A DNA stretch of 64,000 nt, taken from a virus. The position numbers were made by a program, and so were the translations under genes. The notes below the pieces were generated by a model. That model did no database searches, had not been told where the DNA came from, and saw nothing but the letters and a program-made list of their open reading frames with translations. Location: positions 1-64,000 of the IMG/VR virus record IMGVR_UViG_3300045988_165974; one strand, written 5' to 3'. Below are positions 1-64,000 of this stretch, piece by piece (within the stretch, counting starts at the first letter, position 1; the number at the start of each line of letters is the position of its first letter).

Positions 1-212
1 ATATCTTTAACAAAGTAATAATTATCTTTTGGAGCATCTAGCATTACTTGAACTCCTTGCATAACAAGTCCTCCAGGTAATTCTCTATAAAAAGTTGTAG
101 TTGTTAATTCATTTTTATCTGACTGTACATATAATGAATTTTCATTAATTCCAGAGTTACTAAAATCACAGACAGTAACCCAATCTCCATTTACTAATAC
201 TTTCATTAACAT
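1..212 (-). CDS. hypothetical protein, N-terminal part (ORF runs off the left window edge)
   Basis: Minus strand: AGGTGAT RBS, then ATG at 212 (MLMKVLVNGDWVTVCDFSNSG...). Open to position 1. Absent from the ORF track because there is no stop in the window. Confidence 0.4.
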   Translation of the reverse strand, partial: MLMKVLVNGDWVTVCDFSNSGINENSLYVQSDKNELTTTTFYRELPGGLVMQGVQVMLDAPKDNYYFVKD

Positions 213-221
213 CTATATCAC

Positions 222-2018
222 CTAAAATCCATTTTTCTTTTCTGTTTTTATTAATGAAGGATAATCAACATAGCATATGTTACTATCAACTGATTCATTC
301 ATTCCCATAAACTTACTAGAGCCATTTTGCCATACTTTAACATCTGATTTAGTCCAGCCATGAGAATCTGCATTCCATTTAGCTAACCACAAATCTCTTT
401 TTGATACATCATTGAAATTTACATAGTTATTTAACCAGTCAACATTACTGTATATTCCTGTTTTATATCCTGCCGATTCTAGCATATCGCAAAATGTATT
501 CATATAATTTGTTAGAGTTGCCTTTCCTGGATTCTTTGAAACGTAATTTCCTGCACTATTTTTACTTGTTTTTAATGAATCGTATTCTTGGTCAAAGAAT
601 ATAGGCAATTCAAAAGTAGCAGGATATTTAGCTAATTGTTCTATAACCCAGTTTGCCTCTGCTTTAAGCTTAGTAAGAGATGCTGCATAACTAAAGAAAT
701 ATACTCCCATTGGTATATCATATTTTTTACATGCTTCAACATTATTTTTAAATTGTTCGTCTATAACTCCACCATTATGACTTCTACTACCATATCCAAT
801 ACGAATAATGGCAAATTTAACTTCTTCTCCTTCTTTAACTTTTTTCCAATCTATTGTTCCGTTATGTCTCGAAACATCTATTCCTTTGCATTTAGAAGGG
901 AATCTAGTTATTTCATTAACTCCAACTGGATTTCCATCAGAATCTAATTGTATTGTAGATTTTTGAACATATTTATCTGCTCCGTTTATATATCCTTCTT
1001 TGCCATTATAATAAATTTTTATCCATGTTGTATTATCATATTCTTCCAATATAAGTACTTTTGTACCGTCATACACATATCCTATTTTAGAATTAGTAGT
1101 TCCTGTCCCACTTCTTACATTTAATCCTATACCTTCATTTATTGTCGCAACTTTAGCAGAATCACTAACTACAATTCCAATGATACCTTTTCCCGTACAT
1201 ACATTAAGTTTATTTTTTTCTGTTTCATTCTTACAACAAATACCAATAATTGGTTTTGTTTGAGAAACTTGTCCCATAAGAGCAGTATCTGGAAGAATTT
1301 CATTAATTAAGAATGTCTTTCCGTCTAGCTCTGTACTTGTACCAAAAATTTTAACTGATTTTCCTAGTAATGAAGCGTCACAAGCAGAACAATACAGTTT
1401 GTCGGGATATCCTTCTGTTGTTGTATCGTCAACATTTTCATTATAATAAGGAACAAACATACAATCTTTTTGTTGCCCTACTACTATACTAGTACTAGGA
1501 GTAGGCTCTGGAGTTGGGATAGGATTTGGTTTATCTGTATTCCCACTATCGTCAGGATTTTCTTGTTTATCCATTACAAACCATAGTTTATATTTTCCGT
1601 CATTAGGTAAATCTGAACCTATAAATATTTCTTCTGGAGTAAAATATTTCATCATATATGAAAGCTTTTCTCCTAATGAACCAAAATCATCATGTTCTCC
1701 GTCTCCACTTCTAGCATTAAGCATCTCTGCTTTAAGTATGTCTACTAATTTTTCCATATCAGTAGTTTCTTCTAATAAGCTTTCTATTTTAACAACCTCA
1801 TAACTAGGAGTGATTGTTGTGTCTGTTTCTGTAAAATCCTTCATGATTACGCATTCTTTTTCTTTATCGTATGTAGGAGGATTTTCTATAACTTCTTTAT
1901 ATCCATATGCTTTTAATAATGTTTCATTTTCATCAAAGTTTACAATTAAGCTACCATCGTCTAATTTTAAATTATGAGGAGCAACTTCTAGTTTCCCATT
2001 TACTACTTTTCCAAACAT
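222..2018 (-). CDS. cell-wall hydrolase with C-terminal GH25 muramidase domain, central SH3-like segment and N-terminal virion-type domain
   Basis: C-terminal GIDVSRHNGTIDWKKV...FAIIRIGYGS...FFDQEYD...VDSNICY matches the GH25 lysozyme pattern. GYVYDGTKVLILEEYDNTTWIKIYYNGKEGYI looks SH3-like. It is the last gene of the tail block. Confidence 0.75.
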   Translation of the reverse strand: MFGKVVNGKLEVAPHNLKLDDGSLIVNFDENETLLKAYGYKEVIENPPTYDKEKECVIMKDFTETDTTITPSYEVVKIESLLEETTDMEKLVDILKAEMLNARSGDGEHDDFGSLGEKLSYMMKYFTPEEIFIGSDLPNDGKYKLWFVMDKQENPDDSGNTDKPNPIPTPEPTPSTSIVVGQQKDCMFVPYYNENVDDTTTEGYPDKLYCSACDASLLGKSVKIFGTSTELDGKTFLINEILPDTALMGQVSQTKPIIGICCKNETEKNKLNVCTGKGIIGIVVSDSAKVATINEGIGLNVRSGTGTTNSKIGYVYDGTKVLILEEYDNTTWIKIYYNGKEGYINGADKYVQKSTIQLDSDGNPVGVNEITRFPSKCKGIDVSRHNGTIDWKKVKEGEEVKFAIIRIGYGSRSHNGGVIDEQFKNNVEACKKYDIPMGVYFFSYAASLTKLKAEANWVIEQLAKYPATFELPIFFDQEYDSLKTSKNSAGNYVSKNPGKATLTNYMNTFCDMLESAGYKTGIYSNVDWLNNYVNFNDVSKRDLWLAKWNADSHGWTKSDVKVWQNGSSKFMGMNESVDSNICYVDYPSLIKTEKKNGF

Positions 2019-2029
2019 ATTTTCTCTCC

Positions 2030-3169
2030 TTATCCTTCATAGATTTCTGCTTTTGCATACCATTTTCCGTTTGTATATGTAAAGTTTATTTCAAGTAAAC
2101 CATCATTATCTACATTTGGTTCATTTAACCAAATTACTTTTGGAAATGTCATAGTTGTGCTACTAAGAACATTTAAATATAAAGTTATTTTACTAAATGT
2201 TTCTATACTTGGTAATGCAATAGTAGTTGCTGCTGACAATGTTGATAATTGATTTCTATCTTCTGTAAGTGTTAATACATCATCAACAGGAGTTATCACC
2301 TTTACTTCTTCTCCTAAAGGAATAATTTTCTTTGTCGTTCTATCATATTTATATAATTTAAAAACTTCTTCATTAAAACATCTAACAACTTTTAAGTATT
2401 GTTTAGATGCATAAGTTACATATAAATAATTTTTACCTTCTAATTCATAAGGAACTCCTTCATTAAAATCTTGAATACTTCCTTCTATTAGGTAAGTTCC
2501 TTTCTTTAAGTCTTCAATTACAATAGGGAAATCATCTGTTCCTACTTTAATAATATATCCTTTCGATTTGTCTAATTCTTTTAATTTCTTATCTGTTTCT
2601 ATTTTATGGTTTATAAGGTCATAGATAGCTTGTTCTATTTGATTTAATTTAGAATCTGTTATAATATCTCCTGCTACCCATATCTTTAAATTATAAGTTC
2701 CATCTGCATTATAGATTGGAATTTCTTTTCCTAATTTAAATATTTTGCAATTATCTACTTCACTTGTATTAACTTCTCCTAATGCTAAAGTTTTTTCAGA
2801 GACTGGACTTTCTTCATATGTCATAGGAAATGGGGGCAATATAGTTGAAATACCTCTATCGTTATAAAGTCGAATATATATATTGTATTTTCCAAAATTA
2901 GACATATTCCCAATTATTTCATTTGTCAGAGTAAATAAAACTCTGTTTTCAATAACTGGAGTTATATCCCCAACTATTTCGTTTCCAAACATATCAATAA
3001 GAACTATATCACTATATATATATTTATGTTTAGAAATCTTTAAAGAAGGACTGTCAATAATCTTAAATAAAATATCAATACCTTTTTCATGTTGTGAAAT
3101 GAATAATTGTTCACTTAACAAGCTTTCTTTATTTTGTATAGTTAGAACATATTCTTTTTCTAAAGACAT
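2030..3169 (-). CDS. hypothetical virion protein (possible receptor-binding / tail fibre component)
   Basis: 379-aa ORF tightly packed between the fibre-like protein and the lysin. No recognisable motif; call is positional only. Confidence 0.35.
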   Translation of the reverse strand: MSLEKEYVLTIQNKESLLSEQLFISQHEKGIDILFKIIDSPSLKISKHKYIYSDIVLIDMFGNEIVGDITPVIENRVLFTLTNEIIGNMSNFGKYNIYIRLYNDRGISTILPPFPMTYEESPVSEKTLALGEVNTSEVDNCKIFKLGKEIPIYNADGTYNLKIWVAGDIITDSKLNQIEQAIYDLINHKIETDKKLKELDKSKGYIIKVGTDDFPIVIEDLKKGTYLIEGSIQDFNEGVPYELEGKNYLYVTYASKQYLKVVRCFNEEVFKLYKYDRTTKKIIPLGEEVKVITPVDDVLTLTEDRNQLSTLSAATTIALPSIETFSKITLYLNVLSSTTMTFPKVIWLNEPNVDNDGLLEINFTYTNGKWYAKAEIYEG

Positions 3170-3177
3170 TTTTTCAC

Positions 3178-4701
3178 CTAACTTTCTAATTTACTTACTC
3201 TTTCTGCCAATGCTTTGTATTCATTAGACAGAGTAGTGTAATTATTATTTAATGTTTCATATTTTTTATTTAGTGATTCATATTTGGTTTTTAAGTCATC
3301 TACTTGTTTTTGAAGGTCTTCTTTGATTTGCTTAAGGGCGGTTTCATTTGTTGTATTACTAATTTGATTTATACAACTGACAAGTTTTGAATCAAGAACA
3401 TTACAAGCACTTCTAAATTCTGTAAGGGTATAAGTAAGTCTATTTCCATCACTAGAATCTAGCTCTAAATCCTTTAGCCTATTTATTACGACATCTGCAA
3501 AATCATTATATCTAGCTATAAAGCTTTCGTAAGCTGTTTTAAGGTCTTTTTTTATCGCATCTGTTGTATTCTTATTTGAATAATACGATTGGTAAATTCC
3601 TGTAACTTTATCTGTATATTCTTTTAAATTGACATTATAACTTCTTAAGCTTGAATATTGTGCATTTGTAACTACTCCACTATTTCTTCTAACTTCATTT
3701 GTTATTGCTATTATTTTATTTATTGTTGATTTTATAGAATTAAAATAATAATGAACATCTTGTTTTTCATTATCTGAATCATTCAAGACGGATTCTTGTA
3801 ATTCATTTAACTTTTCGATAGTATTATTCAGTCTCACAGTTATGTTATAAACTTCATCTGAAATAGTTCCCCCAGAACCTAGAAACAACAGCGAATTGCA
3901 AGAATCTTTTAAATTAGATAGAGAATTTAGCATATCATCTATACATATACTTACAATAGAAATATCAGAAGGAGTTACATCTTCATTTTTAGATAAGACT
4001 AAATCATTGATATTTGTAACTAATTGTGCAACAAGTTGTTCTAAAACTGTTCTATATTGAGAAACGGCTATGATTCCATCTTCGTCTTTATCTATATTAT
4101 CTTCTGCACACACTAAGTCTGCCAAAGCATCTGCACAGGCTAACACTCTAGTTGATTGGGTTTCTATATCTGTTGTTTTGGCATTTATGTCTGTTTTTTC
4201 AGAATCTATAAGCTTATTATCTTCAACATATGTATCTAATGTATTATTTAATGTAATAAGCTGAGAATTATAATTTATAATTAAAGTGTTTAATTCTTCT
4301 TTTATCTCTGAAAAACTTTTGTCTTGTTTATATTCATCTGAAAGTTCTTGAGTTTTAGTAGTTATTTCTGTAAGCTTTTGTTGATATGCCTCATTTTTAT
4401 TATTAAGAAGTTGAATCTTTTTTGTAATAACTTTTGAATTATATCCATCGAAAGTTAAAGTAATTTCTTCTGGGTTTATTTTTATAGCATTTCCGCTATT
4501 GTTTTTAATTATAAAAAATAAATTTTCTTTGATTTGTCTTGTATCTGTACAGAATAAATTTGAAGGATTTGATAAATCCCAATAAATATATTTTTTATCT
4601 GTATAGATATTATTTATTACATAAGCTTTATTATCATATGTAATGACTAAATTTTGTATATATATAAATCCCATATTGGGAATATTATCTAACAGAGCCA
4701 T
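3178..4701 (-). CDS. coiled-coil tail fibre-like protein
   Basis: 507 aa with long heptad-like low-complexity stretches (LNNKNEAYQQKLTEITTKTQELSDEYK..., C-terminal KYESLNKKYETLNNNYTTLSNEYKALAERVSKLES). Located downstream of the tail lysin. Confidence 0.45.
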   Translation of the reverse strand: MALLDNIPNMGFIYIQNLVITYDNKAYVINNIYTDKKYIYWDLSNPSNLFCTDTRQIKENLFFIIKNNSGNAIKINPEEITLTFDGYNSKVITKKIQLLNNKNEAYQQKLTEITTKTQELSDEYKQDKSFSEIKEELNTLIINYNSQLITLNNTLDTYVEDNKLIDSEKTDINAKTTDIETQSTRVLACADALADLVCAEDNIDKDEDGIIAVSQYRTVLEQLVAQLVTNINDLVLSKNEDVTPSDISIVSICIDDMLNSLSNLKDSCNSLLFLGSGGTISDEVYNITVRLNNTIEKLNELQESVLNDSDNEKQDVHYYFNSIKSTINKIIAITNEVRRNSGVVTNAQYSSLRSYNVNLKEYTDKVTGIYQSYYSNKNTTDAIKKDLKTAYESFIARYNDFADVVINRLKDLELDSSDGNRLTYTLTEFRSACNVLDSKLVSCINQISNTTNETALKQIKEDLQKQVDDLKTKYESLNKKYETLNNNYTTLSNEYKALAERVSKLES

Positions 4702-5021
4702 ATTGAGCCTCCTTTAAGTTTGTGTAAATAGGTCTACTCCCCCCTCCGTACATATTCATAGGAGTTGAAGGGGGTAGACTTGTTATTATAGGTAAGAATT
4801 TTATATCTAAAATAATGTTTTAAATAGTCTAAAAAACCCCTCATATAAGGCTATTTTTTTATAAAAAACCCCTTGTATTGAATTTAAGTTAATAATTTTA
4901 AGAACATTTCTTCTTTTATACTTAAATTTTTCCCTTTCCATATTACATCTGGATTAACGACAAAATAATCTTTCTTCTCCTTTCGTATATAATAATAGTC
5001 ATTTTGTAAAAAGGAGACAAA

Positions 5022-8000
5022 TTATGAATTTAATATACTCCAATATTTAGAGTTTCTTATATCTTTATCATCTGATTTAAATTTTGTAAAGTTAATTAAA
5101 ACTCCTCCTCCTGATATGTAATATTTAAATGCCGTTTTATAAGCCGATAAACTTCCATGATTATATGCCCATTTATAACTTTGAGTAAATGACCAACTCG
5201 TTCCATATCCTGAACCCCATGATAAAACATATATATCACTTCTAATAGGATTTCCAAAAATCTTTTCTGCATTAGAGTCAGAATAAGTTGACATATATAT
5301 ATCCATATCTGACATTCCAACCCCACAATCGTTGACTGTAAATATTCCGTTACAAGTTACAGATTTTCCATGTCCATCGACAATTTTTTTCCCTTTTAAT
5401 TTTGGTACATATACTTTCGTACCGTAAGGAACATTTAGCATTCCACAAGTTTTTCCGAGGTTTAATGGAATACTACAACCACTAGAACCGTCTCCACCAT
5501 AACTCGTACATCTTGCATTTTGGAATCTATAAATATAACTCTTGCCATCAATTGTTCCTGTTTCATTAAAACAATTCTTATATTGTTCTTTAGAATCTCC
5601 TTTTGTATTATCGCTTGGAATATCACTTATCTTTTTATCTGCTTTAATTAACTCTTCTAATCTAAAGAAAAACCATTGAGAATTTGTCTTTCTTTTTCTT
5701 TTTTGAATTCCTGATGAATACCCTATTGCTTCTGCAATATACCCATCTCCCATATATATAGCAGTATGGTGAGTATCACAGGTAAACATATTATTCTTTG
5801 TTAATTTAACATCATCGTTTGCAAACATAACAATATCTCCAGGTAATGCATTTTCAAATTTTGTATCTACATATCTCCAAGCTCTAGCATTATGTTCCTT
5901 AGCAGCATCTTGAATTGTTCCTCCAGCACATGATAGTCCTTTCATGAAATCAAGTCCTGCTGCTTGATAACAACAACCTACAAAGGAACTACAATCAAAT
6001 CCCCATTTTCCAACTCCTGGTTGTTTATATGTTTTCCTTTTCTTTTGAGAACGAATAGTTTCATAAGAACTTTTGATAACTTGTTTTTTATTATAGTCGA
6101 CAGTTCTATTGTATTGAGAATACCAAGCCTTACCATCAATACATAACTGGACAATTTCTTCTGCTCTTGCTACGATTTTTTGTCTCATTACACTTAATTT
6201 ACTGTTTTCATCATCTTCTATTGGGTCTTCTGGTTCTTCTGATACTTTATTTAAAACATCTAAGACATAACTATTTATATTATTTCTTAAAATCTTATAT
6301 CCATTTTCAGTAAGTAAATATCCATTTCTTGAATATGTAGTATTTAACAATTTGTCAATTGTTAATCCTGCTGAAACATTAACTGTTTTAATTGATTTTT
6401 CAGTACAATATTTTTCAATTTCGTCATTAAAATTAACTATATTTGAATTGGTTGTAATATAGTCATATATATCATTTTTATAAGTTATTGCGACAGGCAA
6501 TTCTTTTATGACTATAATGTCTTTAGAAGGATATTTAATAAGCAATTTATCTAATAAAGATTTATAATATAAAATTCCTAAACTTGTTAAATCATTTATT
6601 CCTAGCATTGTGAGAACGCAAGTTGGGTTAGAAGGGAATGTATCTATAATATTGTGTTCAGAAAAGTAATTTGCATTAATTTTACTTTTGGCATATACAC
6701 TTAAATCATCTAAAAAATGACTTTCTTTCATGTGTTCTATTCTATCGTCTCCAATAAGAAGAGAGCCTTTTATGTTCTCGTATTTTAAAGAAACTTCCTT
6801 TTGAGTTACAACAACTAAACAGCTAGCTACTATTTTTGTATTTTCAGTTGAAACAACATTTATTTTACAAGTTCCATTTGAAACTCCTGTAACAAGTCCT
6901 TCCGAGCTGACTGTGGCTATCTTAGTATCTGTTGAATAATAAGATAAGTTTTGATTTGTGGCATTTGTAGGAACAACACTTGCCACAAGATAACGAGTTT
7001 CATTTTTATCTAATAGTAAATCTTTTGTATTTAATCTTATTCCAGTAACTTGAACATCTTTAGTTTCGTCATAATCTCCAACAGTAACAATACATGAGGC
7101 AGACTTATTAAATTCTTTTGAAACAGCACTTATAACACATTTTCCATAATCTAAGCCTGTTACTTTTCCTCCTTCGACAACGGCAACTCTTTCATTACTA
7201 GACATCCAAAATACTTCATCGAGTTCAGGATTTGGAGGGACTATTGTCGCAGTAAGAGTATAAGATTCATCTGAATCTAAATTTAATTCTGTTTTATCTA
7301 ATGTAATACTTCTAATGTATTTTGTATCCGTAAGCTCTGGGGGATTTTTTGCCACATCTAAATCTATATCTGAAATTAAATCTGTACTTACTTTATTGTA
7401 TTTTTGATTATTCCATAGCCATTTATTTGTATTTATAATTTTTTTATTATTCTTTGCCTCTCTTAAAACATCTGAAATAAGCTTAGAGCTATCTTTATTT
7501 GTTTTCTTATTTGAAAAAGTTAGACTTAATGAATTGTCTTTATAGTTTTTTTGCCAACCAACTAAATATAAATAAGTTTCAACTTTTGTTTCTTTATCAT
7601 ATAAGGCAACTATATCTCCTAATCCTATTCTTCCATTCCAATTTCTTCTAAATCTATTCTCTATTAATCTATTTGTGAAATCTATTGAATCAATTGTAAA
7701 TTCTGTTGTAGGACGGCTTTTGAGCTTTAATTGTTGTCTACCTGTTTTTATAAGTTCATTTGCATCAATAAATGAATCATCTGAATAAGTATCGCAATAG
7801 ACATACTCTTTTAATTCATTTAACAAATCTTGTGTAAATAATAAATTTCCTTTTTCATCTGTAGAAGTTTCTCTTCTTAAAAGTATATTTAATTTATCTA
7901 TGTCATTAGATAGATTACTGTATTCTAGTTCTAATTGAGCTATTTCTACTGATAATTGAGCCTGTTCATCTTTAAGTATTTGTATCTGATTTTCATAAGA

Positions 8001-9029
8001 GGTAAAATCATAAGTCTCTGTTTCTGTTTCTAAATCTTCATATGCTTTTATAATATTTTCATATTGTTCTATTTGTGCTAATAAGATGTTTTCATTAGCT
8101 TGTTTATTAGAAAGCTCTGTTCTGACAGTTTCTCTTTTTGCTGTTTTATCTTTCCGTGTTTTTGTTCTTTCTATTGTAAGTTGTTCAAATTTAATCAGAG
8201 CATTATTTAATTCTTCACTCATTTCTCCTATTTCCATAAAATAAGAGTAATCTTCTATATAATCAAATCCAGTTGGATTTACTTCTGAAACAATACATTT
8301 TTCATCATTACCCTCTAAGGTAAGTCTTGTCACTATGTCAGTAGAATCATCTGTAACTTCTTTTGATTTAATATAATTATCTCTTGATAATATAAGTTGT
8401 AAATTATCTCCAAATGAATCCATATCAAATAAATTTACAAGTTTATTTTTTCTATCAAATATTGGAACACAACAAAATTGTTCCTGGATTGTATCTGTAA
8501 TAAAAGAATAGTATGCGGCTTTAGTATCTTCTTGTATTCTTACTTTAGGCTGTCCATTTTCCATATAACGAACACTATCGTCTACATAGCCTATATGCCA
8601 TCCTGTATCTTTATATAACCATTCATCAAAAGATTCTACTTCATCATTTTCATTTTTATCTAATAATGACAATCCCATATTGGACATGACAAAATTGTTT
8701 TTCTCTAGTTTTTTTTCATAACCATAAACAGTTACTGTTTTCATTTCTTTATCATCATCTGTTTTAACCTTTTTTATAATGAATTTTTCATCATCTATTG
8801 ATATAACTCTTTCTGTCATAAGTTCAAAATATAAAGGATTTTCCTTTGAAATTTTCCCAACTTGTGAAGGTATAAATCTAGGTATTTCAAATTCCAAAGA
8901 ATCTATATCGTCAAAATTTCTTGATTGATTACTAACGAATTTTACAGGGATTTGTCCTATGACTTCTCCGTTAAGTTTTTCAAGTAAAATCTCATTTATG
9001 GGTTTTAATTCTTTAACAATTATATCCAT
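5022..9029 (-). CDS. tail-associated multi-domain lysin (Tal-like N-terminus, 2x Big_2-like Ig, SGNH/GDSL-like esterase, NlpC/P60 peptidase, C-terminal 3D/DPBB-like domain)
   Basis: Two repeats ...TLTATIVPPN...VISAVS / ...LVASVVPTNATNQ...KINVVS look like Big_2. LLIGDDRIEH...MLGINDL looks like SGNH. GFDCSSFVGCCYQAAG...GDIVMF...THHTAIYMG is the NlpC/P60 Cys-His pattern. The C-terminal CGMLNVPYGTKVYVP...VNDCGVGMSDMDIYM looks 3D-like. Position is just after Dit. Confidence 0.75.
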   Translation of the reverse strand: MDIIVKELKPINEILLEKLNGEVIGQIPVKFVSNQSRNFDDIDSLEFEIPRFIPSQVGKISKENPLYFELMTERVISIDDEKFIIKKVKTDDDKEMKTVTVYGYEKKLEKNNFVMSNMGLSLLDKNENDEVESFDEWLYKDTGWHIGYVDDSVRYMENGQPKVRIQEDTKAAYYSFITDTIQEQFCCVPIFDRKNKLVNLFDMDSFGDNLQLILSRDNYIKSKEVTDDSTDIVTRLTLEGNDEKCIVSEVNPTGFDYIEDYSYFMEIGEMSEELNNALIKFEQLTIERTKTRKDKTAKRETVRTELSNKQANENILLAQIEQYENIIKAYEDLETETETYDFTSYENQIQILKDEQAQLSVEIAQLELEYSNLSNDIDKLNILLRRETSTDEKGNLLFTQDLLNELKEYVYCDTYSDDSFIDANELIKTGRQQLKLKSRPTTEFTIDSIDFTNRLIENRFRRNWNGRIGLGDIVALYDKETKVETYLYLVGWQKNYKDNSLSLTFSNKKTNKDSSKLISDVLREAKNNKKIINTNKWLWNNQKYNKVSTDLISDIDLDVAKNPPELTDTKYIRSITLDKTELNLDSDESYTLTATIVPPNPELDEVFWMSSNERVAVVEGGKVTGLDYGKCVISAVSKEFNKSASCIVTVGDYDETKDVQVTGIRLNTKDLLLDKNETRYLVASVVPTNATNQNLSYYSTDTKIATVSSEGLVTGVSNGTCKINVVSTENTKIVASCLVVVTQKEVSLKYENIKGSLLIGDDRIEHMKESHFLDDLSVYAKSKINANYFSEHNIIDTFPSNPTCVLTMLGINDLTSLGILYYKSLLDKLLIKYPSKDIIVIKELPVAITYKNDIYDYITTNSNIVNFNDEIEKYCTEKSIKTVNVSAGLTIDKLLNTTYSRNGYLLTENGYKILRNNINSYVLDVLNKVSEEPEDPIEDDENSKLSVMRQKIVARAEEIVQLCIDGKAWYSQYNRTVDYNKKQVIKSSYETIRSQKKRKTYKQPGVGKWGFDCSSFVGCCYQAAGLDFMKGLSCAGGTIQDAAKEHNARAWRYVDTKFENALPGDIVMFANDDVKLTKNNMFTCDTHHTAIYMGDGYIAEAIGYSSGIQKRKRKTNSQWFFFRLEELIKADKKISDIPSDNTKGDSKEQYKNCFNETGTIDGKSYIYRFQNARCTSYGGDGSSGCSIPLNLGKTCGMLNVPYGTKVYVPKLKGKKIVDGHGKSVTCNGIFTVNDCGVGMSDMDIYMSTYSDSNAEKIFGNPIRSDIYVLSWGSGYGTSWSFTQSYKWAYNHGSLSAYKTAFKYYISGGGVLINFTKFKSDDKDIRNSKYWSILNS

Positions 9030-9039
9030 ATCATCACCA

Positions 9040-9786
9040 CTATATTATACTAGGAAATTCACATATTATCCTTACTTTACAATTTCCTTCTATTACTAAT
9101 TGATTTTCTTTCTTATTTAATACAATCCATTCTCTATTACATTTACTTATAATATTTTCATTATTCTGATTTTGAACAGTAAGCATATAATTATCTATTG
9201 TAGCCACTTCATGTTCTTCTAATCCTATTAGTTCCAAATTATTTATTTTATTTAATGTCTTTTTCGTTCCAAAATTTTCAACTACAATTACAGGCTCATA
9301 TTCAGAATCTGATTCGTTATAAATATCTATAAATTCTTTTCCTTTAACTCTTTTCTCTATTTCTACATATTTAAAAGCATAATTAACCATTGGTTTAAAA
9401 GTAACTTCTATTACCCCTCGTCTTTTGAAATCAAACTTTTTAACTATTTTAGTACATTTAAAATAATAAAAATAATCTAAGTCATCATATGGTTCAAATC
9501 TTTCAAAAGAATCACTTATAAGCCATGTCGCTACTTCGTTATAAATTGAATTTGTCCATACAAGTGGAATATTATCTTTTTCTAAACACAATTCCAATAC
9601 AATATCATCTGGTTCTTCATTTGTTTCTGTAAATTGAGGAAATCCTAAACTATCTTCCATCGTTACATTTTTTACATAAGGAACTCCTATCTCATTTAAT
9701 ACATCTAAAGAACTAGTTGAAACTATACTTAAAAAATAATCCTTACAAGATTTACCTTTCCGTTTAAAATATGGTTCTATAAACAT
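9040..9786 (-). CDS. distal tail protein (Dit)-like
   Basis: 248-aa ORF directly between the tape measure and the Tal-like lysin, the canonical siphovirus Dit position. No motif check was possible. Confidence 0.5.
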   Translation of the reverse strand: MFIEPYFKRKGKSCKDYFLSIVSTSSLDVLNEIGVPYVKNVTMEDSLGFPQFTETNEEPDDIVLELCLEKDNIPLVWTNSIYNEVATWLISDSFERFEPYDDLDYFYYFKCTKIVKKFDFKRRGVIEVTFKPMVNYAFKYVEIEKRVKGKEFIDIYNESDSEYEPVIVVENFGTKKTLNKINNLELIGLEEHEVATIDNYMLTVQNQNNENIISKCNREWIVLNKKENQLVIEGNCKVRIICEFPSII

Positions 9787-9896
9787 ATCTCACAACTCCT
9801 TTCAAAATATTATCTATTATAGGCTCTCTAATTTCAATTCTAAGAGGTTTTATCTTTGTTGTTGAATAAGAAGTCAAGAGAGGATTTAAATCCTCT

Positions 9897-12800
9897 CTAA
9901 ACTCTACTGATAAGGTCATCAAAACAATTTTCAATTTGTTTCTTAACTTCTGTTGCTATTTCAGTTGGATTGCCTGTTCCAGTAACCTTAATTTCAATAT
10001 CTCCTACATTTAATGTTTTATTAGTAACTTTAGTTAATTTATCTGCATTTAAGGAAGCTCCTTTGCCATAATCAGTCAATCCTAATCCGTTTAAAATATC
10101 TGGATATTCTTTCATAATATCCATAGCTGCTTGAAGATTTCCAACAAGTTCTGTTTTAACTTTATCTGCCATGATTCCAATTGCATCTCCAGAGCTTTCT
10201 GCAAACTCTAGCATAGTATTTTGTAAATCACTAACTTCTCCATTGATAGATGTAAATAAACCTGTATTAAGAGCTTGAGCAACCATATCTGCAATCTTAC
10301 TATCTGTCCATTCTTCATCTAATTTAGTTTGAGCTTTTTCAGATTCATCTTGAATTCTTTCAATTTGTTTATCAAATAAGTCAGAAACCAATTCATCTTT
10401 TCTATTGTTTATAATGTCATCTAAACTCTTTTGTTCATCTTTTAAGTCATCTAAAAGTTCACTAACTTTCGCTTTTGCACTAAGACTATTATCTTTACTA
10501 TATCTATCTATGTTTTTATTTATTTCTGCAATCTTATCTTGTTGTTTCTTTAAATCTTCTTCATATGAATTAGTTTTCTTTTGATTTTCATAAGCTTCTT
10601 TAACTTTATTTATTGCCTCAACTTCTGCATCTGACTGTTTCTTAATTTCGTCTTTTCGTTTTTCGATTTGGTCTTTATAGATTTTTGTTATTTCATCTTC
10701 AATATCTTTTGTTATATCTAATTTATCGTCATAAATATCCTTAATTGTATTTCCAAGTTCTTCCCATTCTTTACGAGCATCAGGAAGTTTCCCTGTCTGA
10801 ATATCTATAAACTCTTCCATTAAATCAGTAACTTTTTCTAAATCCTCACTATTTTGTAATGCATCTAAGGCATCTTTTTGATTTGTAATATTATTATCTG
10901 AATCAAATTCAAATCCATATTTTCCTAAATCTTCTTTATATACTTTAATCATTTTATCATAGTTATCTATGAGTTGTTGTTGTTTGTCTTGTTGTTGTTT
11001 AAGTAAATCTATTTGTTGATTATATAATTTTAATTTTTCATTTCCGAAAGCATGTTGCATTTTTGTACTCAATAAATCATATTTATCTCCTAATATATCC
11101 AATTGAGTATCAATCTCTGTTATGCTATTTTTATACATATAAAGCTTATTTTCACGAACTAATTTTTCTATTTCATCATTATTTTCTGCAATCTTATTAT
11201 TAAGTTCTTCCCATTCATTACTAGCCTCAAATATTTTATCATTATGTAAATCTAAATATTCTTGTGCAAGATTCTTAACTTTGTCTAATTTTTCAGAATA
11301 TTCATCAGATGCTTTTTGAGCTGCATCTGCTTGTTTTTCTAATGACTTTTTAGTTTTTTTACTAGTTTCAGATTCTGCTTTTGCTTGTTTCTTAGCTTGT
11401 TTTATTTTTTCTTTTTGTTTTTTAGTTAATTTCTTGCTACTAGTATCATATTTATCACTATCAACACTACTACTTTTAGTTTCATAATTTGATGCTTTAT
11501 CAGATGCTTTTTTTGCCGCATCTTCTAATTCTTTTGCTTTTCTTTCCATTTTAAGCATAGTTTCTTCATATGCTCTTAAATTACCTTGTGCATCAAATTT
11601 AAAACCATAGTCTTTTAGATTCTCTCTAAGAACTTCTTTTTCTCTATATAGATTGTCATAAAGCTCTGATTGAAGTTTTTGTTGTTCTTCATATAATGCA
11701 TTTTGTTTTTCAAGATATTCTATCTTTTTAGTTCCAACGGCTCTTTCCATTTTAGTATCTAATAAAGTTAATTTATTATTTACTTTAGTGATTCTATTTT
11801 CAAGTTCTTGGAATAATTCTACTCCATATTCAATAGAATCTAATATGTTCTTCACAGATGTATTTATTTTTGTAGGAACGGTTGTATTAACTCCTATTTC
11901 TCCAAGGTCTAATCTAGTACTTTTTGATTTCATACTAACTTTAGAGATTGCTTTCGAAGTAGTTGCAAGTGTATCTGCATATGTAGAAATACCACTAGCT
12001 GTTTCATCTCCTATGGTTGGAGCTGATAATAACGAGATTCCTGGATTTGAAAATGTAGAAAATACAGCTGGAGTTTGATTTGTTGTTTCATCCATAGACA
12101 TTGGCCCATAAGCAGAACCTCCACTAGAACTGCTTCCACTACCACCACTACCACTACTACTTTGTCTATTTACTTTTAAAGTTGTAGTAAATGTTTTTCC
12201 TGCATATTTAGATACATAATCTGCTAAATTATTTTTAAGACCTGTAACATTTTTAGATGCCAAAGCCGTAATTGCATTAAATCTAGTAGTAAATGTTTTA
12301 TGATATCTTTTAACATAATCTGAAATATTTCTTTTAAGACCTGTAACGTTTTTAGATGCCTGTGCAGTTTCAGTCCTGAATGTTGTTTTAGGTGATTTCT
12401 TAACAGAGCTAATATATCTTTTTACATTATTTCTAAGTCCTGTGACATTCTTAGACGCTTGTGCAGTTTCTATGCGGATTGTTTTACTAGGCATGTCTTG
12501 GAAGGCTTTAGAAAGGTCATTAACACTTTTTGTTAATGTATCTAAATTATCTAGGGCATCCTTAGTGTCTGTTACGAATGATATTTTATATTCTCCGTCC
12601 TTAAGCTTAGTAGAATATTTAATTAATTCTTTATAATCTTCAACAGAACCTTCTAATTCTCCCTTATTAACTTTTACACTAACATCTTTTTTACTTGTTT
12701 CTTCTGCGGCTTTTCCAAGTTTTTCAGTTGATTTAGTAAGACTATCTATTTTTTGTTGACTGATACTTAAATTTCCATCTTTATCTAAGTCTATTCCGTA

Positions 12801-14369
12801 ATTTTTCTTTTGTTCGTCAGGTAATTTATTGAACCATTCAATAAAATCTTTAAGACTCATTCCAGAGAATTCTCCATAATTCTCTTCAATTAATTGCATA
12901 ACAAGTTGTTTTTTATCGTTAGGAAACATATTTATTATTTCTTCAAATAATTTCATGTTTTCTATTCCTTCAACTTTGCCCTCTATAAATAATTTTTTAA
13001 TAGATTTGCTATCGTTTAATGAACTAAATTCAGATAATTGATTCTCAATCGATTTCTTAACTTCCTCTTTATTATTAACTTTTGGGTCAACTGAAACATT
13101 CCATTGAACTCCTTTTCCTTTATTCCAGTCGTTCATTTGTCTTAACATATCTTGTGATAAAACAGTTTCTCCATTAAGTTGTAATCCAACTTTAAGATTT
13201 GCTATTTCGTCATCTGTAAGTTGTCCATTTAAAACTTTTCTTAAAATATCAGAATTTGTAGCATCAAATTCCCCTTCACTAGATACTTTTGTAACTAACG
13301 ATAAAGCGATTTGTAACTCTTGTTCTGAAACATTTTTTCCGTCATCTAAAGTTCCTTTTAATATTGATTGAACTTGTGGAGATAATTTGTCAAATCCCCC
13401 ACCGTCTCTCATATTAATTAAGAAATCTATAGATGCATCTTTATCTCCTTGGAATGAAGCTAAGTCACTTAATAATTGATTATTCGCATCCCATTGTGCT
13501 TTTAATTTAACAGTAAAATCATATGAGGGAGATTCGCTATCTATATAGTCTTGAAGTGAAACTCCATAATTTTTAAGGAATTCGTTTAAAGCTGCTTTAT
13601 CTCCTTCTAAACTACCATTAAATTCGGGAGTTAATCCTATAACCCAGTCTTCTGAACTGATATTAGTTACTTTAGCTAATTCATCTGCAACACCTTTTAT
13701 TGCATTTTTATAAGATTCCAAATCTCCTGTTTGTTGATAGGCACTTTGAGCTTTTCTTATTTTTTCATTCCAGTCATTGATAACATTACCTTGACCTTTC
13801 ATCGCCTCACTAATATCATCAAAAGCATCTATGAATTTATTTTTACCTGTTTCATCTAAAACAGGATTGCTTACCCAGTTAAAATTATTAACTAAGTTTT
13901 GCATACTTGCCTTAGCTTGGTCACTAAGTTTATCATAATTTTGAGAATAAAAACTATCAGAAAGCTTATTTATAACCTCTTGTTGAACTTCTTTATCTAT
14001 CTCTAATAACTCTTTATTTTTATCTGCTAATTCTTTATTGTATTCATCTGCTGCTTTATTTCTTTCAGTTAGGAATTTTATATAGTTATCTAAACCTGTT
14101 TTCATGTCAGTACTTTCACCAAAAGCAGATTTAAGTCCACTTATCGCACTGTTCATTTTGTCCAGTTTTGGAGCAGAATAAGTCCAACCATTTTTGATTT
14201 CATTTGCTCTAGCAGTCCCTGCATTTCCTAATGCATTTTCTTGAGTTTTTGTTAATCTTTCTTGTTCTTTTATTGTTTCTTGTAATTCTTTTTTGTAGTC
14301 TTCTAAACTACCAGTAAGTGCTAAAATGGGGTTCTGATTCTCGTCATACGGTTTCTTCATATAAGTTCG
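9897..14369 (-). CDS. tail tape measure protein, exon 4 of 4 (C-terminal ~1490 aa)
   Basis: Long coiled-coil ORF with three near-identical repeats (TAQASKNVTGL[RK]NN...), a GS-rich linker and repeated YGF[EK]FD[AS] segments. The frame stays open 9 nt upstream of the annotated ATG, up to the intron terminal G. The 5' boundary is uncertain by a few nt. Confidence 0.75.
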   Translation of the reverse strand, partial: RTYMKKPYDENQNPILALTGSLEDYKKELQETIKEQERLTKTQENALGNAGTARANEIKNGWTYSAPKLDKMNSAISGLKSAFGESTDMKTGLDNYIKFLTERNKAADEYNKELADKNKELLEIDKEVQQEVINKLSDSFYSQNYDKLSDQAKASMQNLVNNFNWVSNPVLDETGKNKFIDAFDDISEAMKGQGNVINDWNEKIRKAQSAYQQTGDLESYKNAIKGVADELAKVTNISSEDWVIGLTPEFNGSLEGDKAALNEFLKNYGVSLQDYIDSESPSYDFTVKLKAQWDANNQLLSDLASFQGDKDASIDFLINMRDGGGFDKLSPQVQSILKGTLDDGKNVSEQELQIALSLVTKVSSEGEFDATNSDILRKVLNGQLTDDEIANLKVGLQLNGETVLSQDMLRQMNDWNKGKGVQWNVSVDPKVNNKEEVKKSIENQLSEFSSLNDSKSIKKLFIEGKVEGIENMKLFEEIINMFPNDKKQLVMQLIEENYGEFSGMSLKDFIEWFNKLPDEQKKNYGIDLDKDGNLSISQQKIDSLTKSTEKLGKAAEETSKKDVSVKVNKGELEGSVEDYKELIKYSTKLKDGEYKISFVTDTKDALDNLDTLTKSVNDLSKAFQDMPSKTIRIETAQASKNVTGLRNNVKRYISSVKKSPKTTFRTETAQASKNVTGLKRNISDYVKRYHKTFTTRFNAITALASKNVTGLKNNLADYVSKYAGKTFTTTLKVNRQSSSGSGGSGSSSSGGSAYGPMSMDETTNQTPAVFSTFSNPGISLLSAPTIGDETASGISTYADTLATTSKAISKVSMKSKSTRLDLGEIGVNTTVPTKINTSVKNILDSIEYGVELFQELENRITKVNNKLTLLDTKMERAVGTKKIEYLEKQNALYEEQQKLQSELYDNLYREKEVLRENLKDYGFKFDAQGNLRAYEETMLKMERKAKELEDAAKKASDKASNYETKSSSVDSDKYDTSSKKLTKKQKEKIKQAKKQAKAESETSKKTKKSLEKQADAAQKASDEYSEKLDKVKNLAQEYLDLHNDKIFEASNEWEELNNKIAENNDEIEKLVRENKLYMYKNSITEIDTQLDILGDKYDLLSTKMQHAFGNEKLKLYNQQIDLLKQQQDKQQQLIDNYDKMIKVYKEDLGKYGFEFDSDNNITNQKDALDALQNSEDLEKVTDLMEEFIDIQTGKLPDARKEWEELGNTIKDIYDDKLDITKDIEDEITKIYKDQIEKRKDEIKKQSDAEVEAINKVKEAYENQKKTNSYEEDLKKQQDKIAEINKNIDRYSKDNSLSAKAKVSELLDDLKDEQKSLDDIINNRKDELVSDLFDKQIERIQDESEKAQTKLDEEWTDSKIADMVAQALNTGLFTSINGEVSDLQNTMLEFAESSGDAIGIMADKVKTELVGNLQAAMDIMKEYPDILNGLGLTDYGKGASLNADKLTKVTNKTLNVGDIEIKVTGTGNPTEIATEVKKQIENCFDDLISRV

Positions 14370-15735
14370 CTACACTTATACAGTTCTCTTATGAACTTCC
14401 CTATGTTGCCATAGGAGTCGAGACTATATCTTCATCCTCATATGAGGAGCATACCTTTTCCATTTAAGGGGTTCTCACCCACTCGCTTGAGCCGTACTCC
14501 TATTGCCTATTTCAAGGCTACTCACCAATATAATTGGCTTTCGGATAGTCGTTGAAGTTTATTCTTGTTTATTATAAAATAGTAAATTTTCAGATAATAT
14601 TTTTTCAATATTTTTATAATCCCAATAAGGAATTCTAATTATTTTCCAATTATTTTCTTTAGCATATGTGTTTTTCCTTTTGTCATGTATTTTTAATCTT
14701 TCAAAACATTCTTTGTCTAATCTATTGTCGTAATGAAACTCTCCATCATATTCTATCCAAACTTTTTTATCGGGAATAATAAAATCTGGGCGAAGACGAT
14801 TTCCTCCTACTCCAATTAAGTCTTTAAAATACTCTTTATCATGAATATAATGTATTTTATTTTTATCCAAAAAATTCATTATTCTTTTTTCTCCTTTGGA
14901 TATTTTGCAATAAGGACAATCATCACTTGTTTTTAATTTATTCCAACTTCTTTCAAAAATATGTCCATTAGAACATTTTATTTTAAGTTTTTGATGTGCA
15001 TTGATATATTTTGTTGTTAACAATTGTAAATTTCTTTCTTTTAAAAATTTTTGAACTATAAATATATCAACACTATGTCTTCCGCCAAGACAATAAGGAC
15101 ATTCTATTTTATTTCCTCTTTCTAATAAATTTTTTGTTCTAAAAAACCTATGTCCGTTTTCACATTCAATTTCTAATTTTTCTTTTGCATTTTTATATTC
15201 TTTAGAAATAAGTTTAAACCCGTTTATTTCAACAAAATCTTTTATTTCTTTATATTTTGGTTTTCTGCTAATTGAACATTCTGGACATCTAGTTCCCTTT
15301 AAAGCAACATTTCCTTTGAAATTTTTAAAACAAACATCATAAATGTGTCCGTTTGGACACTTTATTTTAATTCTCGAATTTAATCCTTTTTCTTTTATCA
15401 TTTCAATATATTCATAATTATTATCTTCAACATATTTTCTTATAGTATCTTCATACCGAATCTTTTTCATGATATCACCTCCTATTGATTAATATTATCC
15501 AAAATTTTATTTTTACTTTTTTTATTTATAATAAATTTAGAATCTTACCTGCGTGATTACCTATTGTTACGATTACTTAGGATTTAACCTTATAATCAAT
15601 TTAATATTTTTTTCTGCTTTCGCAACATTCACACTTGCCATTTCTCGCTATGTTGTAGTATATTAAATATTAAGGATTTCCCGCAATTAAATATGTGTAC
15701 AAGGCTGGTTACCCAACCTCTTGGCTATATCACTA
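14370..15735 (-). mobile_element. group-I-like intron (TMP intron 3, family A) carrying a homing endonuclease ORF
   Basis: Interrupts the TMP frame. The 5' exon ends GGT. The intron ends ...GTGTAG. The non-coding flanks 14361-14558 and 15471-15732 are near-repeats of 16480-16626 and 17797-18050. The internal ORF has its own AGGAGG RBS. Confidence 0.65.
14559..15470 (-). CDS. intron-encoded homing endonuclease: tandem zinc-ribbon repeats plus C-terminal PD-(D/E)xK (Vsr/DUF559-like) nuclease
   Basis: Repeated C-x-x-GH...CP-x-C modules. The C-terminus RPDFIIPDKKVWIEYDGEFHY...IIRIPYW is shared with the ORFs at 16627 and 35726. RBS is AGGAGGTGATATC-ATG. Confidence 0.65.
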   Translation of the reverse strand: MKKIRYEDTIRKYVEDNNYEYIEMIKEKGLNSRIKIKCPNGHIYDVCFKNFKGNVALKGTRCPECSISRKPKYKEIKDFVEINGFKLISKEYKNAKEKLEIECENGHRFFRTKNLLERGNKIECPYCLGGRHSVDIFIVQKFLKERNLQLLTTKYINAHQKLKIKCSNGHIFERSWNKLKTSDDCPYCKISKGEKRIMNFLDKNKIHYIHDKEYFKDLIGVGGNRLRPDFIIPDKKVWIEYDGEFHYDNRLDKECFERLKIHDKRKNTYAKENNWKIIRIPYWDYKNIEKILSENLLFYNKQE

Positions 15736-16488
15736 ACCACTAACTAAATCAGGGAACATGTCTGCAACCTGTTGTTTTAAATCATTAAATCTTTCTAATT
15801 CATCGGAACTTAATTTAGTCTTACCTGCTAATTTATCATACTCTTTTGCAATACTACTAAGTGATTTAGCATTTTGTCTCAAACTACTAGTTTCACTTTG
15901 AGTAGTTTCTAATGAGCTTTTTATTTCATCGTGAGTATCTTTAAGTTTGTTTTTAGCCTCTATAAGCTTTTGAATTAACTTACTTAAAGCATACATAGCT
16001 AATCCAATTAAAGCTCCTTGTAAAAGTCCACTTGCAGTTTGTAGAAGTCTTTCTTTTAACATAAATTGTTGAGCTGCTCCACTAACTAAACCGAAAGAAG
16101 CTCTCAATTTATTCATTATTCCGACTTGTCCACTCATTGCTTGTCTTAAAGCACCCATTTTGGTACTTAGTCCAGTATAATAACTTAATTGTCTTGTCTG
16201 AACTCCGCCTACATTTTCAATATTAACACTAGCTCCCCATACTTTACTTAATGACTTAAAAGCAGAAACTACTGCTAATATAGTAGGAACAGTTGAACCC
16301 ATTTTGTTCATCCAATTTACTAAGCTTTGTATTTTTTCAGATATAGCAATTAATACATCTACTCCACTCTTTAGTGATTCTCCACTAAGAATAGTTGTAA
16401 AGACATCTGTCCAAATTGTTTTCAATTCGTTTAATTTACCAGCTAAAGAATTTACATATCTTTCATTCGTTATGTTCATATAGACTCG
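15736..16488 (-). CDS. tail tape measure protein, exon 3 of 4 (hydrophobic core segment)
   Basis: NERYVNSLAGKLNELKTIWTDVF... followed by hydrophobic stretches typical of TMP cores. Bounded by family A intron sequence on both sides. Length 753 nt, phase 0. Boundaries are uncertain by a few nt. Confidence 0.7.
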
Positions 16489-18059
16489 CTACATCTATAC
16501 AGTTCTCTTATGAACTTCCTTATCTTTCAATAAGTGTCCAGACTATTTCTTCACCTTCACCATTATGTGTTAAGGGCATACCTTTTCCATTTAAGGGGTT
16601 CTCACCCACTCGCTTGAGCCGTACTCCTATTGATGTGATTTAACATCCCCTGGGATAGTCGTTGAAGTTTGTTCTTGTTTATTACAATTTAAAAGTTTTT
16701 CTGTTAAGATTTGTTCTATGTTATCATAATTAAAATATGGAATTCTTAATAAATCAATGTTATTTTGTTTACAATAAATATTTTTTATTGTATCTCTAAT
16801 TTTTATTTCAATAAAATCGTCAATTTCATTATAAAAACTATCAATCTCATAATGTTGTTTTCCATCATATTCAATACATAAATTTAAAGAAGGAATATAA
16901 AAATCAAATGGAAGTGGTCTTTTGTATTTACAATCTTTAAACTTATATTGTTCAATATATTCAATATTATTATTATTTAAAAAATTAGAAATGCTTGTCT
17001 CCCCTTTAGATTTATTACAAATCGGACACCTGTTTCCACTATAAAAATGATTTAAATCAGAAGTATAAATATGTCCTTTACCGCACTTAAATTTAATTTT
17101 TGTACTTCCGTTAATATATTCTTCTTTCGGAGTCAATATTTTAAATCCAAATTTCTCAATATATTCTACTCTTTTTTCATAAGGAATTATTTTTTTCTTT
17201 CCTCTATTTAATTCAAAACAATTAGGACATCCACTCCCTGATTTTAAATTATGAATTGTAGGATAAAATATATGATTACATTTTTTACATTTAACTTTAA
17301 TTGGTAAATCATTTGATTTATAATCTTCATCTATCCATTCCAAATTTTTTAACTGTAAAATTTTTAGAATGGATTCTTTATTTAATCTTTGTTTACTTAC
17401 AACTTCTTCTGTTGCACATTTTTTACATTTATGTCCTTTAAATAAATCTAATGGAATTTGATAATATATATGACCTTTGTCGCATTGGATTTTGCATTTA
17501 TCAGAAGCTTTGGTGTATTCGTCTTTTGAAGTCAATAATTTATATCCTAAATTAGCTATTTTATTTTTTACTTCTTCATAAGGCATTATTTGAGCTTTTG
17601 TAAGAATGTTTTTAATACAATTATTACACATGTATTTTTTACTTTTATTCATGACTTTTAAAGTTTTTTCAAATACGTTTCCGCATTTGCATTTTATTTT
17701 TAATGTAGTTGTTGTATTTTTATATTCAGATAATAATTTACATCCATGTTTTTCTAATAAAATTTTAACTTCTTCTTGAGTATATCTTTTCGACATATCA
17801 TTCCTCCTTTCTATATTTTAATTATAACATAAATCTAACCTTTTGTAATAAATTTAGAACTTTACTTGCATGAACTTCCATTGTGATATAATAATTACTT
17901 TAATTATATCTAGGCACTTAGGATTTAACCTTATGCCTATCCTTACTTTGTTTCTACTTTCGTCCCATCATATTGTGATTTCTCCAATATTGTGGTGTAA
18001 GGCTCTTAGGTTGTACCTGCAATTAAATATGTGTCCTATGCACATTTCTGTACATACGG
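16489..18059 (-). mobile_element. group-I-like intron (TMP intron 2, family A) carrying a homing endonuclease ORF
   Basis: Its non-coding parts are homologous to TMP intron 3 (shared ACACATATTTAATTGC, AAGGTTAAATCCTAAG, GGAGTACGGCTCAAGCGAGTGGGTGAGAACCCCTTAAATGGAAAAGGTATGC on the minus strand). It ends ...GATGTAG. The 5' splice site is ambiguous (18059/18060 or 18086/18087). Confidence 0.6.
16627..17796 (-). CDS. intron-encoded homing endonuclease: zinc-ribbon repeats plus PD-(D/E)xK-like nuclease (paralog of 14559..15470)
   Basis: 389 aa. It has five or more Cys-pair modules and the C-terminus RPLPFDFYIPSLNLCIEYDGKQHY...LLRIPYFNY. RBS is AAAGGAGGAATGAT-ATG. Confidence 0.65.
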   Translation of the reverse strand: MSKRYTQEEVKILLEKHGCKLLSEYKNTTTTLKIKCKCGNVFEKTLKVMNKSKKYMCNNCIKNILTKAQIMPYEEVKNKIANLGYKLLTSKDEYTKASDKCKIQCDKGHIYYQIPLDLFKGHKCKKCATEEVVSKQRLNKESILKILQLKNLEWIDEDYKSNDLPIKVKCKKCNHIFYPTIHNLKSGSGCPNCFELNRGKKKIIPYEKRVEYIEKFGFKILTPKEEYINGSTKIKFKCGKGHIYTSDLNHFYSGNRCPICNKSKGETSISNFLNNNNIEYIEQYKFKDCKYKRPLPFDFYIPSLNLCIEYDGKQHYEIDSFYNEIDDFIEIKIRDTIKNIYCKQNNIDLLRIPYFNYDNIEQILTEKLLNCNKQEQTSTTIPGDVKSHQ

Positions 18060-18179
18060 AGAATGTTGTTTCTCTTGTTCGGCAGAACCAAATTGTTCTC
18101 CATTTGCAAATTCTTCTCTTAATTCCATGAATTTATCATAGTTTTGCATTAAGGCTTGAAAGACTGTAGCTTGCTGTTT
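18060..18179 (-). CDS. tail tape measure protein, exon 2 of 4 (micro-exon, ~31-40 aa)
   Basis: Own translation of the minus strand: KQQATVFQALMQNYDKFMELREEFANGEQFG(SAEQEKQHS). It joins ...LSEAIAG from exon 1 to give the TMP-core-like AIAGKQQ..FQALMQNYD. Absent from the ORF track because it has no start or stop. The 3' end may instead be 18087. Confidence 0.6.
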
Positions 18180-19348
18180 CGATTGTTATTAACATGAAGT
18201 TTTTTATCTTCATCTCTGGAGGTTTCCCTCATTTGATAAAATAGCCAATCTTATCTTATCGGTTGGTCAATTCCAACCCAGTCTAGCATATCTTTTGTAC
18301 TCATAACTTAAACCTCTAAGCAACGAGGACTCTTGGAGATATTATATTCTGTATAACAGTTTCAATCTCTATGCGTTGCATGTGTTTAGTCTTTTAAAAC
18401 TATCGAAATATATCACTATATCTCTAGGTTTCCCAACTTCCATTCGGATTAGCAGTTAAGCCTTTCCGTTTTCTTCCTCGTTTCTCTCTCAACTCTTCAG
18501 AGGTAGTTGAGTTGAGTGGGCAAAATTATAATTATTTTATAAGTTTTTATATTTTTTGTATTTTTCATATTTTCGGTCTAAATAAATATTACTATTTGCA
18601 TAAATAAAATCAAGAAAAGATTCTATTTTTTGTTTTTCTCCAACAACAATTCTATATACTTCTTTACTTTTTGTTTTTGCAGAATATATTCTATTTTTAT
18701 CTATATTTGTTATTTTACATATATTTTCCAACATATCTTTAGTTCCAATTATATTAATTTCAAAAGTTTTATTTGTCCAACAAAAACAACCATCCCCATC
18801 GAAATATCCTCTAATAAAATGCCTTTGAAGTTCTTTGGGAACTTTATCCTCGTTTGGAAACATTAAAGTCAAAGATTTTTTGGGAATACACCCTAGATTT
18901 ATTAAAGCTTGATGCATATGTCTATTTTTAAAGCTAATTCGACATTTTATATCATTAATAACTATTTTGCCATCCCAATTTAAAAAATTTTTAAATTTTT
19001 GAATATGAGATTTATCTCTAACAGAAAGACCTATCTCTATATCTGTTCTATTATTGTTTCCAATGCAACCATCTGCATATAAAAAACCTAACCAATATGC
19101 TTTTTCTTCATTATCAATTTTATCGAACACATTTTCTTTTATAGTTTTCTTGTGTGGCAATCTTTTTACTTCAATTCCTTGCTTTTTTAAATATGTTGAA
19201 AATCTTCCTCTTGATATTTTTAAATCTTTAGAAATGCTACATAAAGATTTTCCATTTAGATACATTTCTTTTCCTAATTCATATTTATTATTCATATTTA
19301 TCTCCTATTTTTTATTTTTTAACTTATATTATAATTATAACCATATTT
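18180..19348 (-). mobile_element. group-I-like intron (TMP intron 1, family B) carrying a LAGLIDADG endonuclease ORF
   Basis: The 5' exon ends GCAGGT. The intron ends GTTAATAACAATCG. Its 3' 350 nt (18180-18536) is homologous to 35491-35725 and 38428-38677. Confidence 0.65.
18537..19295 (-). CDS. intron-encoded LAGLIDADG homing endonuclease (two-motif) with N-terminal HTH
   Basis: AYWLGFLYADGCI and FIRGYFDGDGCF are two LAGLIDADG motifs. The N-terminal SISKDLKISRGRFSTYLKK looks HTH-like. Close paralog of 37251..38087 (shared FDKIDNEEKAY.LGF.YADG). Confidence 0.8.
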   Translation of the reverse strand: MNNKYELGKEMYLNGKSLCSISKDLKISRGRFSTYLKKQGIEVKRLPHKKTIKENVFDKIDNEEKAYWLGFLYADGCIGNNNRTDIEIGLSVRDKSHIQKFKNFLNWDGKIVINDIKCRISFKNRHMHQALINLGCIPKKSLTLMFPNEDKVPKELQRHFIRGYFDGDGCFCWTNKTFEINIIGTKDMLENICKITNIDKNRIYSAKTKSKEVYRIVVGEKQKIESFLDFIYANSNIYLDRKYEKYKKYKNL

Positions 19349-22318
19349 ACCTGCTATAGCTTCTGATAAAGCTAATTGTTCGTCTTCCTTTAGGTCGCCC
19401 CATTTTCCTTTTACTTCATCTAGTAATTCAACGAATCCTTTTACTTCTCCCTTTTGTTTGTCAGAATATACATCTATACCTGCAATTTCTCTTAAACCTT
19501 TTGCCGTTTTATTAAGTTCCATTGTCCCTTCTTTGGCATTAGTTTTAAGACCTTGTAAATTTATTGCAATAGATTTCATACCATTACCGACACGGCTACC
19601 ATTTTGTAATGATGTATTGGCAGCAGTAATCATTGCAGTAGCATCTCCTATTTCAACACCATAGTTAGATAAAACTGCACCCCCACCTTGGAAGGCTTGT
19701 ACTAAGCTTTGCATATCTATTGCCTGTGTATTCGATGCATAATTCAATTTATCCATAGCATCGCTAAGTTCAGTAGTAGTTTTAACAGTATCTCCTACTT
19801 GGACTTTATATTCTTTAAGTGGCTCTAAGTTAAATGAGTTTACTATTGTATTTAATCCCTTAGATGCCTCGTCTTGGCTCATATCCCCTACATTTGCTAA
19901 CATCATTGCATTTTTAGCAACCTGCATAGATTTTTCCATAGAACCAATACCTGCTTGTAATGCACTTGCGATACCTTCGATAGTATCTGCCGTACTCATA
20001 CCAACAGATTTACTTATTTCTTCTGCTTTGTCTTGTATTTGTCCTAATTTATCTATAGTGTTTATATCTTTTATGTCTGCAACTTTTTTCATGTCTGTGA
20101 TTGCTGCATCTAAATCAGAATAAACATCTTTAATTTTATATATAGAAGTTGTAAGGGCATTCCCTAAGACATTCCCAAGTGAGAAAGCTCTAATTGAACC
20201 AGAAAAATCAGACCAAAAACGATTACTGACTCTTATTGTTGAATTAGTTCTATTCATTTGGCTTTGGAATCTTCTAAGTTGAGAGTTTGCTTCTGCATAC
20301 ATCGTTTCAAAAGAACCACCAACTTGTCTTGCCTCTGTTTCAACTTGATTTAATTTAGTTATAAATTCATTAACAGTTCCTGTACCAAAAGCCTTTTCGA
20401 TATCTTCTTTAAGTGTATTAAATGTACCTTGAAGAGTATTGAATTTCTTTAACTGTCCAACTATTGTATTAGCCTTACTTCCAACCTCTGCTAAATCCGT
20501 CTTAAATCCATCTAATGAAGTGTCAAATGTTGCATCCATATTTTGAGCTTTAGTTCTAAGTTCATCTAATGCAGTTTGTAATCTATTTACTTCTGCATCT
20601 CCAAATGCCGTTCTAATAGCCTCTTTAAGCCTAATGAAAGCAGTTTCTTGTGTAGTTACCTTTCTTAGACTAGCCTCGATTGTGCTTGCCTTAGCTGCTG
20701 TTGAGTCTATTTCTGCTTTTAGTGATTCAAAAGTACTTCTGAAATCTTCTTTTAAAACAGATGCTGCTGTTCCTAATTGATTTAACCTATTTCTAAGTTC
20801 ATTTGCTTTTACATCTCCAAATGCACTTCTGATTGAATTTTCTAATTTGTCAAATTTGTCTGATAAATTATCTACATCTCTAAGATTTTTTATAGCAGTA
20901 TCTATTTTCTCCAACTGGGACATATCTGCTTTAAAATCCATGTTAAGAGCTTTTCTATTATTTATTTCATCTAATTTAGTTTTTAATTTATCTATTGCTA
21001 CCTGATTAGTTACAGTAACTCTAAGATTTCCTAAATTAGATTTTACTTTAGTTACTTTTTCATCTAATTCAATTAAATTAGAAATACTCTTTTCTAATGT
21101 CGCCTTGTCATTTTTAGAGGATAAATCTATTTTTTGTTTATTGACATCTGCTATTTTCTGTTCAACATTATTTAAATCAGTTATTAAATTCTTTAGTTTT
21201 TCATCTAAAATAGTATATGTTTCAGAAGACATATTAGTGTTTTGCATTTTACTTTTAAGTTTTTCTATTTCAGAATTAAGCATTTTATATTGATTTATAA
21301 GATTTGTTTGTTCAAGGCTATCTGCCTTTTTCATTTGACTTATAAATTCATTTGCTTTAGTTTCTGATTCAGATAATTCACTTTTTAAGGAATTAAAAGC
21401 TACTTCAAAACTTCCATCTAATTCTAATGCAGTTTGAGATAACTGATTTAATTTATTTTCAAGGTCTACTACTGCACTATCTCCTAACCCATCTTTAATA
21501 GATTGTTTTATTTTATCAAAACTTTCTTTTAAGGTTTCAACTTTTCTTAAATTATCTACTTGAGCGCCTAATTCTTTTAACCTATTTAAGTCATTTGAAA
21601 CATCAAGATTTAAATGCCAATCTCCTGTAACCTTACTCTTCAATGTATTTATTTCAGTCATTATAGTAGAAAGTTGACTTGTATTCCCACCGAAAGTAAT
21701 CCCTTTTGTTTTGGACTCAATTTCAGTTATTTTGTCGTCCATTTGTTTCATAGTATTTACTAAAGTTACTATCTCTTGTTGACTTCTTTTAAAATCATAT
21801 AGGGCAATTTTCTTTTTGCTTGTTTCGTCCATTTGTGTAGATAAGGCATCCATGTTTGCTTGAAGTTGTTTAGCTTCTTCGGCTGCTTTTTGAAATAAAT
21901 CTGCACTCATACCTGACTTCATTTTCTTTTGAATGGAATCCAAAGCACTTGCCAATGACTTATACTTAGAAATTAATTCTGTTTGATTTGATGCTACTTT
22001 TTTTGTCCCACTATCTGAATCTAAGTTTTTCATTTTAGATTTAACATTTTCTAATGAATCAGAAATTGTTTTAAGATTTTTAGCAAGACTTTCAAAATCA
22101 CTTATAACACTTTTGTCAAATTTAATTCCGTCTTTCATTTGTTTTTCAAGTTTATCTAACAAATCAGAAACTGTCTTTAGTTTTGTTTCAAAATCTTCAA
22201 CATTAACTTTAAGTTTTAAAGGTTCTTTCTTTGCAGATTCTTGAAGTTTTTCCAACTGCTCTTTTGCAGTTTTGTCATCTAACTCTAATTTAGTGGTTAG
22301 TATAAATTCTTCTGACAT
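19349..22318 (-). CDS. tail tape measure protein, exon 1 of 4 (N-terminal 990 aa)
   Basis: Coiled-coil N-terminus, then the TMP core (...MLANVGDMSQDEASKGLNTIVNSF...LSNYGVEIGDATAMITAANTSLQNGSRVGNGMKSI...QLALSEAIAG). The last 9 codons of the track ORF (KYGYNYNIS*) are intron read-through. Confidence 0.8.
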
Positions 22319-22333
22319 AATTTCTCACCTCCT

Positions 22334-22807
22334 CTAAACTCTCTTGATATTCATTCCTTTACCTCTCATAAACTGAACGAATACGTTAGGTAATTCATTA
22401 TTTCTCCATTCCTCTGTTTTATCTACGAAATCAGTAGCAGGCTTAAATACAGGACTGTAAGGATGTAATTTTGTCCCTTCTGCCCATACTGTACCTTCCT
22501 CTAAAGCATCAGGTGCATAGAAATGTCCATGACTTTTATCAAGAATAGAGAACCAATCTCCAGTATCTCCCCATACAAGAGTTAATGATAAACCATTAAC
22601 TTGCCCTTTAATACAATCTATTATTGCTCCAGTAGGCTCATAAATATTACCTGTTTTTGTCTTAGGAGAACTTCTTCCTAGCTCTGATAGAGTTATCTTT
22701 TTAGCCTCTGTTTCTAAGTTTTGATTTAAGACTTCCATAGATTGTTTTTGAGCTTTTTCTACATAATTTTTTAATTGAGTTAATGAAGTGAATTTCAATA
22801 AAATCAC
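22334..22807 (-). CDS. hypothetical protein (tail assembly region)
   Basis: 157-aa ORF abutting the upstream ORF and immediately 5' of the tape measure. No motif recognised. Confidence 0.4.
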   Translation of the reverse strand: MILLKFTSLTQLKNYVEKAQKQSMEVLNQNLETEAKKITLSELGRSSPKTKTGNIYEPTGAIIDCIKGQVNGLSLTLVWGDTGDWFSILDKSHGHFYAPDALEEGTVWAEGTKLHPYSPVFKPATDFVDKTEEWRNNELPNVFVQFMRGKGMNIKRV

Positions 22808-23206
22808 CTAATTCATTTTTTTATCTAATACTTTATCTACATTATCTGCTAATTGTTTATTTGATTCCATTCTTAAAGCTAAATCCGTTTCCATACGAAC
22901 TGTCGCTATTATTTCATTTAATATACATGTCATATGATAAAATACACATTCTAGCTCATATGAAAGGTCCATTGTTTTAAGCTCTTCTAAAGATAAATTT
23001 AATTCTATATTTGTAAGTTGTGAAAATAAGAATCCTAATATTTCATCTTCATTTCTTCCATCTGCAAAATCCTTTAAAGTTTGTCTTTTAAGAGTTTCAC
23101 TAGGATTTTTAATAATTATCTTTTGTTCATTACCTTCTTCATCTCTGTAAGGTATTACGGCTCTTATTTCTTTCTTTAATAAACTTTGAACTTTAATTTT
23201 TCCCAT
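22808..23206 (-). CDS. putative tail assembly chaperone
   Basis: 132-aa acidic ORF in the chaperone position between the major tail gene and the TMP. Positional call only. Confidence 0.4.
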   Translation of the reverse strand: MGKIKVQSLLKKEIRAVIPYRDEEGNEQKIIIKNPSETLKRQTLKDFADGRNEDEILGFLFSQLTNIELNLSLEELKTMDLSYELECVFYHMTCILNEIIATVRMETDLALRMESNKQLADNVDKVLDKKMN

Positions 23207-23226
23207 ATTTTTCTCTCCTTTACATT

Positions 23227-23257
23227 AAAAAAAAAGAAGTAGGATTTAACCTACTTC
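23227..23257 (-). terminator. rho-independent terminator (minus strand)
   Basis: Minus strand reads GAAGTAGG-TTAAAT-CCTACTTC followed by T9. Overlaps the stop of 23246..23719. Confidence 0.6.
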
Positions 23258-23719
23258 TCTTATCTCTTTTTCTAATATAGCTTTTAATCTAGCCATTTTT
23301 TCATATTCTTCATAAAGATTACCTATATGAAATTGAGATGCTCCATATGTCATGTCTTCTGTTATAATACTTATTGAAACACCAATTAATCTTCCTAAAC
23401 AAATCCCATCAGAATTATATATAGGAATCTTAGTCTTAACATCTCCATTGCCATGTTTTTTGATTTCGATTTTCAAAATGTCTTTAGGTTCTATTTGAAT
23501 TACTTCCCTATTTTGCATTATGATATACAATTTCTTATCATTTGTATAAATGATTGAATTTTCTTGTCCTTTGCATAAGAGAATCTTTATGTCTTTCTCA
23601 TTGATGTGATTATCTTTTAATTGCTTTTGAAACACCTCATGGTCTTTCTGTCCTTGTTTTATGGCAATTATAAATAATACTGCAAGTATTCCAAATAACA
23701 ATAATAAAGCTTTTATCAT
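23246..23719 (-). CDS. membrane-anchored hypothetical protein (moron-like insert in the tail module)
   Basis: N-terminal TM helix (IKALLLLFGILAVLFIIAI). Terminators lie on both sides and a TATAAT-type promoter lies upstream. No structural-protein features. Confidence 0.5.
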   Translation of the reverse strand: MIKALLLLFGILAVLFIIAIKQGQKDHEVFQKQLKDNHINEKDIKILLCKGQENSIIYTNDKKLYIIMQNREVIQIEPKDILKIEIKKHGNGDVKTKIPIYNSDGICLGRLIGVSISIITEDMTYGASQFHIGNLYEEYEKMARLKAILEKEIREVG

Positions 23720-23810
23720 GAAATCGTCCCCTTTCTAACATCTTTATATTAATTATAACATAAAAACATTAGAAAACAAACAATTATTAAAAATAGATAA
23801 AAAAATAAAT

Positions 23811-23836
23811 GCCCTAGCCAATAAAGACTAGGGGTG
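23811..23836 (-). terminator. rho-independent terminator after the major tail gene
   Basis: Minus strand reads CCCCTAG-TCTTTATTGG-CTAGGG followed by CATTTATTTTTTT. Confidence 0.55.
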
Positions 23837-23874
23837 ATTTATTTTTTAATTTTTAATTTAAATTCTATTATCTT

Positions 23875-24381
23875 TTATGCGTCCACATGGTCAGTAATAT
23901 CTAAGACTTTATTGGTTTCATCTACTAGTATATCTAAATTTAAAGTAAAGTCTGCAACTTCTGTTGCTGATAAAGTCATATCTGCACTTGGTTGAGCTTT
24001 TAATGAATAGAATTTTATATCTTTAACAACTTCTGTTTGTCCTTCTTCTACTATTCTGAATGTACCTTCACCAGTATATCCAACAGAAGGAACATCTCCT
24101 GTAACTTCTATTTTTTTATTTGTAGAATCATAAGTACCACCTAATATCATAGCTAAAAAGTCCATACCTATAACTTGTGCTGTCATAGCTAATGTCCCTG
24201 TTCTTGTTCCTGAAAAGGCGATACAGTTGTTACCTTTTTTTAAAGCATATAAAGCTTCTGAATCTAATGTTAATTGACATTCATTTAAATAATTTATGTT
24301 TATGACCTTAGTTTGGTCACCAGTTTTAGGTGTTAATTTTAAGTCAATTACATCTTTTATAGCGAAATTTTTTTCTGCCAT
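23875..24381 (-). CDS. putative major tail protein
   Basis: 168-aa ORF with a strong RBS and a dedicated terminator downstream. Position is upstream of the chaperones and TMP. Confidence 0.5.
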   Translation of the reverse strand: MAEKNFAIKDVIDLKLTPKTGDQTKVININYLNECQLTLDSEALYALKKGNNCIAFSGTRTGTLAMTAQVIGMDFLAMILGGTYDSTNKKIEVTGDVPSVGYTGEGTFRIVEEGQTEVVKDIKFYSLKAQPSADMTLSATEVADFTLNLDILVDETNKVLDITDHVDA

Positions 24382-24399
24382 TATTTATGCACTTCCTTT

Positions 24400-24435
24400 T
24401 TTATAAAAAATAAAAAACACATCATAAGATGTGTT
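24400..24435 (-). terminator. rho-independent terminator (minus strand)
   Basis: Minus strand reads AACACATC-TTAT-GATGTGTT followed by TTTTTATTTTTT. Overlaps the stop of 24434..25141. Confidence 0.55.
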
Positions 24436-25141
24436 AATCGCTAATTTTACTATTTTGTATTCTTAATTTACTTCGCCAATCTTTTAAATCTTTACCTATT
24501 GCTCCTGCATTTACACAGGTTTCATAATTATATCTTTCAGTAAGAATTTTATATGTATTCTTGACTTGATAGATTGTCCAAGTTTTTATCCTATCGTAAG
24601 AAATATCAGGTAACATATGTACAATTAAATTAAACATATCAATATAATCCATTTCACTTTTAATATTATGTTCTGCCTCATATTTCTTTCTACGTTTTTC
24701 AAATTCTTCTATAATTGCAATTTGAGCTTTATTTTTCTTTTCTATCTTAACTTCCGTCATAGTCATTTCTAATACAACTTTACTTAATGTTGAAAAATTA
24801 TTATCATCTATTACAATGTCTTCGTCTATAATAATTCCTCCAACTTTATCTTTAATGTCTATATTATCTGTACAGTATAATAAACTTAAAGCATCTCTAA
24901 GTTTTTTAGTTGTTTTATTTTTTGGATTTAATTCATCAAGTTGTAATAATATTAAAAGAACATTTTTGATAGGCTCTTTAGCTTCTTTTGAGAACAATTC
25001 TGCTAAATAAAACGGATAAACAAATTCAGATATAGTAATCCCTTTATCTAACAATTCCAATAAAGTTGGTTGATGAATCCTTCCTAGTTTATGTTTTTCT
25101 AAGGGAATATCTTCCCCAAAGAAGTAATAGTACTCCAACAA
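24434..25141 (-). CDS. hypothetical head-tail joining region protein
   Basis: 235-aa ORF in the packed operon between capsid and tail genes. No motif recognised. Confidence 0.35.
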   Translation of the reverse strand: MLEYYYFFGEDIPLEKHKLGRIHQPTLLELLDKGITISEFVYPFYLAELFSKEAKEPIKNVLLILLQLDELNPKNKTTKKLRDALSLLYCTDNIDIKDKVGGIIIDEDIVIDDNNFSTLSKVVLEMTMTEVKIEKKNKAQIAIIEEFEKRRKKYEAEHNIKSEMDYIDMFNLIVHMLPDISYDRIKTWTIYQVKNTYKILTERYNYETCVNAGAIGKDLKDWRSKLRIQNSKISD

Positions 25142-25666
25142 CTATTTTCTCCCTTTTAAATCTATTTGTTCACAAGCTAGAGTCATATAATAACCACTAT
25201 ATTCATAAGGCATATTATATGATTGGGGATTTTGTACTAAATATAATCTTCCAACTCCAGGAATGTTTTTAGAATCTAATAAACAATCTAAGATAACTTC
25301 TGTTAAAGCTAAGTCCCTAAGTCCATTTCCACTCTCTCTACAATCGAAATGGCAAGCTACCCCAATTTCAATTTGAAGTGTTTTAATCGCTTGACTTGTA
25401 TATTGATAAGGAAGTTTATTAGAATGGTTTATATATAATACAATATCTGATTCTGTAAGTAACTTTTCATATCTACGACAATAGAAAACTTGTTTATTGT
25501 ATAATTGTTTTACTGGATTTTCTACGATTGGCAATTCATCAATATCTTTTATTTTTTCATATTTATAATACATCAATTTTGCAAAATCCTGATTATTCAT
25601 AAGTTCAGAACCAATTGAATAAATTATCTTATTTGGAAAGCCTATTAATCCTTTCATTTTATCCAC
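25142..25666 (-). CDS. hypothetical head-tail joining region protein
   Basis: 174-aa ORF overlapping the upstream gene by 8 nt (translational coupling). Confidence 0.35.
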   Translation of the reverse strand: MDKMKGLIGFPNKIIYSIGSELMNNQDFAKLMYYKYEKIKDIDELPIVENPVKQLYNKQVFYCRRYEKLLTESDIVLYINHSNKLPYQYTSQAIKTLQIEIGVACHFDCRESGNGLRDLALTEVILDCLLDSKNIPGVGRLYLVQNPQSYNMPYEYSGYYMTLACEQIDLKGRK

Positions 25667-26666
25667 CTATTTTAACTATTTTTGTACTTATTGTTTCTTG
25701 TGTATCTTTATTTATAGCCAATATCATAATACTATTTCCGTAAAATCTGAAATTAGATGTTGCTGTTATTTCACACTTCTTATCTTCTGATTTAAATGTT
25801 ACAAATTCATAAGGATTGTCTAATTTTAATTCGACATTTTCTACATCTGTTTGAATAGAGTAAGTTGCAGTTTCTCCTAAGTTTATTATTGATTGCCCAA
25901 ATATTTCATCTGGGTCTTGAACATCAGTATAACTTTTTTCATTCCATGCCGCATTTTCTTTTAAATCATCTTCGTTTAATAAAGTGGTTTGAAGAACTAA
26001 AGCCTTTATAAGCCCGTCTGCTCCTGTGTATCTGCCATTATACTCAAAATCATTAACATGAGTAACACGGAAAACTGTTTTATTAGTTAACATTACTCTA
26101 TCTCCAATTTCTATCAATCGGCTAACTGGGTTGCTACCAAACCACAAATGTCTTTTGGCATCTGCATAAGATATATATTTACCGTCATTTAAACCATCTG
26201 AATACATGGTTAAGTTTTCAATTGATAACGGTATTTTATATAACTCATTATGATGTTTATAATTAAGTATTTGGTTACATCTTCTCATTATGAATTTTTT
26301 ATAAGTATTAATTTCTTTATGTTCTTTAAATGTAACAATAAACCATGAATTATCATAAAAAACATAGCAACCTACATCAACTTGAGAATCTTTTGTTGTA
26401 AGTAATGTTTTTTCATCTAAAGCTTTATCATCGTTTTCAGTAATATCATTAATAGCCATTAATTCAGAACCCATTTCATCTGTTGGAAAATTATTTTCAT
26501 CCATAGTAGGAACTTGTTCTATAATTGTTCTACGATATTGTGCAGCAGTAGGACTAGTATTTAGATATTTGATAAAGTTTCTTTCCATTTCATTAGCTAT
26601 CTTCTCTTTGGAGTTTTTTGCTCCTAACATAGTTCTCTTTGCAAAATTCTCAAAATAAGAACTCAT
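25659..26666 (-). CDS. hypothetical virion protein
   Basis: 335-aa ORF with ATGA-type overlap to the upstream gene. No motif recognised. Confidence 0.35.
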   Translation of the reverse strand: MSSYFENFAKRTMLGAKNSKEKIANEMERNFIKYLNTSPTAAQYRRTIIEQVPTMDENNFPTDEMGSELMAINDITENDDKALDEKTLLTTKDSQVDVGCYVFYDNSWFIVTFKEHKEINTYKKFIMRRCNQILNYKHHNELYKIPLSIENLTMYSDGLNDGKYISYADAKRHLWFGSNPVSRLIEIGDRVMLTNKTVFRVTHVNDFEYNGRYTGADGLIKALVLQTTLLNEDDLKENAAWNEKSYTDVQDPDEIFGQSIINLGETATYSIQTDVENVELKLDNPYEFVTFKSEDKKCEITATSNFRFYGNSIMILAINKDTQETISTKIVKIGG

Positions 26667-27121
26667 TAATAGAACCCCTCAAAATCATCACCATATGAAT
26701 ACTCTATCATTTCTGCTCTAAAATAGTCATCTGCATATTCTTTTAAATTTAACAATTTACTTAACATATTTGCACTAGATAATCTATTATAATCTCCGTC
26801 TGTAATAGCTTGTTTCAACTTATCCTCACAGAAAATTTTAGGATTAAGCCAAATGGTTATCATTCCCATTACTAAAATGTTTATTTCTTTTTGACTTAAA
26901 TCTTCTTGTATATATCCACTAGAATCTTCTGTTGGAGGGACTAGATGTATTCCTTTTTCATAAGTCTTAAACTTTGCTATAGCACCTTTAAGATAAGATA
27001 ATAGCAAATCCTCAATAAATTGTTCTCCAAACTTTTCATTCATAAAGACCATAATTTCATCATCAATTTGTTTTAAAAAGTTATCATAAATTGTACTTAA
27101 TTGAGTTGACAAAATTATCAC
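26666..27121 (-). CDS. putative head-tail connector/adaptor protein
   Basis: 151-aa acidic ORF two genes after the capsid gene. Positional call. Confidence 0.35.
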   Translation of the reverse strand: MIILSTQLSTIYDNFLKQIDDEIMVFMNEKFGEQFIEDLLLSYLKGAIAKFKTYEKGIHLVPPTEDSSGYIQEDLSQKEINILVMGMITIWLNPKIFCEDKLKQAITDGDYNRLSSANMLSKLLNLKEYADDYFRAEMIEYSYGDDFEGFY

Positions 27122-27134
27122 CTTCTTTTAGGTT

Positions 27135-27686
27135 TTAAACTGCTCCAAATAAGTAAGGATTTTGTAATCTTGTTTCTAAACTTTTTCTTTTTGCATAACT
27201 ATCAAATTGTTTATTTTTATCTAAGATAACTGCTCTCTCTGCTATTCTATATACTAAGTTATCTGAAAGAGAATTTAAAGTTTTATCAAAGTCATCAACA
27301 GATGTTTTATCGTCTAAGAAAGATTCTACTCCTTCTACTGATATATCAAATTTAGAATATTCATCTTCTACACCTAAAACTTTCAGAACATCATTTTTAT
27401 CATAATCATCATATACATCAACGATTGCTATAAAAAATTTTTCTAAAAATGATTTAGACATAGCAGATAATAAATCAAGTGAAACTATTTTTGTTTCGCC
27501 TCTCTCATTTATTTCTAATATATCAGAACCTTTTGCATACACAAAATTTCCTTGACTTAAATTTTGAACTTCAACATCTATATTTTTCATATTTTTCTTT
27601 ATTTCTCTTAGTCTTGTACTTTGAGAAGGTTTTTTTACAGTTTCTTGTTGAGTAACAGTTTCTTCTTTTTTAGTTCTTGTAGCCAT
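27135..27686 (-). CDS. hypothetical protein (start trimmed to the ATG after the AAGGGAGAT RBS)
   Basis: The track ORF starts at a TTG at 27707. A better RBS, AAGGGAGATGTTAAA, precedes the ATG at 27686 (MATRTKKEE...). Confidence 0.4.
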   Translation of the reverse strand: MATRTKKEETVTQQETVKKPSQSTRLREIKKNMKNIDVEVQNLSQGNFVYAKGSDILEINERGETKIVSLDLLSAMSKSFLEKFFIAIVDVYDDYDKNDVLKVLGVEDEYSKFDISVEGVESFLDDKTSVDDFDKTLNSLSDNLVYRIAERAVILDKNKQFDSYAKRKSLETRLQNPYLFGAV

Positions 27687-27705
27687 TTTAACATCTCCCT
27701 TATTC

Positions 27706-27749
27706 AAAAAAATAAAAAGAGAGAACCTAATATGTTATAAATCCTCTCT
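27706..27749 (-). terminator. rho-independent terminator after the major capsid gene
   Basis: Minus strand reads AGAGAG-(20 nt)-CTCTCT followed by TTTTATTTTTTT, immediately after the capsid stop. Confidence 0.55.
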
Positions 27750-27756
27750 TTTTTAA

Positions 27757-28746
27757 CTATCCTATATTATATACTCCAAAGTCAGTAGCTTTTACTGCTC
27801 CTACATGTACTTTTCTTTGGAATAGGTATTCTAATTCTCTATCTAATCTAGGTAATATAGAACTATCAGTAGTAACATATCCTGGACCTTCAAATCCTAC
27901 GAATATCGGCTTAACATTAGCAGGTACTACGAATAATTTATCATTACTTAAACCAAAACCAGTTTTCTTATTAAAAGTATTTTTTAAGTCTACACATCTA
28001 TATCCTTCAAATGCTTTTAAATAACCATAATTTCTTCTATCTAATCCATCTATTTCTAATGATTCTATTCCTGGTATTTTACTTAATGCCATTTTAGTAC
28101 CATATATAGTTATATCTCCATGTCCTAATCCTGCAACTTTTTCACATAATTCAGATAAAGCATCTCTAGTTACAGTACCATTAGCTTGTAATATTGCTGG
28201 AGCTGCACTATAAGCACCTATGAAAGCACTATTTATTCTTTTTACTAATTCATGTTCCATAGATTTAGCAACTTTGTCTATCATAGCTTGGAAATTTATT
28301 CTTCCTGCCATCCATTTAGACCATTGTTCATATATTTTAACACCTAGAGGATAAGCAGTCATAGGAACTTTTCTTCCCATTAATCTTTGTCTTCTAAAGT
28401 TGTTATTATCGTCTGCTACTACTGCAACATCAAATAATTTATCATCGTCTACTTCCCATTCAATTGTGTCCCCATATTTAAGGTCTCTGTATTCACAGAA
28501 TGGTGCAAATGTTTCTCTTAATAATTCAGAAGTAGTTATTGTTAATGATTCAGATAATATTTGGAATACTTCTACATAATTTTTAGAGAATGCCCATTCG
28601 TCCCAAGTTCCTCCTACTTTTTCTAATATTTTTTCTCTTAATCTATCTTCGGCTTCTTGAGTACTAGAAAATTCAGCTTTATCTACTGTTCCATTATAGA
28701 TGTCTCTAGCTAATTTTTCCATATCTGTATATTTTACTATTGCCAT
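27757..28746 (-). CDS. putative major capsid protein
   Basis: 329-aa ORF downstream of the protease/scaffold, followed by a strong terminator. Size and position fit an HK97-type major capsid protein (MCP). No motif check was possible. Confidence 0.6.
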   Translation of the reverse strand: MAIVKYTDMEKLARDIYNGTVDKAEFSSTQEAEDRLREKILEKVGGTWDEWAFSKNYVEVFQILSESLTITTSELLRETFAPFCEYRDLKYGDTIEWEVDDDKLFDVAVVADDNNNFRRQRLMGRKVPMTAYPLGVKIYEQWSKWMAGRINFQAMIDKVAKSMEHELVKRINSAFIGAYSAAPAILQANGTVTRDALSELCEKVAGLGHGDITIYGTKMALSKIPGIESLEIDGLDRRNYGYLKAFEGYRCVDLKNTFNKKTGFGLSNDKLFVVPANVKPIFVGFEGPGYVTTDSSILPRLDRELEYLFQRKVHVGAVKATDFGVYNIG

Positions 28747-28749
28747 TGA

Positions 28750-28950
28750 ATTTCCGTTACTTAAAACTTATAAAAAGTTCTAAATTTATTTTTCTTTTCA
28801 CTCTATCTTATATTGCCAAAGCTACTTTAGTAATTGATAGTCCAAGAACGTAAATTCCCCATCAACGAGTGGGTACATATTATAAATATCTTTTAATGTG
28901 ATAGTCCATAATTTCTTAAATTAAGACTTGCATTTAAATCTCTATCTATT
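28750..28950 (-). ncRNA. candidate TnpB omega/reRNA (3' end of tnpB plus downstream 146 nt)
   Basis: By analogy with IS200/IS605 TnpB loci, the guide RNA overlaps the 3' end of tnpB and the right end. The region contains hairpin-prone GTACCCACTCGTTGATGGGGAATTTAC. Boundaries are not determined. Confidence 0.35.
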
Positions 28951-30020
28951 TCTAATCCACAACTACATTTATAAACTCTATCTGATAATTTTAAGTCTTT
29001 CTTAATGTTTCCACAACTACTACATATTTTACTTGATGGATAATATTTATCAACTTGTATGAATTTAATATCATTCCATTCGCATTTATATTTCATTTGT
29101 CTTATAAATTCACATAGGTTCTGTTGTTGAATAGCTTTAGATAAATGTTTATTTTTCATCATATTAATTATACTTAAATCTTCCATTACTACCTTACATG
29201 GTTTGGTTTTCACTATTTGAGTAGTAACTTTATGAGTATAATCAAGTCTTATATTTTTTAATTTACGATAAAGTTTCTTGAGTCTAATTTCTAACTTTTT
29301 AATATTATTAGTTTTTAAGTAACGTCCTCCTTTCTTATTTTTTAAATATTTTTTACTTATTTGTCTTTGTAACCTTTTTAACTTCTTTTCTAGTTTTTTA
29401 ACAGTATGAGTTTTATTTATATTTTTAAACTTCATATTATTACTAAGTATTGCTAAATCTTTTACTCCTAAATCAATTCCTAATACTTTTTGTGTAAGTT
29501 CGTCTACTTCTTTTTCTACTTCTAATCCAAATGTTAAAATCCAACATCTGCCATTGTAATTTACATACGGATTTTTAAAAGAATTTATTTTGGTAAAATC
29601 AATTTTATAGTTAGATTTATATTTTACTTTTCCTATTTTTTCTAAATTAACTACATTCTTTTCATAAAATTTTATTTTATCATATCTACTATAAAAACTT
29701 AATTTTGTTTTTTTCTTACTTTTAAATTTAGGTAGATTAGATTTCTGTTTGTAAAAATTTGAATATGCTTTATCTAAATTCCTTAAAGACTCTTTCAAAG
29801 TCGCATTTGATATTTCATATAACCATTGGTTTTCTTTTTTATAAATAGTTAACATTCTCCCTAATTCTGTACAAGAATATTTCTTTTTCTCATTTTTATA
29901 TAATTCATTGTTGAGATTTAATGCCCAATTATAGACATATCTTTGACATCCAATATGCTTATAAAATAAAGTTTCTTGCTCTTTTGTTGGATATAATCTA
30001 ATTTTGAATCCTTTTATCAT
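28893..30020 (-). CDS. tnpB: TnpB (IS200/IS605-family OrfB, RuvC-like RNA-guided nuclease)
   Basis: N-terminal FKIRLYPTKEQ is typical of OrfB. RuvC triad candidates are GIDLGVKD, VVMEDL and EIDRDLNASLN. Zinc finger is CSSCG...CSCG. 375 aa. Confidence 0.85.
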   Translation of the reverse strand: MIKGFKIRLYPTKEQETLFYKHIGCQRYVYNWALNLNNELYKNEKKKYSCTELGRMLTIYKKENQWLYEISNATLKESLRNLDKAYSNFYKQKSNLPKFKSKKKTKLSFYSRYDKIKFYEKNVVNLEKIGKVKYKSNYKIDFTKINSFKNPYVNYNGRCWILTFGLEVEKEVDELTQKVLGIDLGVKDLAILSNNMKFKNINKTHTVKKLEKKLKRLQRQISKKYLKNKKGGRYLKTNNIKKLEIRLKKLYRKLKNIRLDYTHKVTTQIVKTKPCKVVMEDLSIINMMKNKHLSKAIQQQNLCEFIRQMKYKCEWNDIKFIQVDKYYPSSKICSSCGNIKKDLKLSDRVYKCSCGLEIDRDLNASLNLRNYGLSH

Positions 30021-30044
30021 TATTTTTCACCTCTTTCTTAATTT

Positions 30045-30098
30045 AATTATAACACATTCAATCTCTACTTGCAACTACTTTATTTATGTGTTATAATT
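30045..30098. promoter_or_regulatory. 13-bp perfect inverted repeat with divergent TATAAT boxes between tnpB and the RHH gene
   Basis: AATTATAACACAT (30045-30057) and ATGTGTTATAATT (30086-30098). Each arm contains TTATAAT reading outward toward tnpB or toward the RHH ORF. Confidence 0.5.
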
Positions 30099-30115
30099 AA
30101 TTTGAGGTGATATAA

Positions 30116-30286
30116 ATGAATAATAAAAAAGATAAATATGGATTAAAAAACAGAACTAGAATATCTAATGCTATTGATACTGAAACTTGGAAAAGATTAC
30201 AACAATATTCAAAAGAAACTATGATACCAATATCTAAATTGTTAGATAAAGCAATATCTGACTTTTTAGAATCTGCTAAAAAATAG
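30116..30286 (+). CDS. small ribbon-helix-helix (CopG/Arc-like) protein, divergent from tnpB
   Basis: Own translation: MNNKKDKYGLKNRTRISNAIDTETWKRLQQYSKETMIPISKLLDKAISDFLESAKK (56 aa, below the track cutoff). RBS is GAGGTGATATAA-ATG. Shows a beta-strand then two helices. Confidence 0.55.
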   Translation: MNNKKDKYGLKNRTRISNAIDTETWKRLQQYSKETMIPISKLLDKAISDFLESAKK

Positions 30287-30409
30287 TTTTTATAAAATTC
30301 AAATAGCTTATAAAAGTCAACATATGTTTATATTTTTTATAAGTTATTTGAAACCATTTAATATCTCCTTTAATTTAATTAAAAATAGCAGTCAAAAGAC
30401 TGCTTTATC

Positions 30410-30877
30410 TTATAAGAAATCTATTAATATTGAATCTTGTCTGTCGAATAAATCAACATCTATTTCTGCAACTATTCCTATTGCATCTTCTAATCCTTCT
30501 GCTTTTGCATATTTACCTAAATTAACTGTATCAGGTTTTACATAGTCTCCAACTGCTAATCCCTCTGGGAAGAATTTTTTAGCTATTGTGTATTCATCAA
30601 AGTTATCAACTGGTAATACTCTTCCTGGGTATCCTTTTTCTAAACAGTAATCAGAATCATCTAATCTTTCGTCATACATTAATGTAGAACAGTCAACTAT
30701 TGCTATTCTATCTCCAGCAGCATATTGTCCAATTTTATAACATTCTCTTTCACCTTTTGCATAGCCTTTTATTCCAACTATCATACCATTTTCTAATGGA
30801 GTGTTTTCTTCATGTAAAGCACTTAATGGTTTTGGATAAGGCACTCTATCTTTTCTTAATAATGCATATTTTCCCAT
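30410..30877 (-). CDS. hypothetical head protein (possible decoration protein)
   Basis: 155-aa ORF between the protease/scaffold and the capsid gene (before the TnpB insertion), followed by the hairpin AGCAGTC-TTTT-GACTGC + T-run. Confidence 0.35.
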   Translation of the reverse strand: MGKYALLRKDRVPYPKPLSALHEENTPLENGMIVGIKGYAKGERECYKIGQYAAGDRIAIVDCSTLMYDERLDDSDYCLEKGYPGRVLPVDNFDEYTIAKKFFPEGLAVGDYVKPDTVNLGKYAKAEGLEDAIGIVAEIDVDLFDRQDSILIDFL

Positions 30878-30889
30878 GTATCTTTCCTC

Positions 30890-32353
30890 CTAATCTAAAA
30901 TATCTCCGTATGGTCTTTTTCTTACAGGCTCATCTGTATGGTCTGCAACTTTTACACTTTTTGGCTCTGAACTTTTTTGTTTAGCTCTATTTTCTATAGC
31001 TTTTTTACCTTCTAAAGCAAATAATTCTTTTTCAAATAAATTCATTTCTAATTCTCCAGATAAAACTTTTTCTTTTAATTCTTTGATTTCATCTTCTTCT
31101 AAAGAGAATTTTTCTAACATATTTGCAACATTTTCTTTAAGTTTTTCATTATTTACTTCTTTTTCAAAAGCCTTAAGTCTTTCCAACTCGGAATTTAATT
31201 CTGATAATTTATTATCTTTTTCTTCTGTATCTTTTGAGAATTCTACTATTTTTTCATCTAATTCTTTTATTTTTTCATCCTTTTCAGATGCAGAAGTTTC
31301 TAATGTTTTGATTGACTCATTTAATTCATTTATTTTTTCAAAAGCAACTTTTTCTAACTCATTTTCAAAAGGTTTTTCTAATGAGAAATTAACTTGAGAT
31401 TCTCCCTCATTCATTTCTCTCCATTCTCTTATATAAGCTTTTTTATTATCAAAATCTAAAACAATTTTGTCTCCATCTAATGAATAAGGAACACCAAAAC
31501 AAGAATAGTTAGATGCACTTTCAACAACAACGACATTTTCTCCAGGAATTATATCTCTGTAATAAAATTCTCTTTGTTGGTATGTTTCTCCCCAATAGTT
31601 AGTTTGTTCAACTGTTCTATTAGCAAGGGCATCATATATTTGGTCTTGAAAGTTTTGAACTGATAAGCCAAACATTTCTATTGTTTTTTTATTTTCAGGC
31701 AACTTAATACCCTCCTTTTCTTTATTTAATTCATTGCAAATTAACTGTAATTCTTTTTTGTAAAACTCTAAATTACCTTTAGCATAAGTTGTTATTGTAG
31801 CACCTTCTATTCCTGGTTCTACATCATCTCCAAGAATAGTAATTCCTTGGAATATAAAAGAAGTAATATCTCCTTCGTCATTCTTTTCCTGAATAATGAT
31901 TTCCATACTTACACTTTTTTCTTGAGCTTCTAATAGTAAATCTAATCCCTCATTTGCATAAGCTTTCCAAATTTTTCCCGTTGCACATAAATAAGTTTTT
32001 TCAGTTTCTTCATCTGTTTCATAAGTTATTTCTGTACTTTCAGGAATTACTCCAATTGCTCTTTCTTCATAAAAAGTTCTTACTTCTAATCCTTCAGAGG
32101 TTCTTGACAGTTTTAGATATATTTTATGTCCTCCAAAATCAATAGCCTCGTCATCTTCGTCTCTTTCTATGTATCCCACTATTGGAATATTTTTTAAACT
32201 TTCTTTAGCATTTTCAATTGCATCTTCGGTAATATTAAGACCCTTGCTATTTTCCCCAGCATGGACAATTTGAAGTTTTACATTTTGGAATCTTGAATCT
32301 TCATCTTCATTTGAGAAAAAAGTTAATTTACAATTTATATTTTTTGTTTCCAA
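30890..32353 (-). CDS. putative prohead protease / scaffold fusion protein
   Basis: The N-terminal ~200 aa are globular. The C-terminal half is highly charged coiled coil (EKDEKIKELDEKIVEFSKDTEEKDNKLSELNSELERLKAFEKEV...), which is scaffold-like. Position is between portal and capsid. Confidence 0.5.
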   Translation of the reverse strand: METKNINCKLTFFSNEDEDSRFQNVKLQIVHAGENSKGLNITEDAIENAKESLKNIPIVGYIERDEDDEAIDFGGHKIYLKLSRTSEGLEVRTFYEERAIGVIPESTEITYETDEETEKTYLCATGKIWKAYANEGLDLLLEAQEKSVSMEIIIQEKNDEGDITSFIFQGITILGDDVEPGIEGATITTYAKGNLEFYKKELQLICNELNKEKEGIKLPENKKTIEMFGLSVQNFQDQIYDALANRTVEQTNYWGETYQQREFYYRDIIPGENVVVVESASNYSCFGVPYSLDGDKIVLDFDNKKAYIREWREMNEGESQVNFSLEKPFENELEKVAFEKINELNESIKTLETSASEKDEKIKELDEKIVEFSKDTEEKDNKLSELNSELERLKAFEKEVNNEKLKENVANMLEKFSLEEDEIKELKEKVLSGELEMNLFEKELFALEGKKAIENRAKQKSSEPKSVKVADHTDEPVRKRPYGDILD

Positions 32354-32381
32354 ATAGCACCCTCCTTTCTTCGGAGTTTAT

Positions 32382-32591
32382 CTATTTAATATTTAATAGT
32401 ATTTCCTTTATTTCCTCGTTTGACACTCCTATGAGAATATAAAGATATACTATTAAAAAGAAAATATTTACTAATGGTGTGAATATAATTAAACCTACTG
32501 TCAATAGAGTTGCACATATGTTAGATTTGCTTTTCATCGGTATTTCATTTTCACTAGCAACATATCCTATTTTTAAACAAGTTGCAATCAC
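32382..32591 (-). CDS. small membrane protein
   Basis: 69 aa with two hydrophobic helices (ATLLTVGLIIFTPLVNIFFLIVYLYILIGV). Confidence 0.4.
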   Translation of the reverse strand: MIATCLKIGYVASENEIPMKSKSNICATLLTVGLIIFTPLVNIFFLIVYLYILIGVSNEEIKEILLNIK

Positions 32592-32646
32592 ACTTATTTG
32601 TTGTTAGAATACATATCATTGCATATAATTTTCCCATATCATTCTC

Positions 32647-32829
32647 CTATACAAACATAACATCCGTAAATAAAAATTTAGTTTTATCAGATAATTTAGA
32701 AATTTTGTTTTTATCGTTTTCATAATAATAAAAAATATCATTATCTATTTTTTCAGATGTTATGTACTTAAAATTATAAAAATCTAATTCACTTTTATCT
32801 CTTTTGTTTAATGCTACTATAAATTTCAT
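32647..32829 (-). CDS. hypothetical small protein
   Basis: 60-aa ORF directly after the portal gene. No motif. Confidence 0.3.
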   Translation of the reverse strand: MKFIVALNKRDKSELDFYNFKYITSEKIDNDIFYYYENDKNKISKLSDKTKFLFTDVMFV

Positions 32830-32839
32830 CCAATCTCAC

Positions 32840-34375
32840 CTATTTTCCATTCTTTTCAGAATTAGATTCTCCTGTATCTGATTTAGAAGGTCTACCTCCT
32901 TCATCTACTTTTGCAGAACTTGGAGTCTTATCACTCGAATCTTGATTTGAATCTGTACCACTTGTTTGATATGCACTTTCTAATGGTTTCATATCTTCGG
33001 CAACTTTTTCTAATTCTTCTATTTTAAGTGTATTCATAGCTCTAAGAGGAGTAAATCCCATTGTTGCAAAATATTTCCATTTAGAACCATATATAGTTAA
33101 ACCATCTTTTTCGTCCTTAGCCAATTGTCTCCAATTATGTTCAGTTGTTTTTACAAACTCTACCATCCAATTTCTAGTTTTTGAACTAGTTCTAAGTTCA
33201 TCATTTATCCAATTTTCTATTGATTTTTGAATAAATAATGGCAATAACACATCTACAGTTTCTCCATAACTTACTGCCTCTGTATTAGTTGAATTTCCAT
33301 TAAATATATCATTATTGATTCCTGCTGCATCATAAATAGTTTCTTTTACTTTATTAACATATTCAAGAGTTTTAGTTTGTGAATCACCTAATGTTATTTT
33401 TTCTAAAGGCATAGGAGTAGTAATTGCTCCACAACCTGTATTATTTAAGACTTTCTTTAAAGCTTCATGGAATTTTTGTAAAGTCTTTTTATCTAATTTC
33501 ATTCTACCTTTTTCATCGGTTTCTGCTTTTTGATATATTAAAATAAAGTTTTCTAATACTGCATTATTGTTTCGTAAATCTTCTAAATCTTCTAATGACA
33601 TTAAATTGTCAAATAAACTTGCAAAATAAGGAACTCCTTTTGTTCCCCAAACTTCTAATGAAAATGCAACTGCTTTATTATAATTACTTAAATCATACCA
33701 ACCATTATCAAAATTTTCATCATCAATTAATTGTCCATTAGTATATTTAATATATAGTTCCATAATTTCTTGAGGAAAATAGGCTAACTCTGTTGGAGAT
33801 ATGGCTGCTAAATTTATTTTATATCTTGAAACCATATTCCCAGTTTTGCTGCATATTTTACATAATTTATTAGGAATTTGTTGATATATAACACTATATC
33901 TATCCTTAATTATAAATAAAAAGATTTCTCCACAATCTAATATCTTTTCGGTAATCCATTTAGAATTATACTTTAAATTATATTTTTCTAATTCAGTAGC
34001 AGCCTTATATCTTGCCTCCCAAATATCTTCTTTTGTTTTATATTTACTTATATCTCTTGGAATTAAAAAATGGTCATATGTAAGAATTTTCGATTTGTAA
34101 TCTGTGAATTGTCTAACCATACCATTAGTATATTTAAATATTTCGGCTGCATCTTGCAATATTTCAATACTAGCAGTATTTGTTGGATTGGCTAAAGCTG
34201 TTCTTAATTGCTTTTTAGATATTTTTCTTCTTCTTGCTATTGAATCATATGTTGAGCCTATATATCCAACATTATTGTATACATAATTCGCAAAGGATTC
34301 GAATTCCTGTTTTTCAAAAGTAACTATATCACTTTCTGATTCGTTGATTTTCTTCTCTAAATCCAACTGATACAC
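32840..34375 (-). CDS. putative portal protein
   Basis: 511-aa ORF starting 4 nt after the terL stop, with an acidic/Ser-rich C-terminal tail. This is the canonical position. Confidence 0.6.
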   Translation of the reverse strand: MYQLDLEKKINESESDIVTFEKQEFESFANYVYNNVGYIGSTYDSIARRRKISKKQLRTALANPTNTASIEILQDAAEIFKYTNGMVRQFTDYKSKILTYDHFLIPRDISKYKTKEDIWEARYKAATELEKYNLKYNSKWITEKILDCGEIFLFIIKDRYSVIYQQIPNKLCKICSKTGNMVSRYKINLAAISPTELAYFPQEIMELYIKYTNGQLIDDENFDNGWYDLSNYNKAVAFSLEVWGTKGVPYFASLFDNLMSLEDLEDLRNNNAVLENFILIYQKAETDEKGRMKLDKKTLQKFHEALKKVLNNTGCGAITTPMPLEKITLGDSQTKTLEYVNKVKETIYDAAGINNDIFNGNSTNTEAVSYGETVDVLLPLFIQKSIENWINDELRTSSKTRNWMVEFVKTTEHNWRQLAKDEKDGLTIYGSKWKYFATMGFTPLRAMNTLKIEELEKVAEDMKPLESAYQTSGTDSNQDSSDKTPSSAKVDEGGRPSKSDTGESNSEKNGK

Positions 34376-34378
34376 CTC

Positions 34379-35490
34379 CTATGTTAAGAATACAAATGTA
34401 TCATCATCTGTGGTACTATTTGCATTTTCTTCTTCTTCTAGGTAGTCTGCTAAGAAGTTAGCATATCCAAGGCTAGAATATCTATCTTTTCTAGCTCTAC
34501 CTCTTTCTTTTATCTTGATGTATTTACCACCTTCAATACTATGGTCTAAATTTATAAGCTCATTAACTAAAGCTGTTGTTTGTAAAAATGGAGACATATA
34601 TTTAGCCTCTAATTCTGCTCTTAAATTAATATCTGTTATATCTCCTATCTTTTCTTCAAATATCATTTCCTTGGCATCTAAATGATTTAAAGGAAGTTCT
34701 ATTGTCTTATTCATAAGATTTTCTCTTAAACTCATAGCCACTTTATGATTTATTTCAGAATTTGGTTTCAATGAATATACAACAGGAAGGGAATTTCTTG
34801 CAGCAAATTCATCTACTGTATTGTCCTTATTAAAACAAGTAAAACCATCATACCAAACATCTCTTTCGTTATCATAATTGCTTTTTTGTAAATAACTCCA
34901 TACGGTTAACCCTAACCCTTGAGTATCTATTATCATATAATCTGCATCAAAATCATTAAATAATTGTTTTAATCTTATAGCTTGTGTTTCGGCTTCCATC
35001 CCATTATAACTTTCAATATTTACAACTATTCTTCTGAATTTTCCGTCAGAAGGAATTAATCTCATACAAGTATATACTGAGTTGTCATTTACAGAGCCTT
35101 TTGATAAAGCTATATCGGCAGATATTATTCTTATTTCTCCATTTAATTTTCTTAAATATCCTCTTTTATCTTTTTTCTTTTTCTTTTTATCCTCCATGTA
35201 CTCAATTGGAGTGGGAGGATAAAACATACTCTCTTGAGTTCTACAGTTATTGACAAATGAAGATTTAAAGAAAGCATCTTCTGATTCTCCATAGAATAAT
35301 CCACAATATTCCATAGCAAAACTTGCTTCTGTCATACTTTCTTTTTTCATTTCTCTTATTATTTTTTTCTTAGTTAATAATCCGTGGTCTAAACTACAAG
35401 TAAAAGGAATTGAACACATAAATGCATCTTCTCCTCTTACCATTGCATTTAAAACTTCCATACATTTAGCATAGCTCCAATGTCCTTTAT
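34379..35490 (-). CDS. terL: terminase large subunit, exon 4 of 4 (nuclease domain)
   Basis: Frame is open from 35490 (..Y)KGHWSYAKCMEVLNAMVRGED...ISADIALS...IIDTQGLG... Joins exon 3 in phase 1 (tgg t|at aaa). Confidence 0.8.
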
Positions 35491-36730
35491 CATATTGTTA
35501 TTAACCAATGGCTTTTTATCCATTGCTCTGGAGATTTCTCTCATTTGAAATTATCTTATCGGTTGGTCAATTCCAACCCAGATTGGCGTACATTTTTATT
35601 CTCTAATATTTATATGGCGAATATCGAATACTCTTGTTGATATTATATTCTGTGGAGGATGGCTATTCCCCAAACAGGTTCAATCAATACGCTCTACGAT
35701 ACTAATAACTCTTTAATTTTATTAGTTATCTCGGTATTTTCTTTTCTAATATTGAATTTATTTCTTTAACTTGTGAGTAATTAATCCTTATTAAATTAAT
35801 GTCATTCTTCTTACAAAAATTATTTTTTATGACATCATGCTTTTGTCTAATTTTAAATTTTTCTTTTCCTCCATAAAAATCGGTCGGTCTATAATGTTGT
35901 TCTCCATCAAATTCGATTGCAATATTAAAGTCATTTAAATAAAAATCAAAAGGGAGTGGACGAATATCTTTACAATACTTAAATTTATATTCTTTTTCAT
36001 ATTGTATATTATTCTTATCCAACCGTTCTGAAATTTTTATAACTCCAACACTTTCTTTTGATTGACAATTTGGACACTTTATTGTTTTCCCATTAAAATT
36101 TGAAAAAGCTCTAGTAAAAACACATCCACAATCTTCGTGTTTTAATGTTACTTTTCTTTGTGTATTAATTTCAATAATTTTAAATCCTTGATTATTTTTA
36201 TTTAAAACATTTTGCATATCTTCTATTGTTAATGTTTTATTTTTGCTTTCACATCTAGGACATATTACTTTTCTGTTTAAAAATCCTTTTAAATTTCTCT
36301 TAAAAACAAAATTACATTTCTTATGTTTTAAAGTTAAATAAGATTTATGAATACCATTGTATTCTAAATTAATTAATTCATAATCTTCTCCTATTTTTGA
36401 ATAAATATCTTCTAAAACTTTTTCAATAGGCTTGAACATTTTTGAGTTTGCATTTTCCTTAGAACAATCATTACATTGTATTTTATCTTGATTTTTAATG
36501 TTATAAAAATTTCTCTCAAAAATCTTTCCACATTTACATCTTAAAATTAATTTTTCAGAACCATTTTTATATTCTTTTGATAGCAACTCACAATCGGAAT
36601 TTTCTTCAATATAAGATTTTACTTGTTCATATGTAAATTTACTCATATTAACTCCTTTAAAGATTTTTACCGATATTACTCGATTACGGCTATAAGCACC
36701 CATATTTTACTTATAGCTAGGCAAAAGTTT
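35491..36730 (-). mobile_element. group-I-like intron (terL intron 3, family B 3' module) with a zinc-ribbon/PD-(D/E)xK endonuclease ORF
   Basis: The 5' exon ends GGATGGT. The intron ends GTTAATAACAATATG. 35491-35725 is homologous to 18180-18536 and 38428-38677. Confidence 0.65.
35726..36646 (-). CDS. intron-encoded homing endonuclease: zinc-ribbon repeats plus PD-(D/E)xK-like nuclease
   Basis: Start trimmed to the ATG after AAAGGAG (MSKFTYEQVKSYIEEN...). The C-terminus RPLPFDFYLNDFNIAIEFDGEQHY...LIRINY is paralogous to 14559 and 16627. Confidence 0.65.
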   Translation of the reverse strand: MSKFTYEQVKSYIEENSDCELLSKEYKNGSEKLILRCKCGKIFERNFYNIKNQDKIQCNDCSKENANSKMFKPIEKVLEDIYSKIGEDYELINLEYNGIHKSYLTLKHKKCNFVFKRNLKGFLNRKVICPRCESKNKTLTIEDMQNVLNKNNQGFKIIEINTQRKVTLKHEDCGCVFTRAFSNFNGKTIKCPNCQSKESVGVIKISERLDKNNIQYEKEYKFKYCKDIRPLPFDFYLNDFNIAIEFDGEQHYRPTDFYGGKEKFKIRQKHDVIKNNFCKKNDINLIRINYSQVKEINSILEKKIPR

Positions 36731-36923
36731 ACCATCCAGAACTTAAATATATCTCTTTGTTCTCTTCGATATATTTCTTCTTTAACATTGGATTATTTGC
36801 ATATTGAGGAAGACTTAAAAAACCTGGTTGTCTTGGATTTGTTAAGAAAGGTAATAAAACATCATCTAATATTTTTTGGTCTACCATTCTATATTCATCT
36901 ACAATCAAAATGTTGGCACGTTC
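36731..36923 (-). CDS. terL: terminase large subunit, exon 3 of 4 (Walker B segment)
   Basis: [35 protein letters not shown]... contains the Walker B LIVDE. 193 nt. Confidence 0.8.
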
Positions 36924-38166
36924 CAATTTGTTATCCCATAAGCTCTTTATCTTATGGTTCTCATAAATTTCTTTATAAGTTCAGAGTACATTATCACTCT
37001 CATTTCATCTTAGCTCTCAATGAGTGTCGGAGGCTCTTGGAAGGATTATTGCTTTCATTTTGTCGCTCACCCTCTACTCGTTACGGACAATATTAGATAT
37101 TATTGCCCTCGGTATTACCACTACCCATTTTAGGGGTTAGGCTTTCTTACCAGTCTATCCCTCCTATTTCTAGGTTATATTTTTATGTACTTTCGACTAT
37201 GACCGATACACCCCGATTACGGCAATATGCACTTGAGAGTTTACATATTGCTAGGCTATTTGTAATATTTTGTTTGCTTTTATGTATTTTCTATCAAGAT
37301 AAATGGTTGCATTATCATACAATAAATGTACCAATTTCTTACATTCATTCTGTCGAGAAAAAGACAATTTATAACATGTATTGCTTAAATAAATTATTGA
37401 ATGTAATTCAAAATCTTTCTCCATTTTTTCTTTAATAAATTCAAAAATAGCTAAATTATTCCCTGCTATTGAGATATTAGGATATGATTTGTTTTTATTT
37501 TTCTTAAAACAATATGTACCATCTCCATCAATATACCCTCTTAGAAAATGTAAAAACAAAGTATTGTCTTCTATTCTTGGAAACACCTCTGAATAACTTT
37601 TATTTTGAACTATATTTTTATCTAATAAATCTAAATAAATTGATTTACTGTATACTCTAATAATGCAATTTACGCATTGTTTATTTCTAATTTTTTGGCC
37701 ATTTAAACGGTCAAGGGAATTATAATTACTAATTTTAGAATTAACTTTATAATAGTTATTAAAGTTTTTATTAAATTTATGTAAATGATTTATATCTTTA
37801 TAACTTAATTCTATTCCTAATTCATAGGTTCTATTTGAATGACTAATATATCCATCTGCATAAATAAATCCCAACCGATATGCTTTTTCTTCATTGTCAA
37901 TTTTATCAAAAAAACGTTGATTTCCTTTATCTTTATCAGAAATACTTTGTCTTAATTCTAGCTTGCCTTTTTGATAATCTATTGATTTTTCACTTCTTCC
38001 GATTAGTTTAGATAATTCTTTATTAGTATATTTTTTATAATTTTCTTTTAAAAATAAAATTTCTTCATCTTTCCGTTTTTTACTCACTTCGATTTCCTCC
38101 TAATTTTTTAAATTAGAAGGAATAAAGGCTTATACTCCTTTAAATTCCTAAGCAAACTTGAAAATA
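36924..38166 (-). mobile_element. group-I-like intron (terL intron 2) with a LAGLIDADG endonuclease ORF
   Basis: The 5' exon ends AGAGGT. A candidate internal guide GCCUU lies 45 nt downstream. The intron ends GGGATAACAAATTG. It shares GTGTCGGAGGCTC with terL intron 1. Confidence 0.65.
37251..38087 (-). CDS. intron-encoded LAGLIDADG homing endonuclease (GTG start)
   Basis: AYRLGFIYADGYI and FLRGYIDGDGTY motifs. RBS is TTAGGAGGAAATCGAA-GTG. Paralog of 18537..19295. Confidence 0.8.
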   Translation of the reverse strand: MSKKRKDEEILFLKENYKKYTNKELSKLIGRSEKSIDYQKGKLELRQSISDKDKGNQRFFDKIDNEEKAYRLGFIYADGYISHSNRTYELGIELSYKDINHLHKFNKNFNNYYKVNSKISNYNSLDRLNGQKIRNKQCVNCIIRVYSKSIYLDLLDKNIVQNKSYSEVFPRIEDNTLFLHFLRGYIDGDGTYCFKKNKNKSYPNISIAGNNLAIFEFIKEKMEKDFELHSIIYLSNTCYKLSFSRQNECKKLVHLLYDNATIYLDRKYIKANKILQIA

Positions 38167-38427
38167 ACCTCTGGCATCTTGATTAGCTACAATAGCTTCT
38201 ATTCTACTTCCATTCCAAAATGTAATAGAAACCTCTTTACTATTAATCTGAATATCTTTAATTTCTTTTTGTAGAGCCTCGGATGTTTTATATAACTCTC
38301 CAATTATCTTATCTGTAATTATCTTTTGAGCTTGTTTCTTTCTCTTAGCTGCGACGATTATCTTTGTTCCTGGTTTTAAAGTGCAAATTAAAACTGAAAA
38401 AACTGAAATTAGCCACGTTTTGCCAAG
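38167..38427 (-). CDS. terL: terminase large subunit, exon 2 of 4 (second half of the P-loop)
   Basis: Own translation: LGKTWLISVFSVLICTLKPGTKIIVAAKRKKQAQKII...IVANQDARG. 261 nt, phase 0. Absent from the ORF track. Confidence 0.75.
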
Positions 38428-39738
38428 CGATTGTTATTAACTGTAAGTTTTTTACCTTACACTCTGGAGGTTTCCCTCATTTGAAGTTATCTAATCGGTA
38501 TGTTAATTCATACCCAGTCTAGCATACACCTTCACCCTCGTTTAACGTTAGGAGATTAGATTTTACTCTATATCTAATAATTCTTTAAATTATTGTGTCG
38601 GAGGCTCGTGTTAGTATTATATTCTGCATAACAGTTTCAACTATAATGCGTTACGAATTCTAAATCCTTTTAAAGACTTAGTTCATCTCGGTATTAGCAT
38701 ATTTATTAATATAGAATCGAACAGTAGTATCACTAACATTCAATTCTTTTGATATTTCATCTATTGTATTATTCTTTTTAAAATACATGTCAATAATTTT
38801 ATTTTTTATTTTTGAAGTAATCTTTTGATTATAATTATAAGGATTAGAAACACCTCTAAGATAACCATTTACAGTACTACTAGGCAATTTTACAATATTT
38901 ATAATTTCACATTCTCTTAGTCCTTGTTCTTTTAATCTCATAACTTCATCATATTTTTTTAATCTTTCTTCATATGCTATTTGTTTTGTATTTCTATTTT
39001 CATATACAACCTTTTCTACAACACTTGAAGTATATCCTTCTGATGAAACTATTTCACAAATTCTCATACCACTATCATACAATTTTAAAATTTTTTCATT
39101 TCTTTCTTGTATAAGCTTCTTTTTCATTTTGTACATTAGTGGGTTTAATTCAGGATTTATATATTTAAAAATATTTCCTCTCGCAATTTTATCAATTTGA
39201 GATTTTGAGGTATTAAAAATTTTAGCAATTTCTTTTCTATCCATTAAGTTATATATTAAAAGTTTAATTCTTCTTATATCAGATTCAGATAGTTTGGAAT
39301 GTTTCATTCTTTTAGTATTACTTAACTTGATTCTACTTTCTATTGACATAGTTCCACCACCTTCTCCTCCTTCGGTAAGATTATACCCAAAATTTGGATT
39401 AGCAGTATTGAATTTATCAATATAAAACATTTCTTTATCATTTAATTCTTCTTTAGTTGTCTCTTCTAGTAATTCAAAAATAAAACTTTCTTTTCCATAT
39501 TTATCAAAAGCATTTTGTAAATGACAATTATAATGTTTACCTCTTCTTAACAGACCTTTATGTGCTAATATTCTGTCTTTAACATGAATTGATTGACCTA
39601 TGTATTTTTTATTATCTTTTATATTTGTTATACAATAAATTCCTACCATATTCCCTCCGATTACATTAATAAATTTAGCCTCCACCGATTCCCCCCGATT
39701 TATTACCCTTATATTTCTATAAGGGAGGGCATTGGTCT
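38428..39738 (-). mobile_element. group-I-like intron (terL intron 1, family B 3' module) with a GIY-YIG endonuclease ORF
   Basis: The 5' exon ends AGGGGT. A candidate internal guide GCCCU lies 8 nt downstream. The intron ends GTTAATAACAATCG. It splits the Walker A motif. Confidence 0.7.
38678..39649 (-). CDS. intron-encoded GIY-YIG homing endonuclease with repeated C-terminal HTH modules
   Basis: Start trimmed to the ATG after GGAGGG (MVGIYCITNIKDNKKYIGQSIHVKDRILAH...NLTEGGEGG). Three or more HTH-like repeats follow (RKEIAKIFNTSKSQI, ICEIVSSEGYTSSVV, IDEISKELNVSDTTV). Confidence 0.8.
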   Translation of the reverse strand: MVGIYCITNIKDNKKYIGQSIHVKDRILAHKGLLRRGKHYNCHLQNAFDKYGKESFIFELLEETTKEELNDKEMFYIDKFNTANPNFGYNLTEGGEGGGTMSIESRIKLSNTKRMKHSKLSESDIRRIKLLIYNLMDRKEIAKIFNTSKSQIDKIARGNIFKYINPELNPLMYKMKKKLIQERNEKILKLYDSGMRICEIVSSEGYTSSVVEKVVYENRNTKQIAYEERLKKYDEVMRLKEQGLRECEIINIVKLPSSTVNGYLRGVSNPYNYNQKITSKIKNKIIDMYFKKNNTIDEISKELNVSDTTVRFYINKYANTEMN

Positions 39739-39951
39739 ACCCCTAGTACAGGACATTAAAAATTGGTCGCTTTTAAACATAAAGTATATTAATATCTGTT
39801 GGAATATATGAAGTGGAAATTCAAAATAATCCAAAGCGAATCTATGAGGGTTAGCTAAATAAAATCCACCCCAATATTCACCTATTCCTTCTAATAGATT
39901 TTCAGACGAATCATTAGATGTCAATTCTCTATCTTCATATTTAGTCCTCAT
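39739..39951 (-). CDS. terL: terminase large subunit, exon 1 of 4
   Basis: MRTKYEDREL...FEFPLHIFQQILIYFMFKSDQFLMSCTRG. The trailing RPMPSLIEI* of the track ORF is intron read-through. The start overlaps the upstream gene by 11 nt. Confidence 0.75.
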
Positions 39952-40858
39952 TTACATCACTCGCTTTTTCTAATTCTTCTTCAAATTCTTTACTTAATTC
40001 AATGGCAGTATCTCCATCTTCAATTGTATATTCCCCTGTAGCAAGTCCTAAGAACTTAGCTAAAGGTTTTATAAGATATTTAGTTATATACTTTCCAATT
40101 CCATCTATATCTTCATACTCTTCTAATTTTACTAGGATTGGCTTCGTTCTTTCATAAATTTGCATTTTAGTACCAAAAGTTTCTCCTGCCGTTTCTCCAG
40201 CTTTTTTCTTTTGATTTGGTTTTACATCGGCATCTTGCATTTTAGAAGAAACTAATTTAGACATTTTTTCAAAGGTAGCCATATCTCCATTGATTCTAGC
40301 TTTCTGACCTTCTAATTCAATCACACACAGTTCCTTAAATAGTTTCTTTGTAGTAAGTTCTCTTGGAGCATAGAACTCGTCATACTCTTTATACGCCCTT
40401 TCTAGTATACGATATTCGTCATCCGTATACCCTTTGCCCCATTTAATTCTGATTGAATAGGTGATTGGAAATTCATCCTCTGCCCCTAATTCATCTAAAA
40501 TCTTTATTTCAAATAAACTATCTAAAGAAGTCTTTCCTTTATATTTCCTATGATTAGAACCCATTCTTCTCATGTAAACAACCATAAGAGGCTCACTACC
40601 ACCCCTCAACGGCTTTGCTAGTTCTTCATCATAATAAATATCAAAGTTCATGCAAAAGTGTCTTAAAGCCAGTAATTCATTCCCTTTATATAAACCTTCT
40701 AAAACTTTATATCTTTCAAGAAGGCAATCTTTACATATCGGAATCTTTTCATCTTCATATAAGGCACTATATGTACTGTAAAAATGTCTTTGCATTTCTT
40801 TTTCTTCTTTACAATCGTTGCATTTTAATTTTGGTTTTTCTACTCTTTTCTTCTTCAA
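39941..40858 (-). CDS. putative terminase small subunit (TTG start after the GGTGAG RBS; an alternative ATG is at 40795)
   Basis: Immediately upstream of terL and overlapping it. Has an N-terminal CxxC...CxxC motif. The 5' 110 nt of the track ORF cover a terminator hairpin, so they are excluded. Confidence 0.45.
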   Translation of the reverse strand: MKKKRVEKPKLKCNDCKEEKEMQRHFYSTYSALYEDEKIPICKDCLLERYKVLEGLYKGNELLALRHFCMNFDIYYDEELAKPLRGGSEPLMVVYMRRMGSNHRKYKGKTSLDSLFEIKILDELGAEDEFPITYSIRIKWGKGYTDDEYRILERAYKEYDEFYAPRELTTKKLFKELCVIELEGQKARINGDMATFEKMSKLVSSKMQDADVKPNQKKKAGETAGETFGTKMQIYERTKPILVKLEEYEDIDGIGKYITKYLIKPLAKFLGLATGEYTIEDGDTAIELSKEFEEELEKASDVNED

Positions 40859-40872
40859 TTGTTTCTCACCTC

Positions 40873-40900
40873 TAAAAAATAGACTGCCCAGAAGGGGCAG
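40873..40900 (-). terminator. rho-independent terminator (minus strand)
   Basis: Minus strand reads CTGCCC-CTTC-GGGCAG followed by TCTATTTTTT, downstream of the ClpP-like gene. Confidence 0.6.
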
Positions 40901-40994
40901 CCTTGATAGGGAGATTGATATGATTAGTTCTACTTTAAGAACTAAAAAAAGCCTATGTAATATATACATAAGCTCGATTAATTCTTAAAATTAA

Positions 40995-41606
40995 TTAGTC
41001 TATTTCAGGATTCTCAAAATTATATACATCATGTGTATAAAATCCTTTTTTCTTAGCTTCTTTATATCCAAAGAATTTTAGACATGTTTCTGATTCTCTT
41101 AATTCTTTTCTTGTAAGTTTAGTTTTCTCTAACACTATACTATCTAACTCTCTTGATAGTTGTTTATCTGCTTTTATTATTGATTCCATTTCTTCTAAGT
41201 ATCCAGTCAATCCAAGTCCTTGATATCCTGTTCCATGTATTGCAATTTGAGAAAATCTAGTACCTGTTCTTATATCACATGATAAAAATAAATAAACTGC
41301 CATACTTGCACATTGTCCTATTATATGTCCAATTACAGGAGCTTCTAATTCTTCCATTATACTAAGTATTGCACATCCTGCATTTACACTTCCTCCTGGG
41401 GAATTAAAGTAAATTTCAACAGGTTCTAAAGACTCTTTATACTTATCTGTTTTTTCCATATTTCTAGCAACTATTTCTTCATCTTCATCTATAATATCTC
41501 TAAGCGATTTGATGATTTCAATTGCCATTTTATTATCTATTACTCCATATATTTCTAATCTTCTGTTAACTTTGTCTTTTATTTTATCTTTATTGCAATC
41601 ACTCAT
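40995..41606 (-). CDS. ClpP-family (S14) serine protease-like protein
   Basis: IYFNSPGGSVNAGCAILSIMEELEAPVIGHIIGQCASMAVYLFL...QIAIHG follows the ClpP pattern, with candidate catalytic Ser in CASMA and His in IHG. Confidence 0.65.
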   Translation of the reverse strand: MSDCNKDKIKDKVNRRLEIYGVIDNKMAIEIIKSLRDIIDEDEEIVARNMEKTDKYKESLEPVEIYFNSPGGSVNAGCAILSIMEELEAPVIGHIIGQCASMAVYLFLSCDIRTGTRFSQIAIHGTGYQGLGLTGYLEEMESIIKADKQLSRELDSIVLEKTKLTRKELRESETCLKFFGYKEAKKKGFYTHDVYNFENPEID

Positions 41607-41622
41607 ATAAATGCCTCCAATC

Positions 41623-41886
41623 TTAGTATTCTGTATCTACTGTTATTGATACATTTATTTTTTCTTTATCAATGTAATTTTTTAATATTTCTTTTATTTC
41701 ATGAACATCCATATCATTTTTTGTATCTATTGTTAATTTTAAATCTTCTTCTTTTTCTAATTTGTCTAAGACTTCATCTAATCCATAGACATTTTCTCCT
41801 ACTTTTGTTTTTTCTACAACAATTAGTTCTCCATTTTCTTCTCTAATTGTTGCATCTTTAATTGTTAATTTTGATACTTTTTTCAT
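41623..41886 (-). CDS. hypothetical protein
   Basis: 87-aa acidic ORF with a good RBS context. No motif. Confidence 0.35.
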   Translation of the reverse strand: MKKVSKLTIKDATIREENGELIVVEKTKVGENVYGLDEVLDKLEKEEDLKLTIDTKNDMDVHEIKEILKNYIDKEKINVSITVDTEY

Positions 41887-41912
41887 AACATCATTTCTCC
41901 CTATTTTTTATT

Positions 41913-41986
41913 TGGTAGCAGAAAAAGGATTCGAACCTTTAGTTTTGGATAATGAGTCCAATGTGTTACCATTACACTATTCTGCG
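41913..41986 (-). tRNA. tRNA-Met/Ile2 (anticodon CAT), CCA encoded
   Basis: Manual cloverleaf: CGCAGAA-TA-GTGT..ACAC-A-TTGGA-CTCATTA-TCCAA-AACT-AAAGG-TTCGAAT-CCTTT-TTCTGCT-A-CCA. The 1:72 pair is a C:U mismatch. Confidence 0.7.
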
Positions 41987-42007
41987 ATAATATCTTTATA
42001 AAAAAAG

Positions 42008-42030
42008 AGAAGGAGTTACCAGTTCCTTCT
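42008..42030 (-). terminator. hairpin terminator after tRNA-Asp
   Basis: AGAGAAGGA-(9 nt)-TCCTTCTCT followed on the minus strand by T7. Adjacent to an inverted copy of the island box. Confidence 0.5.
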
Positions 42031-42031
42031 C

Positions 42032-42048
42032 TTGTATAACAGCAATTT
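42032..42048 (+). repeat. island box, copy 8 (opposite orientation)
   Basis: The plus strand reads TGTATAACAGCAATTTT directly 3' of the hairpin at 42008-42030. Confidence 0.5.
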
Positions 42049-42102
42049 TTTAGATAATACTATTTACTTATTTAGCAACTTCAACTCAACTAAATAAGCG
42101 AA

Positions 42103-42177
42103 TGGCGACCTACAAGGGAATCGAACCCTTATCTTTGGATAGACAGTCCAACATAATAACCTTTATACGAGTAAGCC
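42103..42177 (-). tRNA. tRNA-Asp (anticodon GTC), CCA encoded
   Basis: Acceptor GGCTTAC/GTAGGTC, anticodon arm TTGGA-CTGTCTA-TCCAA, T arm AAGGG-TTCGATT-CCCTT, then G-CCA. The D arm is weak. Confidence 0.65.
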
Positions 42178-42193
42178 ATAACTGGGATTGAAC

Positions 42194-42330
42194 TGGAAAC
42201 AGTTGGATTTGAACCAACACCCTCTTCTTGACCTATAAGATTTAATTTCTTCTTTTAAATATATTGCTGTATGTGTCCCATAATCCCACTAGACACATAA
42301 TTATTTGTGCTACCATTACACCATGTTTCC
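42194..42330 (-). ncRNA. tRNA-like gene with ~75-nt insert in the anticodon/variable region (box copy 7 inside)
   Basis: Acceptor GGAAACA/TGTTTCC, D arm GTGT-AATGGTA-GCAC, T arm GTTGG-TTCAAAT-CCAAC. Between the D and T arms are 90 nt including the hairpin ATGTGTC-(14)-GACACAT + ACAGCAAT. No CCA is encoded. Confidence 0.55.
42261..42279 (-). repeat. island box, copy 7
   Basis: The minus strand reads GGGACACATACAGCAATAT. Confidence 0.6.
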
Positions 42331-42453
42331 ATATTCGAGAGAGGAAATTATTCCTCTCTGTTTGTATATCTTGGAGGTTTTAAAATGATGAATAATAATT
42401 ACAATACACTTATTTATATTTTCAAAATGTTTTGTGGTTGAAAAATTAAATTA

Positions 42454-42473
42454 ATATTGCTGTATGTGTATTT
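42454..42473 (-). repeat. island box, copy 6
   Basis: The minus strand reads AAATACACATACAGCAATAT, starting at the stop codon of the Ro60-like gene. Confidence 0.6.
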
Positions 42474-42476
42474 ATA

Positions 42477-43991
42477 TTATACAGTTATGCAAGAATATCT
42501 TTCTTGATTTACTGCTTCCATCATTAATTCATACCCTGTTTTACCTGTTAATATTATTTCAAATGTAGATGGTGAAAATCCACTTACATATGAAATTCTT
42601 CCACTTCCTAGCATTGGAATATTATTTTGTCTTGCATCGACATTCCAATATATTAAATGTGGTATTTCATATCCATGTGATTGCCATTTTTTAGCTATTG
42701 ATTCCATTAATGTTTCATGTGAGCTATATTTTTGTTCACTTCTACTACTTCTCCAGCTCCAACAATTGAATTCATCAACTCCATTGTCAAATTCCATATC
42801 TGAAATTATAGCAATATTTTGTGGCAAATCTTCTTGAGATAAATTATTTTTTAATGCAGTATTTAATACTAAATCAAATACAGATTCAATATTTGTATTT
42901 TCACATAAATTAGTATCGTATATTCTTCTAACTTTATCTACAAAGTCAATTCCTTCAACTTCTACTAATCTAGCCTTTCTACTAAAACTTATGTAATGGT
43001 CTTTAAATGGACCTTTATTTCTTTCTGCACAATAAATTCCAAGTGAAATTGCTACATTTATTGGAGTCCCCCACATAGAACCTGATGTATCTACAACAGG
43101 TAATAAACTACAAGATTTCCCATTAAAGTAATCTTTTAAATTATCCCAATATTTATTTACAACATTTCTTTCAGTAGTTGAAGTTGAGAAACTATGTCTT
43201 AGTCCAATAGCTTTTTCTACGACTTCATAAGGATATAATGTAGCTGCATTTACAGTAGTCTTATCACTATTCATAAAAGCACTATATCTTTCTTCACAAT
43301 GTCTTTCAAAAGCTTTTCTATATTTAAGTCCTGCTTTACTTGGAAGTTTATCAAATTCTATTTCATGCCAATTATTAGAACTCATTTGTGTTTCAACTAA
43401 TCTTATATGATTTCTTAATTTCACTAATGTTTTTCTATATTTTTTAGCATTCATATTCAACTTTTTAGCAAAATATTTAGCTTTAAGTTTAGTATTAACA
43501 CTACTTGCTCCAAGTGAAGGCATCCACTTAGCTAATAAAGATATTGGTTTATTATTGTTCATATCTTTAAGGTCTGTTTCTAATTGATTTTTAACAATAG
43601 ATAAAACTTCTTTTTCGAACTTAGAACCTTTATATCCTAATTCTAATAAATCGTCCCATCTCCCAAACTCTGCAAAATAAATTAAATTCTTTTTTAATGC
43701 TTTAGAATTATTTTTTTCTAACCATTTTGTTATAACTCTAAATAATCTTCTTTCACCTTGTCCTCCTCGGACATCTCTAAAATAAAATAATAATTTCATT
43801 GATATTAAAGGATTTTCTTTATATGCTTTTTTAAATTGTAAAATTACATCTTCTTCACTACGATTTCTCATAGCTCCCCCAAAAGCGAAAAAATCTAAAC
43901 AATTACTAAAAGTAGTAACATGAGTAGTAGCTCCGTTTTCAGTTAAAGTATAATTTTCTTCTTCTTTTAAATTTCTTAAAAGTTTATTCAT
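42477..43991 (-). CDS. Ro60/TROVE-like RNA-binding protein with C-terminal vWA domain (DUF2828-type architecture)
   Basis: The N-terminus TLTENGATTHVTTFSNCLDFFAFGGAMR...LFYFRDVRGGQGERRLF has the TROVE/DUF2828-like pattern. The C-terminal vWA carries the MIDAS motif LLPVVDTSGSMWG. 504 aa. Confidence 0.6.
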   Translation of the reverse strand: MNKLLRNLKEEENYTLTENGATTHVTTFSNCLDFFAFGGAMRNRSEEDVILQFKKAYKENPLISMKLLFYFRDVRGGQGERRLFRVITKWLEKNNSKALKKNLIYFAEFGRWDDLLELGYKGSKFEKEVLSIVKNQLETDLKDMNNNKPISLLAKWMPSLGASSVNTKLKAKYFAKKLNMNAKKYRKTLVKLRNHIRLVETQMSSNNWHEIEFDKLPSKAGLKYRKAFERHCEERYSAFMNSDKTTVNAATLYPYEVVEKAIGLRHSFSTSTTERNVVNKYWDNLKDYFNGKSCSLLPVVDTSGSMWGTPINVAISLGIYCAERNKGPFKDHYISFSRKARLVEVEGIDFVDKVRRIYDTNLCENTNIESVFDLVLNTALKNNLSQEDLPQNIAIISDMEFDNGVDEFNCWSWRSSRSEQKYSSHETLMESIAKKWQSHGYEIPHLIYWNVDARQNNIPMLGSGRISYVSGFSPSTFEIILTGKTGYELMMEAVNQERYSCITV

Positions 43992-44058
43992 ATCATCTCT
44001 CCAATCAAGATACCTTTGTGTTTCCCTTTTGCTGATTGTATCTTTATATTATTTTTTA

Positions 44059-44132
44059 TGGCAGACTAAAATGGATTTGAACCATTATCTTCAAGATTCG
44101 GAGTCTCGATGTTTTACTTAAACCATTAGCCT
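44059..44132 (-). tRNA. tRNA-Arg (anticodon CCG), CCA encoded
   Basis: Acceptor AGGCTAA/TTAGTCT, D arm GTTT..AAAC, anticodon arm CGAGA-CTCCGAA-TCTTG, T arm AATGG-TTCAAAT-CCATT, then G-CCA. Confidence 0.7.
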
Positions 44133-44453
44133 ATAAAAATTTCTAGCTAGAAAATAATTAAAATTAATTAGATTAAAATTCATTATACTTGGTTAACTCC
44201 CTGATTTCTTTTAGTTGTGTATCAGGGGAAAACAACAAGTAATTACTATATTAACTTAATAGGATATTATACTTCCGACATTCTTATTAATCGCTATCGG
44301 ATGTGCGATTTATTTTGTTTGCAAACATCTTTAGTGTAGTTCCCGTAAAAAACTTACTTGCTATAAAAAAAACTTTCAGAAATCACTACACATGACAGAT
44401 TATGTAGGTGGGGTCTGTCTCCATACACCATACAAACGAGATGATTTTTTCTT

Positions 44454-44519
44454 TGGACTTAATCGGAATTGAACCGATAACATCATGCCTGATAATTTTC
44501 CCCATTAAACTATAAGTCC
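44454..44519 (-). ncRNA. tRNA-like gene with truncated anticodon arm (66 nt)
   Basis: Acceptor GGACTTA/TAAGTCC and T arm ATCGG-TTCAATT-CCGAT are perfect. The anticodon arm is reduced to ATCA-GGCA-TGAT. No CCA is encoded. Confidence 0.45.
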
Positions 44520-44525
44520 ATATAA

Positions 44526-44597
44526 TGACCTATGAGGGAATTGAACCCTCGCCCTCACCGTGAAAGGGTGATGTCTTAGCCACTTGACTAATAGGTC
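44526..44597 (-). tRNA. tRNA-Glu (anticodon TTC)
   Basis: GACCTAT-TA-GTC..GAC-A-TCACC-CTTTCAC-GGTGA-GGGC-GAGGG-TTCAATT-CCCTC-ATAGGTC-A. All stems are canonical. Confidence 0.85.
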
Positions 44598-44602
44598 ATG
44601 CT

Positions 44603-44678
44603 TGGTCTAAGTAGAGGGACTCGAACCCCCAGTCTCCACATCCCAAATGTGGCGGTCTACCAAATTAACCTATACCTA
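44603..44678 (-). tRNA. tRNA-Pro (anticodon TGG), CCA encoded
   Basis: CTAGGTA-TA-GGTT..GACC-G-CCACA-TTTGGGA-TGTGG-AGACT-GGGGG-TTCGAGT-CCCTC-TACTTAG-A-CCA. Confidence 0.85.
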
Positions 44679-44777
44679 GATATTAGAGTCTAGCATCAAA
44701 ATACTAGGCTTAATCATAACAATAATTTTTAATCAAGACTCTATTTAATACTCGTTTTTAACAGAAACGTAATTAAT

Positions 44778-44797
44778 AAATTGCTGTTAGAGTCTTT
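44778..44797 (-). repeat. island box, copy 9 (55 nt downstream of the iscB stop)
   Basis: The minus strand reads AAAGACTCTAACAGCAATTT. Confidence 0.55.
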
Positions 44798-44851
44798 TTA
44801 TAAATATTTAGCCAGAAAACCCATTCCCTTTAGGTGATGGGATGAATGGCG

Positions 44852-46114
44852 TTAAATTGCTACTGTCTGTACCATTTGTGATGTTCTTGCAGTGACTCGC
44901 TTACAGTTACTTAACTTTGGCGTTTTAAAACCTCTTGGCATTGCTGAAAAAACAATCTTATTCCCATCAATGTCCATAAGAATTGCATATCCTGTAAACA
45001 TTCTTCCCTTAATAAAGTATTCCTTGCCAAAGTATTTTACTTTGTCATATTTTCTAAAACCGTATATTTTACCAGTTGTAATAGGCTGTTCTGAACGAAC
45101 ACCTTTTGTTTTTCGAAAATCACCATCAGAAACACATTTCTTTTTGTAAAGATTACTCCTTACATAAAAAGCATTCCCTTGTGTTGATATAGTACAAGCA
45201 TCATAATAATGTTTTTTGTCTATCCCTAAATGTAAACGATTAGTCTTTGTCACATATCCAAAAGTTTCAATAGCATTTGGATAGAATCTGAAAAGCTGCT
45301 TACGGATAGAATTCATTTGCGTAGCATATTTAAGATTACCCTTAACTTTACCGCTTAATTTAGGGTTAATCTTCTCACTATGTAAATCTTTATGACAGGT
45401 GTGACATAAAGTAATTAAATTACTTTCTTCGTCAGAACCACCTTGACTACGAAATACAATATGATGAACTTCTAATTTGCTATCCTTATGCTTGCCTTTA
45501 CAATATTGACAAGTATAGTTATCTCTATTAAGTACCATTGCTTTTGTATTTTCAAATCCATAGTTAACACCTTTCTGATACCCCCAATGTCTAACCTTGG
45601 AATTTGCAAGTATTGGATTTTTCATTAAATGCATATCAAACTTCCCTGTTTCAAATACTAAAGTTGTAATTGGTAAAATAGATTTAATATATTCTATTTC
45701 CTTTACATGACTATGAAGTTTGCTCTGCATTGTAGGACTAAATCTATCCTTTCTAATAGAATTTGCACGATTTAACCATCTTGCTTTTCTATAACGAGTT
45801 TTACGATTTCGTCTGTTTCTACGATACTTTGCTCTTTGTGTCATTTTGTTAGTAATGTCGTTTCTTACAACAATTTCCGACATATAAACAATATTTCCTT
45901 TTTCATCTGATACTGCTGTTCCTATTGTTCCACTACCTGTATCTACACCTAAAATTAAATCTTGAGTGTAGTTTGTACTGTCATACAATAGTTTAATTGT
46001 AAACGGACAACGACTAACAACTTTAGCTTTTCTATCTTTTAACAGATGTCTGATTTTCCCATACCTATTCGTAGGCATAAGTGGTTGTCCATCTTTGTTT
46101 AATACATATACCAT
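44852..46114 (-). CDS. iscB: IscB (OMEGA-family RNA-guided RuvC/HNH nuclease)
   Basis: PLMP domain (KDGQPLMPT). RuvC-I ILGVDTGSGTIG. Arg-rich bridge helix RAKYRRNRRNRKTRYRKARW. HNH CQYCKG...LEVHHIV...NLITLCHTCHKDLH. RuvC-III KHYYDAC. 420 aa. Confidence 0.9.
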   Translation of the reverse strand: MVYVLNKDGQPLMPTNRYGKIRHLLKDRKAKVVSRCPFTIKLLYDSTNYTQDLILGVDTGSGTIGTAVSDEKGNIVYMSEIVVRNDITNKMTQRAKYRRNRRNRKTRYRKARWLNRANSIRKDRFSPTMQSKLHSHVKEIEYIKSILPITTLVFETGKFDMHLMKNPILANSKVRHWGYQKGVNYGFENTKAMVLNRDNYTCQYCKGKHKDSKLEVHHIVFRSQGGSDEESNLITLCHTCHKDLHSEKINPKLSGKVKGNLKYATQMNSIRKQLFRFYPNAIETFGYVTKTNRLHLGIDKKHYYDACTISTQGNAFYVRSNLYKKKCVSDGDFRKTKGVRSEQPITTGKIYGFRKYDKVKYFGKEYFIKGRMFTGYAILMDIDGNKIVFSAMPRGFKTPKLSNCKRVTARTSQMVQTVAI

Positions 46115-46117
46115 AAA

Positions 46118-46435
46118 CAGATATTCCTTTCATTAAATTAAATTAATAACTCAGCTACACAAGTAACTGTTATGCGTACTATACTGTACTGTTACCATAC
46201 AGTTGTTTCGACTTCAACTCGACAATGATATAAAGGCTTTTTACATATACATTACAAGGCTGTTCTTACTCTGACCTAACTTAAATGTATACGATAGAGC
46301 AATGGTCTGTTGCGTCAACCAAAGGTATCATGACTTAAATATCGTAGCCATCATTTCTGTGGCTTAGTCTGGTGAACCATTTAACAGAAGCCCATAAGCT
46401 TTAGCTTGTGGGTAGTTCACTTAATTATTCCTGGA
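46118..46435 (-). ncRNA. candidate IscB omega RNA (structured 5' leader of iscB)
   Basis: 320 nt ORF-free region directly upstream of iscB. It has nested stems, e.g. GTGAAC...GTTCAC enclosing CCCACAAGCT-AA-AGCTTATGGG. Upstream is a possible promoter, TTGAAA-N16-TAATTA. IscB loci are known to encode their guide RNA here. Confidence 0.6.
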
Positions 46436-46497
46436 AGGAGATTTTTCAATTACAATGCACAAATATTATTAATAAAATCCTTTTTTTATCATAAACA

Positions 46498-46517
46498 TAA
46501 TTGCTGTATGTGCATTT
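46498..46517 (-). repeat. island box, copy 5 (~65 nt upstream of the candidate omega RNA)
   Basis: The minus strand reads AAATGCACATACAGCAATTA. Confidence 0.6.
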
Positions 46518-46653
46518 AATTATATTAACTTTAAGAAGGTACTTATCAAGACACTAAACATTATAAATATGAAACTTCCTAGAATTGTTCAATTTATTTT
46601 GAGGATTTGAACCTCTAAAGCACTTGTTTATTGACTTATTTACCTATTTGAAT

Positions 46654-46673
46654 TAATTGCTGTAAGTGTCTTT
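46654..46673 (-). repeat. island box, copy 4
   Basis: The minus strand reads AAAGACACTTACAGCAATTA, 23 nt after the preceding tRNA-like gene. A T-arm-like GAGG-TTCAAAT-CCTC lies 40 nt downstream. Confidence 0.6.
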
Positions 46674-46695
46674 TGAATGTATATTTTTAGAACAG

Positions 46696-46811
46696 GACGG
46701 GAAGTAGGAGTCGAATCTACAACCTACGGCTTAAATGGCAAATTAAAATGCTGTTAGTGTATCCCTTCTATACACATATTACGTTGCTCTACCCGTTGAG
46801 CTATTCCCGTC
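46696..46811 (-). ncRNA. tRNA-like gene with ~45-nt insert in the anticodon arm (box copy 3 inside)
   Basis: Acceptor ACGGGAA/TTCCCGT, D arm GCTC-AACGGGTA-GAGC, T arm GTAGA-TTCGACT-CCTAC (one A:C mismatch). Only 3 bp of the anticodon stem remain (ACG/CGT). The insert holds the hairpin GTGTAT-(7)-ATACAC + TAACAGCAT. Confidence 0.5.
46745..46765 (-). repeat. island box, copy 3
   Basis: The minus strand reads GGGATACACTAACAGCATTTT. Confidence 0.55.
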
Positions 46812-46818
46812 ATAATGT

Positions 46819-46936
46819 TGCCGAAGAATAGATTTGAACTATTATCCTATAGCTTCCCTGTTTGAAATTGCTGCTTATGTATTTATCAATACATCTATTT
46901 ATTGGCTATTGCTCCAACCATTTGAGCTACTTCGGC
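46819..46936 (-). ncRNA. tRNA-like gene with perfect cloverleaf stems but a 51-nt anticodon loop (box copy 2 inside)
   Basis: GCCGAAG-TA-GCTC-AAATGGTTG-GAGC-A-ATAGC-[51 nt, 46854-46904]-GCTAT-AGGAT-AATAG-TTCAAAT-CTATT-CTTCGGC-A. The loop contains the hairpin ATGTATT-GAT-AAATACAT + AAGCAGCAAT. Confidence 0.6.
46865..46884 (-). repeat. island box, copy 2
   Basis: The minus strand reads AAATACATAAGCAGCAATTT. Confidence 0.55.
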
Positions 46937-47002
46937 ATATTCTAGGGTAGAATTCCTCTACCCCATTTTTTAAACAAACAAAGAAAGAAACAGTAATAAC
47001 TT

Positions 47003-47044
47003 TGAGGTCTGTAGGATTTGAACCTACTGAAACCTTCGACCTCA
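47003..47044 (-). ncRNA. tRNA-like minihelix (acceptor stem + T arm only)
   Basis: TGAGGTC-GAAGGTTTCA-GTAGG-TTCAAAT-CCTAC-A-GACCTCA. There is no D or anticodon arm. It is preceded by ~140 nt of ORF-free sequence that starts at box copy 1. Confidence 0.4.
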
Positions 47045-47181
47045 CATTACTAGGGAAATTAATCCCTAGCATTCAAAAAGGGGAACAAAGAAATCAAACA
47101 ATGCACTATTTACATTCTTGCCAGTCATGTGGCATTTTTCAAAATCCAATTTGTTTTATTTTCTTCTCTTGTATATGTAAT

Positions 47182-47200
47182 AATTGCTGTGAGTGCATTT
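47182..47200 (-). repeat. island box, copy 1 (5 nt after the HU-like gene stop)
   Basis: The minus strand reads AAATGCACTCACAGCAATT. Confidence 0.6.
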
Positions 47201-47205
47201 ACCCC

Positions 47206-47490
47206 TTATATTTCTTTAGTTAATCTTTCTTTTGTACTCTTAGTGAATTTTATATAAGGTACTATTTTATCAGGTGTTTCATATTCATAACAACCTATTT
47301 GATTATCTATTTTACCTGCTCTACCTTTTCTTTCTTTAGTACCTATTTTTATACCACAAATTATTACTTCATCTCTATTTTCGATTACTCTATTTAATAA
47401 TCTTTCTAATCCGTCTACTACCTCTGCTGCTCTAACTTGTGTTATATCTAGTTCACTAGCTATTTCTTTTAACATATCTTTTTTTGTCAT
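47206..47490 (-). CDS. HU/IHF-family DNA-binding protein
   Basis: Start trimmed to the ATG after AGGAGA (MTKKDMLKEIASELDITQVRAAEVVDGLERLLNRVIENRDEVIICGIKIGTKERKGRAGK...). Typical HU fold pattern with a beta-arm RKGR. Confidence 0.7.
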   Translation of the reverse strand: MTKKDMLKEIASELDITQVRAAEVVDGLERLLNRVIENRDEVIICGIKIGTKERKGRAGKIDNQIGCYEYETPDKIVPYIKFTKSTKERLTKEI

Positions 47491-47592
47491 ATTCATTTCT
47501 CCTATCATTAAAAATTTTTAGAACTTCATTTCGGTAAGGAAAATACCGTCTTTTATCGTTCTTACATTTTTAATAAGGAGTTTTACTACCTT

Positions 47593-48786
47593 TTAACAAT
47601 GTTGCTTTGCACTATGTTTTTTATGTCTTTCCTCTGTCTCGCATTTTTTACACTTCGGTCTATATCTATCTTTGTTTTTTGAAAAGTGATGTATTAGTTT
47701 AGTTTCTCCACATTTAGAGCATTTTTTCCATGTTCCTTTTACAACATAAGTGTAATACCGTTCTCGGTACTCCTCCCAATATTTCTTCTCTATTACCTTA
47801 CAAATACTATTTATTGTTATGTTAACCAATTGTTGTTTCATATGTAAGATTTCTATTATCTGATAAGGTTTTACATTTCTTCTGTATAGATTTAAAACAT
47901 TCTGTTGATTCTTTGTAAAAGTACACCTACTAAGTACATCTTCAAAATCCATCATGACACAAACCATATCTGTATCATCTATTCCTTCATACTTCATTCT
48001 AAGTAAGCTTCTTATCTCTTTTTCTGTCGGAATATCAATTTCTTTAAACATCTGTGAACCAGTTGGGACTAAAGGACTTTTAAATGTTATTGGTCTTTCT
48101 AGCAATAATTTGCCATTATTTAAATCGTCTTTAACTCCATGAACTAGATAACTAAGTTCCATAGTTCCGTTTCCACTTTTCATTTTATCAATTAAGTGGA
48201 CATATAAATCGTAATAATTTTTTAAGACCTCGTGTTTTTCAATATCTTTCTTTTCAAACACAACATCTTTTACTTTATTATAATTATGTTCTACTGCTTG
48301 AAATATTGGAAAAGCTTCCCCATTATATGTTTCTTTATTATTTATATAAGGAACTCCTCCATTTCCTATCGCTAATTGATTCATAACTTTTTCTTCTTTG
48401 CAAGCTCTTCTAAACAGCTCTTTACTATTATAGATTTTATACTTTAATTCTTTCTTTTGTTGAACCTCTCCGTCTATTATGTGTTCCTTAGAATTAAGAA
48501 TATAAGTACCTAACCTCTCTAAATAGATTGCTACATTAGAAGTTGAATATAAGCTATCCTCTTTTGATAAGTGAATTTTTATTTTCTGTCTTTCTTCTGT
48601 ATCAAAAAGTTCCTCAAAGAATTCGTCATAAAACTCTTTTCCATTTATCTCATAAGTGCCTAACATATCTTTCACATATTTAACTCTATTGTCACTTCTT
48701 TGGATTGTATAGTCTAATTCATAATAATCTCTGATTGACTTCCCACACAGTTTTCCATAAAAATTGTTATTATGAAATTCATTCAA
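47593..48786 (-). CDS. hypothetical protein with C-terminal sigma-region-4-like HTH and zinc ribbon (possible transcription factor)
   Basis: FTKNQQNVLNLYRRNVKPYQIIEILHMKQQLVNITINSICKVIEK is HTH-like. The terminus is CSKCGE...CKKCE. Confidence 0.35.
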   Translation of the reverse strand: MNEFHNNNFYGKLCGKSIRDYYELDYTIQRSDNRVKYVKDMLGTYEINGKEFYDEFFEELFDTEERQKIKIHLSKEDSLYSTSNVAIYLERLGTYILNSKEHIIDGEVQQKKELKYKIYNSKELFRRACKEEKVMNQLAIGNGGVPYINNKETYNGEAFPIFQAVEHNYNKVKDVVFEKKDIEKHEVLKNYYDLYVHLIDKMKSGNGTMELSYLVHGVKDDLNNGKLLLERPITFKSPLVPTGSQMFKEIDIPTEKEIRSLLRMKYEGIDDTDMVCVMMDFEDVLSRCTFTKNQQNVLNLYRRNVKPYQIIEILHMKQQLVNITINSICKVIEKKYWEEYRERYYTYVVKGTWKKCSKCGETKLIHHFSKNKDRYRPKCKKCETEERHKKHSAKQHC

Positions 48787-48958
48787 TCATGTCCTCTTCT
48801 CTGTTGCCAACTTTATATCTTTATTATAACAATTTTATTTCAGTATGTCAACTTATTTTTTATTTAGTTGTTTTATTTAATTTTCTGATGTTGTTTAACT
48901 TTATACTTACATTATATATATTTAATATTAGTCTGTCAACTACTTTTTTAAATATTTT

Positions 48959-49348
48959 CTATTTTTTCTTAAATATTCCTGCATAATCTACATCAATAAT
49001 TTCAAACAAAGGTAAATTGTTATGTATTTTTGAGTCAACTTCAATAAAAGTACTATTTATGATTTTACATTTATATTTTGTTTTTATATAACGCTTCTCA
49101 GACTCTCCAGGACTTGCTATGTTTGTGTCTATAATTATATCATAGATAATATCTTCCATTGATATACAACTCTTTAGGCATTGAATTACAAGTTCATATG
49201 ATTTAATAGTTAAAAATTCTACATTAATTTCTAAATATAATTTGTCATCCATTGAATATACTTTGTAAAAATTTGGAGATGGTATATCAATTCCATTTAT
49301 ACAAATATTCTTTATATCTCGCAAAATAAACATTTCTCTATTATCCAT
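48959..49348 (-). CDS. hypothetical protein
   Basis: 129-aa ORF. No motif. Confidence 0.3.
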   Translation of the reverse strand: MDNREMFILRDIKNICINGIDIPSPNFYKVYSMDDKLYLEINVEFLTIKSYELVIQCLKSCISMEDIIYDIIIDTNIASPGESEKRYIKTKYKCKIINSTFIEVDSKIHNNLPLFEIIDVDYAGIFKKK

Positions 49349-49360
49349 ATAAATCTCCTC

Positions 49361-49690
49361 CTATAATATATTTTCTTTTTTCATACAGTCTAACGAAATT
49401 GTTTGAAAATGTTTCATCAGTTTATTAATATGTATAGAAAGAAGTTCTGACTTAAGGTCTCTTTCTTTTAAACTATTTAAATATTCTATATTTTCTTCGG
49501 CATCTTGAGAGACTATGTTCATAAGGTTAGTATTGTCTTGATTCATTTCAATTACTTTAATAACAGAATCATTCATAAGAGCTGTTCTACATAGTTTTCT
49601 AAAATTATGATTTGAATCATCGTATCCTTGATTTTTCATATCCTCTATACATTGATTTATTTCATGTTGAAATTCTTTTACATGGTCCAT
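49361..49690 (-). CDS. hypothetical protein
   Basis: 109-aa ORF. No motif. Confidence 0.3.
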   Translation of the reverse strand: MDHVKEFQHEINQCIEDMKNQGYDDSNHNFRKLCRTALMNDSVIKVIEMNQDNTNLMNIVSQDAEENIEYLNSLKERDLKSELLSIHINKLMKHFQTISLDCMKKENIL

Positions 49691-49834
49691 GTTGTTCTCC
49701 TTTCGTAATATAAGGCTCTACAAGAGACATAGAGCTATTCCATTTTATTTCTTGACCATTTTATTGATGAATGATTTTAATTTGCTTAAAACAGATACAG
49801 GGCGATGCCCTGCATGTCATAAGATAAGTGTGAA

Positions 49835-50596
49835 TTATTTTTCTAAGTATTTCACGAACTCTTCTCCATTTGTGCAGAAAGTTTTTATCATAGCCTTCAT
49901 TAAGCTATATGACATTTCAGAATGATTTTGGCTGTCTAATTCTGCACTTGCTTGTTTGAAACTATCTTCTGTATTTTTCTTTAATATTTCTTCTATAAAT
50001 AAAGTACAACTTAACTCCATTCCTTCATAAAGGTCACTGGCTCTGATTGGAACTACTTTATCCCACTCTTCCCATTTGTCATGAGAAAGAACTTTATGAC
50101 CTTCTTCAATCCATTTCTCAATATCTTTAACTCCTTCTAAACTTTTTAGGCACATCTTCTTATTTAAATAATTAGCAACTTCTTCTAATGAATTAAAATA
50201 TTTCCCACCATTTCTTTTTACCATTTTTCCAACTTTATCTAAAGACTTTAATTCATCTTCATCAAAATATAATTCAGTTTCATCTAGTTCATCTAAGTCA
50301 TGTGGTAATATTTTATCATCATCTGCAAAATCTCTATCTAATATACAAAATATTGTTTTTGCTGGTCTTTTGTTGCTATCATCTATTACTTCTGCAATAG
50401 AATATACTCCATTCATTCTAGGAGTTATAACATATAGACAATAATCACACATTTCTCTTTGTCTTAACTCTTCTTGATAACATTCTTCTGTCCAATCGTC
50501 TACGACTGGATTGAAATAATCCACTTTCAACATTGGAATTAATTTTTCTCTCCATTTACTATTATTGCATGTTCCGCCTAAAAATACTTTACTCAT
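49835..50596 (-). CDS. nucleoside 2-deoxyribosyltransferase-like domain protein with extra C-terminal domain
   Basis: The N-terminus KVFLGGTCNNSKWREKLIPML..DYFNPVVDDW...YCLYVITPRMNGVYSIAEVID resembles the Nuc_deoxyri_tr2-type pattern. Recalled from family knowledge, not verified. Confidence 0.4.
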   Translation of the reverse strand: MSKVFLGGTCNNSKWREKLIPMLKVDYFNPVVDDWTEECYQEELRQREMCDYCLYVITPRMNGVYSIAEVIDDSNKRPAKTIFCILDRDFADDDKILPHDLDELDETELYFDEDELKSLDKVGKMVKRNGGKYFNSLEEVANYLNKKMCLKSLEGVKDIEKWIEEGHKVLSHDKWEEWDKVVPIRASDLYEGMELSCTLFIEEILKKNTEDSFKQASAELDSQNHSEMSYSLMKAMIKTFCTNGEEFVKYLEK

Positions 50597-50632
50597 TGTT
50601 ATCTCCTTTCATTTATTGAATTTTATATTGTG

Positions 50633-50676
50633 TCCAAAAAATGTAGCGCCTCTATATTAGGTGCTACAAAAATGGA
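50633..50676 (-). terminator. hairpin terminator copy 1 (core GTAGCGCCTCTATATTAGGTGCTAC)
   Basis: 9-bp stem flanked by A-runs on the plus strand, which read as T-runs on the minus strand. The core is the exact reverse complement of the core at 51188-51212. Confidence 0.5.
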
Positions 50677-51177
50677 CATTTTAATTTTTTATAATTGTTT
50701 TATGACTTTTTATATACTCTCTTTTAAGGAATGTAAAAATTAGACTATCATTTTAGGTAAGTTTTTTCTATCTAAAACACATTTGTAAAATCGCATTTAT
50801 GCATTTTATTTTCTTAACCATTCTTGTAATAAATTTCTCATTCTCTTTGAAGGTATGTATAAATTAATTTCATTTTCTTCTCTTATAGCACTTCTAAATA
50901 GCCATTGTATTAATTCAGATAATGCCCATGTTTCTTCATCAATGTTTACACCCTTTTTTCTGTAAAAGTTTAAATAAGTTTAACCGTTTCTGTCGTGGTA
51001 CATAATACATAACAGTCAAACTACAAAAAAGTGTATTTTAGATAGGATTTTTCTATTTAAAATGTATTTTAAAATACTGTGCCTAATACCATGCGCTACT
51101 TAATCATACAGTATTTTATGGTTTTGATATTTTTTACACTTTCTCTGCAAAGAATCTATTTGTCGATTTTTGTCATA

Positions 51178-51222
51178 TCCAAAAAATGTAGCACCTAATA
51201 TAGAGGCGCTACAAAAAATGGA
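51178..51222 (-). terminator. hairpin terminator copy 2 (core GTAGCACCTAATATAGAGGCGCTAC), just after the helicase gene
   Basis: Same flanks as copy 1 (TCCAAAAAATG...AAAAATGGA) with an inverted core. Confidence 0.5.
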
Positions 51223-51255
51223 TATTTTAGCCTTATAGGTAATAATTTTCTATCT

Positions 51256-52494
51256 CTATTTTTTTATTATTTCACAATTAACTTGTTTTCCGTTTATAAC
51301 AGGTTTAACCTTTTTAATAATATATCCATTATTCAACAAAATTTCTTTTACAGTAGTCCATTTAAGTTGTCTCCTCGCTTCGTTGTATAAATTAAATTCT
51401 TTACATAATTGAGCTTTATCAATTCTTGTCAAAGGAATATCTAACCATTTTTTAGGTAGATTAACTATTTGACTTTCCATAACTTGTGTTGGATTTTTAG
51501 TCCTCACGACAATCAAGTCTATATCATGTCTAACCCTACCTCTAGCTTGTATCTGTTCTGTGATATTGGTAGTATTTATAACAACTAATTCGATGTCTTT
51601 ATCTTTAATATTAACTCCTGTTTCCATAGATTTATTAATTATGATTACATTATAAGGTTCTATCACATACCCTGTCTGCAATAAATATTTTCTAGCTTCT
51701 TCTTGTTTTTCATTTAAAATGTGTTTAGTATTATTCTTAGACCAAATTGAAATAGGATTTAAATTAATCCTTTTACACATAGTTTCAATCTTTTTTATAT
51801 CAGAAATAGTTTTAGTATATATCAGGCATTTAAGTCCTCCATATTCAAAACCCTCTCTATATTGTTTAAGCTGTGTTTCTATTTGACTTATGTGGTTTAT
51901 ATATACTTTTCTTTTGTTTATATATCTCACTATATTTTTGTTTTCATCAAAATCAAACACTTCAAAACTAGATAAAGTTGAAGGAAACTTACTTTGTATA
52001 TTTTCTATATAATAAGGCGTTGCTGTCAATAATACAATTGTTGCATTTTCATATTCTTTAGTAAAAAGCAACTCCATAAGCCTCCATAAATTTTTGTTGT
52101 CTGTAAAATTTTGATAATCAACTAAACTATGAATTTCATCTGCTATAATTAAATCATACTTTTCAAATATTTTCATGCTTTCACAAATATCTAAATTAGC
52201 AACCCTTTTTGCAAAAGAATTATAACACACAACTTCAACTTGAGTTTCCGAATCAATAAATTCATTTTCGTATTCTGATTTTCTGCTAAATGTTTCTTTT
52301 CTTTTGCTATTTAAAACCTGTTCTTCTAAATTACAGTTGTCACATAAATAGAGTTTTTTACCATTATATCTTGGAATTAATTTATTGAATATAAATTCTG
52401 TTTTCCCACTTCCCACAGGAGATATAATGATATTATTGTTTTTGATTTTACTCATGTCAAATAATTCTGATAAATAAAATTTGTCTCTTTTCAA
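51256..52494 (-). CDS. SF2 DEAD/DEAH-box helicase
   Basis: Walker A SPVGSGKTE, motif II IIADEIHS, motif III LLTATP, motif VI QARGRVRH. TTG start after AAAGGAG. Confidence 0.8.
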   Translation of the reverse strand: MKRDKFYLSELFDMSKIKNNNIIISPVGSGKTEFIFNKLIPRYNGKKLYLCDNCNLEEQVLNSKRKETFSRKSEYENEFIDSETQVEVVCYNSFAKRVANLDICESMKIFEKYDLIIADEIHSLVDYQNFTDNKNLWRLMELLFTKEYENATIVLLTATPYYIENIQSKFPSTLSSFEVFDFDENKNIVRYINKRKVYINHISQIETQLKQYREGFEYGGLKCLIYTKTISDIKKIETMCKRINLNPISIWSKNNTKHILNEKQEEARKYLLQTGYVIEPYNVIIINKSMETGVNIKDKDIELVVINTTNITEQIQARGRVRHDIDLIVVRTKNPTQVMESQIVNLPKKWLDIPLTRIDKAQLCKEFNLYNEARRQLKWTTVKEILLNNGYIIKKVKPVINGKQVNCEIIKK

Positions 52495-52576
52495 GATTTT
52501 TCTCCTTTTCTATGTATCTTCCTTTATTTGTATAGGATTTTTCTATCTTAAAAAACAATAAATTTATTTAAATTTG

Positions 52577-52837
52577 TCAACTAACATATTCTTCGAATCC
52601 ATCGAAATATAATTCTCCGTCTATAATTCCTGCCCATGCATAACAGTTTATATCACAACCAGGAGAATCGAACCCTCCTATGTATTTAAAATCTAATTCA
52701 ACATCAAACATTTTCTCAACATGAATTATTACATCATCTACTGTTTCTATTCCATTTTCTTCATCTATTCTTATATATCCAGTTTCATCATCTAAATAAT
52801 AAGAAATTTCTGTTTTTATTCTTTCTATTTTATTCAT
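52577..52837 (-). CDS. hypothetical protein
   Basis: 86-aa acidic ORF. Confidence 0.3.
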   Translation of the reverse strand: MNKIERIKTEISYYLDDETGYIRIDEENGIETVDDVIIHVEKMFDVELDFKYIGGFDSPGCDINCYAWAGIIDGELYFDGFEEYVS

Positions 52838-52954
52838 TATGTTATCCTCTTTCTTTATAGATTTTAACTTCCTTCCTCATTTTTACCTTACATACCTAAT
52901 TTACTTATTATCCATAATACTATGATAAATATAATTATTACATCTGCTATTGCT

Positions 52955-53140
52955 CTATTCATGAAATCCTCCTCTTATAATCCAATCCTCTGGAACTTCC
53001 TCTTGAGTACAATCTCCTAATATTTCACATATAGGACAATTCCCAAATTTTCGCATATTATTGCAATCCTTGCTTGGTACAGATTTACAAGTTTTCTTAA
53101 TTAATTCAAGTGCTTTTATTAACTCTTTTCTATCTTCCAT
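52955..53140 (-). CDS. hypothetical small Cys-rich protein
   Basis: 61 aa with CKSVPSKDC...CPIC..LGDC. Confidence 0.3.
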   Translation of the reverse strand: MEDRKELIKALELIKKTCKSVPSKDCNNMRKFGNCPICEILGDCTQEEVPEDWIIRGGFHE

Positions 53141-53158
53141 TATTTCACCTCCAATATT

Positions 53159-53986
53159 TTATTTAACATATTTTGTTCTCTCTTTCGATAATTCTTCTTT
53201 AGTTATTTTTCTAAGTAATTTAACCCTTTCACAACGAATTTTCCCATCTGTATTATACGGAACACAAACTCCACTTAGCCATTCAAATGGTATTAATACT
53301 TTCCAAATATTTGTTTCTTCGTTGTTAGAGAAAATCTTATATAAATTATTAAAAGAAATTAAATTTTCTTCTATCCATTCTAATGTTGCAACATTTATTC
53401 CATAACTGCAAGTATCAAACCTGTTGGCATCAACTACTTCATTAAGAATCCCATTTTCTTTTATGTCCCAATATTCAGGAATTTTATATTGAAATTCAAA
53501 TAATTTATATGCAATATATCCTTCTTTTGTTTTTTCGAAATTTTTATTTAAATAATCTATTGAATTGATTAATCCTTTTGCATTTGAAAGTTGGCTAGAT
53601 ATAAAGGAACAATGCGAAAATTCTGTATTTGTAAAATCTATTTCTCTAGTTCTTATAAAATCAAAATTACTAGCTGCTAAAGATGCATTTAAAAAATTTA
53701 CATTATCAATTTCTGCTCCTTTAAATAAAGTTCCATCTATAACAGAAGATGAAAAAGAACAATTTTTTATCATAGAATAAGATAGATTTGTATTAATGAT
53801 AAATGAATCATTAAAATCAACATTTTTAAAAATTGCATCTGTTAAGTCTAAGTTTTCAATTCTTTTTTTAGATAAATCTATATTAATCAATGTTAGTCTG
53901 CTAGATTCTTCTGCTTGTCCATTTAACCATTTTTTATGCTCTTTCGCTCTTTCTATGAATTCGTTTATTGACATTTTTGTTTTCAT
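53159..53986 (-). CDS. pentapeptide-repeat protein with C-terminal globular domain
   Basis: About 25 consecutive pentapeptide units (LTDAIFKNVDFNDSFIINTNLSYSMIKNCSFSSSVIDGTLFKGAEIDNVNFLNASLAASNFDF...). Start trimmed to the ATG after GGAGGT. Confidence 0.65.
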   Translation of the reverse strand: MKTKMSINEFIERAKEHKKWLNGQAEESSRLTLINIDLSKKRIENLDLTDAIFKNVDFNDSFIINTNLSYSMIKNCSFSSSVIDGTLFKGAEIDNVNFLNASLAASNFDFIRTREIDFTNTEFSHCSFISSQLSNAKGLINSIDYLNKNFEKTKEGYIAYKLFEFQYKIPEYWDIKENGILNEVVDANRFDTCSYGINVATLEWIEENLISFNNLYKIFSNNEETNIWKVLIPFEWLSGVCVPYNTDGKIRCERVKLLRKITKEELSKERTKYVK

Positions 53987-53998
53987 ACTTACCTCCAA

Positions 53999-54820
53999 TC
54001 ATATAGCTTCTTTAGCTAAATTTTCTTTTAATATTTTTCTTACTTTATCTAAGCCTTTTGTTCCATAAGTTCTATATACTCTTGATTTAATAGATTTAGG
54101 AGATTTTTTATTTATCTCTCTAGCTATTGATAAATAATCATACCCTTGCAGTATTAAATTCTCCAAAGTATCTACTTCATTGTCTGTCCAAAATTCCATT
54201 TCTTTTTTTATTGGTCTTGCTTTTGTGTTCATTCTTTTCACTTTTTGGAGTATCCCATCTTCTGTTCTGCATAGTCTTTGAGCTATCTCATAACAAGAGT
54301 ATTTATATTCATTCACTAAGAAAAATAAGTATTCTTCATCTTTTTGAGTCCATTCTCTATTGTATTTTGATATTTCTACTTGATTCATTCTATCTCTGTT
54401 TCTTTTTGGTTCTACCCAATCTGGTTCTTTTCCTAACATAAATCTATCGAACTTAGAGAAGTCAAGAAATACTTGATTATCTTCTGCCCACTTCCAAAAG
54501 TTTTTTATATGTACACATTTAACCTTTTTGCTTTCTATTGTTTTAGTTAAAATTGGAAAGTCCCTCTTTATCCAAGCTTTTATGGAATTAGGAGAAGGAC
54601 TATCACAATATCCTGTATATCCTAGTGTCTCAAATAATTCTCTTAAAGTTATATAGTCACTACCTTTAAGGAATGGCCCTAGATTTAATCTACTTCTTCT
54701 TCTTTTAATGCCAGGTATTGTTCTTTCTAATTTTTTAGACAATTGAGGAAGGCTCATGACTCCCCAATTTTCTGCCAGATATTCATCTTCTTCTTTTGTC
54801 CACTTTTTATATGTTCTCAT
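53999..54820 (-). CDS. protein with three SANT/Myb-like HTH repeats
   Basis: WTKEEDEYLAENWG, WTQKDEEYLFFLV and WTDNEVDTLENLI each precede helix-rich segments. Confidence 0.4.
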   Translation of the reverse strand: MRTYKKWTKEEDEYLAENWGVMSLPQLSKKLERTIPGIKRRRSRLNLGPFLKGSDYITLRELFETLGYTGYCDSPSPNSIKAWIKRDFPILTKTIESKKVKCVHIKNFWKWAEDNQVFLDFSKFDRFMLGKEPDWVEPKRNRDRMNQVEISKYNREWTQKDEEYLFFLVNEYKYSCYEIAQRLCRTEDGILQKVKRMNTKARPIKKEMEFWTDNEVDTLENLILQGYDYLSIAREINKKSPKSIKSRVYRTYGTKGLDKVRKILKENLAKEAI

Positions 54821-54838
54821 TTTGTCCCCCTTTATTAA

Positions 54839-55264
54839 TTATTGAATAAGTCTTGCCTTATCGTAAAAATTACAAGAATTAGTCATTTCATTATATACAT
54901 AATAACTTTTAGCAAATTCGTCATATTTTATAAATCGAACTTTGGTCCACTTATTTTCTTCATTTAATATTTCTATCTTGTCTCCAAACTTTAAATTGTT
55001 TAAAAATTTAACTTCAACTCTTTCCCAGATAAGTCGTTCTCCTAAATATATTTTCATTATGTCATATTCTGAACGGAATCTATGAGTGAAATCGTTTTTA
55101 TACTCTCCTAAATCTCCTAATATACAGATATCTCCAGTAGTTGTTGGATTCCCCGTAAAACGAGTTATATTAGGAATACTAATTATTTCTCCTTTTATTA
55201 AAAAGTAATTAAAGCCATTTCTAAGTTTTAATTCCATACCATTTTTTAAGTCATTAAGTTTCAA
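54839..55264 (-). CDS. hypothetical protein
   Basis: 141-aa ORF. Confidence 0.3.
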   Translation of the reverse strand: MKLNDLKNGMELKLRNGFNYFLIKGEIISIPNITRFTGNPTTTGDICILGDLGEYKNDFTHRFRSEYDIMKIYLGERLIWERVEVKFLNNLKFGDKIEILNEENKWTKVRFIKYDEFAKSYYVYNEMTNSCNFYDKARLIQ

Positions 55265-55270
55265 AACCTA

Positions 55271-55501
55271 TCACCCCACGGTATAATATTTGCATAATTT
55301 TGCATTTAATCCTTTAAATAGGATATATGTTTCTTTAATGGGACACCCAACATTCCCTACGGCATCTTCTTCATGAAATACGCAATTATTACATTTTCTT
55401 TTAACTCTAAATCTAAAAGGATGTTTATTTCTATAATCTTGTTTTGCTTTTTCTAAGGTCCATGTTTCTTTCTTAGGTTCTTTATCTTCAATAATAATCA
55501 T
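55271..55501 (-). CDS. hypothetical Cys-containing protein
   Basis: 76-aa ORF with CNNC...C...C. Confidence 0.3.
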   Translation of the reverse strand: MIIIEDKEPKKETWTLEKAKQDYRNKHPFRFRVKRKCNNCVFHEEDAVGNVGCPIKETYILFKGLNAKLCKYYTVG

Positions 55502-55502
55502 T

Positions 55503-55751
55503 TTAAAATCCTTTCTTTATAGTTCCATCTGCCTTATATACAGGACACATAAATCCTTCATGAGAAGATGTATTTACATAATAATGAATCTTTGTTTCAT
55601 TATCCATAACTTCTGTTACAGGGAAGCCATCTATCTTCTTTTCTTCTGAAATAATAGTAAATCCTTTTGTTTCAGTCATTCCTTTACATCCTGTTGTACT
55701 AAAACAGAATATACCAATTATTCCAATTAGTAATATTTTTTTGATTTTCAT
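55503..55751 (-). CDS. putative lipoprotein
   Basis: Signal peptide MKIKKILLIGIIGIFCFSTTGC with a lipobox-like TTGC. Confidence 0.5.
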   Translation of the reverse strand: MKIKKILLIGIIGIFCFSTTGCKGMTETKGFTIISEEKKIDGFPVTEVMDNETKIHYYVNTSSHEGFMCPVYKADGTIKKGF

Positions 55752-55767
55752 GTTTATTTCCTTTCTG

Positions 55768-55953
55768 TTAAACTAAAATACATATTGTTTTGCCACATTT
55801 TGAACATGTGATATAAATACAATATTCACCTTTTGTTATTTCAAAGTTCTTTACATTTCCTAATTGAACTTCTCCATATTCATCAAAGCTATTTGTTTCT
55901 TTTATTTCACTTTCATTTCCACAGTCACATATAATTTTCATATCATTCACCAT
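55768..55953 (-). CDS. small zinc-ribbon protein
   Basis: CDCG...CSKCG pairs in 61 aa. Confidence 0.35.
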   Translation of the reverse strand: MVNDMKIICDCGNESEIKETNSFDEYGEVQLGNVKNFEITKGEYCIYITCSKCGKTICILV

Positions 55954-56104
55954 TATCTGTACTATAATAAATTAAAATTATTCTTCCATATCTTAAACTA
56001 TTATCACACAATATTGAAATTATTGATTTAGGATATATTTTATTTTCATTTAAATAATCTTTTAAATCCATATAATCATCAAAATATTCTACTTTATATT
56101 CCAT
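55943..56104 (-). CDS. hypothetical small protein (start trimmed to the ATG after AGGGGG)
   Basis: MEYKVEYFDDYMDLKDYL... Confidence 0.3.
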   Translation of the reverse strand: MEYKVEYFDDYMDLKDYLNENKIYPKSIISILCDNSLRYGRIILIYYSTDNGE

Positions 56105-56114
56105 AAGACACCCC

Positions 56115-56513
56115 CTATTTCTTAGATAAATTGTAATTATCAACTAGCCAACTGAAACGGCAATTGCATTCGTTGTTTTTACTTGAGCTATAATCACATT
56201 TAGAACAATATGTTTCATAACAGTATGTTCTAAATTCATCATCTATTTCTTTATTTATTGTCTTCTCATTAGGAGCTAATTTAGCATACTTCCAAGAGAC
56301 TACAATAAGATTGTTTGGACGTGAAGTACTCCAAGATGTAGCTCCATTTGTAAAAGTGAAAACTTTCCCATTTTCATATTTAGCAAAGTATCGTCTATCC
56401 CATTTTACATTTTCGCTATTCTTTACTAAAACTTTTGTATCGACTGGGATTTTACTCCAATCTATTTCATCTCTTTTCCAAATCGTTTTACCCCTATTAT
56501 CAAATATTTTCAC
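56115..56513 (-). CDS. hypothetical protein
   Basis: 132-aa ORF. Confidence 0.3.
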   Translation of the reverse strand: MKIFDNRGKTIWKRDEIDWSKIPVDTKVLVKNSENVKWDRRYFAKYENGKVFTFTNGATSWSTSRPNNLIVVSWKYAKLAPNEKTINKEIDDEFRTYCYETYCSKCDYSSSKNNECNCRFSWLVDNYNLSKK

Positions 56514-56704
56514 TATATCGAAATTAGATGATTTTTTTTTGAGATTAAGTCATCTTCATAAGTTTCTAAGAAGTCCCACAATGTTTCACATGGAACTAAA
56601 GTATGTTCAATAGTTTTAATATATACCATGCCTTCAATAACATAATAAGTACTACCCATTCTTAATTCAAAAAGCATTCCATTTGTTATTTGTGATTTTT
56701 GCAT
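56513..56704 (-). CDS. hypothetical small protein (start trimmed to the ATG after AAGGAGG)
   Basis: MQKSQITNGMLFELRMG... Confidence 0.3.
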   Translation of the reverse strand: MQKSQITNGMLFELRMGSTYYVIEGMVYIKTIEHTLVPCETLWDFLETYEDDLISKKNHLISI

Positions 56705-56705
56705 A

Positions 56706-57404
56706 TTAAACCTCCTTTGTAACATCGTTAATACTTCCACCAAAAGAACTATCTTGGCTTTCTATGAAATCTATAAATTTTTCATAAAAATCTCTTAGAG
56801 ACAAATCTGTATTTATTGTTCCTGATATTTCCAACATATTTTTTGGATTAATCCATTCTACTATTGTAAATCCTTCGCTTTGATAAAATCCTTTGGAAGA
56901 ATATTCTATGTTTTGTCTTTCTTTTATATATTCAAAACATACTTTATCATTGTAATCTCGCCATCCAAAATAACACGAACTAATTAATTTTCCTGTCTTT
57001 TGGTCTCTGACTTTTAGAACCCAAGCTAGGAATTCTTCTATTTCGGATTGTGTTTTACAGTGAATTGCAACGCTTTCAGAAACAAATATATCCCATGTTA
57101 AATTTTTTCTAGTTATGGCTTTATCTGGTCTCCATTCATAATAAGTTTTCTCAAAATCATCCATCAATCCCCAACTTACTCTTTTATTTAGTCTATTAAC
57201 ATTATAAAATGTTTTTCCCTTGTATGTATTCCAATAAGTATTATTTAATGTTTCAAAGTCATTTCCAGTTACTGCCCACTTGAAACCATTTTCACCTAAG
57301 AAGTTCAATAAATCCATAGCTTCTCTTTCTGTTTTACAGTTGATATTAACTTCTGTTAAATCACCAGTAAATTCTTTAAATATATTCCTATTTAATATTG
57401 CCAT
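56706..57404 (-). CDS. hypothetical protein
   Basis: 232-aa ORF. Confidence 0.3.
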   Translation of the reverse strand: MAILNRNIFKEFTGDLTEVNINCKTEREAMDLLNFLGENGFKWAVTGNDFETLNNTYWNTYKGKTFYNVNRLNKRVSWGLMDDFEKTYYEWRPDKAITRKNLTWDIFVSESVAIHCKTQSEIEEFLAWVLKVRDQKTGKLISSCYFGWRDYNDKVCFEYIKERQNIEYSSKGFYQSEGFTIVEWINPKNMLEISGTINTDLSLRDFYEKFIDFIESQDSSFGGSINDVTKEV

Positions 57405-57967
57405 TTTCCTACCTCTTTCTTATACACATAGTAATAAAAAATATTATCAATAGCTATTCCAATAAACATTAGAAAGAATCCTAACTTTGTTGGTAATACT
57501 ATTAAAGAACTAAATGCATATCCAATAATACAAGCTATATTATTATAATAAACAGTCTTGTTATCAAATTTTTCCCTGTCTTCTCCTTCGTATCTTAACG
57601 ATTTTAAACGAACTCCTGCACATATGATATTTCTTGTTATTAAGGAGCTTAATATAGCATCTGACATAAAGAAGAATAATGGAGATATTCCATCTACTAT
57701 AAACAAATAAATCAATATGCCATATAGAATAACTTCTATTGATAAGAAAAAGGAAAAAGCTCTATAAAGAACTTTTCCTTTAGATAACCAAATCTTTGTT
57801 ATTAATACAGTAAGAACACAATTTAACAAACTAGCTATGCTAAGAAGATTAGAAGTTATTGCACTTACAGTTACTGTATGAACAATTGGATATGTAATAG
57901 AATAAAACAAGCTACTAGAAAATCCTGCTATTAATAGCTTATCTTTATTTTTATTTATTTGCACCAA
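57392..57967 (-). CDS. polytopic membrane protein
   Basis: 191 aa with five or six hydrophobic helices. Confidence 0.45.
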   Translation of the reverse strand: MVQINKNKDKLLIAGFSSSLFYSITYPIVHTVTVSAITSNLLSIASLLNCVLTVLITKIWLSKGKVLYRAFSFFLSIEVILYGILIYLFIVDGISPLFFFMSDAILSSLITRNIICAGVRLKSLRYEGEDREKFDNKTVYYNNIACIIGYAFSSLIVLPTKLGFFLMFIGIAIDNIFYYYVYKKEVGKWQY

Positions 57968-58133
57968 ACCACCATACTCCCATTATGAATCCTATACATA
58001 TTCCAATTATAAGTTTAATCATATTATCACCTCTTTAGTTAGTATTTTTATATCTATTCTTATGATTTAATTATATAATTTTAATATTAATGTGTCAACA
58101 TAAAAATGGTAAGAAAAGAGAGGAAATTCCTCT

Positions 58134-58403
58134 CTAATCCTTCATGCTATCATATATATTACTTATAGTCTTTTTAAAAGCATTATCTTTATTCTCTTTT
58201 GGTTTAGTAACCTTTGTAACAGGCTTACTCTTTTGAGGGGGAGTAGCTGCTAAAACTACCCCCTTAAGCATAAACTTTCTTTCTAATAACATTCTTTCAA
58301 GTGCTTGACTGTTTGTAGAAAGTCCATTTTCCTCTTTATAAGCTTTCACATCCTCATACAAGTCTTTAGAGAGAGAATAACTAGTCGTTATCTTCTTCGC
58401 CAT
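58134..58403 (-). CDS. parR: ParR-like ribbon-helix-helix centromere-binding protein
   Basis: 89 aa, overlapping the end of the ParM-like gene. The N-terminus TTSYSLSKDLYEDVKAYKEENGLSTNSQALERMLLE looks RHH-like. Confidence 0.45.
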   Translation of the reverse strand: MAKKITTSYSLSKDLYEDVKAYKEENGLSTNSQALERMLLERKFMLKGVVLAATPPQKSKPVTKVTKPKENKDNAFKKTISNIYDSMKD

Positions 58404-59334
58404 CTATCTCGCCTCCAAACTGCTCTGAACAGATGTAATAAAGTCCTTCGGCAGTAGCCATTTGAGGATTCTCTATCATCTTATATTTATTGTCAAAATT
58501 AAGTCTCATAGAAGTTCCTCCTGCTATTCTAATATCCATTTCATCTGTATTCTTCCAGATGTCAGAAATGTATTGATTAAGTTTTTCTGACATAAGTTCA
58601 TAAGCAGATTCTTTCATTTCTTCTGTGGCTGGCTCTGTATCGAAGTCTATTTCAAAAGTTTCCTTAGAAAGATTCTTCTTCATAAGTCTATCTCTAACTA
58701 TCTTTAATGCATCTTTATTCCCATATTCCAATGTAGAAGATAAGCTATCTCTAAATCTACCCCCTCTTTCAAAATAACTAAATTCAGAAGTATTAAAACC
58801 AACTGAAACAAGACCAACATGATTATGCTCATTATCTATAAGTCCTTTGTATCTAAGTCCCATAAGAGCAGCATCTGCTTCTCTGAATATATTTATATTA
58901 TTTACAGTAACTCTCTTAGTAGTATTATTTATAGCATCTTGTATTTCAAATGTTTTCCCTTGATATTTATTTATTACCTTATGCATCTCTGATTTTCTAA
59001 AACTCTTATTAGGGACTCCTAGCATGATAGAAACATTATCTTCAACTGCTGCTTGAAGAAGTCCTGTAACAAATAATAATTCAGCAGTTCTTGAAACCTT
59101 AGAATCATTGTTATTTCTGATTGGTGAATAGCTTTCTTTTTCAGATAGTTCTCCTACAAAATACTTCTTACTTTCATATCCTATACAGATAGGAGCTTCA
59201 TATTTATCAAAATCTATATCTTCTGTTCTTCCATCTCCCACGATACTTTTGAATACAAATTCTTTAGGTTTGTTGTTAATAACTGTAAATATCTTTACAA
59301 ACCCTCTCCCAATATCCATACCTATATATTGCAT
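58381..59334 (-). CDS. parM: ParM/Alp-family actin-like segregation ATPase
   Basis: Start trimmed to the ATG after GGAGGT (MQYIGMDIGRGFVKIF...). It has the actin-fold phosphate-1 motif DIGRG, and later VGFNTSEF and IAGGTS. Iterons lie upstream. Confidence 0.6.
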   Translation of the reverse strand: MQYIGMDIGRGFVKIFTVINNKPKEFVFKSIVGDGRTEDIDFDKYEAPICIGYESKKYFVGELSEKESYSPIRNNNDSKVSRTAELLFVTGLLQAAVEDNVSIMLGVPNKSFRKSEMHKVINKYQGKTFEIQDAINNTTKRVTVNNINIFREADAALMGLRYKGLIDNEHNHVGLVSVGFNTSEFSYFERGGRFRDSLSSTLEYGNKDALKIVRDRLMKKNLSKETFEIDFDTEPATEEMKESAYELMSEKLNQYISDIWKNTDEMDIRIAGGTSMRLNFDNKYKMIENPQMATAEGLYYICSEQFGGEIDGEEDND

Positions 59335-59403
59335 ATTATTACCTCCAATATGTTTTTCTTTAATAGTAGCATATATAATTTTTATTCGCAATAATTTTTT
59401 GTT

Positions 59404-59532
59404 AATATATCGTTAATTTTTCATTAGTGTTTTTTAAACATATTAATATATCATTGAGAAACAATTAATATCTTGTGAATATATCATTAACATTCCTGAT
59501 GCACTATATTTTTCTGTGAATATATCATTAGT
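59404..59532. repeat. parC-like iterons (4x AATATATC[AG]TT[AG]) upstream of parM
   Basis: Copies start at 59404, 59445, 59478 and 59519 (spacing 41/33/41 bp). Confidence 0.55.
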
Positions 59533-59743
59533 AAACCATGAGTATATAACTGACACTCTCTATACAAGATTTAGAGCGTTTTGTTTTTCTTCCCTTTGTA
59601 ATTTATCAATGTTATTATAGTTAAACTCTTAGAATGGCTCTGACAGGGTTGTATAGGAAGTATGTAAACATTCTATTTTCCATATAGATTTTGCCGTTTT
59701 TAAATTATGAATTTTATAATATCATTTCTTGCATTTTTTATTT

Positions 59744-59897
59744 GGGGATTTGGGATTAGGAGGAGATGTGTGGGGTTTTATTGAGTGTTGGAGGGGTGAT
59801 TTTGTAGTGTGTCTGCTGTGTGTCTGCTGTGTAAACAACTGTTGTCTCCTGCCTGAAATACTCGGAAAAAAAATCCTAAAAGTAGGGGGGAGGGGGA
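59744..59897 (+). other. strand-asymmetric G/T-rich island with G-runs and a tandem GTGTCTGCTGT x2
   Basis: GGGG, GGG, GGGG, GGGG, GGGGGG and GGGGG runs lie within 150 nt in an otherwise ~75-80% AT region. The tandem 11-mers are at 59809-59830. Confidence 0.5.
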
Positions 59898-60528
59898 TAA
59901 ATTCTATATAATAATTATATTATATCTACTATTTGAAAATAGGAGCATGATTTTTAAAAAAGGCTACTGGGGAGTGTTCTAAATTTTTTCATGCATTTTT
60001 TATAGGGAATAATGGAAAAATTGCAATTGTTTATAAATTGAAACCTCTTACAATTTTCCCGTCAATTTACTTCAATTGTCAGAAAACTTACTACAATTGC
60101 ATAATCCACTCTTAAACTTGCATTTTTAAAACTCCAATAATTCCAATAAAAAATATAACAATACTTAATAATTTATTTAAAAAAATAATCCCTTTATTGT
60201 CTAAAATTCTATATAATCCTTCTATATAACTTTATTGATTTTATGATATAATATAGACAATATAATATATTATTTTTACATTTATTCATAGAATTAAAAT
60301 ACTAATATAATATACTATTATAATTTATAATTAAATATTAAACAATAACTCATATTATATAATAAAGTGTCGAATATATATAACATTTATTAAAAATAGT
60401 AACTGTCTATATGGCTTTTTAAAGTCCTTGTATTCACTTCTTAATACATCTATACCTTTAAAGCTTTAAACTCTTTATAAGCTTAATAACAGGTCATAAG
60501 GTTAATAACCTATAATTTACTATTTATA

Positions 60529-60700
60529 AACAAATAGTTTACTAATACTATACTTTAAAAAAAATTAGTATTTATATACTAAAAGTTTACTAATACTATA
60601 CTAAAATAAGTTTAATATTTTTAAACAAATAGTATAGTATTAGTAAACTTTAAACAAGTATATTTATATTAAACAAATAGTATATAAATATTAAACTTTA
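60529..60700. repeat. iteron/inverted-repeat cluster
   Basis: AGTTTACTAATACTATACT occurs at 60536 and 60584 (direct) and 60631-60649 (inverted). There are 3x TAAACAAATAGT. Also TAGTATTTATATACTA / TAGTATATAAATATTA. Confidence 0.6.
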
Positions 60701-60753
60701 AAATTGGGTTTTTACCTTCTAAAATCCAGTTTAAAAAGCCTATTTTATAAAGG

Positions 60754-60789
60754 TATAAAAGTACTATATATATTTATAGTACTTTTATA
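60754..60789. repeat. 36-bp palindrome (15-bp perfect arms)
   Basis: TATAAAAGTACTATA-TATATT-TATAGTACTTTTATA. Confidence 0.6.
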
Positions 60790-60942
60790 TTGTCAATTAA
60801 GGAATATATAACAGGCTTTTTATCCCTGTTATATTATATCTAACAACTAACTGGTAAAAGATTATATATTAATAGAGGGGATATATAATTATATAAGTAT
60901 GATAACAATATAAGGCTTTACAATGTAAATAATATAAATAAT

Positions 60943-60990
60943 CTAGTTATCGTCCATTTTTAGATCAATGGACGATAACTAGGCTTTTTA
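60943..60990 (+). terminator. 15-bp perfect stem hairpin followed by GCTTTTTA
   Basis: CTAGTTATCGTCCAT-(10 nt)-ATGGACGATAACTAG then GCTTTTTA. Could be a terminator or a protein-binding palindrome. Confidence 0.45.
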
Positions 60991-61441
60991 CCGACTAATT
61001 ACCTAATAGACTATACATTACATAATTAACATTAGGTTAATAGGTTAATCAATGCATTAGAGGGAATATTGTAGCTTTATAGCCTGTTATATAGATAACT
61101 CTAATTATTTACAACTGGATAATAGATTAACACTAGTTAATAACTAGTACTCTATATAAGAATATAATAGCCTTATGCTTTATTAATAATATAAATTATC
61201 CATAAGCTATATAAAACCTCTTACATTGGCAATACGGGGATATTTTAACCTATATAGTATTTTCAGGAATATATGACCATACCATATAAATTTATTTTTA
61301 TGGATAAATAAAGTTTTTTAAGAAATTTTATTTTTATTATTGAAATACTAGAATAAAAGTAGTACTATATAAATATCTTAATTGATAAAACATCTTATAT
61401 TAATAGCTTAAAACTTTTTTAAAAACTTTTTTATAAAGTAG

Positions 61442-61470
61442 TTGACAATATAAAGTATATAAGCTACAAT
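61442..61470 (+). promoter_or_regulatory. sigma70-type early promoter P1
   Basis: TTGACA-N17-TACAAT with an A/T-rich UP-like tract upstream. Confidence 0.65.
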
Positions 61471-61542
61471 ATAAGAAACAGTACTTTTAATATATTAGTT
61501 AACAGGCTTTTAAAAAAAGTTTAAAAACTTTTAAAAAAGTAG

Positions 61543-61571
61543 TTGACAGAGGATTAAAAAAGTACTATACT
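61543..61571 (+). promoter_or_regulatory. sigma70-type early promoter P2
   Basis: TTGACA-N17-TATACT. The upstream ~60 nt duplicate the P1 upstream tract. Confidence 0.65.
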
Positions 61572-61637
61572 TAAATTAATAAATGAGTTGATAGTTTTAC
61601 ACTAAAAACTTATTTATTACATATTAACCATAGGAAG

Positions 61638-61667
61638 TTGACTTATTCAACTACTATACTTTATAAT
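61638..61667 (+). promoter_or_regulatory. sigma70-type early promoter P3
   Basis: TTGACT-N18-TATAAT. Confidence 0.55.
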
Positions 61668-62042
61668 AAAGGGGACTAGTAAAGTATTAGTTATCTTATA
61701 TCCTCACCTAAACAACTTGTAGCTTTATAACTTGTACGGTAAAATAAAATATTCGACAACTTTGGGAAATCCTTCAATATACCGACTACTCTTTTATGTA
61801 GTAGCTCATTTCAGTATATTAAAAGCCTGTATCTTGAAGTGCTTAAGAGTGCTTGGAGTTAGGAGTATAAGAGTAACAACTCTTTGGATTAAGAATAAAT
61901 TTTTATCTTTAACCTTTTAACCCTTTTTAAAGGTGTGTGGGTTACCTATTGAAAACCCACTAACATTTTAAAATTAATCTTTGGGTATAAGGTGACAACT
62001 TTATACTCAAACACTAGTTTTAAAATAAAAGGGGGATATAAA

Positions 62043-62246
62043 ATGATAAATTTAAGAAAAAAACCAGTAGAGACTAAAAATTATAGTGTGGAATTAGACA
62101 ATAACAACTCTATGTTATTTAAAAATTTCTTACATGGATTAGGAGCAACTTTTGAAACAAGTTCATGTTATAATCTTGTACATTTTAGTTTAAATTTAAC
62201 TCATAGACAATATGTAAGAGTTAGTAACTTTTTAGATTTATTATAA
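62043..62246 (+). CDS. hypothetical early protein
   Basis: Start trimmed to the ATG after AAAGGGGGATATAAA (MINLRKKPVETKNY...). 67 aa. Confidence 0.5.
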   Translation: MINLRKKPVETKNYSVELDNNNSMLFKNFLHGLGATFETSSCYNLVHFSLNLTHRQYVRVSNFLDLL

Positions 62247-62362
62247 TTATTCAAGGGACTTTAAAAGTCCCTTCATGGTATTAGTGGTTGATAACCTTCT
62301 CGTGGTGATACCGTTTAAACTAATTTTAATCAACCAAATTTTAAGATAAAAGGGGATAAAAA
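62247..62362 (+). repeat. structured intergenic cassette, copy 1
   Basis: GGGACTTTAAAAGTCCC hairpin (62255-62271), second stem GGTAT...ATACC around ..ACCTTCTCGTGG.. (62277-62312), then AAATTTTAAGATAAAAGGGGATAAAAA-ATG. Confidence 0.6.
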
Positions 62363-62494
62363 ATGAAAAAATCATTAATTTTAGCTTTAATCATAACTAT
62401 ATTTTGCATGAGTTTAACTTGCTATCAAGTTTCAAGTGATGAAATTCAAGCAACTTTTTTAAACGGATTATTTGATATTACAATTTCATTATAA
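62363..62494 (+). CDS. small secreted/lipoprotein-like peptide (43 aa)
   Basis: Own translation: MKKSLILALIITIFCMSLTCYQVSSDEIQATFLNGLFDITISL. Strong RBS AAAGGGGAT. Below the track cutoff. Confidence 0.45.
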   Translation: MKKSLILALIITIFCMSLTCYQVSSDEIQATFLNGLFDITISL

Positions 62495-62507
62495 GGGGGA
62501 TAAAAAA

Positions 62508-62807
62508 ATGAAAACTATGCTAGATATTAATACAAGTGGAGATTATAGAATACATTTAGGACTTGACAAAGGATTTTTAGTAGTGCTAGATAATCAACCT
62601 GTAAATACTATAGGAGTTAAACCAATAAATTGTTGTATTTATAAATTTCCTGAAAATGCGAACTTTGAAGAGTCTGAAATTGTTGAAAATATGCAAGACT
62701 ATATTTTCGTTGCTCCAGTTCGATTTTATGTAGACTTTGATAAAATTGACACTAACATGATGGAGAAAATAACAACTCGAGCATTAAATCATGTTGGTAG
62801 ATATTAA
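62508..62807 (+). CDS. hypothetical early protein
   Basis: Start trimmed to the ATG after AAGGGGGATAAAAAA (MKTMLDINTSG...). 99 aa. Confidence 0.5.
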   Translation: MKTMLDINTSGDYRIHLGLDKGFLVVLDNQPVNTIGVKPINCCIYKFPENANFEESEIVENMQDYIFVAPVRFYVDFDKIDTNMMEKITTRALNHVGRY

Positions 62808-62914
62808 ATGAGGGGACTTTAAAAGTCCCATATGGTAACAAGAGTCAACCTCCCCGTGGTGTTACTGGATAACCAACTAATGACTCAAATATAATAAAGT
62901 AAAGGGGATTAAAG
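62808..62914 (+). repeat. structured intergenic cassette, copy 2
   Basis: GGGACTTTAAAAGTCCC (62813-62829), stem GTAACA...TGTTAC around AGAGTCAACCTCCCCGTGG (62834-62868), and RBS AAAGGGGAT. Confidence 0.6.
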
Positions 62915-63256
62915 ATGATGTTAAAAGAAAAATTAAACGAAATGAAAGCTAATTCAGAAGGAATAAAACTATTTGTAATTGACGATATTTTAAAATTCAA
63001 CGAAAGTGATGACGATATAAAAGCATATATTAACGATGCATTAACTTATGGTTGTTCTAGTGGTTGTGTATCTTGTTTAATCTACTATGTAGATACTCAA
63101 AAATTCTTTGATAAATATCAAGACGAAATTCTTGAAATGCTTGAAAATGCTAAAGTTGAATATGGAATAACTTTCGAAATTAATTCAAATAATCTAGCAT
63201 GGTTTGGCTATGAAGAGACTTTACGAAACATAGCAACTGAATTAGGTATTTGGTAA
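62915..63256 (+). CDS. hypothetical early protein
   Basis: 113-aa ORF after the AAAGGGGATTAAAG RBS. Confidence 0.5.
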   Translation: MMLKEKLNEMKANSEGIKLFVIDDILKFNESDDDIKAYINDALTYGCSSGCVSCLIYYVDTQKFFDKYQDEILEMLENAKVEYGITFEINSNNLAWFGYEETLRNIATELGIW

Positions 63257-63374
63257 AATGAAGGGACTTTTAAAGTCCCTAAATGATAACAAGAGTTTAC
63301 CTCCCCGTGGTGTTATTGGAAACAAGGAAACTTGGCTAAAAACTCAAATTTAAGATAAAAAGGGGATAAAAAAG
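63257..63374 (+). repeat. structured intergenic cassette, copy 3
   Basis: GGGACTTTTAAAGTCCC (63263-63279), stem ATAACA...TGTTAT around AGAGTTTACCTCCCCGTGG (63285-63319), then AAATTTAAGATAAAAAGGGGATAAAAAAG-ATG. Confidence 0.6.
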
Positions 63375-63929
63375 ATGATGAAAAATTTAGTAAATTTAAA
63401 CGAGTTTGAATTGAATAGGGATAATGTAAAAGCTATACTTGAAAATAATTCAGAGTTTAGAAATAGCCTTGAAAGTGATTATTTTGATAGTGAAGTTTAT
63501 TATTATACAACTGAGTTATTAGACAGAATAGATGGCATAAACTGGAGAATAGATTTTGGTTCAGTTGAAATTTGGAAAGGTTTTAGCTCAAATATACTTG
63601 ATATTGTAAAAAGCATATTAGATATTGATTATTTCTTTATAAATGATACGGATATTCTTTTACAAAAATTAGAAGTTTTCTATAATGCTTTATACACTTG
63701 TCCACAGTATGGTAATCGTTTCGATAGACTAGAAGGAAGAACAGAGCAACTTTTAGAAATATTATTTACTAAAATAGAAGATAGCATTAAATCAAGTTTA
63801 GATTACATGGATGATATTGATAATCTTACAGACTGGTATATTGATTCAGGCTATGATGAAAGTTTAACTTGGAGTGGAATGTATATCAATCCAAAGACTT
63901 TCGAATTGTACGAGTTAAAACATTTATAG
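63375..63929 (+). CDS. hypothetical early protein
   Basis: 184-aa acidic ORF. Confidence 0.5.
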   Translation: MMKNLVNLNEFELNRDNVKAILENNSEFRNSLESDYFDSEVYYYTTELLDRIDGINWRIDFGSVEIWKGFSSNILDIVKSILDIDYFFINDTDILLQKLEVFYNALYTCPQYGNRFDRLEGRTEQLLEILFTKIEDSIKSSLDYMDDIDNLTDWYIDSGYDESLTWSGMYINPKTFELYELKHL

Positions 63930-64000
63930 AAATGAAGGTAAAAATCATGACAAGGGCTGCGGTCCTTGTCTATTTGTAAACCTACCGAGGGCGGTCCAAA
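63930..64000 (+). repeat. structured intergenic cassette, diverged copy 4 (cut by the window edge)
   Basis: Hairpin GACAAGG-(8)-CCTTGTC (63949-63970), then AAACCTACCGAGGGCGGT, which resembles the ACCTCCCCGTGGTG box. Confidence 0.4.

Follow-up and report, generated by a model that had tools for sequence, protein, structure and literature searches.

The minus-strand interval from 22318 to 9897 of a 64,000-nt stretch of viral DNA (the window) very probably represents a single tape measure protein (TMP) gene, with three group I introns in its conserved core and a homing endonuclease gene in each intron. TMP genes containing such introns are already known; the surprise lies at the 5' splice site of the second intron, which belongs to a lineage that, judging from sequence comparison, appears to splice after G where U is almost universal. 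An earlier note on this DNA had proposed a TMP gene in four exons, separated by three endonuclease-bearing introns. Its observation is partly confirmed and its interpretation partly supported: the overall layout is borne out by relatives without the introns, by continuous TMPs and by a restored TIGR01760 core, while three of its six boundaries were wrong.

The source phage is an SPbeta-like siphophage of a Clostridium-type host, and the gene has the features of a TP901-type TMP, namely a PF10145/TIGR01760 core, hydrophobic segments, and genes for Dit and a minor tail protein downstream. Residues 762–990 of exon 1 match PF10145 over profile positions 1–201 of 201 (Pfam, 3e-23), and this match stops exactly at the AIAG that ends exon 1, the sequence that had been singled out as resembling a TMP core. 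TIGR01760 is matched at positions 4–242 by exon 1 alone (80 bits) and at 4–346 of 349 by the spliced product (110 bits), with the match extending into exon 3. Matches of the TMP in tblastn include yomI of the SPbeta family and other annotated TMPs. ORFs in the chaperone position are found upstream, Dit (phrog_33) and a large minor tail protein (phrog_6211) follow downstream, and the remainder of the structural module is intact.

ORF calling yields three parts of the TMP on the minus strand (19319–22318, 15733–16479 and 9897–14360). Exon 1 (19349–22318; 990 codons) is an ORF that starts with ATG at 22318, preceded by GAGGAGG, and ends in SEAIAG, with U at 19349. Exon 2 (18072–18179) is a micro-exon of 36 codons, KQQATVFQALMQNYDKFMELREEFANGEQFGSAEQE, whose last bases are GAG; it has neither a start codon nor an RBS. 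A micro-exon outside the ORF list had been predicted here, and the prediction holds: exon 2 is contiguous with exon 1 in three relatives (L002, P0002 and P0003) and aligns without gaps to intron-less TMPs. The 40-codon open stretch from KQQATVFQALMQNYDKF (18060–18179) on which the prediction was based does exist, but the exon itself comprises only 36 codons and ends at 18072. Exon 3 (15736–16467; 244 codons) begins with NERYVNSLAGK, ends in FPDLVSG with U at 15736, and contains hydrophobic segments typical of TMP cores. Exon 4 (9897–14348) has 1483 codons plus the stop and starts with YDENQNPILALTG. On the corrected map, introns 1, 2 and 3 occupy 19348–18180, 18071–16468 and 15735–14349, respectively, and the predicted splice junctions are AIAG/KQQA, SAEQE/NERY and DLVSG/YDEN (a slash marks the splice site here and below). 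The corrected coding sequence has no internal stops; splicing would give an 8262-nt frame and a TMP of 2753 aa rather than the 2771 aa proposed earlier. The tail length of ~400 nm suggested from the latter is a mere extrapolation.

The most direct evidence for this map is provided by relatives that differ in their complement of introns. L002, 98.4% identical to the window, lacks exactly 19348–18180 and 15735–14349 and retains only intron 2; its alignment to exon 1 reaches 19346 and then resumes at 18179. L025 (98.6% identical) lacks intron 3 and has introns 1 and 2 minus only their endonuclease genes; intron 2 is present as a 442-nt ORF-less copy in unchanged exon context, and the endonuclease gene of intron 1 is precisely absent. 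Intron 1 is also missing from L003 and is ORF-less in L007, whilst L006, L007, L008 and L001 lack both intron 2 and intron 3. Among more distant TMPs, those of L006, L007 and L008, of Clostridioides phage LIBA2945, and of Sarcina and Peptostreptococcus are unbroken across all three junctions. As in mobile introns, the presence of introns and of endonuclease genes varies among the window, L002 and L025, whose exons are at least 98% identical.

In all three introns, covariation supports a predicted group I fold comprising P2–P9 and the P3/P7 pseudoknot. Each has the core P3–P8 with this pseudoknot, the P4–P6 domain and P9, and each has P10 and a terminal (omega) G. P7 is invariant in both alignments (GACUA/UAGUC in introns 2 and 3; GCAUA/UAUGC in intron 1) and for that reason adds no covariation; its invariance is consistent with a conserved guanosine-binding site. 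Rfam 15, which had been suggested as a check, gave no group I match in 14000–19800, in sub-ranges or in related loci, either at the gathering threshold or with E up to 10. This negative is uninformative and carries little weight, because the same search misses the GenBank-annotated 'Group I catalytic intron' at 1448–1764 of L004.

Intron 1 (18180–19348; 1169 nt) has its terminal G at 18180. Its P1 pairs GGU/AAA (19346–19351) with the guide UUUGCC (18519–18524), placing a U.G wobble at position −1, and P10 pairs AAA with UUU. The other helices are P2 (18488–18516), P3 (18475–18482 with 18322–18329), P7 (GCAUA within 18367–18374, UAUGC within 18283–18290), P8 (18307–18320) and P9 (18261–18278). 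Its alignment covers 68 pairs, 97% paired versus 32–41% in slid controls, and 19 pairs are compensatory, including some in P3, P4 and P8. The core resembles introns of AR9/PBS1 and of Yersinia phage phiR1-37.

Intron 2 (16468–18071; 1604 nt; terminal G at 16468) is IA2-like, of the Twort/c-st type, and intron 3 (14349–15735; 1387 nt; terminal G at 14349) is its paralogue, with 76% identity across the 3' 238 nt. In intron 2, P1 is formed by GAG/AA (within 18068–18074) and the guide UUCUC (18059–18063), and P10 by AAUG and CAUU; P2 (18039–18054), P3 (18025–18031 with 16577–16583), P4 (18016–18022 with 17865–17870), P6 (17852–17860 with 16664–16675), P7 (16656–16664 with 16540–16545), P8 (16554–16576) and P9.2 (16479–16499) complete the structure. 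In intron 3, UGGU/UA (15733–15739) pairs with UAGCCA (15722–15727) across a GUGA loop, again with a U.G wobble at −1, and P10 pairs UAU with AUA; the corresponding helices are P2 (15703–15718), P3 (15689–15695 with 14450–14456), P4 (15680–15686 with 15548–15553), P6 (15535–15543 with 14554–14565), P7 (14546–14554 with 14421–14426), P8 (14435–14448) and P9.2 (14360–14380). For the two introns together, 59 pairs are 86.7% paired, versus 33–40% in slid controls; 27 are compensatory, and none of 500 shuffles equals this. The sequence of the P3 pseudoknot differs in each of nine relatives, always in the canonical position, and in L003 and L017 the changes in P2 of intron 2 are compensatory. Without its ORF, the core of intron 3 finds matches in 424 phage records, among them Staphylococcus Twort-like phages, AR9/PBS1, Brochothrix A9 and the GenBank-annotated 'Group I catalytic intron' of C. 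botulinum phage D-1873.

Each gap also harbours a free-standing endonuclease ORF with its own strong Shine–Dalgarno sequence, as had been claimed. The gene in the P1 loop of intron 1 (18537–19295; 252 aa; RBS AGGAG) encodes a LAGLIDADG homing endonuclease, with both motifs in one chain (LGFLYADGC and IRGYFDGDGC) and matches to Pfam LAGLIDADG_3 (4e-9) and phrog_4645 'endonuclease' (8e-58). The P6 loops of introns 2 and 3 contain the genes of two paralogous endonucleases (35% identity, 4e-40). That of intron 2 (16627–17796; 389 aa; RBS AAGGAGG) contains four zinc-ribbon modules followed at the C-terminus by a putative I-Bth0305I-like (EDxHD / PD-(D/E)XK) nuclease domain, and matches Pfam DUF4379 and CapR zinc fingers as well as phrog_559, 9084 and 7140; the 3' end of the gene reads through P6', P7 and P7.1. 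That of intron 3 (14559–15470; 303 aa; RBS AGGAGG) combines three zinc-ribbon modules with the same type of putative nuclease domain. No match to the EDxHD-like domain was found in the PDB at the sequence level. When the last 114 aa of the intron 3 enzyme are modelled with AlphaFold (pLDDT 81), the top Foldseek hit in the PDB is 3r3p_B, the catalytic domain of I-Bth0305I (probability 1.00, TM 0.60/0.68, identity 20%, with a weak E of 0.025). The motif IEYDGxxHY(D/E), that is E-x-D-x3-H-x-D/E, is invariant in three paralogues within the window.

Annotation pipelines treat each piece as a gene of its own, and one could accordingly regard the endonuclease genes as intron-less and free-standing between four separate tail genes that are never spliced. 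This is hardly credible: exon 2 could not be expressed from a start codon or RBS of its own, one Pfam/TIGRFAM domain breaks off at AIAG and resumes in exons 2 and 3, group I structure is conserved and covaries in the flanking non-coding RNA, and ORF-less forms of the same insertions occur. Within the spliced gene, the boundaries proposed in the earlier note were exact at both ends of intron 1 and at the 5' splice site of intron 3, where they match the gaps in L002, which sets the boundaries of these two introns. The remaining three require correction. The 5' site of intron 2 had been put at 18060, 12 nt too far downstream of 18072 and in conflict with the covarying P2, and the 3' sites of introns 2 and 3 at 16489/16488 and 14370/14369, each 21 nt too far upstream of 16468/16467 and 14349/14348. 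It is very unlikely that the original version (18060/18059, 16489/16488 and 14370/14369, a U before every intron, 2771 aa) is exact after all. Its joins preserve the reading frame without introducing a stop, U and G do occur at its six boundaries, and it would retain the canonical U before each intron. However, it adds KQHSRVYMNIT (11 residues) and RTYMKKP (7 residues), which are missing from all intron-less homologues; these have exact 11-aa and 7-aa gaps against the earlier joins and none against the corrected ones. After the missing intron 3, the alignments of L002 and L025 pick up at 14348 rather than 14369, and the earlier 3' sites of introns 2 and 3 fall in the loop of the covarying P9.2. 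Moreover, the guide that intron 2 would require, AGAAAUGU, consists of the 3' arm and loop of P2; in L003 it has changed to AGAAAUCG, with compensation in the other P2 arm and an unchanged exon.

Contrary to what had been stated, not every 5' exon ends in U on the corrected map: the predicted intron 2 junction follows G, and this G pairs with C in P1 instead of forming the wobble found in introns 1 and 3. L003, which has intron 2, and L006, which lacks it, part after AGAGAG[AA]. This comparison allows only GAG/, GAGA/ or GAGAA/ as the boundary, none with U at −1, and solely GAG/ keeps the terminal G on the intron. The sequence GAG/AAACAAYAUUCUCC is common to ~20 contigs in three exon contexts, with varying exon bases further upstream; in these contigs the intron ends in G, the 3' exon begins with AAU or AAC, and the G at −1 always occurs with a guide C. 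P1 itself covaries with the G:C pair at −1 kept (AAG with CUU in L064; GAGG with CCUC in L035), and P2, P3 and P6 covary inside the lineage as well. In L035, removal of the G-type intron restores a non-TMP ORF in frame. The cleavage-site U.G pair of P1 has been termed 'critical and highly conserved' (PMC4227781), and the Anabaena intron requires a pyrimidine at −1 (PMC12355055). G:C in place of U.G at the cleavage site of intron 2 contradicts a near-universal rule.

Alternatively, intron 2 might be spliced poorly or not at all for want of a U.G wobble, leaving two TMP polypeptides or a decaying prophage. The G:C pair is indeed non-canonical (PMC2504315, PMC4227781, PMC12355055), and gene callers begin a protein (P0001) at the ATG of position 16479, which is in frame with exon 3 and precedes it by 12 nt. 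Even so, such a failure of splicing seems improbable. The ATG lacks a Shine–Dalgarno sequence and lies within the P9.2 hairpin, P7 and J8/7 of the catalytic core are identical to those of U-type relatives, and the rest of the structural module is intact. The G-type P1 in ~20 diverged contigs and three exon contexts, together with the compensatory changes in P1, P2, P3 and P6, indicates selection on a working ribozyme.

In the preferred reading, that of one spliced TMP gene, each intron would fold after transcription as a group I ribozyme and leave by the usual two transesterifications, upon which the four exons would be joined into the 8262-nt frame and translated into the 2753-aa protein. The endonucleases presumably cut intron-less alleles in co-infection, which would lead to homing. 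Introns 2 and 3, as paralogues, would have had their P1 and guide sequences re-tuned to two different TMP sites.

The components have counterparts in several known systems. For the C-terminal domain of the intron 3 enzyme, the best structural counterpart is I-Bth0305I (PDB 3R3P), whose EDxHD family is typical of phage group I introns (PMC3984707); identity is only 20%, however, and the N-terminal DNA-binding part is made up of three to four treble-clef zinc-ribbon repeats in the present enzymes. The closest ribozymes in the annotated phage collection are the introns of C. botulinum c-st/D-1873 and of AR9/PBS1 (76–83% over parts of the core); unlike the present introns, that of D-1873 is IStron-like, with an IS605-type transposase after it, and lies outside any TMP gene. 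Staphylococcus phage Twort likewise has three group I introns in a tail structural gene, orf142, with documented skipping of exons between tandem introns (PMC11878797). In their ribozyme cores, introns 2 and 3 can be aligned to those found in the tail tube gene of Twort-like Silviavirus phages, with P2–P9 common and covarying. However, that host gene encodes the tail tube, the aligned Staphylococcus introns (L010, L011) are short and without an ORF, and in Twort P1 contains a canonical U.G wobble (PMC1891724), which intron 2 lacks. A precedent is found in Bacillus cereus-group prophages, whose TMP genes have been known since 2008 to contain group I introns at three sites (TMP-IVS1, IVS2 and IVS3; Tourasse and Kolsto 2008, PMC2504315). 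Those introns, too, are of IA1/IA2 type and reside in temperate Firmicutes siphophages; introns and endonuclease genes are sporadic among close relatives, and IVS1 and IVS2 are paralogues with P1 and guide re-tuned to different sites, exactly like introns 2 and 3. The present gene differs in carrying three introns at once instead of at most two, all three with intact endonuclease genes, in the 36-codon micro-exon between introns 1 and 2, and in its host lineage, an SPbeta-like phage of a Clostridium-type host. The B. cereus-group TMP introns are stated to obey the U rule (PMC2504315), whereas intron 2, with its G, appears to depart from it.

The tape measure protein (TMP) gene lies on the minus strand, where the ORF listing gives three large ORFs (19319-22318, 15733-16479 and 9897-14360). 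Between them lie three further ORFs: 18537-19295 (252 aa), 16627-17796 (389 aa) and 14559-15470 (303 aa). The phage minor tail/TMP core domain PF10145 (Pfam) is found on the first large ORF at residues 762-990, with the whole profile covered and the match ending exactly at ...AIAG. Downstream follow genes for Dit (phrog_33) and a minor tail protein of 1335 aa (phrog_6211), tblastn with the joined product retrieves annotated TMPs, among them SPbeta-family yomI, and homologous loci have the SPbeta-type neighbours YonD, YonB, YomW and YomU. Together, these features identify it as the TMP gene of a siphophage related to SPbeta. A MAG labelled uncultured Clostridium sp. is the source of one near-identical contig.

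Comparative analysis assigns the three large ORFs and a micro-exon to a single gene. In order of transcription, it comprises exon 1 (22318-19349, 990 codons), intron 1 (19348-18180, 1169 nt), exon 2, the micro-exon (18179-18072, 36 codons), intron 2 (18071-16468, 1604 nt), exon 3 (16467-15736, 244 codons), intron 3 (15735-14349, 1387 nt) and exon 4 (14348-9897, 1483 codons plus stop). The corrected coding sequence of 8262 nt has no internal stops and yields a predicted product of 2753 aa; at 0.15 nm per residue, and assuming that all 2753 aa act as ruler, the tail would measure an estimated 410 nm or so. On the NCBIfam model for the TMP TP901 core (TIGR01760, 349 positions), exon 1 by itself aligns to positions 4-242 with 80 bits, and the spliced product to positions 4-346 with 110 bits; the latter match spans junctions 1 and 2.

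An earlier note had read this region as one TMP gene cut by introns, and this holds: distant TMPs are continuous over all three junctions, and near-identical relatives lack the insertions. Alignment with intron-less TMP homologues, which the note had suggested, upholds the single gene but not the exact joins at junctions 2 and 3. Its intron 1 and its 5′ end of intron 3 (15736|15735) were exact, since the Logan contig L002 (98.4% identical to the window) is missing exactly 19348-18180 and 15735-14349. The other three boundaries, namely both ends of intron 2 and the 3′ end of intron 3, disagree with intron-less homologues, every one of which has a gap of 11 residues (KQHSRVYMNIT) at the proposed junction 2 and of 7 residues (RTYMKKP) at the proposed junction 3. 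Alignments of L002 and the MAG contig L025 resume at 14348, and the proposed 3′ splice sites of introns 2 and 3 both fall inside the loop of hairpin P9.2. Intron 2 is placed between ...GAG and AAU... by the related locus L003, where it is present, and the close relative of L003, L006, where it is absent. The guide sequence that the note's boundary would require, AGAAAUGU, belongs to P2 (its loop and 3′ arm), and P2 shows covariation (UGUACA-gaaa-UGUGCA in the window vs UGUCGA-gaaa-UCGGCA in L003). An apparent extra intron in L002 after ...DETGK is merely a frameshift between adjacent frames. Annotation pipelines split this TMP into four to seven unrelated genes, and inference of tail length and host range depends on correct exon maps.

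Near-identical genomes provide snapshots of gain and loss, both of introns and of endonuclease genes. In L025, which is 98.6% identical to the window, intron 3 is wholly absent; introns 1 and 2 are ORF-less, only the endonuclease-gene stretches 19342-18525 and 17855-16689 being missing. The TMPs of L006, L007, L008, Clostridioides phage LIBA2945, a Sarcina MAG and Peptostreptococcus are uninterrupted at all three junctions. The conserved TMP core proves to be an intron hot-spot, with at least five insertion sites across the relatives examined. At a further TMP site (...AAMDMLN|YAGNNYA...), LIBA2945 (MF547663) carries an intron of 283 nt that has no ORF and belongs to the intron 1 family (L001 9331-9613); its TMP halves are named ‘ATPase’ and ‘hypothetical protein’ in GenBank. 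A compact intron in L008 (~11890-13140) is inserted at AIAG|K; by eye only, its U at −1 seemingly pairs with A, not G (GCUGGU|AA with UUAUUAGC).

Rfam 15 scans of the whole window, 14000-19800, 18175-18540 and loci L001-L005 gave no group I match anywhere, and none in the TMP region at any threshold. This check had also been proposed in the note, but a control, the ORF-less stretch L004 1448-1764 annotated in GenBank as ‘Group I catalytic intron’, was equally missed, with E values up to 1 allowed. Because the control failed, the lack of matches carries no information, and the introns were classified by comparative structure.

Introns 2 and 3 are paralogues. A blastn query with the intron 3 core, stripped of its ORF, hit 424 phage records, including Staphylococcus Twort-like phages, Brochothrix A9, C. 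botulinum c-st/D-1873 and AR9/PBS1, the last with 12-18 copies each; blastn with the two window introns and seven relatives revealed no further copies of this family in the window. The ORF-deleted introns 2 and 3 were aligned with six ORF-less relatives, and 59 pairs in P2, P4, P5, P5a, P5c, P6, P7, P9, P9.1 and P9.2 were scored. Of all cells, 86.7% are paired, vs 33-40% with partners slid; compensatory changes occur in 27 pairs, and 0/500 shuffles were as good. The endonuclease ORFs are housed in the loop of P6, itself a covarying helix (AUUCU/AGAAU in intron 3, GUUCU/AGAAC in intron 2), and P9.2 reads UAUAAGU-guagcga-ACUUAUA in intron 3 and UAUAGAU-guagcga-GUCUAUA in intron 2. The P3 pseudoknot is found in 9/9 sequences of the family, with a different sequence in each and a constant place directly 5′ of J3/4-P4; P8 comes directly after its 3′ strand. 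The closest annotated relative, in C. botulinum phage D-1873 (L004 1448-3248), has an IS605/TnpB-type transposase gene behind it, so that the layout resembles an IStron.

The intron 1 alignment comprises the window copy, L006, L007 (ORF-less) and L008 (compact). With 68 pairs scored, pairing reaches 97%, vs 32-41% in slid controls, and 19 compensatory pairs lie in P2, P3, P4, P5, P6, P7.1, P8 and P9. P1 pairs GGU|AAA with UUUGCC, giving a U.G wobble, and the LAGLIDADG gene is situated in the P1 loop. P7 is formed by GCAUA and UAUGC; P7 shows no covariation here or in introns 2 and 3. GACUA at ~18390, considered as its 5′ strand, is the 3′ arm of P6 by comparison with L008.

A U at position −1 is treated as near-universal and functionally critical (PMC2504315, PMC4227781, PMC1891724, PMC12355055). 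That all 5′ exons of this gene end in U, as previously claimed, is borne out for introns 1 and 3, with U.G at P1; L003 and L006 place a G at −1 of intron 2. The boundary permutations that these two loci allow are only GAG|, GAGA| and GAGAA|. None has U at −1, and only GAG| leaves the intron with a terminal G. P1 is then GAG|AA-acaaca-UUCUC and P10 is AAUG with CAUU, which together form seven continuous pairs with the ligated exons; the distance from P1 to P2 equals that in intron 3. A search with AAACAAYATTCTCCGTATGT showed the intron to be carried by 10 IMG/VR and 4 MAG contigs; a fifth MAG match, L027, is unrelated. Across these contigs GAG closes the 5′ exon and encodes the Glu in the TMP motif GS-x-x-x-E|N-x-x-Y, with variable exon bases before it; the intron’s last base is G, and the 3′ exon starts with AAU or AAC.

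A second site in the TMP gene, some 15 codons further upstream, is likewise occupied by an intron of this type. Both sites are filled in L020 (9357-10165), where a 45-nt micro-exon separates tandem G-type introns of 384 and 383 nt, neither of which has an ORF. At the second site, the intron-less allele in L014 and L021 is GAGAAGGAA|AAT, and the occupied site in L020 is GAGAAAGAG|. A looser search yielded two introns in which P1 is changed and G:C at −1 is kept: L064, with exon ...AAG| and guide CUU, and L035, with exon ...GAGG| and guide CCUC, the latter in a non-TMP gene whose ORF is restored in frame. Inside the G-type group P2, P3 and P6 covary; these are therefore not decaying elements. 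The idea that the ‘wobble receptor’ of J4/5 and J5/4 has been remodelled in the G-type (GGUAA vs GGAAA) was tested and rejected, since canonical L043, L062, L104 and L107 have the same J4/5. Canonical members of the lineage, with GGGU| and guide GCCC, share the J4/5 sequence, which implies a ribozyme core that would tolerate either −1 pair, G:C or U.G. It is fairly probable that the intron 2 lineage represents natural, widespread phage group I introns that choose a 5′ splice site after a G paired Watson–Crick with a guide C, and so work without the U.G wobble. Literature searches, whose coverage was incomplete and does not prove novelty, found no description of natural group I introns not following U. 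If confirmed, the G:C site would offer a natural system to ask how far group I introns can do without the U.G wobble and its receptor, and would relax the ‘must follow a U’ rule for predicting group I insertion sites and engineering introns.

A strong Shine–Dalgarno sequence precedes each of the three intervening ORFs. The intron 1 product is a LAGLIDADG enzyme with two motifs. The intron 2 and 3 endonucleases are paralogues (35% identity, 4e-40), each combining 3-4 zinc-ribbon modules of the treble-clef type with a nuclease domain at the C-terminus; the motif IEYDGxxHY(D/E) is invariant in the three window paralogues. PDB sequence searches gave no match, and fold searches with the full-length model returned noise only. 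The isolated C-terminal domain (AlphaFold, pLDDT 81) gave a meaningful match, the best being 3r3p_B, the I-Bth0305I catalytic domain (probability 1.00, TM 0.60/0.68, E only 0.025); at this E-value, the modelled fold is a weak pointer to an I-Bth0305I-like family.

A second endonuclease cluster (34379-40969, minus strand) lies between ORF 39941-40969 and the Terminase_6C ORF 34379-35461. It encodes a 325-aa zinc-ribbon and DUF2726 endonuclease (35726-36703), a LAGLIDADG enzyme (37251-38087) and a GIY-YIG and HTH enzyme (38678-39685), all on the minus strand, and the non-coding stretch 35480-35640 is closely similar to the 3′ portion of TMP intron 1. The cluster and this stretch make it probable that some three introns interrupt the gene for the terminase large subunit as well. 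A 375-aa TnpB (OrfB_IS605, Cas12f1-like TNB, HTH_OrfB_IS605) at 28893-30020 (minus strand) sits between structural genes 30410-30877 and 27757-28746; the gap around it is 1664 nt, vs 58 nt between the homologous genes in L006. Rfam also detects a full-length HEARO, HNH endonuclease-associated RNA (RF02033) at 46207-46420 (minus strand; 103.9 bits, gathering threshold 83), and tRNA matches with large internal insertions at 46819-46936 and 42194-42330 (both minus strand), the former with ~50 nt inserted at the anticodon loop. ARAGORN calls neither, only five ordinary tRNAs in 41913-44679.

A 2008 study of Bacillus cereus-group prophages described TMP genes with group I introns at three sites, with up to two per gene, of IA1/IA2 types and including two paralogues with re-tuned P1 (PMC2504315). 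Twort offers a precedent for three introns within a single tail gene, its tail tube gene orf142 (PMC11878797). The arrangement in the window is therefore of an already known kind. This TMP is distinctive in its three endonuclease-bearing introns, its 36-codon micro-exon and the clear snapshots of gain and loss of introns and endonuclease genes; what sets it apart from the known kind is the predicted non-U splice site of intron 2.

Follow-up and report, generated by a model that had tools for sequence, protein, structure and literature searches.

The TnpB of ISFba1, an IS607-family element, has a solved structure with its RAGATH-18 guide RNA (reRNA; 8IAZ; Ren et al., 2024, Cell Res, PMC11061315). 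AGGAG was determined experimentally as the transposon-adjacent motif (TAM) of ISFba1-type IS607 TnpBs, for which GAGGG is given as an alternative (PMC11061315). The hallmark of the IS200/IS605 family is a Y1 HUH transposase in autonomous members, with a guide RNA that overlaps the 3′ end of tnpB. Some IS605-family transposons carry Arc, a small ribbon-helix-helix (RHH) protein (Moon, Zedaveinyte, Wiegand and Sternberg, bioRxiv 2026, 10.64898/2026.09.24.754181; earliest mention in PMC10690162). Arc binds and represses at the bidirectional arc-tnpB promoters, including those of elements that consist of arc and tnpB only (10.64898/2026.09.24.754181). The C. botulinum IStron, an IS607 element, combines a serine-recombinase TnpA, a TnpB, and an Arc-like ORF (PMC10690162). 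Phages also harbor free-standing homing endonuclease genes, such as T4 SegF/SegB and the GIY-YIG and HNH cassettes.

The window analyzed here is a 64-kb stretch of DNA (64,000 nucleotides) from a phage of ~138 kb that is common in the human gut; all positions refer to this window. One lineage of the phage carries a tnpB element immediately upstream of the major capsid gene. Among solved structures, the top match to its TnpB is that of ISFba1 (full-length, E 4e-72, versus 7e-44 for ISDra2), with the same domain order and D-E-D residues. As in ISFba1, a probable RAGATH-18 RNA lies downstream of tnpB without overlapping it, the TAM is AGGAG, and the origin is from Firmicutes and the human gut. 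The window element differs in having no TnpA, with an opposite-strand RHH gene in its place, and in a shorter RNA between the tnpB stop and the right end (~137 nt versus ~187 nt in ISFba1). The residues that read the TAM in ISFba1 are not conserved (N121/N122 correspond to R112/Y113 and K80 to A73, in our reading of the 8IAZ alignment), and the element sits in a phage structural operon.

With the Arc transposons, the element shares a small RHH gene inside the transposon and divergent from tnpB, and, between the two genes, a bidirectional promoter (predicted here from consensus) whose -35 and -10 boxes are overlaid by inverted motifs. In both groups there are elements with only the RHH gene and tnpB, and homologues that adjoin homing endonucleases. 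The likeness is one of architecture and description: the protein here belongs to Pfam family RHH_3, its predicted DNA-reading strand differs from Asn5/Asn7/Thr9 of the tested Arc, and the Arc study was performed in E. coli and does not discuss phage-resident elements. The IStron shares a G-rich TAM, a GG core (in the window element, at the right junction), and a scaffold whose final bases repeat the end of the TAM, and the C. botulinum phage c-st has a 55% identical TnpB, a similar right end (...TTATAAGTTTTATGCAACGG), and an RHH ORF upstream. Unlike the IStron, the window element has no group I intron, uses AGGAG and not TGGG as its TAM, is inserted between genes at a ribosome-binding site and not within a coding sequence, and encodes an RHH protein of a different subfamily. 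Like phage homing endonuclease genes, it places a nuclease gene between conserved genes, is polymorphic among near-identical phages, and has the unoccupied allele as its predicted target; RHH genes of this family are also found with GIY-YIG cassettes, both in Enterococcus prophages and in gut phages. The window element, however, would recognize its target by an RNA guide and TAM instead of by protein, would protect itself by loss of the TAM, and has transposon ends that give it reach to new sites.

Ends of the element and its insertion site

The original prediction described an insertion at 28747-30410 and proposed that relatives without the insert would define its ends and TAM. The insertion is real, but its limits are corrected by such relatives to 28756..30365 (minus strand), a length of 1610 bp. 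It runs from a left end at 30365 to a right end, ...TTATAAGTTTTAAGTAAC, at 28756; either boundary can be moved by 1 nt because a G is shared. The sequence AAAGGA/GGAAATTCAATGG (the slash marks the point of insertion throughout) is unbroken in the empty-site relatives L112, L123, L124, and L212, and the comparison revealed no target duplication. The element splits the Shine-Dalgarno sequence of the capsid gene (AGGAG/GAAATTCAATGG), and the former Shine-Dalgarno AGGAG now forms the TAM on the left of the element (30365..30369, minus strand). The empty allele of this site (site A) reads AGGAG/GAAATTC..., and both verified empty sites (A and B, described below) are AGGAG/G. This natural flanking motif is identical to the published ISFba1-type TAM; as the TAM-contacting residues of ISFba1 are not conserved, the identity of the TAM is taken from the natural junctions only.

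Ten of the first 12 nt of the left end (GATATTAAATGG) agree with the right flank (GAAATTCAATGG), and L034 has GGGTTTTA on both sides. We rejected a target-site duplication because a fresh one would be expected to be exact and nothing comparable is seen in the copy of the sister phage L004. Two differences from L004 in the flanks were also considered as post-insertion mutations or repair scars, which is ruled out by the presence of the TTC allele in empty phages.

The IS607 model predicts a GG core dinucleotide at both junctions. The right junction reads AAC-GG; the left reads AGGA-GA in the window and AGGA-AA in L004, and GG is found at the left junction in L005, L034, L030, L050, and a mini-element of L004. 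At the left end, the outer 16 nt are only ~50% conserved between the window and L004 copies and depart from the family consensus AACAGTTAAA. This non-GG junction and degenerate left end suggest that the sub-lineage may be a poor substrate for TnpA. Just beyond the stop codon of the RHH gene, repeat searching and RNA folding located a subterminal hairpin (30298..30352) with 18-nt arms that are 94% complementary. It folds with -14.3 kcal/mol on the minus strand and -17.3 on the plus strand (z -4.2 and -5.2), and may serve as a weak bidirectional terminator.

The 329-aa major capsid gene lies at 27757..28746 (minus strand); its earlier assignment is upheld by a match to Pfam YonB and ~28-34% identity to annotated major capsid proteins, and the reported gap of 146 nt between the tnpB stop and the capsid ATG is correct. 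The 155-aa gene upstream, which had been called a head gene, gave no family match. The junction sequence places the element between the capsid gene and its own Shine-Dalgarno. A terminator-like hairpin between the 155-aa gene and the capsid ribosome-binding site (30387..30404, minus strand) is native to the phage; it lies outside the element, and relatives with an empty site have it too. There is no recognizable G+C-rich terminator between tnpB and the capsid gene and the element is co-oriented with the operon, so late transcripts should be able to reach the capsid gene.

Distribution, mobility, and family

Among 22 contigs compared, all from this phage, only the window's own (138 kb) has an occupied site A. 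In the 21 empty contigs, whose backbone is ~99.5% identical, the 155-aa gene is followed directly by the capsid gene. The exact TnpB was found on three contigs only; for the exact capsid protein, the index lists 419 blocks. A near-identity DNA search with 27000-32500 matched no INPHARED phage and recovered only the window's own contig from IMG/VR. The sister phage L004 carries a 93% identical copy of the element at another site, B, with a dS of 0.25 versus a backbone divergence of ~0.5%. Site B, the ribosome-binding site of the 155-aa gene, is unoccupied in the window (30867..30891, minus strand; AGGAG/GAAAGATACATGG..., GAAAGATAC...). Site C, the ribosome-binding site of a YonD_N gene, is likewise empty in the window (32341..32366, minus strand; AGGAG/GGTGCTATTTGG..., AGGAG/GGTGCT...); in L004 it holds a mini-element of ~420 bp, which lacks TnpB and carries a RAGATH-18 RNA.

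Judged against the backbone, the insertion is very recent. Its rarity at site A, together with related copies at other sites, indicates that the element is mobile and not domesticated. The earlier suggestion of a mobile element is thus borne out by the L004 copy at site B and the mini-element at site C, whereas that of a phage-domesticated TnpB is not supported, given the 21 of 21 other contigs that are empty at site A and the sister copies elsewhere. Co-conversion tracts were considered as proof of homing and set aside. None is found around site A, and in L004 a weak excess of SNPs extends over ~1 kb on the right side of site B (12 observed against ~4.5 expected by our own estimate).

In 19 of 21 insertions within the family, a co-oriented start codon follows at a distance of 2-14 nt; in the window, a start codon follows 19% of AGGAG and 41% of AGGAGG sites. 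A special mechanism for targeting ribosome-binding sites was considered, but the pattern is largely explained by the TAM and by survival of intergenic insertions only. Because an AGGAG TAM is a Shine-Dalgarno sequence, landing in AT-rich Firmicutes phages would occur almost only before start codons. Such elements are co-oriented with the downstream gene, which loses its ribosome-binding site. We found no published statement of this consequence in the literature.

In genome relatives of 43-55% identity, TnpA ORFs of the MerR+Resolvase type overlap the start of tnpB, and all transposases found beside relatives are MerR-resolvase serine recombinases. A profile HMM built from the TnpA proteins of these relatives detected no serine-recombinase TnpA in the 64-kb window, and TnpA is also missing from the viral relatives of at least 51% identity (L028-L051). 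With no TnpA in the window, the element is regarded as a non-autonomous derivative. By its TnpB clade, RAGATH-18 RNA, AGGAG TAM, and the MerR+resolvase TnpA of its autonomous relatives, it belongs to the IS607 family and not to IS200/IS605 or IS1341, where it had been filed. Nothing contradicts the earlier remark that the window has no Y1 transposase, and a Y1 enzyme is in any case the wrong type of transposase for the IS607 family.

TnpB, guide RNA, and the divergent RHH gene

The tnpB gene (28893..30020, minus strand) encodes 375 aa with Pfam domains HTH_OrfB_IS605, OrfB_IS605, and Cas12f1-like_TNB, the RuvC residues D183/E280/D361, and a CxxC...CxC zinc finger. The protein is intact, as predicted from the sequence: D183, E280, D361, C333, C336, C352, and C354 are invariant among 27 homologues, with no substitution at a RuvC catalytic residue in that alignment, and D183/E280/D361 align with D, E, and D of 8IAZ/ISFba1. 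Its full length and intact D-E-D set it apart from nuclease-dead regulators of the TldR type, which have lost RuvC catalytic residues or are truncated at the C terminus. TnpB has a dN/dS of 0.13 relative to L004 and 0.19 relative to L005 (dS range 0.25-0.9); the RHH protein is 96% identical in L004 and has a dN/dS of 0.14, calculated from few sites. Judged by these ratios, both proteins are under purifying selection.

The predicted guide-RNA scaffold (omegaRNA/reRNA) was assigned to 28755..28892 (minus strand) from Rfam RAGATH-18 and covariation. The RAGATH-18 core (28790-28848) starts 44 nt past the tnpB stop, and the ORF is not overlapped. The full-length model match in the window scores 36 bits (E 2e-4), below the Rfam gathering score of 44.9; the L004 copy scores 39.8, and the L004 mini-element scores 68.6 bits and is above gathering. 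Compensatory changes occur at nine base pairs of the scaffold RNA across 19 relatives, in support of its stems, and its single-sequence fold is unexceptional (z -1.6). The scaffold finishes with the terminal hairpin AACUU-UUUAU-AAGUU, followed by UUUAAGUAACG.

In TnpB elements generally, the guide lies directly 3′ of the right end. Here, the predicted 20-nt guide, GAAAUUCAAUGGCAAUAGUA (28735..28754, minus strand), would comprise the capsid spacer, the start codon, and the first codons. Its sole perfect match within the window is preceded by AACG and not by AGGAG. Among empty site A alleles, the TTC allele (four contig records, L124 and L212 being the same contig) matches the guide perfectly, whereas the commoner ACC allele (17 contig records) has two mismatches, both in the seed. 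The guide of the L004 site-B element is a perfect match to the empty site B of the window.

The predicted 56-aa RHH (Arc-like) ORF is present inside the element at 30116..30286 on the plus strand, divergent from tnpB (Pfam RHH_3, E 2e-16). It is part of the element, as it lies between the left-end hairpin and tnpB and traveled with them to site B in L004. Its conservation extends to 76 homologues of 51-94 aa (mostly 51-59 aa), whose partners are TnpB or GIY-YIG nucleases; it is found in 7 of ~24 close viral relatives and in Bacillus phage LY4 (vB_BceS_LY4).

The divergent region between the two genes (30021..30115) has the 95 bp originally reported, is quasi-palindromic, and contains two putative back-to-back promoters, recognized by consensus, that share a palindromic -35 TTGCAA (30069-30074). 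On each strand, TGTTATAAT lies 17 bp from the shared -35 (-10 boxes at 30046-30051 and 30092-30097). Each promoter-like site agrees with 10 of 12 consensus positions and has a TG extension, and GAGGTGA ribosome-binding sites are mirrored in the region. The perfect 13-bp inverted repeat noted earlier is present, but its size was understated: the arms (30037-30057 and 30086-30106), each carrying TGTTATAAT, are 21 nt long and 90% matched, with 15 nt perfect when the printed arms are read by eye. They are the mirrored extended -10 boxes of the two promoters, which argues against a dedicated operator formed by this repeat. The conserved central CTAC-TTGCAA-CTAC core would be the better operator candidate. 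The core CTACTTGCAACTAC is conserved in RHH-bearing relatives and identical in vB_BceS_LY4, and close RHH homologues partnered with GIY-YIG nucleases keep the same TTGCAA-centered upstream region. By analogy with the Arc preprint (10.64898/2026.09.24.754181), 30021..30115 is probably bound by the RHH protein as its operator, and the proposed dedicated repression of TnpB would fit both that work and the architecture of the locus.

Proposed mode of action and alternative readings

We consider it likely that a non-autonomous IS607 element, consisting of the left end, an Arc-like RHH gene, tnpB, a RAGATH-18-type RNA, and the right end, inserted recently into the AGGAG/G of the capsid gene. A serine-recombinase TnpA would have mobilized it in trans, supplied by an autonomous IS607 copy of the host or of another phage. 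Transcription from the promoter of the element, or read-through from the late operon, would cover tnpB and the scaffold and continue into the 5′ end of the capsid gene, yielding a guide RNA in which the spacer and start region of the capsid gene serve as the ~20-nt guide. With this RNA, TnpB would cleave AGGAG followed by GAAATTCAATGG... (AGGAG-GAAATTCAATGGCAATAGTA), the sequence of the unoccupied site in this same phage; the occupied copy would be protected because AACG stands in place of the TAM. Where the two genotypes share a cell, the cut site would gain the element through repair templated by the occupied genome (homing), or the rival would be destroyed. An RHH dimer at the shared -35/operator would hold tnpB and its own gene at a low level, and late read-through from upstream, antisense to the RHH gene, would bypass this control. 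The capsid gene would be left with a weak ribosome-binding site, ACGGAAA, a probable cost that is consistent with the rarity of the insertion. Homing is plausible, as the guide matches the empty allele; the rarity argues against efficient homing.

Each component has already been published in kind, the IS607 TnpB with RAGATH-18 and an AGGAG TAM in 2024 and repression by Arc in the 2026 preprint. What the locus adds is a natural setting: in a common gut phage, three neighboring ribosome-binding sites exist in occupied and empty form, a mini-element carries a guide only, and the seed of the target is polymorphic. "Non-restorative" RNA-guided phage homing has so far been discussed in principle only (PMC13565253), and this phage population makes such homing between phages directly testable. 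We tentatively suggest, as a possibility well short of an even chance, that IS607 TnpB elements act as RNA-guided homing drives between co-infecting gut phages. Each guide would then represent the start of an essential structural gene together with its ribosome-binding site, the window and L004 elements would target each other's empty sites, the mini-element would supply an extra guide in trans as part of a dispersed proto-array, the ACC/TTC seed polymorphism could represent a resistance allele, and silencing by the RHH protein would be overridden by late read-through.

It is unlikely that the element is instead a domesticated anti-competitor weapon or gene drive, selected for destroying or converting co-infecting relatives that lack it. 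Both guide and TAM agree with the empty site A of this phage, and the L004 guide agrees with the window's empty site B, but a match between guide and own empty site is common to all TnpB elements and hence no evidence of recruitment. The GIY-YIG homing endonucleases that partner RHH proteins of the same family in phages and prophages, the raised SNP density to the right of site B in L004, and purifying selection on both genes are compatible with domestication. They are set against an insert that is rare (21 other contigs empty, the TnpB on only three), a position that is not fixed, since sites A, B, and C differ between near-identical phages, and the lack of co-conversion around site A.

Somewhat more doubtful still is an inert relic, a chance insertion with no working part that is tolerated until lost. 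Rarity, the degenerate, non-consensus left end with GA in place of GG at the junction, the disrupted capsid Shine-Dalgarno, and a RAGATH-18 score under the threshold would all suit a relic. However, the ORFs are intact with dN/dS of 0.13-0.19 over a dS of 0.25-0.9, every catalytic and zinc residue is retained, the promoters are of consensus grade, the RNA has compensatory changes, and the insertion is very recent compared with the backbone.

We give little credence to the idea that the RHH protein and TnpB form a toxin-antitoxin-like or inhibitor pair, in which the former binds and blocks TnpB or its RNA. An archaeal RHH/MazE-TnpB association has been described with proposed inhibition at the protein level (PMC10691335), and a proposed interaction of Arc with TnpB-omegaRNA is mentioned in the Arc preprint (10.64898/2026.09.24.754181). 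The archaeal clade, however, has an Asp-to-His change in RuvC-III and a co-directional operon (PMC10691335), whereas D361 is kept here and the genes are divergent. Furthermore, close RHH homologues accompany GIY-YIG nucleases with the same TTGCAA-centered region, which points to recognition of DNA and not of TnpB.

Membership of IS200/IS605 (IS1341 type), with a Y1 HUH transposase that moves the element as single-stranded DNA, is very improbable: Pfam domain names that refer to IS605, subterminal hairpins at both ends, and junctions that read as simple insertion 3′ of a short motif, with no target duplication and no mismatch needed, would accord with it, but the nearest characterized TnpBs are of IS607 (ISFba1 and the phage c-st copy, whose right end ...GCAACGG is similar), the guide RNA is of the IS607-specific RAGATH-18 type and leaves the ORF free, and only MerR-resolvase transposases are seen beside relatives. 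Annotation of phage genomes calls for caution, as "OrfB_IS605" matches can be IS607-type. The window also encodes an IscB.

Gene order, limits and frequency of the insertion

The minus strand carries all genes in this part of the window. A gene with a YonD_N domain (30890–32353) is first in transcription order and is followed by a 155-aa gene (30410–30877), a terminator-like hairpin (30387–30404), the 1610-bp insertion and, 3′ of it, the major capsid gene (27757–28746; 329 aa, Pfam YonB). Against annotated major capsids from large siphoviruses of Clostridioides, Bacillus and Lactococcus, the capsid protein shows ~28–34% identity. Within the insertion, tnpB is a complete 375-aa ORF (28893–30020, minus strand) with the three expected Pfam domains, and a 56-aa ORF on the plus strand (30116–30286) gives a clear match to RHH_3 (ribbon-helix-helix, RHH; E = 2e-16). 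The original prediction of an intact TnpB beside a CopG/Arc-like ORF on the opposite strand was correct in both respects, as were the 146 nt between the TnpB stop and the capsid ATG and the 95-bp divergent region. Substitutions at the RuvC catalytic residues were looked for in an alignment of 27 homologues; D183, E280 and D361 are invariant, as are the four zinc cysteines, and in the nearest solved structure the catalytic residues stand at the positions aligned with these three acidic ones.

The window record is IMG/VR contig 3300008482_000121, and a 138-kb ENA contig (L002) is identical across the element. Source samples are ERZ27229840, SRR22309668, SRR25571747 and IMG 3300008482. An index of public assemblies has 419 blocks with the exact capsid protein, most of them from human-gut metagenomes, and the exact TnpB was found on three contigs only. 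Because every other readable contig of the phage (L108–L124, L126 and L211–L213) has the empty site, with the 155-aa gene followed directly by the capsid gene, the insertion is a rare polymorphism. At this ribosome-binding site of the capsid gene (site A), empty phages read TTAAAGGAGGAAA(AC/TT)CAATGGCAATAG, and the window reads TTAAAGGA, then 1610 bp, then GGAAATTCAATGGCAATAG. Comparison with phages lacking the insert, as originally proposed, defined the ends of the element (28756–30365, with a shared G that lets the boundary shift by 1 nt) and AGGAG as the transposon-adjacent motif (TAM). Neither a target duplication nor a flank change was seen at site A between the window and its empty relatives. 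Two alleles, TTC and ACC, occur at the empty site. The TTC variant that borders the insert also exists empty (L112, L123, L124 and L212, the last two being the same contig); the predicted TTC-allele target is AGGAG followed by GAAATTCAATGGCAATAGTA.

The left end opens with 12 nt (30353–30365, GATATTAAATGG) that resemble the sequence after the right end (28743–28755, GAAATTCAATGG) at 10 of 12 positions, and in locus L034 GGGTTTTA stands at both the left end and the right flank. This likeness was rejected as a target duplication since it is absent in L004, a sister phage with its own copy of the element.

Sister copies and insertion at ribosome-binding sites

The backbone of L004 is 99.5% identical to the window, and its element is only 93% identical (dS 0.25). 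The same RHH-TnpB unit lies one gene further upstream, after the YonD_N gene and before the 155-aa gene, in TTAGGA|GGAAAGATACATGG at the ribosome-binding site of the latter (site B); the window and all 19 contigs examined there (L108–L126) have this sequence without interruption. The two copies occupy different sites, so that either phage provides the empty-site reference for the other. The RHH gene is clearly carried along within the element. A third insertion, of ~420 bp, lies in the YonD_N gene's ribosome-binding site in L004 (site C, AAAGGAGG|GTGCTATTTGG). It has no ORF, carries a genuine RAGATH-18 RNA (68.6 bits) and ends in ...GGCAACGG. This TnpB-less mini-element has IS607-like ends and spans L004 3753–4177, with the RNA at 4063–4138 and the empty counterpart at window ~32341–32366; as a guide-only unit, it might be used in trans by a resident TnpB.

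Three different sites are thus occupied among near-identical phages, the element copies are far more diverged than their hosts, and ~20 other ribosome-binding sites are occupied in other large phages. These observations bear out the proposal of a mobile element and indicate that invasion is recent and repeated. New sites would need a transposase, presumably supplied in trans. Domestication by the phage, which had also been considered, is unsupported, as the insertion is rare and the occupied sites differ.

Another group of large gut phages (L005–L012, contigs of ~118–147 kb) carries a 75%-identical TnpB without RHH between two sigma-factor genes, in front of a 175-aa gene and at its ribosome-binding site. 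Just upstream of this TnpB, a 21-aa stretch that weakly resembles the RHH C-terminus (E = 0.097) is possibly a deletion remnant.

The flank after the right end begins with G in 21 of 21 family loci and with GG in 19, and the start of a co-oriented ORF (≥40 codons) lies 2–14 nt past the right end in 19 of 21. In the window, 19% of AGGAG and 41% of AGGAGG sites precede starts in the same manner. We attribute the excess of ribosome-binding-site insertions to only the intergenic ones having survived. The gene downstream is left without its AGGAGG, and the capsid gene is now preceded by ...AAGUAACGGAAAUUCAAUG; we infer a translational cost from this loss, which may explain the rarity of the insertion. 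Our literature search found no paper joining insertion at ribosome-binding sites to loss of the downstream AGGAGG.

IS607 family and predicted guide RNA

The best solved-structure match of TnpB is 8IAZ (E = 4e-72), the IS607-family TnpB of ISFba1, whose guide is a RAGATH-18-derived RNA (PMC11061315). An Rfam RAGATH-18 match (36 bits, E = 2e-4, below the gathering score) lies at 28790–28848, between tnpB and the right end. The TAM has been determined for 23 such nucleases, with 5′-AGGAG in 18 of 22 strains and GAGGG in the rest (PMC11061315); AGGAG is precisely what stands to the left of the insertion at each of sites A, B and C. In GTDB genomes, a scan placed relatives mostly in Clostridia, Peptostreptococcaceae and Bacillaceae. 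In many of these, tnpB is overlapped from upstream by an ORF that has MerR HTH and Resolvase domains, the IS607 serine-recombinase TnpA; the Peptostreptococcaceae AGR-M142 copy (L131) is an example. An IS607 TnpA HMM found no match in the window or in any close phage-borne copy. Because relatives carry the serine TnpA and these copies do not, the element is a non-autonomous IS607 derivative. The original assignment to IS200/IS605 or IS1341 with a missing Y1 transposase was rejected on the RAGATH-18 match, the 8IAZ match, the AGGAG TAM and the MerR-Resolvase relatives. The left junction does not fit IS607 neatly: GG is expected at both junctions (PMC10690162; PMC13565253), but the left one is GA in the window and AA in L004. 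These two copies share little sequence over the outermost 16 nt of the left end, which differ from the family consensus.

Clostridium phage c-st (L208, AP008983; 2270–3000) carries a TnpB 55% identical to that of the window. Before it come a long, structured left region that resembles a group I intron and, on the opposite strand, an RHH ORF of ~50 aa that is unannotated and of another subfamily. The phage probably harbours a C. botulinum IStron here.

Between the stop codon and the right end, nine base pairs show compensatory changes among 19 relatives (e.g., CCCA:UGGG versus GUGU:ACAC versus GUGG:CCAC). The right end is conserved as ...UUAUAAGUUUUAAGUAAC(G), followed by unrelated sequence at each locus. 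By a rule common to all TnpB elements, the sequence flanking the right end is the guide; the window guide would accordingly be GAAAUUCAAUGGCAAUAGUA, comprising the capsid gene's spacer, AUG and first codons. Within the window it matches perfectly only at its own site, which is preceded by AACG rather than AGGAG; for this reason the occupied genome is expected to be immune and an empty TTC-allele genome to be targeted. Two TAM-proximal mismatches separate the guide from the commoner ACC allele, and ISFba1 is reported to be very mismatch-sensitive (PMC11061315).

In Bacillus phage vB_BceS_LY4 (L207, ON741189; 5240–5400), the right end of an RHH-TnpB pair is followed by the terminal motif (TTTATAG...GGCAACG) in three tandem copies, and the ~18–40 nt after each copy differ. 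They look like a short guide-unit array or nested right-end remnants.

Probable RHH regulation, late transcription and possible homing

The RHH-tnpB intergenic region is a mirror-image pair of putative promoters. A palindromic TTGCAA (30069–30074) serves as the −35 on both strands; 17 bp further, TGTTATAAT stands on each strand, followed by GAGGTGA ribosome-binding sites. The inverted repeat described originally is the mirror symmetry of this pair. It is present but was put at 13 bp; its arms are 21 nt at 90% identity, 15 nt being perfect by our reading. The core CTAC-TTGCAA-CTAC recurs in RHH-bearing relatives and is identical in vB_BceS_LY4. This isolated phage has the same divergent pair, for which the annotation gives no more than "transposase" and "ribbon-helix-helix domain protein".

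We found 76 RHH homologues, mostly of 51–59 aa. Their partners include a 394-aa TnpB on metagenome contigs (with an RHH protein named from Clostridium kluyveri) and GIY-YIG endonucleases in gut-phage replication modules. A TTGCAA-centred sequence lies upstream of the GIY-YIG-associated homologues, but not at the TnpB-associated P0184 locus (L023). Arc-like ORFs have been noted beside TnpB and homing endonucleases (PMC10690162), and the same laboratory has reported that Arc binds the bidirectional promoter of the transposon and represses tnpB, also where an element has arc and tnpB only (10.64898/2026.09.24.754181). The RHH gene, its TTGCAA promoter and its homologues agree with both papers. 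Repression of TnpB by RHH, as first suggested, would fit this Arc-like architecture and the position of the gene inside the element, the repeat cited for it being promoter symmetry. RHH is present in only 7 of ~24 close phage-borne relatives; the rest have a short left end and an unregulated promoter.

In the phage replication modules of L013–L017, RHH precedes a 148-aa GIY-YIG gene. In Enterococcus faecium prophages (L018–L022, 3147–4639), a close homologue is divergent from a GIY-YIG gene that splits the large terminase into a TerL_ATPase fragment and TerL.

The element is co-oriented with the operon, and a scan between tnpB and the capsid gene revealed no G+C-rich terminator. Its left end forms an AT-rich hairpin followed by U-rich sequence, which could attenuate incoming transcripts. 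Capsid mRNA would come from read-through and from the element's tnpB promoter. Late read-through would express TnpB and guide RNA regardless of RHH, antisense to the RHH gene.

The guide and TAM logic makes homing into empty alleles plausible, a process that a 2026 review lists as "non-restorative homing" (PMC13565253). Direct support for homing is weak, given that no co-conversion was seen at site A, that the SNP excess right of site B in L004 is modest, and that frequency is low. In empty phages the TTC allele (window 28749–28750) is always linked to an AAAA loop variant of the hairpin 30 nt upstream (window 30391–30394). In the window, unlike these, TTC goes with the majority TTTT loop, so that a recombination junction between haplotypes falls at the insertion point, a suggestive detail. 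The original reading stands for a mobile, probably RHH-regulated element; the family was misassigned, and domestication is unsupported. The insertion presents known kinds of parts in an informative natural setting.

At window ~32600 (minus strand), an 84-aa gene of relatives has one extra A (ACAACAAATAAG versus ACAACAATAAG), giving a frameshift or early stop; none is called on the 138-kb contig. Eight tRNA matches lie at 41916–46936 (minus strand). Two are unusually long (42194–42330, 137 nt; 46819–46936, 118 nt), which suggests inserts or introns. Within this tRNA cluster, a HEARO RNA (Rfam RF02033, 103.9 bits, above gathering; 46207–46420, minus strand) lies immediately upstream of a 420-aa ORF containing RRXRR and HNH domains, i.e., IscB. 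The locus (44852–46420, minus strand) is a second OMEGA system, and the exact IscB was found only on the window's own lineage.

Follow-up and report, generated by a model that had tools for sequence, protein, structure and literature searches.

A large-terminase gene of a phiCD211/SPbeta-like phage very probably interrupted by three paralogous mobile group I introns

A group I intron in the large-terminase gene (terL) of Lactobacillus phage LL-H was reportedly described by Mikkonen and Alatossava in 1995. It reportedly concerned a single intron in a phage group different from the one considered here. In the Bastillevirinae Bacillus phages (e.g., SIOphi, phiAGATE and BCP8-2), terL can contain as many as three group I introns; many of these carry a nuclease ORF in a ribozyme loop, and the Vsr-like nuclease phrog_559, placed in the VSR superfamily, occurs specifically in these terL introns (PMC11878797, NAR 2025). 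In Staphylococcus phage Twort, three related self-splicing group I introns likewise interrupt a single late gene, orf142 (GenBank AF132670). The td intron of T4, a phage IA-type group I intron, carries the GIY-YIG endonuclease I-TevI in a peripheral loop. The ORF of that intron lies in the P6 loop. Finally, I-Bth0305I (EDxHD family) is encoded by a recA group I intron of Bacillus phage 0305phi8-36 (PMC3239194) and is a homing endonuclease with a C-terminal Vsr-like domain of the PD-(D/E)xK superfamily.

Herein, we analyzed 64,000 nucleotides of viral DNA (IMGVR_UViG_3300045988_165974:1-64000; the window), in which terL, the DNA-packaging gene, lies on the minus strand in four exons. Exon 1 (39739..39951, 213 nt) encodes residues 1-71 and ends in TRG; exon 2 (38167..38427, 261 nt) encodes residues 72-158, starting with LGKTWLIS and ending in DARG; exon 3 (36731..36923, 193 nt) encodes residues 159-222 plus one nucleotide and includes Walker B (ILIVDE); exon 4 (34379..35490, 1112 nt) encodes residues 223-592 and the stop codon, covering the remaining ATPase domain and the nuclease domain. 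An earlier note on this DNA had claimed that the exon arithmetic closes exactly. This was confirmed: 213+261+193+1112 gives 1779 nt, i.e., 592 codons and a stop, with no internal stop codon. The junction peptides were also as claimed (MSCTRG/LGKTWLIS, ANQDARG/the ten residues, not shown, that open exon 3, and LSSGW/YKGHWSY), as were the insertion points inside Walker A and immediately ahead of Walker B. The insertion sites lie in invariant ATPase codons.

We compared the conceptual TerL with intron-less homologues. It aligned in one tblastn piece (aa 1-589, 65.5% identity) with the terminase genes of phiCD211, phiCDIF1296T and AR1086-1, all uninterrupted, and gave a 39% match to YonF, encoded by SPbeta yonF. 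No indels were found at the three junctions in the MAFFT alignment; the colinearity that the earlier note had anticipated is far beyond chance. Terminase_6N (33.1 bits) and TerL_ATPase (28.9 bits) both exceeded their cutoffs and covered junctions 1 and 2, Terminase_6C reached 20.1 bits, just under its cutoff, and phrog_2 terminase matched at E=7e-27. The product thus has the Walker A/B ATPase, the C-terminal RNase H-like nuclease and the portal neighbour that define the TerL class, the portal gene (phrog_2739) lying directly downstream. This portal gene and the other neighbouring structural genes are intact.

Gene callers give separate ORFs for terL, and separate PHROGs families match its N-terminal (phrog_15503) and C-terminal (phrog_26582) parts. 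Both would suit a truly split gene, fragmented by free-standing nuclease cassettes, whose pieces are translated apart and then assembled, as for some T4-like split genes. We find this scarcely credible. Exon 2 lacks both a start codon and a ribosome-binding site and opens partway through the P-loop, the join of exons 3 and 4 falls inside a codon, the intervening RNA is a conserved, covarying ribozyme fold, and the pieces are joined exactly in intron-less alleles.

Several relatives provided such alleles. Metagenomic contig L006, 97-100% identical to the window, has exons 2, 3 and 4 contiguous and lacks window positions 38166-36924 and 36730-35491, exact to the base. Natural alleles of this kind fix the boundaries. 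In contigs L008 and L013, which match the window flanks at 98-99% identity, no intron interrupts site 1, and both contain ORF-less introns 2 and 3 plus two further introns; conceptually spliced, they yield a 592-aa TerL with 8 amino acid differences. Site 1 is occupied by an ORF-less intron in L009 and by a GIY-YIG intron in L010. Other combinations occur in sibling genomes (97-99% identical), including four introns with a 20-nt micro-exon. In all, the ATPase domain has five insertion sites in a span of about 455 nt, filled in differing combinations. A core of the type found at the pre-Walker-B site in the window occupies Walker A site 1' in L007 and L008. At the DNA level, the predicted excision is precise: intron-less alleles fit the junctions and the product is colinear with its homologues. 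The earlier note regarded three introns in one terminase gene as a very high load; the number stands, but it is not unprecedented, given up to three in Bastillevirinae (PMC11878797) and four in a sibling.

All three introns lie on the minus strand. Intron 1 (38428..39738, 1311 nt) splits the Walker A P-loop between its RG and LGKT codons. It comprises the P1 guide (39731-39726), P2 (39725-39706), P3 (39697-39692/38604-38599), P4 (39688-39684/38692-38688), P5 (39674-39665/38710-38701), which closes the ORF loop, P6 (38681-38660), P7 (38649-38645/38526-38522), P7.1 (38644-38611), P8 (38597-38533), P9 (38514-38497), P9.1 (38478-38467), P9.2 (38461-38442) and the terminal G (38428). Intron 2 (36924..38166, 1243 nt) separates the DARG codons from the start of the Walker B exon and comprises the P1 guide (38129-38124), P2 (38122-38094), P2.1 (37251-37222), P3 (37215-37210/37033-37028), P4 (37206-37202/37113-37109), a long P5 extension (37201-37114), P6 (37108-37085), P7 (37079-37075/36988-36984), P7.1 (37074-37040), P8 (37026-36995), P9 (36979-36960), P9.2 (36956-36937) and the terminal G (36924). 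Intron 3 (35491..36730, 1240 nt) is a phase 1 insertion in the Tyr codon of SSGW/YKGHW. Its parts are the P1 guide (36724-36720), P2 (36717-36689), P3 (36682-36677/35630-35625), P4 (36673-36669/35735-35731), P5 (36663-36659/35744-35740), P6 (35726-35701), P7 (35692-35688/35590-35586), P7.1 (35687-35637), P8 (35623-35597), P9 (35578-35561), P9.1 (35542-35531), P9.2 (35525-35506) and the terminal G (35491).

Judged by sequence and predicted pairing, the three insertions are paralogous RNAs with group I topology. As the earlier note had observed, every 5' exon ends in GGU, with the U at the splice site, and every intron ends in G; the terminal G recurs in all 14 related introns. In minimum-free-energy folds (RNAfold), P1 forms with a U·G pair in intron 1 (GGGGUA/UGCCCU), intron 2 (AGAGGU/GCCUUU) and intron 3 (GGUAA/UUGCC, with just three exon base pairs), and the candidate guides GCCCU and GCCUU pair as proposed for introns 1 and 2, wobble included. 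The helix order, checked by coordinates, is P3-P4-P5-P4'-P6-P7-(P7.1)-P3'-P8-P7'-P9 with a P3/P7 pseudoknot. In a MAFFT alignment of seven introns, P3, P4, P7, P7.1 and P8 were 93.7% paired, compared with 35-56% when the partner was slid, and 14 of the 25 core pairs had changed on both sides, which none of 500 shuffles matched. Across 14 introns, P3 was 96% paired with compensatory changes in 6/6 columns, P7 100% and P7.1 98.6%; the first pair of P7, a G-C, is invariant. A purely sequence-based alignment of about 90 independent IMG/VR relatives had P7 and P7.1 each 100% paired (58.6% for shuffled P7.1), and P3 98.9% paired in 15. Compensatory changes were abundant in both sets. Covariation was also seen in P2, P9, P9.1 and P9.2, and when intron 1 is compared with its homologue in L010, the P10 guide and the 3' exon have changed together. 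Furthermore, the P5 extension of intron 2 shares 78% DNA identity (E=2e-9) with the intron region of terL in Bacillus phage BCP8-2. Given the P1-P10 fold with its pseudoknot, the covariation, the precise intron-less alleles and the BCP8-2 similarity, the group I assignment is supported, and we consider it very probable that the three insertions in this terL are mobile group I introns of IA-like type, paralogous to one another.

Apart from the presence of nuclease ORFs, nothing speaks for group II introns, inteins or another intervening element, to which we give a negligible chance. Inteins are excluded because the insertions hold stop codons in the exon frame. For group II introns, there was no reverse transcriptase/maturase, no group II boundary motif and no Rfam group II match, and the fold itself has group I topology.

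The covariance-model search that the earlier note had put forward as a check on the group I assignment did not confirm it. Rfam RF00028 found no intron among the three with the limit relaxed to E<=10, short windows included, and recognised none of 13 IMG/VR loci with family members at the gathering score, whereas the Twort introns were found at 64-101 bits. A nhmmer profile of the family against the Twort introns was not significant (E about 1). The incompleteness of RF00028 for phage introns has been discussed (PMC11878797). The failure of this model would also suit group I-derived insertions that have lost splicing, leaving terL dead in a defective prophage or decaying genome. Damaged-looking terL alleles do exist in assemblies, as evidenced by the +1 frameshift in the P-loop codons of the more distant relatives L011 and L012. 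We nevertheless judge a dead gene very unlikely in the window: each of the three introns has kept all its core helices, with pairing maintained through compensatory changes; no stop or frameshift occurs in the exons, on which purifying selection is evident (8 amino acid against 73 nucleotide differences from L008); and all three nuclease ORFs, the portal gene and the other structural neighbours are intact.

The three nuclease ORFs, all on the minus strand, belong to three different families, as the earlier note had claimed and as Pfam, PHROGs and structure matches bear out. HE1 (38678..39649, 323 aa from the ATG at 39649) is a GIY-YIG protein with C-terminal HTH repeats. Its ORF sits in the P5 loop of intron 1, unlike that of the T4 td intron, and its final codons extend into P4' and P6. 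HE1 matched PF01541 (33 bits, cutoff 22.6), HTH_7 and TIGR01453 (71.7 bits, cutoff 56.05); its N-terminal domain (MVGIYCITN...YIGQS), with the conserved Arg and Glu, matched the I-TevI catalytic domain (1MK0/1LN0, E=1e-5). In contrast to I-TevI, HE1 has several HTH repeats in place of the zinc-finger/minor-groove/HTH module, and the host gene differs.

HE2 (37251..38087, 278 aa, GTG start) is a double-motif LAGLIDADG protein encoded between P2 and P2.1 of intron 2, and the 12-bp P2 stem holds its ribosome-binding site, AGGAGG. Its motifs are LGFIYADGY and LRGYIDGDGT. It matched PF14528 (LAGLIDADG_3, 30.1 bits, cutoff 22.5), phrog_4645 and I-HjeMI (3UVF, E=9e-5); I-AniI, the nearest solved relative found, was also matched.

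HE3 (35726..36646, 306 aa) consists of three zinc-ribbon repeats and a C-terminal putative Vsr-like nuclease domain of the PD-(D/E)xK superfamily. Its ORF sits in the P5 loop of intron 3, with the last codons overlapping P4'. HE3 matched phrog_559 (E=1.5e-63) and phrog_9084, and DUF2726 weakly, under the cutoff; its homologues are named very-short-patch-repair endonuclease, and D234, E245, D247, H251, D271 and K274 are invariant. The AF2 model (pLDDT 92) matched 1vsr in Foldseek with probability 1.0 and a TM of 0.57, but with E=0.07. Like I-Bth0305I, HE3 is intron-encoded, and its C-terminal domain is probably Vsr-like as well; however, no NUMOD/HTH module was found at its N-terminus, where CxxC zinc-ribbon repeats stand instead, and its sequence did not match 3R3P.

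By analogy with the family mechanism, each intron would fold after transcription into a group I core (P3-P9 with the P3/P7 pseudoknot). P1 would arise where the internal guide pairs with the end of the upstream exon, with U·G at the cleavage site. Free guanosine bound in P7 would attack after the terminal U of the exon, the last G of the intron would then dock, and the exons would be ligated. In the resulting 1779-nt mRNA both Walker A (RGLGKT) and Walker B would be whole again, and a normal TerL of 592 aa (68 kDa) would be encoded.

Whether the RNA would act alone is a separate question. I-AniI-type LAGLIDADG proteins can act as maturases, and the short P1 of intron 3 would likewise fit genuine group I introns that need a protein cofactor, either a host factor or the LAGLIDADG protein, for efficient excision. 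For several introns in Bastillevirinae terL, pol and rNDP-reductase genes, splicing took place in vivo yet failed in vitro (PMC11878797). On balance we think such dependence unlikely, though not negligibly so. The cores have the full helix set, and an encoded protein cannot be generally required because ORF-less introns occupy the same sites in L008 (sites 2 and 3) and L009 (site 1). Autonomous splicing by the group I cores is the reading we prefer.

With regard to mobility, the homing endonucleases presumably cut, close to the insertion site, the intron-less terL of relatives infecting the same cell, after which repair would copy the intron in. This homing, and the specificity of the nucleases, is suggested by family function, and mobility is backed by the presence/absence polymorphism.

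The terL of the window is an arrangement of a kind already known from other phages, because Bastillevirinae terL with up to three introns and phrog_559 in terL introns were reported in 2025. It differs from the Bastillevirinae in that the phage is phiCD211/SPbeta-like and Clostridium-associated with a siphovirus-type TerL, the ribozyme core lineage escapes RF00028, three nuclease families are present in one gene, and the sites map to Walker A, pre-Walker B and the SSGW/Y motif. The Twort introns resemble those of the window in J6/7, the P7 frame and UGAAC after P7, and share an exon-skipping potential (PMC11878797), but they are short, ORF-less and detected by RF00028, and their gene encodes the tail tube, not TerL.

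Given that RF00028 was blind in every locus tested, yet at least 99 IMG/VR contigs carry the intron lineage, we tentatively suggest that these introns may represent a large lineage of phage group I introns that has so far escaped cataloguing. Such a lineage, its core IA-like and its P7.1 single and compound, would be actively re-targeting and swapping nuclease cargo in phiCD211/SPbeta-like phages. If this is true, the terL ATPase domain would be an arena of intron- and nuclease-mediated competition among co-infecting phages.

The large-terminase gene, terL, lies on the minus strand in four exons, at 39951-39739 (213 nt), 38427-38167 (261 nt), 36923-36731 (193 nt) and 35490-34379 (1112 nt). The exon arithmetic proposed in the earlier note was confirmed: the joined segments form a 1779-nt ORF of 592 aa without internal stops, and the junction peptides are those claimed, namely RG/LGKT in Walker A (site 1), DARG/ERAN before Walker B (site 2) and SSGW/YKGHW (site 3). 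As also described there, GGT closes each of the three upstream exons, and G is the last base of every insertion. Exon 2 is indeed absent from every called ORF, and terL is called as pieces between 'endonuclease' genes. The joined TerL scored above the Pfam cutoffs for Terminase_6N and TerL_ATPase, spanning junctions 1 and 2. Further matches were to terminase families in PHROG. The gene directly downstream encodes the portal protein. In a tblastn search of GenBank phages, TerL aa 1-589 gave one unbroken match, at 65.5% identity, to the intron-less terminases of the C. difficile phages phiCD211, phiCDIF1296T and AR1086-1; the identity to SPbeta yonF was 39%. Colinearity with intron-less homologues held, as a three-way MAFFT alignment placed indels at none of the three junctions. 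Among the best 120 of 413 homologues with E <= 1e-20, most were full-length (about 575-600 aa). Megablast of the terL locus against GenBank phages gave no match.

Natural alleles pin down the exon/intron boundaries. An ENA metagenome contig (L006), 97-100% identical to the window, retains intron 1 and exon 2, and its exons 2, 3 and 4 are joined directly. Therefore, introns 2 and 3 are absent there to the base, the missing segments being exactly 38166-36924 and 36730-35491. Two further genomes, L008 (IMG/VR UViG_3300008482_000121) and L013 (MAG CAJLBR010000001.1, labelled uncultured Clostridium sp.), share 99.8% identity, and the window flanks are 97-99% identical to L008. Site 1 is uninterrupted in both, and a LAGLIDADG intron follows RGLG, 6 nt downstream (site 1'). 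At sites 2 and 3 they have forms of window introns 2 and 3 that lack an ORF. A further intron without an ORF is inserted at site 2b, 20 nt upstream of site 3, leaving a micro-exon of 20 nt between the two. When the four introns of L008 (1287, 340, 346 and 374 nt; terL region at L008 5495-9620) were removed in silico, a 1779-nt ORF was obtained with 8 aa differences from the window. Four synonymous changes relative to the window are grouped at CDS 213-222, around sites 1 and 1', in L008 and L013. Compared with window 40988/40943, L008 contains an extra 1.4 kb of inserted sequence (3055-4501). In more divergent relatives, ORF-less introns occupy sites 1 and 2b (L009, 59% identity), a GIY-YIG intron occupies site 1 (L010, 50%) and a LAGLIDADG intron occupies site 1' (L007, 82%). 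The series thus runs from L006, without introns 2 and 3, through the window with three introns to L008 and L013 with four. Five insertion sites lie inside about 455 nt and are occupied in differing combinations among near-identical genomes.

Two independent Logan contigs (L011, about 5860-5870; L012, about 1225-1235) encode intron-less TerL proteins 51-53% identical to that of the window. Both have one extra A in the P-loop codons (GGA CTC A GGC AAA TC; RGL +1 GKS), so that reading through terL takes a shift of +1 at the very position of intron insertion in relatives. Candidate explanations are a site of programmed frameshifting or slippage, a scar from nuclease cutting and repair, and a pseudogene.

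The three window introns are paralogues that share their 3' ends (..UAACAA..G), J6/7 (GUAAC) and other blocks. They fold in group I helix order: P1, P2, P3-J3/4-P4-P5-P4'-P6-J6/7-P7, a compound P7.1, P3'-P8-J8/7-P7', P9, P9.1, P9.2 and the terminal G. The splice site is marked by a U·G pair in P1, the first pair of P7 is an invariant G-C, and P3 and P7 cross to form the group I pseudoknot. The P5 extension of intron 2 shares 78% identity (E=2e-9) with its counterpart in the Bacillus phage BCP8-2 terL intron. The group I covariance-model check was negative: RF00028, the Rfam Intron_gpI model, recognized none of the three introns, whether in the whole window at the gathering score, in the locus at E<=10 or in two short core windows. 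In control searches, RF00028 gave the three Twort orf142 introns 64-101 bits. Given that it also missed the annotated Intron_gpI of phiCD211 and the BCP8-2 terL intron, we read its silence on the window introns as low sensitivity and not as counter-evidence. An nhmmer profile of the family was not significant against the Twort introns.

We assessed the fold by covariation. MAFFT of whole ORF-deleted introns misaligned the 5' parts; P5-deleted 'mini' introns were used instead. The first set comprised seven such introns: the three in terL, a fourth from the window, two from L007 and one from phiCD211. Unaided, MAFFT set the P3, P7 and P7.1 strands in the same columns in all seven. Paired cells amounted to 93.7%, against 35-56% with the partner slid, and both sides had changed in 14 of the 25 pairs; none of 500 shuffles reached the observed values. 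With fourteen introns obtained by flank-anchored extraction, pairing was 96% in P3 (compensatory changes in 6/6 columns), 100% in P7, 98.6% in P7.1 (5/5 columns) and 88% in P8. The peripheral P2, P9, P9.1 and P9.2 likewise covary. A pattern scan of IMG/VR found at least 119 loci, and 99 of the 119 listed matched the family profile (nhmmer E<1e-5). In the sequence-only alignment of these relatives, with helix pairing read from nhmmer columns, P7 was 100% paired (n=88), with one column alternating A-U and G-C 47:38, P7.1 was 100% paired (n=90) compared with 58.6% when shuffled, and P3 was 98.9% paired (n=15). Simply taking the best candidate upstream as P3 in the distant IMG/VR relatives was uninformative, since the control reached the observed value. 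RF00028 called no family member at the 13 IMG/VR loci on which it was run. Furthermore, the P10 guide covaries with the 3' exon, CCAA standing opposite UUGG in the window and GAAAU opposite AUUUC in L010.

Each intron carries a nuclease ORF (HE1-HE3). HE1 and HE3 are housed in the P5 loop, and the final codons of both overlap P4'. HE2 is placed between P2 and P2.1, with its Shine-Dalgarno buried in the 12-bp P2 stem. The assignment of HE1 to the GIY-YIG family was borne out by PF01541, by TIGR01453 ('group I intron endonuclease') above cutoff and by the I-TevI catalytic domain (E=1e-5); its C-terminus has HTH repeats. HE2 is, as proposed, a LAGLIDADG protein; it has the double motif, and its closest solved relatives are I-HjeMI and I-AniI. 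HE3 was assigned to phrog_559 and phrog_9084, and its homologues go by the names very-short-patch-repair endonuclease or DUF2726. The residues D234, E245, D247, H251, D271 and K274 are invariant. Sequence and profile searches of HE3 against the PDB returned only zinc-ribbon noise and no nuclease. In a fold search with the AF2 model (pLDDT 92), the best meaningful matches were E. coli Vsr (probability 1.0, TM 0.57, E=0.07) and RAP-like mitoribosomal proteins. By analogy, HE3 is expected to act in the manner of the Vsr-like homing enzymes, of which I-Bth0305I (PMC3239194) is the type example. Strict membership of that family is unproven because HE3 has zinc ribbons in place of NUMOD modules.

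Intein, group II and split-gene readings of the insertions were rejected. The reading of four exons and three introns with three endonuclease families is supported. Directly established are the boundaries, the covarying fold, the intactness of the ORFs and the polymorphism in the population. The insertions are very probably functional mobile group I introns, with predicted splicing and nuclease activity. From established group I and homing-endonuclease mechanisms, we infer that splicing would proceed by guanosine-initiated two-step transesterification and that the HE ORFs would be translated; intron-less alleles would then be cut during co-infection, and gene conversion would copy the intron. 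With GGU at each of the three exon ends and with guides that resemble one another, exon skipping in terL is conceivable, and loss of exon 2 would preserve the frame. Such skipping is documented for Twort orf142 and for SIOphi terL (PMC11878797).

The window tail tape-measure gene (9897-22318, minus strand) is apparently split like terL, with exons at 19319-22318, about 17797-18179, 15733-16479 and 9897-14360. Separating these exons are a LAGLIDADG ORF (18537-19295) and two ORFs for phrog_559 Vsr-like nucleases (16627-17796 and 14559-15470), and a core at 18180-18545 belongs to the terL intron family. If the gene is so split, the window would hold at least six introns. In phiCD211, an unannotated ORF-less family intron of 273 nt (L005 2304-2576; LN681537.2 28595-28867) closely precedes the tape-measure gene. 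Its distance from the annotated Intron_gpI (L005 2600-2865) is only about 23 nt, which suggests two tandem introns separated by a very short exon. L016 (IMG/VR UViG_2740892352_000003) has three tandem group I introns at 1672-2675, two Rfam-missed family introns flanking one Twort-like intron (RF00028, 103.7 bits). L007, a related phage, has an ORF-less 368-nt family intron (12547-12914) between two small structural ORFs, with a long P5 extension as in window intron 2. Also on the window minus strand, an HEARO/omega RNA (RF02033, 103.9 bits) at 46207-46420 is directly upstream of a 420-aa ORF (44852-46114). Because this ORF has RuvC-like and HNH motifs, the pair is a predicted IscB-type OMEGA nuclease system within the phage, flanked by tRNA genes. 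Two minus-strand Rfam tRNA matches, one at 46819-46936 with a 50-nt anticodon-loop insertion and one at 42194-42330 with a long insertion (137 nt in total), were called by ARAGORN in neither case; they could be intron-containing or disrupted genes.

Phage terL group I introns are already known, and the window terL joins that class. It is not a new one, because a 2025 survey of Bastillevirinae described terL with two or three introns, with phrog_559 nucleases found in terL introns only (PMC11878797), and because Twort orf142 is likewise a single gene with three introns. The present picture of how group I introns move is unchanged. What goes beyond routine is the presence of three nuclease families inside one gene, the varied combinations at the five closely spaced sites, the same ribozyme type at different sites with different cargo, and a widespread ribozyme lineage that is RF00028-negative in every locus tested. 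The standard Rfam model gives no flag for these introns. With exon 2 uncalled and terL fragmented between nuclease genes, terL-based phylogeny, packaging-type prediction and automatic annotation will fail for phages of this group if gene models leave the introns out. The window and its siblings form a natural series in which the same scaffold occurs with or without nuclease ORFs and with differing nucleases. This series is suited to studying endonuclease invasion of pre-existing introns and intron movement to new sites in invariant ATPase motifs, and to asking whether exon skipping results when several introns follow exons with similar GGU ends.
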